A DNA stretch of 31,890 bases from Bacteroidales bacterium. GTDB taxonomy: Bacteria > Bacteroidota > Bacteroidia > Bacteroidales > UBA12077. Shown piece after piece: positions 1 through 31,890 of the stretch. Positions within the stretch are counted from its first letter, which is position 1, and each line of letters opens with the position of its first letter. Where the stretch lies: positions 1 through 31,890 of the forward strand of contig JANQHR010000098.1 in the NCBI GenBank assembly GCA_028282585.1, written 5' to 3'. Below the pieces are notes generated by a model. That model made no database searches and was not told where the DNA came from. It saw only the letters and a program-made list of their open reading frames with translations. The position numbers and the translations under genes were made by a program.

Positions 1-7
1 GAAAATA

Positions 8-98
8 CACAAAAGTCTATTAATCAATATATTATAATTTTGTGAGATTTTGTGTTTTTGTGTCTTTGTGGCGAAAATCAATCTTTTTAGACACCCTC
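8..98. repeat. Partial REP/MITE-like element with periodic TTTGTG units, cut by the window edge
   Basis: TTTGTG recurs at 39, 49, 57 and 65; CACAAAA (8-14) is complementary to TTTTGTG (38-44); ends in TTTTAGACACCCTC (85-98). Confidence 0.4.
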
Positions 99-124
99 TA
101 CATAATAAAAGCTAATTATCTAAT

Positions 125-1795
125 TTAGAACAAACCAGTTATGTTTCCATTTTCATCAATATCTATCTTTTCAGCAGAAGGCTTACCGGGTAAACCAGGC
201 ATCCGCATAATAGTACCAGCAATTGGTACTATAAATCCAGCTCCCGAAGAAAGCTCAACATCTCTGATTTTTACAGTAAAATCTTTTGGCCTTCCCTTTT
301 TATGAGCATCATCTGATAAAGATTTTTGAGTTTTAGCAATGCATACAGCTAAATTACCAAATCCCAGCTCCGTGATTTTCTTGAGCTTATTTTTTGCTTG
401 AACTGTATACTCGACATTTTTAGCTCCATACATTTTTTGCGTAATTGCATCTATTTTTTCCTCGAAACTCCATTCTAAATCATATAAAGGAGTAAAACAA
501 GTTTCGCATTCAGTAACTGCATTAACTACTTCTTCCGCCAGCTTAACGGCTCCATCGCCGCCTTTAGCCCATCCATCATTTAGCGCTACCGTAATTCCAT
601 GTTTCTCACAATGTTTTTTTAACAGTTCAATTTCAGCATCAGTATCCGACGAAAATTTATTAATAGCTACAACAGGTTTAAAGCCATAAAACATCATGTT
701 TTCAATATGCTTATCAAGATTTTCAAAACCTTTTTCGAGAGCATCCAGGTCTTCATCTTGTAAAACGGCTAATTTAGAGCCGCCATGATATTTTAACGCT
801 CTTATTGTTGCAACTATAACAACCGCATTTGGTTTTAAATTTCCATATTGAGATTTAATATTGAAGAATTTTTCAGCTCCTAAATCACTTGCAAAACCAG
901 CTTCAGTTACAACATAATCGCTCATTGACAATCCTATTTTTGTTGCAATTATGGTGTTTGTTCCCTGTGCAATATTAGCAAAAGGCCCACCATGAATAAT
1001 CGCTGGATTTCCTTCAAGCGTTTGAACAAGGTTTGGCTTTATTGCATCTTTTAAGAGAACTGCCATTGCTCCTTCTGCCTTTAAATCTCTGGCAAAAATT
1101 GCCTTTCCTTCGTAAGTGTATCCTATAAATATATTTCCCAATCTTTCTTTAAGATCTTTTAAATCCTTAGCAACACACAAGGTTGCCATAACCTCTGAAG
1201 CGGCTGTAATATTAAATCCTGTCTCTCTTGGAACTCCTTGTTTTGGACCTCCTAATCCAATAACTATATCACGTAATGAGCGCTCATTCATATCCATTAC
1301 TCTTTTCCATTCTACTGTACGAGGATCAATTCCCAGATTTCCTTCTTTAAGCTGAATATTATTATCAATAAGTGCAGACAATAAATTATGTGCTTTTTCT
1401 ACGGCAGCAAGATCCCCGGTAAAATGAAGGTTAATATCTTCCATTGGAATTACTTGCGACATTCCACCTCCTGCAGCTCCCCCTTTAATACCGAAAACCG
1501 GACCTAATGAAGGTTCTCTTAATACAACAGTAGTTTTTTTACCAATTTTATTTAATGCTTGAGTTAGCCCAATTGAAGTGGTCGTTTTTCCTTCACCAGC
1601 AGGTGTTGGTGTAATTGCAGTAACTAAAATAAGTTTAGCTTTTTTAATTTTTTCTTCATCAATAAGTTTGAGAGGTAATTTTGCTTTATATTTTCCATAT
1701 AATTCAAGGTCATCTTCAGAAATGTTTAATTGTTTAGCAATATTAACAATAGGTTTAATGTTAGCACTTTGAGCAATTTCAATGTCAGATTTCAT
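125..1795 (-). CDS. fhs: Formate--tetrahydrofolate ligase
   Basis: 556 aa; TPTPAGEGKTTT P-loop, LREPSLGPVFGIKGGAAGGG, INLHFTGD, HGGPFANIA and VTEAGF motifs. Confidence 0.97.
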   Translation of the reverse strand: MKSDIEIAQSANIKPIVNIAKQLNISEDDLELYGKYKAKLPLKLIDEEKIKKAKLILVTAITPTPAGEGKTTTSIGLTQALNKIGKKTTVVLREPSLGPVFGIKGGAAGGGMSQVIPMEDINLHFTGDLAAVEKAHNLLSALIDNNIQLKEGNLGIDPRTVEWKRVMDMNERSLRDIVIGLGGPKQGVPRETGFNITAASEVMATLCVAKDLKDLKERLGNIFIGYTYEGKAIFARDLKAEGAMAVLLKDAIKPNLVQTLEGNPAIIHGGPFANIAQGTNTIIATKIGLSMSDYVVTEAGFASDLGAEKFFNIKSQYGNLKPNAVVIVATIRALKYHGGSKLAVLQDEDLDALEKGFENLDKHIENMMFYGFKPVVAINKFSSDTDAEIELLKKHCEKHGITVALNDGWAKGGDGAVKLAEEVVNAVTECETCFTPLYDLEWSFEEKIDAITQKMYGAKNVEYTVQAKNKLKKITELGFGNLAVCIAKTQKSLSDDAHKKGRPKDFTVKIRDVELSSGAGFIVPIAGTIMRMPGLPGKPSAEKIDIDENGNITGLF

Positions 1796-1939
1796 AGTGA
1801 TTGATATTTTTTTGATTAATTATTGTAAGGTTGATTCTGATAAAATTAAAAAATCTGGATAAATAAATCCCTTGATTTGTTAATTTTTTATAGTGGAACG
1901 CTTAACAAAAAGTTTTGTTCAACTTTATTACAAAGAAAA

Positions 1940-2068
1940 GACCCGTTATAAGAAGCTACATGGGTTAGCACTTAATTTTATCTAAAAGTATATGCCTATT
2001 CCGAAAATTTCAATGAAATTCTCAGAGTAGGCAAAACAAACAATTACATTCAGTCATTGTTGACAGTT
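1940..2068 (-). repeat. Degenerate attC-like cassette-associated palindromic repeat
   Basis: Starts with ACTGTCAAC on the minus strand at the end of the hydrolase ORF; imperfect hairpin TGCCTATTC...GAGTAGGCA at 1993-2033; resembles from memory repeats that follow cassette-like genes in Bacteroidota. Confidence 0.45.
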
Positions 2069-3075
2069 TGGTATCTTGTTTCTTTTGTCCATTCAATGAA
2101 CTTTAAAAATTCCCTATTCCAATGAGTTATTTGCCCATCTTTAGTTTCTTCATGGTAAGAATGGTTGCATCCAATACAAACCTCAAAAGTTAAATTCTCC
2201 TTTCTTTTTTCAATAAATTTTATTGGCAATAAATAAGCGGTTTCAATTGGTGTACTTTCATCTTCTGTTGCAAAAAGTGCATATATTGGTATATCAATTT
2301 GTGTTAAATAATCAATGGGAGCTTTTTCATAATTGGTCCAACGTTTATTTGTGAATCCAAAATGGTCAATTTCAGTTGAATTTGGATTCTTAAGAATTTC
2401 TTTATACCATTCTAAAATACCTACTATATTTTGATGAGCTTCTTTGTCCGAAATCTTTCCTTCTAAAGCTTTGATCCTATTAAAGAGAGAAAACTCATAA
2501 AAATTATTCAATACATTACCAGACCAAAATCCCAAATGTGTTATTTTTTTATTTTTTGCTGCTAAAGCAGCTCCAATAACGGCACCTTCTGAATGCCCAT
2601 AAACAATGATTTTTTCGGTTTTATTCAAGTGATTTTCTATAATATGATTGATAGACAAATCTATTTGTTTCATTCTATAGTCCAGATAGTTATTTTTATA
2701 GTAACTTTTTGGAACTTTAATTTCTCCATCCTTATATAACCCTTCCATTCCTGGTTTAGGAATAATGGCATAGGTGTATTTAGAATCTAGGTTTTTATGA
2801 TCATCACCAAACCAACGGTAATATGTAATCTCATTTTTATTAATAGAATAGGAAAAAATGGGATTTGGGTCAGTACCCTGTATGAAAACTACTAAATTCG
2901 TTGGTTTTTCTTTGTAGCTTTTTAAAAAGTACGTAATAGTGTCATTATTTTCAATTATCTGTTCTTGAATAAAATCGAATACTTCAAGAGCATCATTAAT
3001 ATTTGGAGTATCCTTTTTTTGAGCTACAGATATTGAAAAAATAAAAATGGATAAACAGGTAAAAAATACTTTCAT
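2050..3075 (-). CDS. Secreted alpha/beta hydrolase (esterase/peptidase-like)
   Basis: Signal peptide ending SVA-Q; GHSEG nucleophile elbow; Asp in TEDESTP; His in GCNHSY. Confidence 0.8.
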   Translation of the reverse strand: MKVFFTCLSIFIFSISVAQKKDTPNINDALEVFDFIQEQIIENNDTITYFLKSYKEKPTNLVVFIQGTDPNPIFSYSINKNEITYYRWFGDDHKNLDSKYTYAIIPKPGMEGLYKDGEIKVPKSYYKNNYLDYRMKQIDLSINHIIENHLNKTEKIIVYGHSEGAVIGAALAAKNKKITHLGFWSGNVLNNFYEFSLFNRIKALEGKISDKEAHQNIVGILEWYKEILKNPNSTEIDHFGFTNKRWTNYEKAPIDYLTQIDIPIYALFATEDESTPIETAYLLPIKFIEKRKENLTFEVCIGCNHSYHEETKDGQITHWNREFLKFIEWTKETRYQTVNND

Positions 3076-3182
3076 TTATTTAAGTTTCAAATATGACGCT
3101 TTCGTAGCCTAAAGGTTACAAGTCTTTAGTTCAGAATAACTGTTAACTAGCTATTAGTCCATTAAACTTAATCAAAACTTAA

Positions 3183-3208
3183 AATCTCAATAATCTGATC
3201 TTGAGATT
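3183..3208 (-). terminator. Possible terminator hairpin downstream of gldB
   Basis: AATCTCAA / TTGAGATT inverted repeat followed by T-rich sequence on the minus strand. Confidence 0.35.
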
Positions 3209-3227
3209 AATAAATAATCTGAAAAAT

Positions 3228-4238
3228 TTACGGTTCATATCTCGACTCTGAAAGAATCTTTTGATAATCATTATCTAACATAAGTTCTTTTAAAGATAGT
3301 TCAGGATTTTTTTTCATGTAAGTTTTAACAATTTGCCAACCCAACCAAACTGATGCTCTTCCCGGCGAATTACTCGGATATCCAACCGTAAAAGGAGCAG
3401 GATTTATGTGTTGATTAATTGTCATGTAGTCGGTACTAAAAAGTAGCTTATTTTCTATTAAATAATTCCACATTTGTCTTTCATTTCCAATGCACCATTT
3501 TATTTGATTACCGGTAAAACCAATTTTTAATGAATCGGGCGTATTAGGGAACATAGCGTCAAGAAAATATTGAATTTTTCCATGATAAACCATATTGTTT
3601 ATGAGGTTATCAACGGAATCTTTATAAACAAATTCAGTTAGCCCCCACGATTTTAATGCATCAACTGGAATATTCTCTGGATTCATATTGTTTTGAAGAT
3701 AATTTGCTATACCTAATCGATCATAAAACTCACAATCTCTGCCTAAATATTTATCCGTACCTATTCCTAAAATACTATCCGAAACCACTATAGATTGATT
3801 AAAACCTCCAATGTAGGTATAAACTGACGGAATAATTCTTTCCGGAAAATGATATCTATATCTTTTAAATGCCTCTTCGATGTTTGATTCTATATCTTTA
3901 AGATCGGGAAAAGTATTCATAACCTTTTCATGAACCTTATTCATGGTATAATCAGTGATAAAACCGGTTAACTCATCAGCATACTCTTCCTGATATGGAT
4001 TTCCCAATCGTATTATTCTGTAGCTATATAATTCAAAAAAATCACCATAACTATTAATAACGTCTGGTAATTCATCTGCTACATTCCCCGGATCAATTTC
4101 AAAAATATCATTATCCAGTCTTTTAATATTTATATCCAGGTTAATTTTTGATATATCAATGTCTAATTGATTATTTCGTTTGCAAGCAGTAAAAACTGAT
4201 AACAAAACAATTAGAAAAGCAATTCCTTTTTTGATCAT
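3228..4238 (-). CDS. gldB: Gliding motility lipoprotein GldB family
   Basis: Lipobox FTA-C; IKRLD..IF, LGIGTDKYLG, NMVYHGKIQYF, PAPFT...SPGRASVWLGWQIV and SRYEP C-terminus; next to nadE as in other Bacteroidota. Confidence 0.85.
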   Translation of the reverse strand: MIKKGIAFLIVLLSVFTACKRNNQLDIDISKINLDINIKRLDNDIFEIDPGNVADELPDVINSYGDFFELYSYRIIRLGNPYQEEYADELTGFITDYTMNKVHEKVMNTFPDLKDIESNIEEAFKRYRYHFPERIIPSVYTYIGGFNQSIVVSDSILGIGTDKYLGRDCEFYDRLGIANYLQNNMNPENIPVDALKSWGLTEFVYKDSVDNLINNMVYHGKIQYFLDAMFPNTPDSLKIGFTGNQIKWCIGNERQMWNYLIENKLLFSTDYMTINQHINPAPFTVGYPSNSPGRASVWLGWQIVKTYMKKNPELSLKELMLDNDYQKILSESRYEP

Positions 4239-4334
4239 TATACAATAATTTTAATTAATCTTTATTACTATATTAAAAAGGTCTGATTTTTGTTTTCAAT
4301 CCTTAAAATCACTTTCTATCCTGTGATTTTTATA

Positions 4335-4342
4335 TATTTTTG
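4335..4342 (+). promoter_or_regulatory. Bacteroidota sigma-A -7 promoter element
   Basis: TATTTTTG matches TAnnTTTG, 27 bp upstream of ATG 4370. Confidence 0.55.
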
Positions 4343-4369
4343 TATTAACTAAAAATAAAGCCTAAAAGT

Positions 4370-5029
4370 ATGAAAAAGTATTTATTTATTACAATATTAC
4401 TCATTTCAAGTATTCAAGTATTTGCGCAGCAAACTAATTTAAGATTTACCGTATTTGTTGATCCGAAATTTTCGTGGATGAAATCTGATTATAATGCTAT
4501 TGAAAATGATGGAACTAAAATGGGAGTAAACATTGGTTTAAATGTCGATAACTTTTTTGCAGATAATTACGCAATTATGACAGGTATTTCCATTGATAAT
4601 ACCGGAGGGAATTTAAAATTTGAAGATGGGAAAATATTAAAAACCGGAAGTGGTGAAGAAACTATTGATCCGGGAAGCGTTATTACTTACAAACTGCAAT
4701 ATATTAATGTTCCGCTAGGATTAAAATTAAAAACGAACGAAATTGGTTATTGGACATTTTTTACGCATCTTGGACTAAACAGTGGTATCAATATCAAGGC
4801 AACTGCAGAAGTTGACGGAGATGAATTAGAAAATGAAAATATTAGTGATGAAGTTAATTTATTTAACCTGGGATATTATATAGGTGCAGGTGCAGAATAC
4901 TCGATTGGAGGAAATGCTGCCATTGTTGTTGGTTTAACTTACACGAACGGATTTGTTGACATTACTGACGGTAATGACAGTAAAGTAACGTTAAGTAATG
5001 TTGCTATAAGATTAGGTGTACTATTTTAA
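4370..5029 (+). CDS. Outer membrane beta-barrel protein (PorT-like)
   Basis: Signal peptide ending FA-Q; YKLQYINVPLGLKLKT motif; amphipathic strands; C-terminal Phe. Confidence 0.8.
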   Translation: MKKYLFITILLISSIQVFAQQTNLRFTVFVDPKFSWMKSDYNAIENDGTKMGVNIGLNVDNFFADNYAIMTGISIDNTGGNLKFEDGKILKTGSGEETIDPGSVITYKLQYINVPLGLKLKTNEIGYWTFFTHLGLNSGINIKATAEVDGDELENENISDEVNLFNLGYYIGAGAEYSIGGNAAIVVGLTYTNGFVDITDGNDSKVTLSNVAIRLGVLF

Positions 5030-5054
5030 AATTGTTTCTTAAATATTAAACTAT

Positions 5055-6713
5055 ATGAAAATTGCTCTGGCTCAACTCAATTATCATATAGGTAATTTCG
5101 AGAAAAATACATTAAAAATTATTAATCAGATTGAGATCGCCAAGAAGGATGAAGTTGATCTGCTTATATTTTCGGAATTATCAGTATGCGGTTATCCCCC
5201 ACAGGATTTGTTAGAAAAAAAAACATTTATTGAACATTGTGAAATTGCAATTGAGAAAATTACTCCGTATTGTAATGAGATTGCGGTAATAGTAGGCTCT
5301 CCAACAATAAATTATCATAAAAAGGGGAAAAAGCTTTACAATTCTGCAATATTTATTGCGGAAAATAAAGTACAATATATTCAAAATAAAACTCTACTTC
5401 CTACCTATGATATATTTGATGAATACAGATATTTTGAGCCAAATGATAAATTCAATGTTATTGAGTACAAAGAAAAAAAGATTGCTATAACCATCTGCGA
5501 AGATCTATGGGATTTTCAACCTGTTGAAAACACTTTTGCTAAAAATCAGCTTTATAATATAACACCGATGGAAAAATTGGCTGAACATAAACCTGATTTA
5601 ATTATAAATATTGCAGCTTCTCCATTTTCATATACAAAAATATGGGGGCGTAAAAATATATTTATCCGCAATGCAAAAAAATATAAACTTCCGCTGTTTA
5701 ATATAAACCAGGTTGGTGCGCAAACTGAATTAATTTTCGACGGAGGCTCATTAGTGGTGAATCCTGATGGTACAATTGCTGATGAAATGAAACTTTTTGA
5801 GGAAGATTATAAAGTATATGATCTGAATGAGATCAATAAGTGTTCGCTCAAAAAAAACATTGATGAAGACCCTGATGTTATAGCCAAAATACATGATGCT
5901 CTTGTTTTAGGAATCAGAGATTATTTTAAAAAGATGAATTTTTCGTCTGCAACATTAGGGTTATCCGGTGGTATTGATTCGGCTGTTTCTTTAGTTATAG
6001 CTGTAAGAGCATTAGGTGCAGAGAATCTCAGAGTGCTTTTACTTCCCTCAAAATATTCATCTGATCATTCTATTACGGATGCTGAATCTTTAGCAAAGAA
6101 CCTTGGAGTTAAGTATGATTTGGTGAACATCCAGGAAGTGGTAGATAGTTTTAATAAGTCTTTAAAATCCGTATTTAAAGGTTTAACCGAAGATATTACC
6201 GAAGAGAATATTCAAGCTCGCGCAAGAGGTACGATCTTAATGGCGTTATCCAATAAATTCGGTCATATTCTATTAAATACTTCTAATAAAAGTGAAGCTG
6301 CTGTTGGTTATGGTACCTTGTATGGTGATATGAATGGAGGTTTATCGGTTTTGGGAGATATTTATAAAGCCGATGTTTATAAACTTGCTCGGTACATTAA
6401 CAAAGATTCAGAGGTAATTCCTGAAAATACTATCGTAAAGCCACCTTCTGCAGAACTTAAGCCCGATCAGAAGGACTCTGATTCATTACCTGATTATGAT
6501 GTATTGGATAAAATTCTTTTTGAATACATTGAGCTTCAAAAACCATTGGAGGAGATAACAGAAGGAGGTTGGGATAAAACTTTGGTTGAAAGAATCATAA
6601 AATTAGTTGATACAAATGAATACAAGCGGTATCAGGCTCCTCCTATTTTAAGGATTTCATCAAAAGCTTTCGGTGCAGGACGTAGAATGCCTTTAGTTGC
6701 AAAATATAATTAA
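5055..6713 (+). CDS. nadE: Glutamine-dependent NAD+ synthetase
   Basis: N-terminal nitrilase domain (FSEL, KTLLPTYDIFDEYRYF, ICEDLW) and synthetase domain (LGLSGGIDS, ENIQARARG, NKSE, GYGTLYGD, PPSAEL). Confidence 0.96.
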   Translation: MKIALAQLNYHIGNFEKNTLKIINQIEIAKKDEVDLLIFSELSVCGYPPQDLLEKKTFIEHCEIAIEKITPYCNEIAVIVGSPTINYHKKGKKLYNSAIFIAENKVQYIQNKTLLPTYDIFDEYRYFEPNDKFNVIEYKEKKIAITICEDLWDFQPVENTFAKNQLYNITPMEKLAEHKPDLIINIAASPFSYTKIWGRKNIFIRNAKKYKLPLFNINQVGAQTELIFDGGSLVVNPDGTIADEMKLFEEDYKVYDLNEINKCSLKKNIDEDPDVIAKIHDALVLGIRDYFKKMNFSSATLGLSGGIDSAVSLVIAVRALGAENLRVLLLPSKYSSDHSITDAESLAKNLGVKYDLVNIQEVVDSFNKSLKSVFKGLTEDITEENIQARARGTILMALSNKFGHILLNTSNKSEAAVGYGTLYGDMNGGLSVLGDIYKADVYKLARYINKDSEVIPENTIVKPPSAELKPDQKDSDSLPDYDVLDKILFEYIELQKPLEEITEGGWDKTLVERIIKLVDTNEYKRYQAPPILRISSKAFGAGRRMPLVAKYN

Positions 6714-6818
6714 AAGAAAAAGAAGAATCTGTTTAATCCTTCCTTTCTATATTCAGTCATATATTACAACTAAATACCAATTTTCAGGAAAATATTTTAT
6801 AGTTTTAGCTGAAAATTA

Positions 6819-6826
6819 TACATTTG
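6819..6826 (+). promoter_or_regulatory. Bacteroidota sigma-A -7 promoter element
   Basis: TACATTTG, 36 bp upstream of the Crp/Fnr gene. Confidence 0.55.
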
Positions 6827-6862
6827 TATGTTTTTTAACATATTTTTATAAAAAATACATCA

Positions 6863-7555
6863 ATGAACATTGAGTGCCATAATATAATCGATAACCAAAT
6901 GTCTGTTTTTAGTGTTCTTAATGAAGAAGAAAAAGAACTTCTAAAGAAAAACAGCACATGTACGTATTACAAGAAAAACGATATTATTTATAAAGAAGGA
7001 GATAAACCAAGCGGATTAATTTGTCTTTCCAAAGGAAAAGTAAAAATATTTAAAGAAGGTGTTGGAGGAAGAGAACAGATCGTTCGAATGGCAAAACCAG
7101 TTGGATTCATAGGTTACCGCGCACTTTTTGCAGAACAAAACTATCTTGCATCAGCAGAGGCTATTGAAGATAGTGTTATTTGTACAATTGAAAAAGATAC
7201 ATTATTTAAAATCTTAAAAACTAATTACGAACTTGCTTTTAGTATAATTCGCTCTTTGGCTTCGGAACTTGGTTTTTCAAATAATAGAACAGTTACCCTT
7301 ACGCAAAAACATATTCGTGGACGTTTAGCAGAATCTTTATTATTCTTAAAAGATACTTATGGAGTGGAAGATGATAATGCAACTATAAAAGTTTATCTTT
7401 CACGAGAAGATATAGCCAACCTTTCGAATATGACTACATCCAATGCAATTAGAACCCTTTCAACTTTTGCCAGTGAAAAAATTATAGCTTTGGACGGTAG
7501 AAAAATCAAGATTTTAGATTTTAAAGGATTGGAAAGAATAAGTGAATTAGGATAA
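6863..7555 (+). CDS. Crp/Fnr family transcriptional regulator
   Basis: cNMP-binding domain (IIYKEGD, GKVKIFK) and C-terminal HTH (LSREDIANLSNMTTSNAIRTLS). Confidence 0.92.
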   Translation: MNIECHNIIDNQMSVFSVLNEEEKELLKKNSTCTYYKKNDIIYKEGDKPSGLICLSKGKVKIFKEGVGGREQIVRMAKPVGFIGYRALFAEQNYLASAEAIEDSVICTIEKDTLFKILKTNYELAFSIIRSLASELGFSNNRTVTLTQKHIRGRLAESLLFLKDTYGVEDDNATIKVYLSREDIANLSNMTTSNAIRTLSTFASEKIIALDGRKIKILDFKGLERISELG

Positions 7556-7575
7556 ATCCATAGTTATAGTTAAAA

Positions 7576-9009
7576 TTATTTAAACGAAAGAGATTCCAGG
7601 AAGTTTTTGTCCGTCATAAAATTGGTATCCAATTCACCTTTTACATACATCTCTTTGAATAGTAGTAAATTTTCCGCAGTTTTAGGATTATTGGTGTCAT
7701 AAAGAATTCTGCTAGCTTCCTTAATTTTCAACGTGTCCAGTTTAACATTTTTACCCTGAGATTTTTCAAAGTAAAAATCTACCGTATTTTCTATACCTTC
7801 ATCTAAAATTGATGTTACAACTAACTGTGTTAGATCAATTTTTGTTGAGTCATCCAGTACTTGTTGAATTTCCCTGATAATGGAATAATTAAGCGATGAT
7901 GAAGTATGATTTAGAACAATTACCGTGTTTGTATCTTCAACGTATCTAAACAAACTAGTTCTAAATCCATTCCATTTTCCATGATGATAAGCTACCTTCT
8001 TATTATTTCTTTTGCGAATTCTAAATCCAAAGCCATAAGGAATTTCATATCTATTGCGTAATTTAAAAGTGGAGATAGACTCATTCATAGTTTCTTCCGA
8101 TACCAAATTACTATTGTATAAAGCTTGATCCCATTTAAATAGATCTTCGGTTGTTGAATAAATCCCTTTATCACCCACCGCACCATCATTAACAGTCTCA
8201 GGGATCATTCTATACCGCCGTCCTCTATAATAATATCCAATTAACCTTTCTTTCTTCTCGTTATTTTCTGCACTACTGTAAACAAAAGAATTATTCATTT
8301 CCAATGGATCAAATATATTTTCTTTCATAAATTCGGCAAAAGATTGTTGAGAAATTCTTTCAACAATTGACGCTAAGACAATATATCCTGTATTTGAATA
8401 ATCCCATCTCCTACCTGGCGTAAAGTACAGATTCAATTTATGTTCTGCCATCATTTTCAGGATTTCCTCATTATTAGGGGCTCCATTACCATGCCAATGA
8501 TTTTCTACCAACCAGTAATAATTTGGTAATCCTGATGTATGGTTTAATAGCATCCTAACCGTTATCCCTGGATAAGGAAATTCAGGAATATATTTTATTA
8601 CAGAATCTTCATAATTTAACAGATTTCGCTCCTTAAGAATCATTACCGCCATCGCTGTAAATTGCTTACTAACCGAGGCTAACTGAAAGATGTCATCATT
8701 TTCAAGTTTCTTCCTTCTAAGCATGTCCGAATATCCGAAAGACTCATTATAAATACAATAGCCTTTATAAGCCACAAGAACATTCCCGTTAAAGTAGTGA
8801 TTCTTTGACTTAGCCTGAAGAATTGAATCTATATCCTCTGCTTTATCCTGATAAAATATTTGCTCAATTTCTTTCTTTGTTGATTTTGAAACTATTTCTT
8901 TCTTACTAATAGCTGCACCAAACAAATCAAGTCGGATACTTACAGTTACCACAATGAAAATAAATGTAAGTGATATAAGAGAAAATATTTTTAAGTATTT
9001 GTAATCCAT
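7576..9009 (-). CDS. Serine hydrolase, beta-lactamase class C / AmpH-like family
   Basis: SxxK (FQLASVSK), LLNHTSGL, YSN, HHG motif; N-terminal membrane anchor. Confidence 0.9.
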   Translation of the reverse strand: MDYKYLKIFSLISLTFIFIVVTVSIRLDLFGAAISKKEIVSKSTKKEIEQIFYQDKAEDIDSILQAKSKNHYFNGNVLVAYKGYCIYNESFGYSDMLRRKKLENDDIFQLASVSKQFTAMAVMILKERNLLNYEDSVIKYIPEFPYPGITVRMLLNHTSGLPNYYWLVENHWHGNGAPNNEEILKMMAEHKLNLYFTPGRRWDYSNTGYIVLASIVERISQQSFAEFMKENIFDPLEMNNSFVYSSAENNEKKERLIGYYYRGRRYRMIPETVNDGAVGDKGIYSTTEDLFKWDQALYNSNLVSEETMNESISTFKLRNRYEIPYGFGFRIRKRNNKKVAYHHGKWNGFRTSLFRYVEDTNTVIVLNHTSSSLNYSIIREIQQVLDDSTKIDLTQLVVTSILDEGIENTVDFYFEKSQGKNVKLDTLKIKEASRILYDTNNPKTAENLLLFKEMYVKGELDTNFMTDKNFLESLSFK

Positions 9010-9063
9010 ATACTTTCGTAAGAATTTAACATTCTCCTAAAGCGGCAAATTAAAACAAATTTT

Positions 9064-9195
9064 ATGTTGAATCAAAGCCTTGACCCCTTAAAATCCTTTA
9101 TTCGTGGGGTATTCCAAATATAAATCTTTATCTCAGGCGGCAACGTAAATGGGCTAAGAACCCTATAAAATAAGAACTTTGAGAGTTTTCAACAT
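9064..9195. ncRNA. Candidate rod-shaped ncRNA, possibly 6S-like; strand unresolved
   Basis: ATGTTGAA (9064-9071) pairs with TTCAACAT (9188-9195); TCAAAG (9072-9077) pairs with CTTTGA (9177-9182); about 130 nt, intergenic. Confidence 0.45.
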
Positions 9196-9250
9196 GCTAA
9201 CCTTTTGAATCAATTATAAATTAAAAAATGTGGAAAAATTATTACTTCTG

Positions 9251-9290
9251 ATCTATGCTTAGCACCTTAAAGGTGCTGACTGAGCATAGA
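9251..9290. repeat. REP-like hairpin at the RAYT 3' end
   Basis: ATCTATGCT-TAGCACCT-TAA-AGGTGCTGA-CTG-AGCATAGAT imperfect palindrome. Confidence 0.7.
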
Positions 9291-9292
9291 TT

Positions 9293-9841
9293 CTACCAAA
9301 TGCTATCCAGACACTTTTCATTCAAGCTATACAAACACTGGGCTTCAAAATTGTCCTTGTCAAAATTTATCAACTCATATGCCAACTTCTTATTTACAAT
9401 TGTGCCATTTCTTAAATTGGCAAAATCAAGATGCGAGCTAAATTCCCAATTAACTAGATCATTACATAATCTTGCGTTTAATGGATTTTGATGAATGTAG
9501 AAAAAACAAGTTATCGTATACCTTGGATCATTGACTCCACTTAAACACTTTGCTTTTGTATTATGAGAAAATAAATAGCCTCTTCTTCCTATCTCTTTAT
9601 TTAGGCCTTTTGTATAAGCACTCAGAATAGTTCCTATATTTTTTGAAAGTAATTGAACATTTGGCCTATGTCTTTCATTAATAGGTTCGCAACTTTTTTC
9701 GTTTGTAGCTATTAAAAAATGAAAGTGGTTAGGCATTAAGCACCAGGCCTGTATATCCGCAATAGGAACAATATGACTCTTGACTTTGGATAAAAAGAAT
9801 AAATAGTATTGAAAACTTAGCTGATAATTAGCACTGTACAA
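9293..9841 (-). mobile_element. REP-associated tyrosine transposase (RAYT, Y1 HUH), apparently 5'-truncated
   Basis: AWCLMPNHFHFL HUH motif, AYTKGLNK...GYLF, YIHQNP catalytic Tyr, WEFSS; lacks the N-terminal YHIYNRG motif. Confidence 0.85.
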
Positions 9842-9860
9842 GTACTGAGCATCAGTTAGA
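9817..9860. repeat. REP-like hairpin at the RAYT 5' end
   Basis: TAGCTGAT-AAT-TAGCACT-GTAC-AAGTACTGA-GC-ATCAGTTA; shares the TTAGCAC...GT(A/G)CTGA core with 9251-9290. Confidence 0.6.
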
Positions 9861-9861
9861 C

Positions 9862-12321
9862 TTATTCCTGAAAATAAACCCGTTTTACTCGCGATGAAAC
9901 ACTTGTGAATATCTCATATGGAATTGTTTCCAGGATATTAGCCAAATCAGTTACAGATTGTTCTTTACCAAAAACAATTACTTCATCTCCCTCGTGAATA
10001 TTGCAACCCGTTATATCAACCATACACATATCCATACATATATTACCTACAATCGGTACCGGAAAGCCGTTAATATATAGCTTCCCTTTTCCATTACCTA
10101 ATTTACGATCTAAACCATCAGCATATCCGACAGGAATAATTGCGATCGTCATATCACTATGTGCTTTTCCTTTTCTATTATAGCCAATTGTATCGTCTTT
10201 AGTAACTTGCTTAACCTGAATAACGGTACTTTTTAATGTACTTACCACCGAAAGCTGTTCCTGATTTGTTGCTGATATGCCATACAATCCTATTCCTAAA
10301 CGGACCATTTCGAATTGAGCTTCCGAAAAACGTTCTATGCCGGCAGAATTTGAAATATGTCGAGTTATCGGGTAATTGAATTTATTAGTAATCTCTGTAC
10401 TTAATTCATCGAATAATGAAATTTGCCTTTTAGTATAATTATCGTGAATAGGGTCATCGCTTCCTGCCAAATGTGAAAAGATTGTTGCTACCTTTACAGT
10501 TTTTGTTTCTTTTAAAACCTGTATTAAACGTAAAATCTCGCTTTTTAAAAATCCTAAACGATTCATACCCGTATCTAACTTCAAGTGTACAGAATAAGCC
10601 TTTAAGTTAACTTTTTCAAGTTCGTTTATAAACTGCTCTAAAATTCTAAAGTTATAAATCTCAGGTTCAAGCTGATACTTCAACATTAATCCAAAACTAT
10701 TTTGTTCAGGATTCATAACTATAATTGGAGTTTTTATTCCTGCTTCGCGTAATGCAACTCCTTCATCGGCAAAAGCAACACCCAGATAATCTACACGCTG
10801 ATATTGCAGTATATTCGCAATTTCAAATGTTCCACTTCCATAAGATAAAGCCTTAACCATAACCATTATTTTAGTTTCAGGTTTTAACTTTGATCTGAAA
10901 TAATTTAAGTTATGAACCAGAGAATTTAAATTAATTTCTAATACTGTTCTGTGCGTCTTTTCTTCTAATGCTGAAGAGATTCTTTCAAATTGAAAACTCC
11001 TTGATCCTTTTAATAGGATTGCCTCTTCTTGAAAATTTTCCTTACTAAATTCGCTTAAAAAATCGTCTGTTGTATTATAAAAAGTTTGGTTTAGTTTAAA
11101 TTGATTCTTTTGTGCAACAATCGATTTACCAATTCCAATTAATCTATCAACTTTGAATTTTTCCAATAATGAAGCTACTTCTATGTATAGTTCTTTGTCG
11201 TTTTTTCCACTTTGAAGTATATCGGATAAAATTAACGTTTTTTTCCTATGCTGATTTTGTTGGCTAAGGTAGTTTAAAGCAATCTCCAATGATTTTAAAT
11301 CTGAATTATAACTATCGTTTATAATTGAACAATTATTGGTTCCTTTTTTCAATTCCATACGCATAGCCACAGGTGGCAAATTTTCGAATCTACTTTTAAA
11401 TTCAATCGGATTAACCTCTAATGCGCATAATAATGATAAAACGTGAACGGCATCCTCAACGGAAGCCTTATCCGTAAATGGAATTGTTAGAGTATCGTTG
11501 TATTGTTTTAACTGAAATTTGATCTCTGTAGTATTGCCTTTTTGATTTGTTTTTACAACTAAATCGGCTACCTCATTTTCGGACCACGTAAAATGTTTCT
11601 TTTTGGAAAGAATTTCATCTTTTCGAACAAGTTTATCTATTAAATCTTGATCTTTCGAGTATACCAAAATATCACTATTGAAAAACAACTTTAATTTCTC
11701 AGTTGCTTTTTCTTTATAATCTTTAAAGTTTTCCTGGTGTGGTTCTCCTATATTTGTTATTAATCCTATATTTGGCTGGATAATCTTTTCCAGCTTTTCC
11801 ATTTCACCTGGCAATGAAATTCCAGCCTCAAAAACAGCCAAATCATAAATACCATCCATTAACCAAACAGACAGTGGAACTCCAACTTGCGAATTATAAC
11901 TTTTTGGATTTCTGATAATCTGCTTCTTTCCCTGCAGTATATAATAAATCCATTCTTTTACAATTGTTTTTCCATTACTCCCTGTGATTCCAATGACAGG
12001 ATATCTAAACTCTTTTCTGTGAAAAGCAGCTAGTTTCTGGAGGGCCCTTAATGTATTTTTTACAATTAAGAAGTTTGCTTTAGGAAAACTAAAATGATTT
12101 TTTGGTAAGAATTCAACTACAAAATTTTGGATTCCTCTGTTATAAAGCTCATCGATGAACTCATGTCCATCATGACGATTTCCTTTAATAGCGAAAAAAA
12201 GCGTATTTGGTGATGAAATGATATTCCTGCTATCAATTAGCAAATTATTTATTTCACAATCGTGCTTACCAACATATTGTGCTTGTATAATATCTGATAT
12301 TTGTGATGTAGTATAAATCAT
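9862..12321 (-). CDS. alr: Bifunctional MurF-like ligase / alanine racemase
   Basis: MurF part ([27 protein letters not shown]) fused to Alr part ([11 protein letters not shown] lysine, [27 protein letters not shown]). Confidence 0.95.
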
Positions 12322-12905
12322 GAATTATCTTTATTCATTGCTTTATTGTAACATACGCGGCATAAAGGTTCGTATTCACTTGTTTCACCTAAAAGTACCA
12401 GTTTATCACTTTCAGTAATTCTATGAGAATATTGAGCCAAATTTCCACACTGCATACAAATAGCATGTACTTTTGTTACATACTCAGCTTCTGCCATTAA
12501 TGCGGGTATTGGGCCAAAAGGTTTACCTAAATAATCCATATCCAGACCAGCCACAATAACGCGAATTCCGCTGTTTGCTAGTTTGTTGCACACTTCAACT
12601 AAATTATTATCAAAAAATTGAGCCTCATCTATTCCAATAACATCAACATTGCCGGCTAATAATAAAATATTTCCGGAAGACTCAACAGGAGTTGAACGTA
12701 TCGTATTTTCATCATGAGATACAACCTCTTCTTCTGAATATCTTGTATCAACCAAAGGTTTAAAAATCTCAACTTTCAATTTAGCATATTCTGCCCGTTT
12801 TAATCTTCTTATCAACTCTTCAGTCTTTCCTGAAAACATTGATCCACATATAACCTCGATCCATCCTCTATTCTTGGTTTTTTTATTTGTACCTTCGAAA
12901 AACAT
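12318..12905 (-). CDS. tdk: Thymidine kinase
   Basis: [25 protein letters not shown], Zn cysteines and YEPLCRVC. Confidence 0.96.
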
Positions 12906-12933
12906 CTTATAACAAATTGTAAACTATTATCGT

Positions 12934-12941
12934 TATTTTTG
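12934..12941 (+). promoter_or_regulatory. Bacteroidota sigma-A -7 promoter element
   Basis: TATTTTTG, 22 bp upstream of ATG 12964. Confidence 0.5.
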
Positions 12942-12963
12942 CAAAATAAATATCATTCATACC

Positions 12964-13716
12964 ATGAATAAAAAAGAACTAATAAAAAGGTTAAACTCAG
13001 ATATTCAAAATATATATTCTATTACAAATAAATTTGAGAATTCTGAAAACATCCATCCTCTTGATATTGATCTTGCACTTTCAAAAGTAAGAAATCTTTA
13101 CGAGTTATTATTAAAACTTGATTCCGGAAGAGTTCATATTACTAATAATCAGATAGAAGAAATATCATTACCTGTTAAAAAAGAGAAAACGGAAATTGAA
13201 ACTGAAGTTCGCGAAGAACCAAAAAAGGTTGAAGTAAAAATAGAAAAAACTGCCCGGTCTGCAGGTGTGGAAGAAGAAAAAACGGAAGAAAAAGAATCCA
13301 TTCATGAACCTGAGTTTGTAATTGAAACTGGTTCTGATGAAGAAAAAGTTGAAGAGCCTATTGAACCAAAACCTAATGGATCTCCTGAAATTGTTGCTGA
13401 TAAATTTCAATCCAAAAAATTTGTACATGATAATATTTCGAAGAAAAATATTAAAAAAGATGTTTCAAGCAAGATGCAATCTAAACCAATAAATGATATA
13501 AACTCTGCAATCGGTTTAAATGATAAATTTATTTTTATCCGTGAATTATTTGGTAATAATAAAGAGCATTATCATGAAACAGTACAAGTTTTAAATAACT
13601 TTGATACATATGACAATGCAGTAAAATTCTTAGATGATAATTTTGATTGGGAACCCGAAAATGAAAATTACGAACGTTTAAAAGAATTAGTGCGAAGAAA
13701 ATTTGCGGCCAAATAA
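12964..13716 (+). CDS. Conserved Bacteroidota hypothetical protein with acidic linker
   Basis: 250 aa; E/K-rich central region; C-terminal AIGLNDKFIFIRELF domain; sits between tdk and rsmI. Confidence 0.8.
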   Translation: MNKKELIKRLNSDIQNIYSITNKFENSENIHPLDIDLALSKVRNLYELLLKLDSGRVHITNNQIEEISLPVKKEKTEIETEVREEPKKVEVKIEKTARSAGVEEEKTEEKESIHEPEFVIETGSDEEKVEEPIEPKPNGSPEIVADKFQSKKFVHDNISKKNIKKDVSSKMQSKPINDINSAIGLNDKFIFIRELFGNNKEHYHETVQVLNNFDTYDNAVKFLDDNFDWEPENENYERLKELVRRKFAAK

Positions 13717-13723
13717 AACTATT

Positions 13724-14395
13724 ATGAGTAAACTTTATCTAGTTCCTACTCCAATTGGTAATCTAGAAGATATTACCTTAAGGGCCATACGTATTTTAAA
13801 GGAAGTTAATATCATTCTTGCCGAAGATACAAGAAAAACCGGAATACTTCTGAAACACCTTGAAATTGAAAAGCCAATTCTGGCTCATCACAAATTTAAC
13901 GAACATAAAGCGTTACCATCATTAGTTGAAAGAATTAAGAACGGAGAAATAATGGCTTTAGTCTCTGATGCGGGAACACCTGGAATCTCTGATCCTGGTT
14001 TTTTAATTGCGCGTGCTTGCATTGAAAATAATATAGAGATTGAATGTTTACCAGGAGCGACTGCATTTATACCTGCGCTTGTTAATTCCGGTTTACCGAA
14101 TGACAGGTTTTCGTTTGAAGGATTCTTACCACAGAAAAAAGGAAGACAAAAGCGGCTTGGTGAATTAGCCAAAGAACAAAAGACTATGGTATTTTATGAA
14201 TCTCCTTACAGGTTACTAAAAACGCTTAATCAGTTTGCCGAAGTATTTGGAGAAGAACGAAGAGCCAGTGTATCAAGGGAATTAACCAAAATTCATGAAG
14301 AAAACAAAAGAGGTACACTTAAGGAACTTATTGACTATTTTAAAACTTCAACAATTAAAGGGGAAATAGTTATTATAATAGAAGGAAATCGTTAA
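13724..14395 (+). CDS. rsmI: 16S rRNA (cytidine1402-2'-O)-methyltransferase
   Basis: LYLVPTPIGNLEDIT, AEDTR, VSDAGTPGISDPG, FYESPYR, RELTKIHEE; start adjusted to ATG 13724. Confidence 0.96.
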   Translation: MSKLYLVPTPIGNLEDITLRAIRILKEVNIILAEDTRKTGILLKHLEIEKPILAHHKFNEHKALPSLVERIKNGEIMALVSDAGTPGISDPGFLIARACIENNIEIECLPGATAFIPALVNSGLPNDRFSFEGFLPQKKGRQKRLGELAKEQKTMVFYESPYRLLKTLNQFAEVFGEERRASVSRELTKIHEENKRGTLKELIDYFKTSTIKGEIVIIIEGNR

Positions 14396-14661
14396 GATCT
14401 TGAGTCAATTCTTTTTAACTCTTCATGTTCGTTAAACACAGACAGAACAAACTCACATAATTCCTCATAAGTAGAAATAGTTACAAATGAGTCTTCCGAG
14501 ATTTTGATATCAAAAATAAGTTGTATTCGAAATCTTATCAAATCTAAATCTTCGTTAGTCAGTTTAAGCTCTTCTCTTAAATTCGTAGAAGGCTTTAAAT
14601 CTATTAATTCAGTATCTAAATCTGAAATTATTCTTCTTATTATAACGTCAATAACTTTCAT
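14392..14661 (-). CDS. Acyl-carrier-protein-like small protein lacking the phosphopantetheine serine
   Basis: 89 aa, acidic; LKPSTNLREELKLTNEDL...FDIKISED...ISTYEELCEFV follows the ACP pattern, with TNE at the DSL position. Confidence 0.6.
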   Translation of the reverse strand: MKVIDVIIRRIISDLDTELIDLKPSTNLREELKLTNEDLDLIRFRIQLIFDIKISEDSFVTISTYEELCEFVLSVFNEHEELKRIDSRS

Positions 14662-14678
14662 ATTGAGGTCTATTTTTA

Positions 14679-14805
14679 ATATAAATTGGTCGAGAAGGAC
14701 GCATTTTAAGAGCGAATAAAACTGTACTATAAAAAATTACCGAACCAAAAATAGAAATGAAGTAAAGTTTAGAACTTCTTACTGCGTCCACACGACCATT
14801 TATAT
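14679..14805. ncRNA. Candidate structured leader or small RNA
   Basis: TGGTCG (14687-14692) and GGACGCA (14697-14703) pair with TGCGTCC (14783-14789) and CGACCA (14793-14798); GC-rich arms in an AT-rich intergenic region. Confidence 0.35.
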
Positions 14806-14890
14806 ACCGAACGTTTGGTTTTGCCTAGTTTGTATCTAACACCCTATTGCTATTTTATGATTAATAAGAGTATTAAACCGAACGTTCGGT
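14806..14890. promoter_or_regulatory. Paired palindromic operators ACCGAACGTT(C/T)GGT, TetR-like
   Basis: Perfect palindrome at 14877-14890, one-mismatch copy at 14806-14819, half-site ACCGAAC at 14739-14745. Confidence 0.65.
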
Positions 14891-14905
14891 CTGTAAAACT
14901 ACAAC

Positions 14906-14942
14906 AAAAAAAACACTAACCCAAAAAAAGTTAGTATTTTTT
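14906..14942 (-). terminator. Intrinsic terminator of the DEAD-box helicase gene
   Basis: Minus-strand ATACTAAC...GTTAGTGT stem followed by a T run, just past the stop codon. Confidence 0.5.
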
Positions 14943-14953
14943 ACAATAATTTT

Positions 14954-16720
14954 TTATTTTCTTTTTCTTGAACGTTTTCCAGACTCAGATTTAGTTCCTG
15001 ATTTTCTCCTGGAGCGGTCTTTATCTTTTGGTCTGCTCCCCTCGGATCTATTCCTTTCACCTCGTTTACTCGCACGTTCAGAATCTCCACCCTTCGGTCT
15101 TTCTTTTGCTATTTCAGAATTAACCTTTAAACCCTCAAAAACCGATGAGTTTAATCCATCCAACACTTTATCTGTAAATTGTTTATCAATTTCAAAGAAT
15201 GAAAATGATTTCATGATATCAATTTTACCTATAACAATATTTCTTTCCCGGGTTGATTCATTAATTAATCCCATCAAACGTTGAGCATTTAATCCTTGAT
15301 TTTTACCAACGTTAATAAATAATCGTTTGAAATCCTTATTACTCAATCTACGTTTACCCTTGTCTTTTTCTTTCTGTCTATAATCTTTTTCATCCGGAAT
15401 ATTTAGATCAGGAGCATTTTTATAGTAATCCAAAAATCTATTAAATTCCAATGAAACAAATCTCTTGATTAAATCTTCCTTATCCAACCAATCCAGCTTT
15501 TTGTAAATCTCAGGTAGGAATCCATCAATTTGATCATGATCAATATCTACTTTTTCCATTTTATCAATTAAATGGAATAGTTGTTTTTTACAAACCGCTT
15601 TTCCAGTTGGAATATTGGCTTTTTCGAAATTTTTATTGATTTTTTTCTCAATTTCTTTAATTCTATATTTCTCGCGTAAATGTATAATTGCAATCGATAC
15701 TCCAGTTTTACCAGCCCTTCCGGTACGACCACTTCTATGTGTATAAGCTTCAATATCGTCTGGCAAATTATAATTAATTACATGTGAAAGGTCATTCACA
15801 TCTAATCCCCGAGCTGCAACATCGGTAGCAACAAGCATTTGTAAGTTTTTTAGTCTGAATCGACTCATTACATGGTCTCGTTGTGCTTGAGATAAATCAC
15901 CATGAAGTGCGTCCGCATTATAGCCGTCTTTAATAAGCCATTCAGCGACTTCTTTTGTTTCCATACGCGTACGACAGAATATAATAGCATAAATATCCGG
16001 GTTCATATCCGCAATTCTTTTCAATGCCAGATAACGATCACGAGCATGAACCAGATAGTAAAGATGTTTTACGCTTTCCGCTCCGGCATTTTTCTTGCCT
16101 ACCGTAATCTCCTCTGGATTCATCATGTAATTTTTTGCGATTGCAGCAACCTCTTTTGGCATGGTAGCCGAAAAAAGCAAGGTTCTCCTCTCATCAGGAA
16201 CAGATTCCAATATATCATTCAAATCGTCACGAAAACCCATATTTAGCATTTCATCTGCCTCATCAAGAACAACTGTTTGTACGTTGGTAATATCCGCTTT
16301 TTTTCTTTTAATCAGGTCTAGCATTCTACCAGGTGTTGCTACAATTACATGTACTCCCATTCTTAATCCTCGAATTTGAGCATCAATGTTTGCACCACCA
16401 TAAACCGGTAATACTTTTAATCCCTTAATATACTTGGAATAAGCCATCAAATCCTTTGCAATTTGAACGCACAACTCCCTGGTTGGGGAAAGAATCAAAG
16501 CTTGTGGGTATTTTTCTTTTACTTTAACTTGCTGTGCAATTGGTAAGCCAAACGCTGCTGTTTTTCCCGTTCCTGTCTGAGCTAACGCAACAATATCGCG
16601 GTCTGTTTCTAGTAAAACCGGAATTACTTCTTTTTGAACGGGCATTGCTTCTTCAAAACCCAATTCGTTAATTCCCTTTAGGATATCTTCCTGGATACCT
16701 AAATCGGTAAATTTTGCCAT
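14954..16720 (-). CDS. DEAD-box RNA helicase (DeaD/CsdA-like) with DbpA-type RNA-binding domain
   Basis: AQTGTGKT, PTREL, TPGR, DEAD, SAT, HRSGRTGRAG; C-terminal RLFINVGK domain and basic tail. Confidence 0.95.
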   Translation of the reverse strand: MAKFTDLGIQEDILKGINELGFEEAMPVQKEVIPVLLETDRDIVALAQTGTGKTAAFGLPIAQQVKVKEKYPQALILSPTRELCVQIAKDLMAYSKYIKGLKVLPVYGGANIDAQIRGLRMGVHVIVATPGRMLDLIKRKKADITNVQTVVLDEADEMLNMGFRDDLNDILESVPDERRTLLFSATMPKEVAAIAKNYMMNPEEITVGKKNAGAESVKHLYYLVHARDRYLALKRIADMNPDIYAIIFCRTRMETKEVAEWLIKDGYNADALHGDLSQAQRDHVMSRFRLKNLQMLVATDVAARGLDVNDLSHVINYNLPDDIEAYTHRSGRTGRAGKTGVSIAIIHLREKYRIKEIEKKINKNFEKANIPTGKAVCKKQLFHLIDKMEKVDIDHDQIDGFLPEIYKKLDWLDKEDLIKRFVSLEFNRFLDYYKNAPDLNIPDEKDYRQKEKDKGKRRLSNKDFKRLFINVGKNQGLNAQRLMGLINESTRERNIVIGKIDIMKSFSFFEIDKQFTDKVLDGLNSSVFEGLKVNSEIAKERPKGGDSERASKRGERNRSEGSRPKDKDRSRRKSGTKSESGKRSRKRK

Positions 16721-16808
16721 TTATTTTCCTCCCGTGCTTTCAGATCCCTAATAAGCTTGCCGAAAGCCAGGTAGAAACCCTAAACACTATTTAATTATTA
16801 TAAGGGCG

Positions 16809-16816
16809 CAAAGGTA
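16809..16816 (-). promoter_or_regulatory. Bacteroidota sigma-A -7 promoter element for the helicase
   Basis: Minus-strand TACCTTTG; implies a 5' leader of about 80 nt. Confidence 0.7.
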
Positions 16817-17092
16817 GAATAATTATTTGATTTTGAGCTGCTTTTTCGGTCTAATTTATATTATTCATTTTCTGAAGTCATTTTCTTTACCATTTTCATT
16901 TTATTTTTCTGTTAAAAAAGCAACTTGTCCATAGCAAGCTAACTTTACCTATTTAACTGATTTTCTGATTCATAAAATTCATAACAGCACAAAATTCAAT
17001 TTAAGTCTATATCTTCTTTTTAAAAAACAAGTTAAAGATTCGACAATCTTATACGTTCTTTTGAATTGAAACAAAAATCAAAATCCTAAAAA

Positions 17093-18274
17093 ATGAAAGA
17101 AGTTGTAATTATATCTGCTGCACGCACTGCCATCGGAAACTTTGGAGGAAGTCTTGCTAATTTTTCCGCTGTTGATCTTGGAGTTTTTGCAGCAAAAGAA
17201 GCCATAAAAAGAGCTGGTATTAATCCTTCCGATATTGATGAAACAATTGTAGGTAATATTCTTTCTGCTGGAGAAGGACAAAATATAGCTCGCCAAATTT
17301 CAATTAATTCCGGAATTCCGGAGACCAGCCCGGCAATGACAATCAATAAACTTTGTGGATCGGGACTAAGAGCAGTAAGTATGGCTGCACAATTTATTAT
17401 GTTAGGCGATGCTGATATTGTTTTGGCAGGAGGAACAGAAAGCATGTCAAATGCTCCGTATCTACTAAAGAAAGCTCGCTTTGGATATAAAATGGGGCAC
17501 CATGAAATTGTTGATAGTATGATCCTGGATGGATTAACCGATGCTTTCAATAATTATCATATGGGTATAACAGCAGAGAATATAGCAGAACAATGGGAAA
17601 TTAGTCGTGAAAAGCAAGATGAATTCGCACTAAATAGTCAGTTAAAAACAGAGAAAGCCATTAAGGAAGGAAGATTTAAAGATGAAATTGTTCCTATAGA
17701 AATACCTCAACGTAAAGGAAGTCCAATTATTTTTGATAACGATGAATTCCCAAAAATGGGATTAAACATTGAAAAACTAGCCAGGCTTCGTCCGGCCTTT
17801 AAAAAGGATGGAACTGTTACAGCAGGCAATGCTTCAGGTATTAATGATGGAGCAGCAATGCTAATTGTTATGTCAAAAGATAAAGCTGATGAACTAGGAT
17901 TAAAACCAATAGCTAAAATTGTTTCTTATGCTAAGGCGGCACTTGATCCTAAAATTATGGGTTATGGCCCTGTTCCAGCAACTAAAGCAGCTTTGTTAAA
18001 AGCTAGATTAGAAATCGAAGATATCGATTTAATTGAAGCTAACGAAGCCTTTGCTGCTCAATCTATTGCGGTTGCCCGTGATTTAAATTTAGATCCCGAA
18101 AAGGTAAATGTTAATGGTGGAGCTATTGCTTTAGGGCATCCAATTGGAGCATCCGGAGCACGAATATTAACTACTTTATTATATGAAATGAGTAGAACCA
18201 ATGCAAAGAAAGGTTTGGCAACCCTTTGTATTGGGGGTGGACAAGGAACATCAATGATCGTTGAAAAATACTAA
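17093..18274 (+). CDS. Acetyl-CoA C-acetyltransferase (thiolase II, AtoB/PhaA-like)
   Basis: NKLCGSG catalytic Cys, [21 protein letters not shown]. Confidence 0.95.
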
Positions 18275-18296
18275 CATAAAATATAAAAAATTAATC

Positions 18297-19040
18297 ATGA
18301 AAAGATTAGAAAATAAAATTGCTATTATAACTGGTGGAGCAGACGGTATTGGAAAAGCCGGAGCTATTAAATTTGCTGACGAAGGTGCAGTCGTAATCAT
18401 ATGGGATATGAACGAAGAAAAAGGTGAAACTACTGCAAAGGAAATTAAAGATAAGGGAGGGAAAGCCGAATTTTTTAAAGTAAATACTGCCATTTTCTCA
18501 GACGTAGAAAAAGCTACAAACGATGCAATAGATGCATATGGACAAATTGATATTTTGGTTAACAATGCAGGTATCACAAGAGATTCTACATTAAAGAAAA
18601 TGACCAATGAACAATGGCAACAGGTTATTGATGTAAACTTAACAGGAGTTTTTAACTGCACCAAAAATGTAAGTCAGCACATGGTTGAAAGAAAGTATGG
18701 CAGAATTATTAATACTTCATCCGTTGTTGCTTTATATGGAAATTTTGGGCAAACTAATTATGTTGCGACAAAAGCCGGATTAATTGGAATGACCAAAACT
18801 TTAGCAAAAGAACTAGGAAGAAAAAACATTACTGTTAATGCAGTTGCTCCCGGCTTTATTTTAACAGAAATGGTAAGGCAAATGCCCCAAGATGTTTTAA
18901 AAGCTATGGAATCTAAAGTTCCTTTGCAGCGTTTGGGTAATCCTGAAGAAATTGCATCGGCTTACTTATTCTTAGCGAGCGATGAAGCAGCATATATTAA
19001 TGGCTCAGTATTAAGCGTTGATGGTGGAATGACAATTTAG
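18297..19040 (+). CDS. SDR, acetoacetyl-CoA / 3-oxoacyl reductase (PhaB/FabG-like)
   Basis: TGGADGIG, NNAGITRD, GQTNYVATK (YxxxK), VAPGFI; start adjusted to ATG 18297. Confidence 0.9.
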   Translation: MKRLENKIAIITGGADGIGKAGAIKFADEGAVVIIWDMNEEKGETTAKEIKDKGGKAEFFKVNTAIFSDVEKATNDAIDAYGQIDILVNNAGITRDSTLKKMTNEQWQQVIDVNLTGVFNCTKNVSQHMVERKYGRIINTSSVVALYGNFGQTNYVATKAGLIGMTKTLAKELGRKNITVNAVAPGFILTEMVRQMPQDVLKAMESKVPLQRLGNPEEIASAYLFLASDEAAYINGSVLSVDGGMTI

Positions 19041-19050
19041 TAAATGAAAG

Positions 19051-19087
19051 AAACGGGGATCATCATTATTGAGATTCCTGTTTTTTT
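19051..19087 (+). terminator. Intrinsic terminator-like hairpin after the reductase
   Basis: AAACGGGGATC (19051-19061) / GATTCCTGTTT (19073-19083) followed by a T run. Confidence 0.6.
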
Positions 19088-19121
19088 ATTTATCTTTTTA
19101 TACTTATTTAACAATATTATT

Positions 19122-20675
19122 ATGGCAACTTCGCAGCAAATTATTGGAACATCAATTCTCATTTTATTTTATTCCATATTGATTATTTATTTTGTTGTTC
19201 GTGGAGCACTAAAAACAAAAAGCTTAAACGATTATGCTGTTGGGAACTTTAATTTCTCTCCTGCATTTGTAGGTTTATCCTTGGCCGTTTCCATGACCAG
19301 TGCTGCTACTTTTGTAGTAAATCCAGGACTCATTTCCGTTTATGGATTTAGCGGAGTTTTATCCTTTGGGCTATTTTTCCCTTTAGCCACAATTATTTCT
19401 TTAATCGTTTTAACAAAAAGCTTCCGCAAACACGGTCAATCTTTAAAAGCAGTTACATTAGCACAATGGATTGGGAAACGGTATGAAAGTAAATATTATG
19501 CTCTTTTCATGGGCTTTTTATCGTTTTTATTGATCACATTTATTGTATTGATACTGGTTGCCCTAACGAAAGTTCTATCCAAATCATTAAACGCAAATGA
19601 AATTTGGATATTAGCTATAATCATCATTTTTGTATTTGGATACATGATGTTTGGTGGTGCAAATTCATTAGTGTATACAAATACCATTCAGGCCTTCGTA
19701 ATGTTAGTTGTTGCTTTCATCCTATTATTTTCAGGTTACGAGTATTTTAAAGATGGAATGGACGGCTTTTTTCAGAAATTAGCTGAAATTAATCCGGTTT
19801 TAACAAAATCAACCAATCCGGAAAGTGTTTTATTCCGAGACTTTTTTGAGATCATTTTTGCTCAACTTGTAGTTGGTGCGGCTGTTGTCTGCCAACCACA
19901 TATCATAACAAAATCCTTATTCCTAAAAGAAGAAAAAGATGTTAATAAATTTCTGGTTACTGCCGTTATTGCTGAAATTTTATTCTTTTCGGTTGTATTT
20001 GTAGGATTATATGCACGAATAGCATTCCCTGATTTAACAGCAAATGGTGAAGTATTAAAAACGGATGGAATTATACCTGCTTATGTTGTTAAAATATTTT
20101 CAAATGGAATATTATCTGTAATTATTGGTTTAGTTGTTATTTTAGGTTTAATAAGTGCAGGACTTTCAACCCTGGAAGGATTAATTCAATCTTTATCTAC
20201 TACGATTACCTCCGATATTATTAAACCACTTTTAGGCAATCGTATTAAACAAGAAAAATCGTTCATTCTTATTAATAAAATGGCAATTGTCTTTTTAGCC
20301 ATTATTTCATTTTTAGTTTCGGTAGATCAGCTATTAAATCCAAAATTAAGTGTCGCCATATTAGCACAAAATGGAGTATATGCTTATTTCTCGGTTGCAT
20401 TTATCCCCATTGTTTTCGGAATATTTATAAAGAATGTCAATTTAAAAGCTCCGGTTATTGCTTCAATCACTGCATTTGTAGTGCATTTTACTGTTTATTA
20501 TGGATTCCCTTATTTAGTAAATAATTTCGAAGCTGATTTTGGGCTTTTCACAAAATATTTGGAAGGCCCGGTTCGTAACCCAGCGATTGCATCAACATCT
20601 GCAATTCTAATATCGACTATTGTAGGAATTATAGCTCACCAAATGACAAAGCAAAAAATAAATCATAATGGATAA
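19122..20675 (+). CDS. Sodium:solute symporter (SSS/SLC5 family)
   Basis: Many TM helices; DYAVG, SMTSAATF..PG, YMMFGG...VYTNTIQ, QPHI, SAGLST; start adjusted to ATG 19122. Confidence 0.9.
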   Translation: MATSQQIIGTSILILFYSILIIYFVVRGALKTKSLNDYAVGNFNFSPAFVGLSLAVSMTSAATFVVNPGLISVYGFSGVLSFGLFFPLATIISLIVLTKSFRKHGQSLKAVTLAQWIGKRYESKYYALFMGFLSFLLITFIVLILVALTKVLSKSLNANEIWILAIIIIFVFGYMMFGGANSLVYTNTIQAFVMLVVAFILLFSGYEYFKDGMDGFFQKLAEINPVLTKSTNPESVLFRDFFEIIFAQLVVGAAVVCQPHIITKSLFLKEEKDVNKFLVTAVIAEILFFSVVFVGLYARIAFPDLTANGEVLKTDGIIPAYVVKIFSNGILSVIIGLVVILGLISAGLSTLEGLIQSLSTTITSDIIKPLLGNRIKQEKSFILINKMAIVFLAIISFLVSVDQLLNPKLSVAILAQNGVYAYFSVAFIPIVFGIFIKNVNLKAPVIASITAFVVHFTVYYGFPYLVNNFEADFGLFTKYLEGPVRNPAIASTSAILISTIVGIIAHQMTKQKINHNG

Positions 20676-21978
20676 TTTTAAAGAAATATATACAAGTAAG
20701 CTCACAAGCATTGAAGAAGCTGTAAAGCTTATGAAAAGTGATACAGACGTAATTGTTGCTCAGTGCGCTTCTGAACCGCAAGGTTGTATGTCTAAATTTC
20801 ACTTGGTAAAAGATCAGGTTCATAATGTCAAGGTTTTTTCTGTGTTAACACTAAAACCTTACGACTTTTACATGAAGCCCGAAATGAAAGGGCATTTCGA
20901 GTTATGTAGCTGGTTTCATGCTCCCGGATCAAGAGAGGCCATAAAAAATGGAGCAGGAACCGTTACATTTGTGCCAAACATGTTACATAGAGCTGCAACA
21001 GATCGTTTAAAAGTCAGAAAACCTCATCTATTTTTTGGAACCTGCACACCACCGGATGATAAAGGTTTTGTTTCTTTATCATTAGGTATAACCTACGAAA
21101 AAGAAATTATTGAAGCTGCGGATTTTGTCGTTTTAGAAGTAAATGATCAATTACCACGCACATTTGGAGATACTCATTTACATGTAAGTGATGTAGACTT
21201 TTTTGTTGAAAACTCCCAGGTTCCTCCTACTCTGCCTTCACCAAATCCGGATGAAGTGGCTATGCAAATCGGAAATAACATAGCTAAACTTGTTGAAGAT
21301 GGTTCAACCATACAATTAGGGATTGGGGACATTCCTAATGCAGCCGCTCTTTCTTTGAGAAATAAGAAAGATTTAGGAGTCCATACCGAAATGTTGGTTG
21401 ATTCCATGATGGAACTATACGAAATGGGTGTAATTAATAATACAAAAAAAGCCTATTACAAAGATAAGTTTGTGTGCACATTCGCCATGGGATCAGAGAA
21501 ACTATATAAATGGTTAGATAATAATCCAGCTGTGGAATTTTTGCGCGGTAAATATGTAAATGACCCTTGCGAAGTCCGTAAAAATTCCCAAATGGTATCA
21601 ATTAACACTTGCATTATGGTTGATTTTACAGGTCAGGTAGCAAGTGAATCCATTGGTATAAATCAATATTCAGGAACTGGAGGTCAAACCGATACGGCTG
21701 TTGGAGCCATAGAAGGATTTGATGGAAAAGGAAAGTCGATCATCGCCTGCCGTTCCACTGCAAAAAATGGGGAAGTTACGACCATTGTTCCTACCTTACC
21801 CGAAGGTACTGCAGTAACCTTGCACAGAAGTAATACGGATTATATTGTTACCGAGCATGGAATTGCACGTTTAACCGGATTAACTATAAAAGAAAGAACC
21901 GAAGCATTAATAAAAATTGCACATCCTGATTTTAGAGAAGAATTAAAACAAAAGGCTCAGGCCATGGGATATTTATAA
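20668..21978 (+). CDS. Acetyl-CoA hydrolase/transferase family, 4-hydroxybutyrate CoA-transferase-like
   Basis: DGSTIQLGIGDIP, LGVHTEM catalytic Glu, SGTGGQTD, YIVTEHGIA, IAHPDFRE. Confidence 0.9.
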   Translation: MDNFKEIYTSKLTSIEEAVKLMKSDTDVIVAQCASEPQGCMSKFHLVKDQVHNVKVFSVLTLKPYDFYMKPEMKGHFELCSWFHAPGSREAIKNGAGTVTFVPNMLHRAATDRLKVRKPHLFFGTCTPPDDKGFVSLSLGITYEKEIIEAADFVVLEVNDQLPRTFGDTHLHVSDVDFFVENSQVPPTLPSPNPDEVAMQIGNNIAKLVEDGSTIQLGIGDIPNAAALSLRNKKDLGVHTEMLVDSMMELYEMGVINNTKKAYYKDKFVCTFAMGSEKLYKWLDNNPAVEFLRGKYVNDPCEVRKNSQMVSINTCIMVDFTGQVASESIGINQYSGTGGQTDTAVGAIEGFDGKGKSIIACRSTAKNGEVTTIVPTLPEGTAVTLHRSNTDYIVTEHGIARLTGLTIKERTEALIKIAHPDFREELKQKAQAMGYL

Positions 21979-22020
21979 TCAAAAAAATGATCAATTAGTA
22001 AATATAAAATATTCAATGCT

Positions 22021-22054
22021 TGAAACCTGAAACCTGAAACCTGAAATCTGAAAT
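22021..22054 (+). repeat. Heptamer tandem repeat (TGAAA[C/T]C) x about 5
   Basis: TGAAACC TGAAACC TGAAACC TGAAATC TGAAAT. Confidence 0.85.
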
Positions 22055-22059
22055 AAAAT

Positions 22060-23067
22060 ATGTTACCAACAAAAATAATCGGAACAGGAGTTTATGCTCC
22101 GGGAAAACCCATAAATAATGAAGAACTTAAAAGTTTAGCTAAAATTGATTTCGATGCTGAAAAAACGGAGTTTGGCTTAGGAATAACGCAACGTCATATT
22201 GCTCACTTGCGGAAAATTGACGAAACTACAGCCGATTTTGCAACCAAAGCAGCTTTAAATGCGATTCAAGATGCAAATATCACACCCGATGATGTTAATT
22301 TATTTGCAGTTGCCACCGATACACCGGAATTTATCTCTCCGGCAACAGCCCTTATAGTTCAAGGTAGAATTCAGAAAAAGGAAAACTGGGCATCAAGCTT
22401 TGACGTTAGCGCATCATGTGCCAGTTTCACCATTGCCCTGGATAATATTGTTCGTACAATGGCCACAGATCCAAGTATAAAATATGCAGTTGTAATTGGA
22501 GTGTACAATATGCCTGCATATGTTCGCAAAGGAGATGCTTTCGGATATTCTATTTTTGCCGATGGTGCCGGCGCATTTGTATTGGAAAGAAAAGAAGGTG
22601 ATCCATCCAAATACATTAATGGCCAGCTTCTAACCGATGGAACGCAATGGGATTACGTAGGCGTATATGCTGGCGGAACCAGAAATCCGGTTACAGAAAA
22701 AGTTCTAAAAGAAGAAAAACACGGATTACTAAACATCCAACCTTTACCAAGCGATCGCAATGTTCGTTTATGGCCAATGGTAATCAAAAAATTACTGGAT
22801 AAATCTAATACAGGTATTGAGGAAATCGACCATTTTATTTTTACTCAAATTAATCGATCTGTCATTAAAAAAGTGATGGCTACTATAGATCAAGCGCTGG
22901 AAAAAACCAGTTTTGTTATGGATCGATATGGCTACACCGGATCAGGATGTGTTCCAATGGCCTTTCATCATGCAGTTAAAGAAAAGAAAATAAAGCGTGG
23001 TGATAAAATAGTATTCGTTGCTTCCGGTGCAGGATTAGCCGTAGGAAGTAACCTTTTTGTTTATTAA
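22060..23067 (+). CDS. 3-oxoacyl-ACP synthase III (FabH)-like protein, non-canonical
   Basis: KAS III fold motifs (IIGTGVYAP, FDVSASCASF, FADGAGA, GAGL); TQIN replaces HQAN and YGYT replaces xGNT. Confidence 0.85.
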   Translation: MLPTKIIGTGVYAPGKPINNEELKSLAKIDFDAEKTEFGLGITQRHIAHLRKIDETTADFATKAALNAIQDANITPDDVNLFAVATDTPEFISPATALIVQGRIQKKENWASSFDVSASCASFTIALDNIVRTMATDPSIKYAVVIGVYNMPAYVRKGDAFGYSIFADGAGAFVLERKEGDPSKYINGQLLTDGTQWDYVGVYAGGTRNPVTEKVLKEEKHGLLNIQPLPSDRNVRLWPMVIKKLLDKSNTGIEEIDHFIFTQINRSVIKKVMATIDQALEKTSFVMDRYGYTGSGCVPMAFHHAVKEKKIKRGDKIVFVASGAGLAVGSNLFVY

Positions 23068-23078
23068 AATTTCTAATC

Positions 23079-24098
23079 ATGACTGATATAAATGTAGGTA
23101 TTGTTGGAACCGGAATTTATATTCCCGAAGGCAGAATGACAGCCAAAAATATTTCTGAAGCTACACATGGTGTTTGGGTAGAAAAAGCTGTGATTGAAAA
23201 ACTGGGAATTGTTGAAAAACCCATTCCGGGAAAAAATGATGGAACACAAGAAATGGGTGTTAAAGCTGGTCTTGATGTATTGAAAAATACCGGTATTGAT
23301 CCTAAAGAAATCGATTTAATTTTATGCATTGGTGAAGAATGGAAAGAATATCCGCTAACAACTTCAGGTATATATATTCAGGAAAAAATTGGTGCAATTA
23401 ATGCATGGGCTATCGATATTCAGCAGCGTTGCGGGACCACTGTTGCAACCATGAAAATAGCCAAAGATATGATGATTTCAGATCCCGAGATCAATACAGT
23501 AATGATTGTTGGAGGCTATAGAAATGGAGACTTTATTGATTTTACAGATAACTCTGTTTCGTTTATGTTTAACCTTTCCTGTGGTGCGGGAGCTTTAATT
23601 CTAAAAAAGAATTATGGAAAGAATCTTTTATTAGGTAGTCACATTATGACTGACGGAACACTTGCACGTGATGCCGGCGTTGAGTTTGGCGGAACAGAAA
23701 AACCGATTACAAAGGAAAATGCCGATATAGCGTATAAATCTTTACGGGTATTTGATGAAAAACACATGAAAGACAGGCTAAATGAAGTTTCTCTAAAAAA
23801 CTGGTTTTATTGTATTGACAAGGCTTTTGAAAAATCCGGAATATCAAAAAAAGAATTAAGTTATTTAGCTGTTTTACATTTTAAACGTTCCATGAATGAG
23901 TTCATGCTCGAAGAACTTGGTTTAACTAAAGAGCAAAGTATATATCTAGAAAATTATGGTCATATTGGACAGATTGATCAGATATTATCTATTCATTTAG
24001 CATTATCAAAAGGTTTGGTAAAAGAAGGAACGGTAATTTCAATGATTGCTGCAGGAATTGGTTATGCCTGGGGCGCAAATGTAATTAAATGGGGATAA
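23079..24098 (+). CDS. 3-oxoacyl-ACP synthase III-like protein with Cys-His-His triad (PRK06840-like)
   Basis: VGIVGTGIYIP, IDIQQRCG, GGYRNGD, LHFKRS, YGHIGQIDQILS, AGIGYAWGA. Confidence 0.85.
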   Translation: MTDINVGIVGTGIYIPEGRMTAKNISEATHGVWVEKAVIEKLGIVEKPIPGKNDGTQEMGVKAGLDVLKNTGIDPKEIDLILCIGEEWKEYPLTTSGIYIQEKIGAINAWAIDIQQRCGTTVATMKIAKDMMISDPEINTVMIVGGYRNGDFIDFTDNSVSFMFNLSCGAGALILKKNYGKNLLLGSHIMTDGTLARDAGVEFGGTEKPITKENADIAYKSLRVFDEKHMKDRLNEVSLKNWFYCIDKAFEKSGISKKELSYLAVLHFKRSMNEFMLEELGLTKEQSIYLENYGHIGQIDQILSIHLALSKGLVKEGTVISMIAAGIGYAWGANVIKWG

Positions 24099-24271
24099 AA
24101 CAATGATAAGTCGCAAACATAATTACAATACATATATTTTTGATAATGTGTTTTTTACATAATTTATAATACAATATAACAAATTAGTCAACCTTAAATT
24201 AAAGTAAAACAACAATTAAATAGATTATCATTATAAATAACTTTAAACAAATAATAAAATTCTAAAAAGCT

Positions 24272-25117
24272 ATGAAAAATAAAAGTTTATTATGGATCGC
24301 AATTGTTCTTCTTGGAATAATTGGTTTTACCTCTTGTAGTGATGAAACAGAAAATAAAAGTCCTATTTTCGAAAGCATTGAAGTTTCTGATGATAATAAA
24401 ACCGTAACTGTTACATTTAGTGAACCTGTTTATGCTAACACAGATGGCACAGGAAATATTGAAAGTGGTGATATTAAAGTAACCATTACCGGGGTTGACT
24501 TTACATTTGATGTAACACATACAGCAGGCTCAGCTACTATGACAATAGCATTAACCATTACTTCAATTACAGAAGGAGACGAAATTGTAACTGTTGAACC
24601 AGCTAGCGCAACAAGCATTTATGATGCAGATGGAAAACCTATGGAAGCGACTGAAATATTAACTTCAGAAAGTTTAACGCAGGACCTTGGTATTATCGGC
24701 GAGTGGTATTCAGTTGGTGATAATGTTGCTACATTGTTAGTTGCTTATTTCAGTGTTGATTCAATTTATGCAGCATTTTATGATGACTATAAATATTTAG
24801 TAGAACAATTCAATATCGGGAATACAAGTTCAACTCCTGATGTAATTTATACAGGTACATTTGTAATTGAAAAATCAACTGTTGATGAAATATGGACTAT
24901 AGACTTAACTCAAGAATTACCATTTGCGGCTACCTCCGTAGGAATTTATGAGATTAAAACTTCTCCGGAAGTTTTATGGTATGAGGTTGTTCAAACTTCG
25001 GGAACTCAAAATATACCTCCTACTCCTGAAGGTGGATTTGGAAGCTCTAATGGAGGAACATTGGTTATAGATGGAGTTAACTGGAATCTACAAAAATTCA
25101 TACGAATTACAGAATAA
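24272..25117 (+). CDS. Surface lipoprotein with Ig-like N-terminal and beta-rich C-terminal domains
   Basis: Lipobox FTS-C followed by acidic SDETE; VTVTFSEPV Ig-like motif. Confidence 0.75.
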   Translation: MKNKSLLWIAIVLLGIIGFTSCSDETENKSPIFESIEVSDDNKTVTVTFSEPVYANTDGTGNIESGDIKVTITGVDFTFDVTHTAGSATMTIALTITSITEGDEIVTVEPASATSIYDADGKPMEATEILTSESLTQDLGIIGEWYSVGDNVATLLVAYFSVDSIYAAFYDDYKYLVEQFNIGNTSSTPDVIYTGTFVIEKSTVDEIWTIDLTQELPFAATSVGIYEIKTSPEVLWYEVVQTSGTQNIPPTPEGGFGSSNGGTLVIDGVNWNLQKFIRITE

Positions 25118-25146
25118 AAAAGCCTTTTTGCAGTGCATAGCACTTT

Positions 25147-25186
25147 GTAAAGTCGAATTATATCAACTAAATTCGGCTTTACTTTT
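25147..25186 (+). terminator. Intercistronic stem-loop, terminator or mRNA stabiliser
   Basis: GTAAAGTCGAATT (25147-25159) / AATTCGGCTTTAC (25170-25182) followed by TTTT. Confidence 0.55.
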
Positions 25187-25220
25187 AAAAACATAATTCA
25201 TTTTTAACTTAATACTACGC

Positions 25221-26843
25221 ATGAAAAAGTACATACTACTAACTTTAGTAGCAGTCATAATTCCTTTGAGCCATTCATTTGCTCAGGACGAAACTGAAGT
25301 TAAAAATCACCAGGAAAGTTCAAGCATAAACTATTTCGAACACGATATTCCTTATACGGCAAAAGCAAATAAAGAATTTCAGTTTCTTGCTTTTTTTATA
25401 ACGCAAGGAGTTAGTTCCAATTTTTATCCTGAGAGCAGCTTATTTAATGGTCAATTGGTTGGAAGATTATTTGGTCAAAACTCATCAACAACCTCTGATA
25501 CAGTGACTGCTTATTATATCGAACAAAGAATCTTACCATTTTTTATCTATCAACCCAAATTATTTAACGGAAGAGCTATTCTGAGAGCATCATTCGAAAT
25601 TGACTGGACCTGGGGAGATCAGGCATATGGTTTAAGTGGAAACAAAGGATCGGCTATTTCGGCAGACCAGGTTAATATACAAACCCAAAATATAGAGTTA
25701 GAATTAATTCCCTGGAAAAATTGGTATATAAACCTTGGTTTACAGAGACTATATGATACTCCTTTTAACCCTTATAGAACGTTTTTTGAAAAAATGACAA
25801 CTACTGGTTATCGCTTAGCTTATTGGGGAACAGATGCTGTTGGGGTAAGTGTTCGTTGGGATAGAGATTATTCTAAAACAAAAGCCGGGTTTTATAAACT
25901 TTACGAAAACAATGCGGAAGATCAGGATGATGTTACCTTAATGGAACTTGTTTATAGAAAGAAACTTTCTACCATGTGGAATCTTGGTGGTTCCATGTAC
26001 TATTTAATGGACAGAGGAAAAGGTCAGGGAGGAGTTTCGGTGTTTGGTCAAGGTTTAAATAGTACCCTGGTTAATTATACTGGCGGGTTTAATTTTGGTT
26101 TACCTACCAATGAATATCATGCTGATGTAGCGTGGATTGGAACTTTTTTCAGCAGAAACCCGGATTTTTGGTTAGATAGATTGCTGTTTACCGGATTTTT
26201 AAATTATAATCTCGGTACAGTAGAAACTAAGGAAAACGGAAGTTGGAATAAAGTTGCTGACATCGGAGGTATGGCTGCCAACTTGAGAGGTGCTTATCGA
26301 TATGGACAAACCTTAAATGATTATTTTTCAGTTGATCTTATCTATACTACTGGTGATGGCGATGGGCTGGATAATGATAAATACTCCGGAGTTATTACCG
26401 GAAACACTTGGGGAATGCCTGCTTCTGTATTTATAAGTAGTGGAGCTTATTTACTTTTTCCGCATGCTAATGTTGTAAATAGATTTACCCCGGTTGTTGC
26501 AGACATATCGAATATGGGTTATGGATTAACTGCAGGTACTGCTAATTTCCACAGAGATGTAATCCCTCATAAGTTAAATGCTAAATTAGGTGCGGCAATG
26601 GCATATAGCGCTGTTAAACCCCAAGATGCGGATAAATATATGGGAACAGAGTTAAATGCAGCTTTAAAATACTCATTTGGGCCATTTATGAGTCTTGAAC
26701 TACATGGTGCTTATATGTGGTTAGGTGATTTCTATGATAGTAATGACGCAAGTCATGGAACAGATATCAATGGAATCTATAATACTGAAAGACCAACCGA
26801 TCCATGGACTGTATTTTTAGTATATAAATGGTTAATGTTTTAA
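25221..26843 (+). CDS. Outer membrane beta-barrel protein, putative porin/channel
   Basis: Signal peptide ending FA-Q; Gly/aromatic-rich amphipathic strands; C-terminal VYKWLMF. Confidence 0.7.
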   Translation: MKKYILLTLVAVIIPLSHSFAQDETEVKNHQESSSINYFEHDIPYTAKANKEFQFLAFFITQGVSSNFYPESSLFNGQLVGRLFGQNSSTTSDTVTAYYIEQRILPFFIYQPKLFNGRAILRASFEIDWTWGDQAYGLSGNKGSAISADQVNIQTQNIELELIPWKNWYINLGLQRLYDTPFNPYRTFFEKMTTTGYRLAYWGTDAVGVSVRWDRDYSKTKAGFYKLYENNAEDQDDVTLMELVYRKKLSTMWNLGGSMYYLMDRGKGQGGVSVFGQGLNSTLVNYTGGFNFGLPTNEYHADVAWIGTFFSRNPDFWLDRLLFTGFLNYNLGTVETKENGSWNKVADIGGMAANLRGAYRYGQTLNDYFSVDLIYTTGDGDGLDNDKYSGVITGNTWGMPASVFISSGAYLLFPHANVVNRFTPVVADISNMGYGLTAGTANFHRDVIPHKLNAKLGAAMAYSAVKPQDADKYMGTELNAALKYSFGPFMSLELHGAYMWLGDFYDSNDASHGTDINGIYNTERPTDPWTVFLVYKWLMF

Positions 26844-26853
26844 ATTTTACAAG

Positions 26854-27807
26854 ATGAAAAAGATGAAAAACTACACAATTATATTAGTCGTATTTTCAAC
26901 GTTAATCATTGGTTGTTCTCCTTATAAAAATGTTCCAAACATAAAATCAATGAGTGAACTCAACTATGGCTATGAAGTGAAATATGCGGAGCTATCAAAT
27001 GATATAAAACTTGCATATGTTGATGAAGGTAACGGATCTGAAACAATTATTTTCATTCACGGTTTAGGAAGTTATATCCCGGCATGGAAAAAGAATATTG
27101 ATGAATTGAGTAAAAATTACAGATGCATTGCTATTGATCTTCCTGGCTATGGTAAATCATCTAAAAATCCTCATAGCGGTTTAATGAGTTTTTATGCCAA
27201 AACGGTTGCTGAATTCATAGATAAATTGGAATTAAGCAAAGTAACTTTAGCCGGACATTCAATGGGTGGTCAAATTTCAATTGTAACTGCTTTGCATTTT
27301 CCAGATAAAGTTGAAAAATTAATACTTGTAGATCCGGCTGGTTTTGAATTATTCCATCCCGGACAACGCCTTTGGTTTAAGGATGTTATGACTCCTAATT
27401 TGGTTCGATTAACCTCTGTTGAAGCCATTGAAACGAATTTAGCTTCTAATTTTTATAATATGCCAAAGGATGCCATGTTTATGATAGAAGATCGCATTGC
27501 CATGAGAACTGCAGACGACTTCGAAAATTATTGCTATACAGTAAGCCAGTCTGTGGCTGGAATGGTTGATGAACCTGTTTTTGATAAATTAAAACACATA
27601 AAACAACCAACACTAATCTTTTTTGGAGAAAATGATAACTTAATTCCTAACCGTTATTTAAATCCCGGTAAAACAGAACCTATTGCAAGAGCAGGAGCAA
27701 ATGAGATTAAGAATAGTCAATTGGTTATGGTTCCAAAATGTGGTCATTTTATGATGTTCGAAAAACCTGAAATTTTTAATACTGAAGTTTCAAACTTTCT
27801 TAAATAA
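26854..27807 (+). CDS. Lipoprotein alpha/beta hydrolase (esterase/depolymerase-like)
   Basis: Lipobox IIG-C; FIHGLG oxyanion, DLPGYGKS, GHSMGG, GENDNLIP, CGHF. Confidence 0.9.
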   Translation: MKKMKNYTIILVVFSTLIIGCSPYKNVPNIKSMSELNYGYEVKYAELSNDIKLAYVDEGNGSETIIFIHGLGSYIPAWKKNIDELSKNYRCIAIDLPGYGKSSKNPHSGLMSFYAKTVAEFIDKLELSKVTLAGHSMGGQISIVTALHFPDKVEKLILVDPAGFELFHPGQRLWFKDVMTPNLVRLTSVEAIETNLASNFYNMPKDAMFMIEDRIAMRTADDFENYCYTVSQSVAGMVDEPVFDKLKHIKQPTLIFFGENDNLIPNRYLNPGKTEPIARAGANEIKNSQLVMVPKCGHFMMFEKPEIFNTEVSNFLK

Positions 27808-27826
27808 TTAATAGAACAAGAAAACA

Positions 27827-27863
27827 AAAGAGGTAATAAAAATTTATTACCTCTTTCTTTTTT
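27827..27863 (+). terminator. Intrinsic terminator closing the thiolase-hydrolase locus
   Basis: AAAGAGGTAATAAA / TTTATTACCTCTTT perfect inverted repeat followed by a T run. Confidence 0.8.
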
Positions 27864-27914
27864 ATTCTTTATTAAAATTTCAGTACTTTTCCTTAATCAA
27901 AAGCTTAGTATTTG

Positions 27915-29342
27915 ATGAAACAAAAGCTTACAAAATTTACCGATTTTGCAAACTCATTATATCCGCATGAGCTTGATTATCTTCTTTCTATTCAGCAATT
28001 TGCAACGAATGAAAATCTTAAAATATTAAATCTAATCAACTACAATTGCAAAAACCCTTTAAATACCTTACCATACGACGGAAGCTTAGATAAACGAAAA
28101 TATTCATATCTTAAAAATTGGATAGACAACAAGCTTAATGATATTGATGTTGACTATTATTATGAGTGGCTAATAAGTATTGAAAAACAAGTTATGACAG
28201 ATGCTATAATACCAGATGAAGAAAAAGATTTATTAGAAAAAACAAATACGACAAAACACACTCATTATTATTTTATCCGTTTCTATGAATTATTACAACA
28301 TTATCGTGACTATCTCTTAATTCGCGTACGAAACCAATATTATATTCCCATATCTGAATATCTTGAAAATTATAGAGAAAAGTATCAGTTAACATTAGAA
28401 GTAAATAAAAAATTAAATAACGCTACAATAGATATCATAAAGCAACATTCAACAACTGAAAATAAAACCGAATCAAAACATTGGGAAAAATTTTTAAAAG
28501 AAACTTTCTTAAACAAAAATTTGGATGGATATACCAGGTATAGAGCCATTGTGCGATTAACATTTTTGTATTACAACTATCGCGAATTTGAGAAACTAAG
28601 ATCCATTTATGAAACCCTGGATAAAATGTTTAAGTCGGATGTTTTCTATTCAAAACGTATTCTTGCTAACTATTATGGCAACCGCGCAATGATGCATTTA
28701 AAACTTCGTGAACTTGATGAAGCTGAAAAATATGGTTTCTTATCTATCCGGCAGCATAACAGCGATTATCTATTTTACTTACTAAATTTAATTGGTGTAC
28801 TTCTGCAGCGAGAAAAGAATAGGGAAGCATACAATTTAATGACCGAATCCATTCCTGAATTAAAAAAAACAAATAGTTATTACTATAAAATTGGCTTTGT
28901 TGCATTTTATATAAGAACATTGTTAGCAAATAATATGATTGACAAAGCAGTAAGTTATGCTGAAACTTTCCTTGATGGTTATAAAAAAGAAATCTTAAAA
29001 CACCGATGGCATTTATTTTTTAGTGAATATATACGAGCTCTTTTTAAAGCAGAAAAGTATTCAAAATTACTGTCGATTGTTAAACGTTATAATTTGGTAA
29101 ATAAGGAAAAACTATTTATTGGTAAAGCAAAATACTTACCCATTATATATTGGTACGGCACTGTGGCTAGCTATATAGAGGGTGCCATATCGGAAAAGAA
29201 ACTAAAGGAGATAATTATAAAATCCGGGCAATCACTCATTAAACATAAATATAAATCCATTAAAATTAATGAATTACTTGACGAGCTCTCGGGATCGCTA
29301 CCAAATATTACAAAGGAATTAAAACGCGAAATTCTTATGTAA
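27915..29342 (+). CDS. Hypothetical alpha-helical (TPR-like) protein
   Basis: About 475 aa, Tyr/Leu/Lys-rich helical repeats (e.g. ANYYGNRAMMHLKLRELDEAEKY); no signal peptide. Confidence 0.7.
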   Translation: MKQKLTKFTDFANSLYPHELDYLLSIQQFATNENLKILNLINYNCKNPLNTLPYDGSLDKRKYSYLKNWIDNKLNDIDVDYYYEWLISIEKQVMTDAIIPDEEKDLLEKTNTTKHTHYYFIRFYELLQHYRDYLLIRVRNQYYIPISEYLENYREKYQLTLEVNKKLNNATIDIIKQHSTTENKTESKHWEKFLKETFLNKNLDGYTRYRAIVRLTFLYYNYREFEKLRSIYETLDKMFKSDVFYSKRILANYYGNRAMMHLKLRELDEAEKYGFLSIRQHNSDYLFYLLNLIGVLLQREKNREAYNLMTESIPELKKTNSYYYKIGFVAFYIRTLLANNMIDKAVSYAETFLDGYKKEILKHRWHLFFSEYIRALFKAEKYSKLLSIVKRYNLVNKEKLFIGKAKYLPIIYWYGTVASYIEGAISEKKLKEIIIKSGQSLIKHKYKSIKINELLDELSGSLPNITKELKREILM

Positions 29343-30456
29343 TTAATTTTTCGTAATACTTTGAACTTCCGGTTTCCAATATTTCCAAAATAATCTTTTC
29401 CGTCACTGGTCCAACACCTTTCAAAGTTTTCAGTTTATTCCTGTATTCCGCAATTGGTTCTTTTAACTGCGAAATAGAATAAGCTCCATAACCATAAGGT
29501 GATTTTTGGCCTTTTTGTTTGAGGATATAATCCAACTGACCAAGAATTACTGCAACCAGATCATTCTGGTCAATGAATTGATTATATAACCTGGCCGGAA
29601 TTCTAATTGGAATCTCGTATTTTTTTGCCAAATCTAAAAAAAGTGAATTTACAGAGTTATAATATTCATAAGATGCTCCTCCCCATTTATTGCCTTTATA
29701 AATCATGTTATATTCATGTAATAGATTTGGATAATGTTCTTTAAGTACATTATAAAAATGATCTTGTTGGCGTCCTTCTTTTAAAGTCATTCTTCCAAAA
29801 ATGATAAAATCTACACCAGCTTCTTTAAATCTTCGAATTGAGTTTTCCAATTGATCAGGTAAATCAGTAATAAATGGTATCACAGGCATTAAAAAAGTTC
29901 CAACCGAAAAACCTTCTTTCTTGAAAAAAGAGATGGTTTCAAGCCTCTCAGTTGCCGAAGGAACGCCAGGTTCCATAATCTTACAAGCTTTGTCATCAAC
30001 TCCGGAAAAACTAAAACTTACAAATGCCCTCGATTTTTTGTTTATTTCCTTCAAAATATCAACATCCCTTTTTACCAGGGTAGATTTAGTTAATACATGT
30101 ACAGGAAAATCGTATTGATAAACTACTTTCAATACATTCCTTGAAAGTTCATACTTTTTATCTAGTGCATTATAGCTATCACCAACACCTCCTCCGATCA
30201 TAATAAAACCTTTTTTCATAGGATTTCTTTTCCTGGTTGGGTCAAGCTCTTTTTTTAATAATTCAGGAGCATTTATTTTAACTTCAATATCTTTTCCAAA
30301 TTCTCCTTCAACATAATATCCTTCTGCTCTTCCATCACAATAAGCGCAATTATGTAAACAGCCCCGATAAAGATTCATACCATAACGGGCTACGAACCAA
30401 GAGTCTACCATCTTATGTTTTCTCAATAAAGATTTAGCTTGTATTTCTGTAACCAT
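29335..30456 (-). CDS. Radical SAM protein, spore-photoproduct-lyase-like, with C-terminal HhH domain
   Basis: NLYRGCLHNCAYC (CxxxCxxC), VKINAPELL, VLTKS.LV.RD, MEPGVPS...RL, MPVIPFITD; C-terminal LKGVGPVT. Confidence 0.88.
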   Translation of the reverse strand: MVTEIQAKSLLRKHKMVDSWFVARYGMNLYRGCLHNCAYCDGRAEGYYVEGEFGKDIEVKINAPELLKKELDPTRKRNPMKKGFIMIGGGVGDSYNALDKKYELSRNVLKVVYQYDFPVHVLTKSTLVKRDVDILKEINKKSRAFVSFSFSGVDDKACKIMEPGVPSATERLETISFFKKEGFSVGTFLMPVIPFITDLPDQLENSIRRFKEAGVDFIIFGRMTLKEGRQQDHFYNVLKEHYPNLLHEYNMIYKGNKWGGASYEYYNSVNSLFLDLAKKYEIPIRIPARLYNQFIDQNDLVAVILGQLDYILKQKGQKSPYGYGAYSISQLKEPIAEYRNKLKTLKGVGPVTEKIILEILETGSSKYYEKLIT

Positions 30457-30460
30457 TCAA

Positions 30461-30499
30461 TAAAAATAAAAAAAGGGATTGATTCGCTCAACCCCTTTT
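30461..30499 (-). terminator. Intrinsic terminator after ssb
   Basis: Minus strand AAAAGGGGTTGA-GCGAA-TCAATCCCTTTT followed by a T run. Confidence 0.7.
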
Positions 30500-30515
30500 C
30501 AATAATAATTAAAAT

Positions 30516-30854
30516 TTACGCCTCAACTTTCGCAGGTTCAACTTTAAATGCAACCACCTCCGTTATATAGCGATCTTCTCCATTTTTATCGGTATATTTT
30601 CTGTTATTCAATCTACCAGAAACTAAAACAAGTTCTCCTTTCTTTAAAAAATCGAGGTTTTCATCTTTTTTGTTTTTCCAATACGCAACATTGTGCCATG
30701 TTGAATTATTAACCCATTCACCATCTTTGTTTTTATAACTTTCATTCGTAGCTAAACGAATATTAACCAATGTGCGCCCGCTTTCAAATGTTTTTACTTC
30801 TGCATCTTGTCCTAAGAATCCTTGAATTTCTACTTTGTTAATTGTTTTTTCCAT
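30516..30854 (-). CDS. ssb: Single-stranded DNA-binding protein, short form
   Basis: INKVEIQGFLGQD, LATNESYK, TWHNV, KKGELVLVSGRL..RKY, RYITEV; no acidic C-terminal tail. Confidence 0.9.
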   Translation of the reverse strand: MEKTINKVEIQGFLGQDAEVKTFESGRTLVNIRLATNESYKNKDGEWVNNSTWHNVAYWKNKKDENLDFLKKGELVLVSGRLNNRKYTDKNGEDRYITEVVAFKVEPAKVEA

Positions 30855-30966
30855 TGTTTTTTAGTTTTAATGATTAATAAAATTTTGTTGATACAAAGTA
30901 AGAGTAACATTATAAGCTTAATCGGTAATTAATTAAGTATAGTCGGTTAATATTCGTTTGTTGTCG

Positions 30967-30998
30967 TTTGTAATTGGTTACAAATTACTTTAAATTTG
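30967..30998 (+). promoter_or_regulatory. Complete Bacteroidota promoter (-33 TTTG, -7 TAAATTTG)
   Basis: TTTG (30967-30970), 20-bp spacer, TAAATTTG (30991-30998). Confidence 0.65.
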
Positions 30999-31020
30999 AT
31001 CTACAACATTTAAAATTAAA

Positions 31021-31398
31021 ATGATTATGAGAGAAAATTCTTTAAAAGAATGTCCTGAATGCGGTGATGAAATTATTGGAAGAACCGATAAGAAGTTTTG
31101 TTCGGATCAATGTCGTAATACCTATAATAATCGTTTAAATAGTGATGCCAGCAACACAGTTCGTAATATCAATAACATCTTAAGAAAAAACAGGCGAATT
31201 CTTCAGGGGCTTAACAGACAATCGGGTAAAACCATGGTCAATAAAGATACTTTACTTACCAATGGTTTTAATTTTACCTACCACACGCATATTTATACCA
31301 CGAAAAAAGGAGATATATATCAATTTTGTTATGAACAAGGATATTTGTATTTAAAAGATAAAGATTTGTATTTACTGGTTGAAAATAAAGATGAGTAA
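31021..31398 (+). CDS. Zn-ribbon protein, DUF2116-like, conserved in Bacteroidota
   Basis: CPECG...GRTDKKFCSDQCRNTYNN, ILRKNRRIL, GFNFTYHTH, FCYEQGY. Confidence 0.8.
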   Translation: MIMRENSLKECPECGDEIIGRTDKKFCSDQCRNTYNNRLNSDASNTVRNINNILRKNRRILQGLNRQSGKTMVNKDTLLTNGFNFTYHTHIYTTKKGDIYQFCYEQGYLYLKDKDLYLLVENKDE

Positions 31399-31482
31399 AA
31401 GGTGTCCTTACTCAATCTGACAGGTTGAACATTTGCAAATTAAATATAAATAACTAATTTTAATAAAAGAAGCAAAAATATA

Positions 31483-31851
31483 ATGCAAAATCTGGAGTTC
31501 GACAAGTATTATCATATTTACAATCGAGGTGTTAATTCATGCAGTTTATTCGAAGAAAATTCAAACTTTGAGCACTTTTTACATTTGTATGAAAAGTATA
31601 TTCTTCCAGTTGGTGATACCTTTGCATATTGCTTAATGCCAAATCACTTTCATTTTTTGGTTAAGATAAAAAAAGAGAAAGAAATTGGATATTATAAAAA
31701 GATAAACACTGACGGGTCTAACGACTCCGTCAGGTTTCAAACGGAGGCAATTTCATCTGACCTGTCAGAAAGTGTAACTTCTGACAGAGTCAAAAGGAAG
31801 AAACCAAACCCATCAAGACATTTCTCGCATTTATTTAGGCACATTCTTTAG
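31483..31851 (+). pseudogene. RAYT (Y1 HUH transposase), 3'-truncated
   Basis: YYHIYNRG, FAYCLMPNHFHFL, SRHFSHLF then an early stop; no YIHxNP catalytic Tyr region. Confidence 0.8.
31709..31792. repeat. Two REP-like hairpins inside the RAYT coding sequence
   Basis: CTGACGG-GTC-TAAC-GAC-T-CCGTCAG (31709-31733) and TGAC-CTGTCAGA-AAGTGTAACT-TCTGACAG-A-GTCA (31758-31792). Confidence 0.7.
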
Positions 31852-31890
31852 TAAATAACATTTTGAATATCAAGTAATTATTTGTATCTT

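Follow-up and report, generated by a model that had tools for sequence, protein, structure and literature searches.

Nine co-oriented genes of an environmental Bacteroidales bacterium, lying within a 31,890-nucleotide stretch of DNA (the window), raise the question of what compound they handle, and whether they import and degrade it or build and export it. An earlier note on this DNA proposed uptake and catabolism of a hydroxy-acid ester, with oligomers of 3-hydroxybutyrate (3HB) from polyhydroxybutyrate (PHB) as substrate.

A conserved nine-gene locus

The nine open reading frames all lie on the plus strand, span 17093 to 27807, and are followed at 27827 to 27856 by an intrinsic terminator-like hairpin of 13 pairs with a T run, which qualifies as a terminator on either strand. 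Its stem is the longest among the 16 terminator-like sites of the scanned region, which when shuffled yields 7.5 ± 3.5 such sites. The open reading frame map, the hairpin, and the recurring gene order together confirm a nine-gene unit closed by a strong terminator. The intergenic gaps, none longer than 173 nt, leave no space for an ACP, fabD, or phaC gene, none of which the earlier note had seen in the locus, and neither the list of open reading frames nor Pfam reveals an ACP, a malonyl-transferase, an AMP-ligase (OleC/LstC), or an inner-membrane exporter in the locus. The SusC/SusD pair that defines a PUL is also absent, so that the term PUL-like, applied previously, serves as an analogy and not as a classification.

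A locus search retained 80 loci, 54 of them from outside the Firmicutes, and gene presence is given for loci with room, i.e., those that can hold the gene or genes in question. Of the 37 non-Firmicutes loci with room for the full set, 35 keep the nine genes colinear; because this order recurs in dozens of genomes, the arrangement is more than chance. Carboxylicivirga taeanensis, Algivirga pacifica, Soehngenia longivitae, and Brassicibacter mesophilus are among the carriers available in culture. A tenth gene, tpr (27912 to 29342, plus strand), lies just past the terminator, beyond the span given in the earlier note, and travels with the nine, being present in 35/42 loci with room. It encodes a cytoplasmic TPR-like protein whose family is confined to Bacteroidota; the sole Pfam match is a weak one to TPR_1 (E = 0.044), and among Atlas clusters those of Bacteroidota 'TPR' proteins lie nearest (score 0.99). 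In loci L010 and L026 tpr is upstream and divergent, and we regard it as a candidate regulator or sensor that is linked to the operon and separately transcribed.

Central enzymes

Pfam and NCBIfam matches agree with the families first assigned to the thiolase, dehydrogenase, symporter, CoA transferase, and both KAS III proteins. The first gene, thl (17093 to 18274; present in 39 of 42 non-Firmicutes loci with room), encodes a PhaA/BktB-like acetyl-CoA C-acetyltransferase, matching Thiolase_N (E = 5.7e-108) and TIGR01930 (506.2 bits; cut-off 240.55) and scoring 544 bits against the BktB subfamily model NF006552 (cut-off 565). Next comes sdr (18261 to 19040; 45/45 loci), the gene for a FabG/PhaB-like short-chain dehydrogenase (SDR). 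Family alignments begin only at residues 13 to 19, which makes the ATG at 18297 a more probable start codon than the TTG at 18261. The sdr product matches adh_short_C2 (E = 2e-69) and the FabG model TIGR01830 (312.3 bits; cut-off 297.75), falls below the cut-off of the acetoacetyl-CoA reductase model TIGR01829 (279.6 versus 302.1 bits), and is likely to act as an (R)-3-hydroxyacyl-CoA dehydrogenase.

The inner-membrane sodium:solute symporter family protein encoded by sss (19044 to 20675; 45/45 loci) matches PF00474 (E = 9.3e-35) and no NCBIfam model at its cut-off (panF, 93 versus 328 bits). The cot gene (20668 to 21978; 48 of 49 loci) encodes a 4-hydroxybutyrate-type CoA transferase (AbfT/Cat2/But family; AcetylCoA_hyd_C, E = 1.7e-58) for which the best solved relative is 4-hydroxybutyrate CoA-transferase (PDB 3gk7, E = 2.5e-104); it scores 266 bits against TIGR03948, below the cut-off of 674.8. 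The closest characterized relatives of this transferase act on 4-hydroxybutyrate, not 3HB.

Envelope proteins

The 281-residue lipoprotein encoded by lipo (24272 to 25117) matches no Pfam or NCBIfam family; its predicted structure, an Ig-like N-terminal domain and an eight-stranded beta C-terminal domain (pLDDT 81.9), matches no PDB fold at E ≤ 0.001. Among 50 orthologues, 46 have a lipobox, and in 43 of those 46 at least two acidic residues follow the cysteine. Acidic tails of this kind mark surface-exposed lipoproteins and non-acidic ones periplasmic lipoproteins, and we place the product of lipo at the surface on account of its acidic tail, where it probably acts as a binding protein.

The next gene, omp (25221 to 26843; 48/48 loci with room), encodes a 540-residue predicted outer-membrane protein that has no Pfam match above threshold (Alginate_exp, E = 0.052) and no NCBIfam match. 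It is modeled as a barrel of ~18 strands (mean pLDDT 68), with AlgE as the best Foldseek match (E = 3.6e-15; TM-score 0.52 by query and 0.60 by target), followed by MOMP, OccK/OprD, and DcaP; the solutes transported by AlgE, OccK, OprD, and DcaP all bear carboxylates.

The last gene, abh (26854 to 27807), encodes an alpha/beta hydrolase of the GHSMGG serine esterase type (Abhydrolase_1, E = 4.9e-30) with a lipoprotein signal, and the serine, aspartate, and histidine are invariant in 43/43 aligned hydrolases. Its lipobox is present in 41 of 46 orthologues and is followed by an acidic tail in none of those 41, for which reason we place the hydrolase in the periplasm. The earlier layout of surface binding, outer-membrane passage, hydrolysis, and inner-membrane import without SusC/SusD is thus borne out by an acidic-tailed lipoprotein, an AlgE/OprD-like channel, a lipoprotein esterase with a non-acidic tail, and an SSS importer.

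The KAS III pair

The best-conserved part of the module is the pair of KAS III-like proteins, KasA (22060 to 23067) and KasB (23079 to 24098), both with ACP_syn_III and ACP_syn_III_C domains. The best NCBIfam match of KasA is NF006829 (185.9 versus 249 bits), and the gene is present in 51 of 53 loci with room. KasB belongs to the uncharacterized PRK06840 family (NF005308, 460.2 bits; cut-off 315) and is the best-conserved gene: its identity across phyla is 71 to 93%, and its best 120 database relatives, at 76 to 100% identity, come from both Bacteroidales and Tissierellia/Bacillaceae. Calling these proteins atypical proved right. When KasA is aligned with FabH (2ebd), the cysteine is kept, histidine is replaced by threonine, and asparagine by tyrosine, a pattern seen in 56/56 sequences; in KasB the cysteine is kept, the histidine is one column off, and the asparagine is replaced by histidine, with these motifs in 81/81 sequences. 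The pair cannot be a FabH-type condensing enzyme. To our knowledge, nobody has yet described a role for either protein, and our leading guess is that they may carry out CoA-dependent (thiolytic) ester cleavage. An argument in favor of thiolysis no longer stands: loci L011 and L016 have MaoC and no cot, yet each of the two genomes carries the transferase at another site (64 to 65% identity). An obligatory KasA-KasB heterodimer is not supported, as many Firmicutes have KasB without KasA.

Evidence on a proposed PHB-related substrate

The reading that we favor, at about even probability judging from sequence, makes the locus an operon by which small esters of short hydroxy acids would be taken up and catabolized; oligomers of (R)-3-hydroxybutyrate or 3-hydroxyvalerate from PHB/PHA would be the likeliest substrate. 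Independent support for the PHB link is partial. Among 43 scanned hydrolases (36 non-Bacteroidota and seven Bacteroidota), 12 match the intracellular scl-PHA depolymerase model NF050089, such that in 12/27 non-Bacteroidota loci the hydrolase adjacent to kasB does so at E ≤ 1e-60. These 12 loci are mostly from related Tissierellia and represent about three independent versions, not twelve. Scored singly, six of the matches give 412.5, 414.6, 406, 417, 347.9, and 298.3 bits, five of them passing the cut-off of 300 and the sixth just under it; the 347.9-bit hydrolase sits in a Chlorobiota locus (L067, from a MAG) that has the same thl-sdr-sss-cot-kasA-kasB module as the window at 67 to 78% identity. 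No signal peptide is found in the NF050089-matching hydrolases. The Wukongibacter loci have, in place of the depolymerase, a Lipase_2 protein with an apparent signal peptide, and the remaining Firmicutes loci a PcaD-like hydrolase. (R)-specific enzymes also adjoin the core, either a FabG/PhaB-like SDR or a MaoC hydratase in its place; MaoC is present in 5/27 loci and the SDR is missing from four of those five, so that the two mostly alternate.

Against these points, the window's own esterase scores 106.6 bits on NF050089 (cut-off 300), and is the top match of its own genome, where it scores 89 bits; PHB depolymerase 8ynv matches it over residues 42 to 166 only. None of the hydrolases in 80 loci of a second clade is depolymerase-like, the maximum being 125 bits on our own HMM. 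The genome encodes neither an Esterase_PHB nor a Lipase_2 polymer depolymerase, and at best would take up oligomers made by other organisms. The proposed check for phaC found neither PhaC_N nor class III/IV PhaC in the genome (G000, 98.35% complete) or in G402 to G404, which argues against endogenous storage.

All families of the three-enzyme route to acetyl-CoA that was first suggested (CoA transferase, dehydrogenase, thiolase) are present, but that route gives the KAS III pair nothing to do. Since plain 3HB catabolism needs no KAS III, the true substrate or chemistry may be something else. One such alternative, unlikely in our view but with a real chance of being right, is that the same architecture takes up another small ester, a lactone, a beta-diketone, or a beta-keto or hydroxy acid, on which KAS III does the key C-C step. 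This could be a cysteine-dependent retro-Claisen reaction or acyl exchange on a beta-dicarbonyl, like that of beta-keto-acid cleavage enzymes, possibly yielding acetoacetate or acetoacetyl-CoA to be finished by the CoA transferase and thiolase. The conservation of a pair superfluous for plain 3HB speaks for it, as do the 4-hydroxybutyrate type of the CoA transferase, the PcaD-like hydrolases in many Firmicutes and in all of the second clade, the SCP-x-type thiolase found with the module in that clade, and the nearest solved relatives of the window's esterase, which are the C-C hydrolases MhpC (E = 5.2e-26), BphD, and HsaD. However, the esterase motif is GHSMGG and not the G-N-S-x-G of meta-cleavage-product hydrolases, the depolymerase-family genes beside kasB and the alternation of (R)-specific SDR and MaoC favor 3-hydroxyacyl esters, and no concrete compound that fits all the genes has been named.

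Direction of the pathway

That the locus imports and breaks down rather than builds is supported by what adjoins the same core in other phyla. In the set of 26 Firmicutes loci, kasB (26), an alpha/beta hydrolase (23), a CoA transferase (23), and an SDR (13) accompany a sigma-54/PAS activator (21), ABC ATPases (20), permeases (19), a binding protein (13), and a soluble MCP-signal protein (12), so that a sigma-54 activator adjoins the core together with a binding-protein-dependent ABC importer. The second clade, which is high-GC and has a KasB only ~40% identical, combines kasB-like, kasA-like, and cot genes with two hydrolases, an SDR, and the thiolase, beside an ABC importer and under a double-TetR regulator. 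These importers, regulators, and chemoreceptor-like proteins point to a catabolic direction, and the original uptake reading gains support from them.

They also weigh against a biosynthetic locus with an exported acyl metabolite, such as a lipid, a ketide, or a beta-lactone or olefin precursor. Under this alternative, a 3-hydroxyacyl-CoA starter would come from the thiolase and SDR, its condensation or esterification would fall to the KAS III pair, and the barrel and lipoproteins would serve to export the product or to process it. KAS III pairs do occur in biosynthesis (PqsBC, LstAB) and PqsC is among the weak PDB matches; AlgE, which the barrel resembles most closely in fold, serves in export; and the OleA/OleB/OleD trio of KAS III, alpha/beta hydrolase, and SDR is superficially there. 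Nonetheless, the locus has an SSS importer and lacks the ACP, malonyl-transferase, AMP-ligase, and inner-membrane exporter, KasA is without the FabH histidine and asparagine and KasB without the asparagine, and we consider such a function very improbable. About as improbable is a PhaC-independent cycle in which imported 3HB becomes 3HB-CoA, KAS III is a new PHA or oligo-HB synthase, and depolymerase-like hydrolases mobilize the product: PhaA-like, PhaB-like, and depolymerase-family genes do occur together in genomes where no PhaC was found, KAS III-like O-acyltransferases exist (CerJ, a weak PDB match of KasB), and ester formation would be the proposed thiolysis run backward, but no phasin or granule protein is seen in the locus, outer-membrane capture and a periplasmic esterase suit scavenging rather than storage, and sigma-54/TetR regulators and chemoreceptor-like neighbors fit catabolism.

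A proposed route

In the favored reading, uptake of a short hydroxy-acid ester, the surface lipoprotein would bind the ester, which would then cross the outer membrane, presumably inward, through the modeled barrel. The periplasmic lipoprotein serine esterase, with its triad and fold, would shorten the presumed substrate, and the SSS symporter may import the monomer or dimer. The CoA transferase, by its family, would spend acetyl-CoA to form the acyl-CoA. Oxidation of (R)-3-hydroxyacyl-CoA by the FabG/PhaB-like SDR would give 3-oxoacyl-CoA, which the thiolase would cleave to acetyl-CoA. For the KAS III pair we can only speculate that its cysteine might attack the ester linkage in a dimer or oligomer, either imported or CoA-activated, with transfer of the acyl group to CoA. 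If true, such thiolysis would save thioester energy that hydrolysis would waste.

Gene content of the operon

The window has a low GC content (0.28 to 0.38), and the closest relatives of its source genome (G000; 4.89 Mb, 98.35% complete) are Bacteroidales MAGs. Nine ORFs, all on the forward strand and spaced by -14 to 173 nt, lie between a DEAD-box helicase gene in divergent orientation (14954-16720) and a terminator hairpin of 13 pairs followed by a T run (27827-27856); the genes flanking the operon are housekeeping genes. The first, thl (17093-18274), codes for a PhaA/BktB-like thiolase (506 bits on TIGR01930, whose cut-off is 240), and is followed by sdr (18261-19040, probably starting at the ATG at 18297), whose product passes the FabG model TIGR01830 (312 against 298 bits) and falls below the acetoacetyl-CoA reductase model TIGR01829 (280 against 302), and by sss (19044-20675; PF00474), a symporter gene. 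The solved structures nearest to the product of cot (20668-21978) are 4-hydroxybutyrate CoA-transferases (3gk7, E = 2.5e-104 over residues 4-429; 3eh7, E = 9.8e-103), so that it has the feature expected of the AbfT/Cat2/But family, and it scores below the equivalog TIGR03948 (266 bits against 674.8). Two KAS III-like genes, kasA (22060-23067) and kasB (23079-24098), precede lipo (24272-25117), encoding a 281-aa lipoprotein of no family; omp (25221-26843), encoding a 540-aa protein with a signal peptide and likewise no family; and abh (26854-27807), encoding an alpha/beta hydrolase that is also a lipoprotein. Beyond the terminator is a tenth, linked gene, tpr (27912-29342, forward strand), whose TPR-like product belongs to a Bacteroidota-only family without a Pfam model.

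The ORF map, family searches, and hairpin agree in every item with the earlier note, which had described nine co-oriented genes closed by a strong terminator. It was also right that the locus holds no phaC and no ACP or malonyl-CoA:ACP transacylase (fabD) partner, the gaps (all of 173 nt or less) being too small for an extra ORF; in G000 as a whole, the PhaC models PF07167 and TIGR01836 have no match. None of the ten proteins contains an AMP-binding domain, and the locus differs from the Ole/Lst head-to-head condensation systems in having no OleC/LstC AMP-dependent beta-lactone synthetase. We note two further genes on the reverse strand of the window: one (9862-12321) codes for an 819-aa protein in which Mur ligase domains (MurF-like) are fused to a complete alanine racemase, and the other (29335-30456), convergent with tpr, codes for a radical-SAM protein with a C-terminal helix-hairpin-helix that weakly matches spore-photoproduct lyase.

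Conservation in Bacteroidota

A scan of one genome per species gave 477 stretches encoding a relative, and the best 80 of these were analyzed. Among them are 54 loci outside the Firmicutes, 37 of which are long enough to hold all nine genes; in 35 of the 37, the whole set occurs in the same order on a single strand, which is the outcome of the gene-neighborhood search proposed in the earlier note. These non-Firmicutes loci come from Bacteroidales, Salinivirgaceae, Tenuifilaceae, Paludibacteraceae, Lentimicrobiaceae, Carboxylicivirga, Algivirga, and one Chlorobiota MAG. Carriers in culture, from the Firmicutes as well, are Carboxylicivirga taeanensis, Algivirga pacifica, Soehngenia longivitae, Brassicibacter mesophilus, Wukongibacter baidiensis, and Neobacillus sp. 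SCS-31. Within the phylum the module is uncommon: KasB was found at E <= 1e-100 in three of 401 evenly sampled genomes, G000 among them. The tpr gene accompanies the operon in 35 of the 42 loci with room for it, and lies upstream and divergent in two (L010 and L026); movement between downstream and upstream-divergent positions is expected of a linked regulator or sensor, for which tpr is a candidate.

Upstream of thl, an exact copy of the motif GTCAACC is present in 22 of the 36 regions compared, and one with at most one mismatch in 31 (raw counts), often as two copies ~78 nt apart (for example, at about -160 and -82 in loci L028, L034, L041, and L045). A second motif, TTTCTTCGT, lies ~50 nt downstream of the proximal copy (at about -31), exactly in 11 regions and with at most one mismatch in 14. 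Together these may form an operator or promoter element; the equivalent region of the window (16721-17092) has no match to it within one mismatch.

The lipoprotein, barrel, and esterase

Alignments of 32 barrel and 20 lipoprotein orthologues were assembled, and the structures of both proteins were predicted. The omp product is modeled as a barrel of ~18 strands (mean pLDDT 68), and its best Foldseek match is AlgE (E = 3.6e-15; TM-score 0.52 query-normalized, 0.60 target-normalized), followed by Campylobacter MOMP, OccK/OprD channels, and DcaP. AlgE, OccK/OprD, and DcaP channels pass carboxylate-bearing solutes. The likeness is one of predicted fold and size, sequence identity to these 18-strand channels being only 8 to 13%, and a further difference is that omp has beside it a gene for a dedicated, putatively surface-exposed lipoprotein, a candidate partner. 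On this model, the protein has a substrate-channel fold and is neither a TonB-dependent SusC nor a FadL; neither it nor the 281-aa lipoprotein has a TonB-receptor, Plug, or SusD match in Pfam, even at E <= 10. The lipoprotein is predicted to consist of an Ig-like N-domain and an eight-stranded C-domain (pLDDT 82), with no PDB match at E <= 0.001 and only scores of 0.79 or less in an Atlas search. A predicted complex of the two proteins scored 0.01 and 0.00, the mark for an answer being 0.32.

In Bacteroidota, acidic residues after the lipobox cysteine are the export signal for surface exposure of lipoproteins. At least two such residues are present in 43 of 46 orthologues of the lipoprotein versus none of 41 orthologues of the esterase, and by this rule the lipoprotein is probably surface-exposed and the abh esterase probably faces the periplasm. 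The latter does not fit the C-C hydrolases of the MhpC/BphD/HsaD type: these meta-cleavage-product hydrolases carry the nucleophile motif G-N-S-x-G, the motif in abh is GHSMGG, and its scores are below the cut-offs (HsaD, 110 bits against 400; BphD, 85 against 462).

The same core with other transport and regulatory genes

Related cores are found with different accessory genes in two other groups. All 26 Firmicutes loci contain kasB, most have alpha/beta hydrolases (23 loci, 35 genes) and cot (23 loci), and only three have kasA. Their other genes include a sigma-54 activator with a PAS domain (21 loci), LIV-type ABC ATPases (20) and permeases (19), an SDR and a lipoprotein binding protein (13 loci each), a soluble protein with an MCP signaling domain (12), and MaoC (5). 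The hydrolases of the Firmicutes loci have no signal peptide, so the ester bond would there enter the cell intact. In the 12 loci that have it, the soluble MCP-signaling-only protein, of ~280 aa, is encoded between the hydrolase gene and kasB (e.g., L016:9124-9966 and L033:2061-2909), and L016 also has a full chemoreceptor nearby; these neighbors suggest chemotaxis or signaling tied to the same substrate.

A second, deeper clade, reached through a relative 42% identical (P0124), comprises 80 metagenome loci with a GC content of 0.46 to 0.70. These have a kasB-like gene (36 to 43% identical), a kasA-like gene (33 to 62% overall, 54 to 61% in the loci listed), cot (66 to 72% identical to that of the window), two hydrolases, and an SDR, together with a LIV-type ABC importer, an SCP-x-type thiolase, and a double-TetR regulator. 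This last, a 393-aa protein with two tandem TetR_N domains, is divergent from the kasB-like gene in 41 of the 80 loci (e.g., L146:6389-7570).

Binding-protein-dependent ABC systems are importers, and sigma-54/PAS and TetR regulators and chemoreceptor-like neighbors are typical of catabolic operons. Because the relatives are accompanied by all of these, we regard the direction as settled, at the level of gene content: the module would import and degrade its substrate. The relationships among its parts are mosaic. KasB of the window is nearest to the Firmicutes type (73 to 81% identity) and only ~40% identical to the high-GC clade, whereas the reverse is seen for cot (66 to 72% to the high-GC clade, 44 to 51% to Firmicutes) and likewise for KasA (54 to 61% and 42 to 47%), and the module thus seems to have been reassembled from parts.

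The KAS III-like proteins

In alignments with two FabH sequences, PDB 2ebd and that encoded in G000, KasA retains the Cys, with His replaced by Thr and Asn by Tyr in all 56 sequences; in KasB the Cys is again kept, the His is shifted to one column after, and Asn is replaced by His in all 81 sequences. Since neither retains the Cys-His-Asn triad, we rejected assignment as a standard decarboxylating FabH. On TIGR00747 (FabH; cut-off 292.1 bits) they score 159.5 and 94.4 bits, and a canonical FabH is encoded elsewhere in G000. KasB is a member of NF005308/PRK06840 (460.2 bits against 315), a family named just '3-oxoacyl-ACP synthase', and KasA falls outside it (126.8 bits against 315); no PRK06840 member scores above the cut-off among 14 control model genomes. 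We recognized no description of the locus or of a PRK06840 function in the mostly open-access literature searched.

KasB is 71 to 93% identical across phyla, and its top 120 database relatives, among them proteins of Tissierellia, Sedimentibacter, Proteiniborus, and Cytobacillus, are 76 to 100% identical; a search of 1.84 billion cluster representatives gave only 107 relatives at E <= 1e-30. In a FastTree phylogeny, with a root on distant paralogues whose placement is unreliable, all 26 Firmicutes sequences form one clade (support 0.82) that has a Bacilli subclade (0.999). Ten full-length relatives at 34 to 48% identity are all above the PRK06840 cut-off (328 to 442 bits) and keep a Gly-His (10/10), the Cys (9/10), and a Leu-His (9/10). 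GEEW, although invariant in KasB itself, is not kept, the wider family having GENY, GAQH, GSEY, and others in its place, and an HMG-CoA-synthase-like KasB with the GEEW Glu as catalyst was therefore set aside for want of support; a bacterial HMGS (TIGR01835), sought as an alignment reference, was not found in 121 genomes of the phylum sample. An obligatory KasA-KasB heterodimer is likewise unsupported, because kasA is in only three of the 26 Firmicutes loci and was not found elsewhere in five genomes with a kasA-less locus: the best matches there are 29 to 42% identical (at most 37% for full-length ones) and, from their sequences, look like ordinary FabH.

The substrate

Several lines converge to point to short (R)-3-hydroxyalkanoate esters as the substrate. 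First, 12 of the 43 hydrolases scanned match NF050089, the intracellular scl-PHA depolymerase family, at E <= 1e-60; six scored singly gave 412.5, 414.6, 406, 417, and 347.9 bits, above the cut-off of 300, and 298.3, slightly below. A thirteenth such gene, adjoining kasB in a Tissierellaceae contig (L029, 259-1150), is split into two ORFs, possibly through a frameshift, pseudogenization, or misassembly. As these cases are mostly from related Tissierellia, with two divergent versions, we count about three independent ones. In the Chlorobiota MAG (L067), thl-sdr-sss-cot-kasA-kasB are 67 to 78% identical to those of the window, and the gene scoring 347.9 bits replaces the lipoprotein-barrel-esterase trio, an arrangement that directly links the depolymerase family with the cytoplasmic module of the window. 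Second, the SDR, which by sequence is of the (R)-specific FabG/PhaB type, is absent from four of the five loci with MaoC, an (R)-hydratase, as expected of two alternative exits from (R)-3-hydroxyacyl-CoA. Third, searches for PhaC found none in G000 or in three other genomes (G402 to G404), G401 having a class III/IV-like gene, which argues that the hydrolases do not serve to mobilize the cell's own granules. Wukongibacter loci encode a Lipase_2 protein, apparently with a signal peptide. Release of 3HB oligomers, methyl-esterified, and the occurrence of soluble 3HB oligomers outside cells are reported (PMC13614103).

Other observations count against 3HB. The esterase of the window is below the NF050089 cut-off (106.6 bits against 300); it is the best NF050089 match in its own genome (89 bits), and its group is the next-best scorer on a depolymerase HMM built in this analysis. 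Its nearest solved relatives are C-C hydrolases, PcaD-like hydrolases are present in many Firmicutes loci and all second-clade loci, the characterized relatives of cot act on 4-hydroxybutyrate, and G000 has none of the classical extracellular PHB depolymerase families. The chief point is that a 3HB route has no need of a KAS III enzyme. The PHB/3-hydroxybutyrate substrate favored in the earlier note is thus supported in part by the depolymerase-family genes beside kasB and the (R)-specific SDR, and weakened by the score of abh and the superfluous KAS III proteins. In the main rival, the architecture is the same and the KAS proteins would cleave a C-C bond in another beta-dicarbonyl or hydroxy-acid ester; this would give them a function, the depolymerase-family genes and the SDR/MaoC alternation favor the hydroxyalkanoate esters, and we consider it possible, if somewhat doubtful.

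Proposed pathway and comparison with known systems

In the pathway we favor for uptake and catabolism of small hydroxy-acid esters, such as 3HB oligomers, the ester would be captured by the surface lipoprotein, passed by the barrel, and trimmed by the periplasmic esterase, and the monomer or dimer would be imported through the SSS symporter. The transferase would then make the CoA ester, and the SDR and thiolase would lead to acetyl-CoA. KasA and KasB could contribute a Cys-based, CoA-dependent cleavage of a remaining ester bond (ester + CoA -> 3-hydroxyacyl-CoA + alcohol), by which the energy of that bond would be conserved. In its specific form, KasB, with KasA where present, would be a thiolase-fold 'ester thiolase' that converts oxo-esters of imported 3-hydroxyalkanoate oligomers and CoA to (R)-3-hydroxyacyl-CoA, a proposal we put forward tentatively and think rather unlikely. 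It is grounded in CerJ-type O-acyltransferases, which run the reverse reaction (CerJ, a KAS III-fold O-acyltransferase, is a weak PDB match of KasB), and in the thiolytic PHB cleavage by Ralstonia eutropha PhaZ1 (PhaZa1) reported in PMC3430594, where the chemistry, ester + CoA -> 3HB-CoA, is that proposed here. PhaZ1, however, acts on native granules and does not have a thiolase fold, whereas the candidate here has a KAS III fold and is proposed to act on soluble imported oligomers. In two loci (L011 and L016), MaoC and a depolymerase-family hydrolase accompany kasB and cot is missing; an argument for thiolysis from these was abandoned, as both genomes encode a transferase elsewhere (64 to 65% identity).

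The PqsBC and LstAB pairs and the CerJ/ChlB3-type acyltransferases are the non-FabH KAS III-like enzymes closest to the KAS pair, itself two adjacent KAS III paralogues, one without the catalytic His and Asn; CerJ, ChlB3, and PqsC are among its PDB matches, and Cys-based acyl-enzyme chemistry is plausible. Those systems are biosynthetic, but KasA and KasB are in a catabolic import module, and KasB differs in its Cys/His/His, its membership in PRK06840 (with no characterized member found), and its frequent occurrence without KasA. Biosynthesis and export of a product by the locus, to which this likeness might lend itself, is improbable given the importers and regulators of the related loci.

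The PHB cycle (phaA, phaB, phaC, and an intracellular PhaZ of the Bacillus thuringiensis type) shares with the locus a PhaA/BktB-like thiolase and a PhaB/FabG-like reductase, and a depolymerase-family hydrolase adjoins kasB in related loci. It differs in that G000 has no PhaC, the hydrolase of the window is exported and below the family cut-off, and the enzymes appear to run degradatively on imported material; a polyester cycle independent of PhaC, for which the shared enzymes could speak, is likewise improbable, the outer-membrane capture genes and periplasmic esterase fitting scavenging better than storage. Roles in phloroglucinol/triacetate, carnitine-type, malonate, levulinate, biotin (BioZ), or primer-supply metabolism were rejected on general biochemical grounds, since they leave several genes unexplained or conflict with an exported esterase.

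The atoDAEB/AtoSC system of E. coli for short-chain acids and acetoacetate likewise groups an importer with a CoA transferase and a thiolase, and the Firmicutes versions of the locus are under a sigma-54 activator, among whose hits is the AtoC model NF008469 (368 bits, below its cut-off of 714). The CoA transferase of the locus is nonetheless of the AbfT/Cat2 type rather than AtoDA, the importer is another, and hydrolases, an SDR, and KAS III proteins are added. The locus thus shares enzymes with the phaAB and ato systems and is neither.

The PUL-like logic without SusC/SusD proposed in the earlier note stands as to functional layout: as in SusC/SusD PULs, genes for surface binding, outer-membrane passage, extracytoplasmic hydrolysis, inner-membrane import, and cytoplasmic catabolism are brought together in one co-regulated locus. 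It lacks a SusD and a TonB-dependent SusC, its conduit being the AlgE/OprD-like barrel of ~18 strands; glycoside hydrolases are absent, as are regulators of the hybrid two-component or ECF/anti-sigma kind, and its cargo would be an acyl ester. The locus is PUL-like in its working but, because SusC and SusD are absent, is not a PUL.

Implications

The locus joins nutrient capture to hydroxy-acid catabolism and may contain an enzyme family with new chemistry. PHA is both a commercial bioplastic and one of the major storage polymers of bacteria, and the uptake and use of its soluble breakdown products by anaerobes and nonproducers are poorly mapped. If the reading is true, the locus would provide SusC/SusD-independent outer-membrane capture of an acyl ester in Bacteroidota, candidate 3HB-oligomer binding proteins and esterases, and a biological context for PRK06840. 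Ester thiolysis, if true, would do for acyl esters what phosphorolysis does for glycans: no acetyl-CoA would be spent on activating each monomer by CoA transfer, and, by our own arithmetic, the ATP yield of the oxidative branch would roughly double. The module as a whole would in that case be a widespread, hitherto unrecognized PHA-fragment scavenging pathway on three chassis: porin/lipoprotein in Bacteroidota, sigma-54/ABC in Firmicutes, and TetR/ABC in the high-GC clade. Even with another substrate, the module would be a catabolic pathway of wide distribution with a central chemistry new to description, and cultured carriers of it exist.

Follow-up and report, generated by a model that had tools for sequence, protein, structure and literature searches.

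The DpsC, CerJ and ChlB3 acyltransferases of Streptomyces polyketide pathways (PDB 3s3l, 7eqi) have the KAS III fold and carry a nucleophile at the position of the FabH cysteine, a histidine at that of the FabH asparagine, and an aspartate five residues further on. The triad is given as S118-H297-D302 in DpsC (PMC12664062) and as C113-H296-D301 in ChlB3 (PMC9573744). PqsBC of Pseudomonas quinolone synthesis (PDB 5dwz, 6esz) is encoded by two adjacent KAS III-like genes with non-canonical residues. Thiolytic mobilisation of PHB, in which CoA cleaves a 3-hydroxybutyrate (3HB) ester bond to give 3HB-CoA, is described for PhaZa1 of Ralstonia eutropha (Uchino et al. 2007, via PMC7147478).

The window analyzed here, a stretch of 31,890 nucleotides from a Bacteroidales bacterium (contig JANQHR010000098.1), contains two KAS III-like genes in tandem on the forward strand: KASA (22060-23067; 335 aa), whose TAA stop codon ends at 23067, and KASB (23079-24098; 339 aa), whose ATG begins at 23079 after a spacer of 11 bp. 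The motifs that a sequence-only reading of this DNA had quoted from the two translations (ASCAS within SASCAS, FTQIN and YGYTG for KASA; QRCG, LHFK and YGHIG for KASB) are all present, as is the gene spacing that it gave. Both are confirmed as real genes of the KAS III fold. PF08545 and PF08541 score above the Pfam cut-offs in each protein, and FabH structures are the best fold matches of both, with a TM of up to 0.85 in Foldseek for KASA (AF2 model with a mean pLDDT of 89.4) and a Z of about 27 for KASB, whose model is mediocre (pLDDT 74).

Judged by the alignments, clearly neither protein is a standard FabH. With Aquifex aeolicus FabH (2ebd) as the reference for the HMMER alignments, KASA has Thr at the His of HQAN and Tyr at the Asn of GNT, in agreement with the earlier statement that it lacks both FabH residues; KASB has His at the Asn position, and the His of its LHFK motif lies one residue past the FabH His column. 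In alignments with 2ebd and with the FabH paralogues of this genome, the Cys-His-Asn triad is absent from both, the corresponding residues being C-T-Y in KASA and C-(L)H-H in KASB. FabH is the best sequence match of both (2ebd, E = 3.4e-37 for KASA and 3.4e-24 for KASB) and has both Pfam domains in common with them, but they lack its triad and have no fatty-acid synthesis neighbors, and under the NCBIfam FabH models applied (TIGR00747 and NF006829) KASA scores 185.9 (cut-off 249) and 159.5 (cut-off 292.1) and KASB 112.9 and 94.4 against the same cut-offs. That the pair is the genome's own FabH is ruled out by canonical C-H-N FabH paralogues encoded elsewhere in the genome.

KASB is a member of NCBIfam NF005308 (PRK06840), fitting the model over its full length (460.2 bits over residues 5-339, cut-off 315), and KASA is a non-member at 126.8 bits. 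The model carries the name "3-oxoacyl-ACP synthase"; we found no paper mentioning "PRK06840" and, in the literature searched, no study supporting that name and no study or biochemical datum for either family. Databases label both families "ketoacyl-ACP synthase III," and matches in the ESM Atlas were only to clusters automatically named "3-oxoacyl-ACP synthase."

The substitutions are family-defining as far as the alignments reach. All 56 KASA-type sequences (the window and 55 loci, with identity down to 35%) have the Cys, Thr and Tyr, and all 81 KASB sequences have the Cys and both His; since these residues are invariant at this depth, they are not the product of chance or decay. The retention of the nucleophilic cysteine by both proteins, read at first from this one pair, thus extends to all of these homologs, with C120 in 56/56 KASA and C118 in 81/81 KASB sequences at the FabH Cys position. 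A further column is occupied by Asp300 in KASB (81/81) and by Cys297 in KASA (56/56), which gives invariant sets of Cys120, Thr262, Tyr292 and Cys297 for KASA and Cys118, His267, His295 and Asp300 for KASB. Across the 81 sequences, 94 of the 339 KASB residues do not vary, and the protein is ~70% identical between Bacteroidota-type and Firmicutes-type loci, which ranks it with the best-conserved members of a widespread uptake operon. Of the best 150 KASA cluster representatives at 50% identity, 136 are full-length (280 aa or more); 17 of these read C-T-Y-C, 15 C-S-Y-S and 89 C-H-N-S/T. We know of no characterized counterpart of the KASA-type Cys/Thr/Tyr/Cys site without histidine.

KASB carries, as its sequence is read here, the acyltransferase-type Cys...His-x4-Asp signature. 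Its C118-H295-D300 has the same His-x4-Asp spacing as the DpsC and ChlB3 triads and near-identical numbering, a likeness that is judged by position and spacing, not by residue-level alignment; where these enzymes have His and Asp, KASA has Tyr292 and Cys297. Over the whole sequence, FabH (2ebd, E = 3.4e-24) is a closer match to KASB than ChlB3 (2.6e-9) or CerJ (3.6e-6). A query with its 100 C-terminal residues matched ChlB3 at E = 0.011 and CerJ at E = 0.046, and one with 35 residues around the motif gave no relevant match. Comparison of structures by Foldseek and VIA-align put FabH, ZhuH, OleA, PqsBC, BioZ and MxnB no more than about 2 Z units apart and did not separate the groups; the 50 matches listed by VIA-align for KASB all lie at Z 25.6-27.4, with CerJ, ChlB3 and DpsC not among them.

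The pair lies in a nine-gene operon transcribed from the forward strand. It begins with an acetyl-CoA C-acetyltransferase (17093-18274; Thiolase_N and Thiolase_C, BktB/PhaA-like NCBIfam matches, 506 bits under TIGR01930 with a cut-off of 240.55), followed by a FabG/PhaB-like short-chain 3-oxoacyl reductase of the SDR type (18261-19040; adh_short_C2) that is above the cut-off of the FabG model TIGR01830 (312.3 against 297.75 bits) and below that of the acetoacetyl-CoA reductase model TIGR01829 (279.6 against 302.1). A sodium:solute symporter (19044-20675; PF00474, SSF), probably an importer of monocarboxylates, and a CoA-transferase of the acetyl-CoA hydrolase/transferase family (20668-21978; PF13336 and PF02550, 266 bits under TIGR03948, below its cut-off of 674.8) precede KASA, and the spacer before KASA holds the tandem heptamer TGAAACC in 4.7 copies (22021-22053). 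Downstream of KASB are a lipoprotein without a Pfam family (24272-25117; signal peptide, Cys22), a probable outer-membrane beta-barrel (25221-26843; signal peptide, C-terminal Phe, with a faint match to Alginate_exp at E = 0.052 as its sole Pfam match) and an alpha/beta-hydrolase lipoprotein, probably a periplasmic esterase (26854-27807; lipobox LIIGC, nucleophile motif GHSMG), which distantly matches the intracellular scl-PHA depolymerase model NF050089 (106.6 bits, cut-off 300). A hairpin with a 13-bp stem followed by a T-run (27827-27856) probably ends the operon. Beyond it, a 476-aa helical, faintly TPR-like protein (27912-29342), possibly a regulator, is kept beside the cluster.

Of 54 Gram-negative-type loci, many of them cut by contig ends, 36 have the complete set of nine genes, thiolase through esterase; the thiolase is found in 41, the symporter in 47, and homologs of the lipoprotein, the barrel and the TPR-like protein in 51, 49 and 37, respectively. 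Firmicutes-type loci keep the hydrolase, KASB and the CoA-transferase, together with a Liv-type ABC importer, a sigma-54/PAS activator and an SDR; MaoC-type (R)-hydratase genes are present in 5 of 26. In Bacteroidota the hydrolase is a lipoprotein of the periplasm; its Firmicutes counterparts are cytoplasmic. Importers (symporter, Liv ABC, MFS, TonB receptor), esterases and CoA-activating enzymes for free acids recur across all locus versions, an AMP-ligase standing in place of the CoA-transferase at two loci (L076 and G170). The KASB and CoA-transferase genes overlap in most of 23 adjacent pairs. Natural fusions of KASB to the CoA-transferase (784-798 aa; four clusters, P0247-P0250) and of the hydrolase to KASB (617-646 aa; two clusters) each occur in several assemblies. 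Within the 98%-complete genome of the window, PhaC_N, class III PhaC and Esterase_PHB gave no match; with importers present and no PhaC found, assignment of the pair to a PHB synthesis locus is ruled out. An Ole-type olefin or beta-lactone cluster is likewise ruled out by the lipoprotein hydrolase of Bacteroidota and the constant presence of importers.

We infer from the gene context that the operon probably serves the scavenging of 3-hydroxybutyrate-type esters. The lipoprotein esterase and the outer-membrane channel would act first on an external ester, the likeliest being (R)-3-hydroxybutyrate esters such as PHB fragments; the Na+ symporter would then bring the acid into the cell, the CoA-transferase would activate it, and the reductase and thiolase would complete the path to acetyl-CoA. 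KASB would be the conserved core, in tight partnership with the CoA-transferase. Its Cys118, His295 and Asp300, together with His267, make up a set of the DpsC/CerJ/ChlB3 type, which makes ping-pong acyl transfer through an acyl-S-Cys118 the most likely mode of action, and the favored reaction would be CoA-dependent cleavage of CoA-activated 3HB dimers or oligomers to 3HB-CoA. KASA (Cys120/Thr262/Tyr292/Cys297) would probably perform a comparable step, possibly with a different substrate, given that it takes the place of KASB elsewhere in this type of operon. This reading of KASA and KASB as separate, live acyl-Cys transferases of a 3HB-ester catabolic operon, neither starter synthases nor an obligate heterodimer, has in our estimate a probability of roughly 0.45. 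The description of the pair as non-decarboxylating is well founded for KASA, whose site contains neither His nor Asn; for KASB, which keeps two His, it would be a supposition. The second invariant His of KASB, His267, recalls DpsC-type enzymes that still condense, and a Claisen reaction would be compatible with it. The remark in the sequence-only reading that such chemistry suits an anaerobe carries little weight: a heme-copper oxidase subunit I is encoded in the genome, and records from Bacillus, Neobacillus and Algivirga contain KASB as well.

Thiolytic cleavage of 3HB esters is a plausible candidate reaction for the pair. PhaZa1 offers a precedent for the chemistry proposed for KASB, although it is a depolymerase acting on the native granules of a PHB producer, whereas KASB has the thiolase fold and belongs to a probable scavenger in which no PHA synthase was found. 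The cytoplasmic hydrolases of Firmicutes could strip all ester bonds ahead of KASB, which counts against thiolysis by KASB, as does the fact that ester thiolysis is thermodynamically uphill. A bolder form of the proposal, which we regard as rather doubtful, would make KASB an ester:CoA acyltransferase of a new kind in the thiolase superfamily and KASA a second version of it, with a complex of hydrolase, KASB and CoA-transferase scavenging PHB in a manner that conserves bond energy. If so, each ester bond would yield 3HB-CoA directly and not be wasted by hydrolysis. Thiolysis of polyester fragments by KASB would be a new reaction for the thiolase superfamily and would change the energy balance assumed for the microbial degradation of PHB and bioplastics.

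The sequence-only reading had instead favored a heterodimer of the PqsBC type. An obligate or preferred KASA-KASB heterodimer, with a composite active site or divided labor, now appears unlikely, and its obligate form is not supported by the comparison of homologs. KASA and KASB are direct neighbors in 51 loci, separated by a median of about 14 bp, and they share an operon in three different gene orders. The complex model reaches an ipSAE of 0.87 against 0.53 for the best control, passing a mark that 58 of 80 solved complexes attained, as did 2 of 110 mismatched pairs; its runs share at least 92% of their contacts, with a partner pLDDT of at least 88. The two chains are predicted to meet at the canonical KAS III dimer interface, as in PqsBC. 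Structure prediction therefore allows a facultative heterodimer, but the pass may reflect mere likeness, because KAS III dimers are well known, with homodimers and PqsBC already solved. Furthermore, each family occurs alone in many genomes, unlike the PqsBC genes: KASB has no KASA beside it in 23 of the 26 Firmicutes-type loci, all five whole genomes checked lack KASA altogether, and KASA-type genes, with the motif present in 5/5 loci read, are found in Bacteroidota genomes that have no KASB. Between KASB sequences from loci that have KASA and those from loci that do not, no column shows a fixed difference; in five of the six columns whose majority residue differs, the three KASA-bearing Firmicutes loci side with the other Firmicutes. 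No KASA-KASB fusion was seen among 7 long KASB relatives or the best 150 KASA representatives, and the 441-aa KASA relative P0267 has no extra Pfam domain. PqsB has lost its catalytic Cys, whereas the nucleophile is retained in both KASA and KASB.

Compared with separate acyl-Cys transferases of ester catabolism, a role for KASB as an acyl-CoA:ACP transacylase or primer enzyme on the model of DpsC and ChlB3 is also quite improbable. Scavenged 3-hydroxybutyryl or acetoacetyl groups would then be channeled to fatty-acid synthesis, and the reductase would work on the ACP ester. The KASB triad is of the type described for ACP-loading enzymes, and the neighboring SDR scores above NCBIfam's FabG equivalog cut-offs. 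DpsC, CerJ and ChlB3 sit in polyketide clusters, however, whereas KASB lies in a context of catabolic uptake without an ACP partner: no ACP gene was seen in the cluster, and the one 89-aa neighbor tested is an ACT domain protein. Unlike these enzymes, KASB is translationally coupled or fused to the CoA-transferase and the hydrolase, and bulk catabolism is the role suggested by the thiolase, the importers and the sigma-54 activators.

Carbon-carbon chemistry has a similarly low probability, whether as an NphT7-like condensation or as retro-Claisen (thiolase-like) cleavage of an unusual 3-oxoacyl ester or thioester that the SDR would supply. KASB retains a Cys and two His, the set found in KAS I/II enzymes, and the KASA-only loci combine a KAS, an SDR, an AMP-ligase and a hydrolase, which are the enzyme families of OleABCD. 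Yet KASA has no His or Asn, the operon already has a normal thiolase and the cluster no malonyl-CoA source, the Bacteroidota hydrolase is a periplasmic lipoprotein, and every cluster version is flanked by importers. A biosynthetic role, in which the KAS-like enzymes would turn what the thiolase and reductase make into 3HB oligo-esters and the barrel would export them, is very improbable. Ester formation by CerJ-type enzymes and a thiolase-reductase pair without PhaC would suit it, but all locus versions carry importers and esterases, enzymes that activate free acids with CoA, and sigma-54 activators responsive to substrate. The natural KASB-CoA-transferase fusions provide a ready construct for biochemical and structural work.

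Two tandem KAS III-like open reading frames lie on the plus strand, KASA (22060-23067, 335 aa) and KASB (23079-24098, 339 aa), 11 bases apart, and all the motifs quoted for them in the sequence-only reading were found. Each carries two KAS III Pfam domains, their mutual identity is only 24%, and the top solved relative of both is the starter enzyme FabH of Aquifex aeolicus (2ebd; E 3.4e-37 for KASA and 3.4e-24 for KASB). When aligned to 2ebd, KASA has Thr262 in the FabH His column and Tyr292 in the FabH Asn column, its site being without any His or Asn. KASB has His295 in the Asn column, and its His267 (of LHFK) falls one residue past the His column. The structure model of KASA is good (pLDDT 89.4), and its best fold matches are FabH enzymes (TM up to 0.85).

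The substitutions, whose conservation among homologues had been proposed as a check, hold throughout the families. A scan of genome contigs gave 477 confirmed KASB relatives, the best 80 loci were retained, and all their KASA- and KASB-type reading frames were aligned with the window's proteins and the six other KAS III-like paralogues of the same genome. All 56 KASA-type sequences, at identities down to 35%, have Cys/Thr/Tyr, and all 81 KASB sequences have Cys/His/His. One further column holds an invariant residue in each family, Asp300 in KASB (81/81) and Cys297 in KASA (56/56), and is Thr, Ser or Cys in the genome's five Asn-keeping paralogues. In total, 94 of 339 residues are invariant in KASB and 41 of 335 in KASA. 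A full HMMER search with KASA across 1.84 billion cluster representatives returned 97 proteins at E 1e-30 or better. Among the 136 of the best 150 representatives that are at least 280 aa long, the four-position signature is C-T-Y-C in 17 (the top scorers), C-S-Y-S in 15 and C-H-N-S/T in 89; C-P-Y-C and C-S-Y-C occur twice each, and the remaining 11 signatures once each. The invariance within both families and the recurrence of these signatures mark the rewired sites as family-defining and not as a product of decay.

Neither protein reaches the NCBIfam cut-offs for FabH, and the genome has eight KAS III C-terminal domain matches, including canonical Cys-His-Asn genes on other contigs. KASB scores 460.2 bits for NF005308 (PRK06840), above the cut-off of 315; our literature search found no paper mentioning PRK06840 and no backing for the name of NF005308, "3-oxoacyl-ACP synthase". 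A review ascribes to DpsC, which self-acylates and transfers the acyl group to ACP, an "AT-like catalytic triad S118-H297-D302" (PMC12664062). The ChlB3 structure paper gives C113-H296-D301 and states that the same His-Asp pair activates the Cys of CerJ (PMC9573744). C118-H295-D300 of KASB matches the DpsC and ChlB3 triads in order and in His-x4-Asp spacing and differs little from them in numbering, and by position the KASB site thus appears to resemble them. Overall, however, FabH is nearer to KASB than ChlB3 (E 2.6e-9) or CerJ (E 3.6e-6) is, and the KASB model, with its pLDDT of only 74, gives no separation of the groups in fold comparison (Z 25.6-27.4 over FabH, ZhuH, OleA, PqsBC, BioZ and MxnB). 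Because His267 is kept, decarboxylative chemistry may be possible in KASB. KASA and KASB are putative variations on the theme of KS III-like acyltransferases, placed in a catabolic context.

The sequence-only reading had cast the two proteins as a heterodimer, and contact between them is favoured by the adjacency of the genes in 51 loci, where the gap is mostly 2-45 bp. It is also favoured by a KASA-KASB complex model that scored 0.87 against 0.53 for the best control, with contact agreement between runs of at least 92%, partner pLDDT of at least 88 and the usual KAS III interface; 58 of 80 solved complexes reached the mark that it passed, as did 2 of 110 mismatched pairs. This pass may nonetheless reflect mere likeness to KAS III homodimers and PqsBC, since these are already solved. 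The distribution of the genes argues against obligate pairing, as each occurs without the other. No KASA neighbours KASB in 23 of 26 Firmicutes-type loci, and in whole-genome searches of five KASA-free Firmicutes-type genomes the best KASA matches were in every case KASB itself or canonical HQAN/GN FabH. Conversely, among 301 evenly sampled Bacteroidota genomes, 17 gave KASA-type matches (37-42% identity, E 1e-60 or better) and 3 contained KASB. Both TQIN and GYTGSAC are present in all five KASA-type loci read from KASB-free genomes, a count that leaves out the other nine positive genomes. Such KASA-only loci are KASA-centred operons of the same type, encoding a reductase, KASA, an AMP-ligase, an MFS transporter or symporter, either a lipoprotein with a barrel or a TonB receptor, and an esterase. 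When 53 KASA-linked Gram-negative KASB sequences were compared with 23 KASA-free Firmicutes sequences, no column was fixed differently and only six differed in majority, and in five of these six the three KASA-bearing Firmicutes loci side with the other Firmicutes. No KASA-KASB fusion was found among seven long KASB relatives or the best 150 KASA representatives (longest 485 aa). On our reading each enzyme is self-sufficient, and the two may form a facultative heterodimer.

The two genes sit in a plus-strand operon (17093-27807) that encodes, in order, a thiolase, a FabG/PhaB-like reductase, a Na+/solute symporter, a CoA-transferase, KASA, KASB, a lipoprotein, a probable outer-membrane barrel and a lipobox-bearing alpha/beta-hydrolase; a strong hairpin lies 3' of the operon (27827-27856). 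The reductase as listed (18261-19040) begins with TTG and overlaps the thiolase by 14 bp, and its real start may lie further downstream, its Pfam match beginning at residue 19. The lipoprotein (281 aa) and barrel (540 aa, ending in Phe; together 24272-26843) are co-conserved in about 50 of 54 Gram-negative-type loci. A Pfam search assigned them no family, the sole hint being a faint Alginate_exp match (E 0.052); together they may make up a channel, so far undescribed, that takes up small esters or acids.

With a lipoprotein, barrel or close symporter homologue as the mark of this Gram-negative type, 54 of the 80 loci belong to it; KASA is present in 52 of the 54 and all nine genes in 36, many contigs being cut. 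The other 26 are of the Firmicutes type (record titles include Tissierellia, Soehngenia, Neobacillus, Bacillus and Wukongibacter, among others) and have the CoA-transferase in 24, the alpha/beta-hydrolase in 23, the reductase in 15, the thiolase in 3 and KASA in only 3. Their further neighbours include a Liv-type ABC importer and a sigma-54/PAS activator, and at the Wukongibacter locus a lipase-like protein and a symporter. The hydrolases of the Gram-negative type have a signal peptide with Cys, those of Firmicutes lack one, and an AMP-ligase replaces the CoA-transferase in locus L076 and genome G170. Five Firmicutes-type loci (L005, L010, L017, L030 and L056) hold a gene for a 132-142-aa MaoC-type (R)-specific enoyl-CoA hydratase, which fits (R)-3-hydroxyacyl-CoA intermediates. 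The window's genome (98% complete) gave zero matches to PhaC_N, class III PhaC and Esterase_PHB. Taken together, the operon, the contents of the loci and these missing matches suggest that an ester or acid from outside is taken up and oxidised in a CoA-dependent way, (R)-3-hydroxybutyrate (3HB) units being the most likely candidate substrate.

The seven longer KASB relatives comprise four KASB-CoA-transferase proteins (784-798 aa), two hydrolase-KASB proteins (617-646 aa) and one join to an ABC ATPase fragment. All KASB motifs are kept in the fusions, the linkers differ, and the clusters have several full-length members from different assemblies. Most of the 23 adjacent KASB/CoA-transferase gene pairs of Firmicutes overlap. 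The CoA-transferase fusions and overlaps suggest that KASB works closely with a CoA-activating step. We place at roughly 0.45 the probability of the general reading, in which KASA and KASB act independently as KS III-like acyl transferases within an operon for ester scavenging and KASB is coupled to CoA activation. In such a pathway, the esterase would trim external polyester fragments, and the acid, monomer or dimer, would be imported and given CoA by the transferase. KASB would then be acylated on Cys118, activated by His295-Asp300, and would pass the acyl group to CoA; with a dimer-CoA the ester bond would in effect be thiolysed to give two 3HB-CoA, and the reductase and thiolase would convert 3HB-CoA to acetyl-CoA. 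A precedent for CoA-dependent cleavage of 3HB esters is described for PhaZa1 (PMC7147478). Ester thiolysis is uphill, and the cytoplasmic hydrolases of Firmicutes might leave KASB no ester. To thiolysis specifically, which the earlier reading had entertained, we give a low probability, clearly below that of the general reading. The sequence-level finding on the pair is upheld and its interpretation borne out in part; both enzymes are of interest and directly testable.

The argument that such chemistry would suit an anaerobe is weak, because the genome has a gene for a heme-copper oxidase subunit I (contig C1 of the same assembly, 27983-29314; 484.6 bits), in addition to four POR_N matches (pyruvate:ferredoxin oxidoreductase genes), and because members of the KASB family are found in Bacillus, Neobacillus and Algivirga records too. 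Given the oxidase, the organism may not be a strict anaerobe.

Several other features were observed. A perfect-looking heptamer tandem repeat (TGAAACC, 4.7 copies, 96% matches; 22021-22053) occupies much of the 81-bp spacer between CoA-transferase and KASA and may have a regulatory role or be prone to slippage. The protein encoded at 27912-29342 (476 aa, TTG start) is helical, rich in Lys and Tyr and has no more than a faint TPR match; it adjoins the cluster in 37 of 54 Gram-negative-type loci, sometimes upstream on the opposite strand, and may be a dedicated regulator. On the minus strand, an 819-aa reading frame (9862-12321) combines Mur ligase domains with an entire alanine racemase in a fused MurF-like/Alr protein. 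Elsewhere in the genome, contig C101 bears a second tandem KAS III-like pair (loci L084 and L087), one protein of 424 aa with Cys-His-Asn and a 349-aa neighbour in which Phe replaces the nucleophilic Cys and His and Asn are missing; judged by these residues, it is a better candidate than KASA/KASB for a PqsBC-like active/inactive pair.
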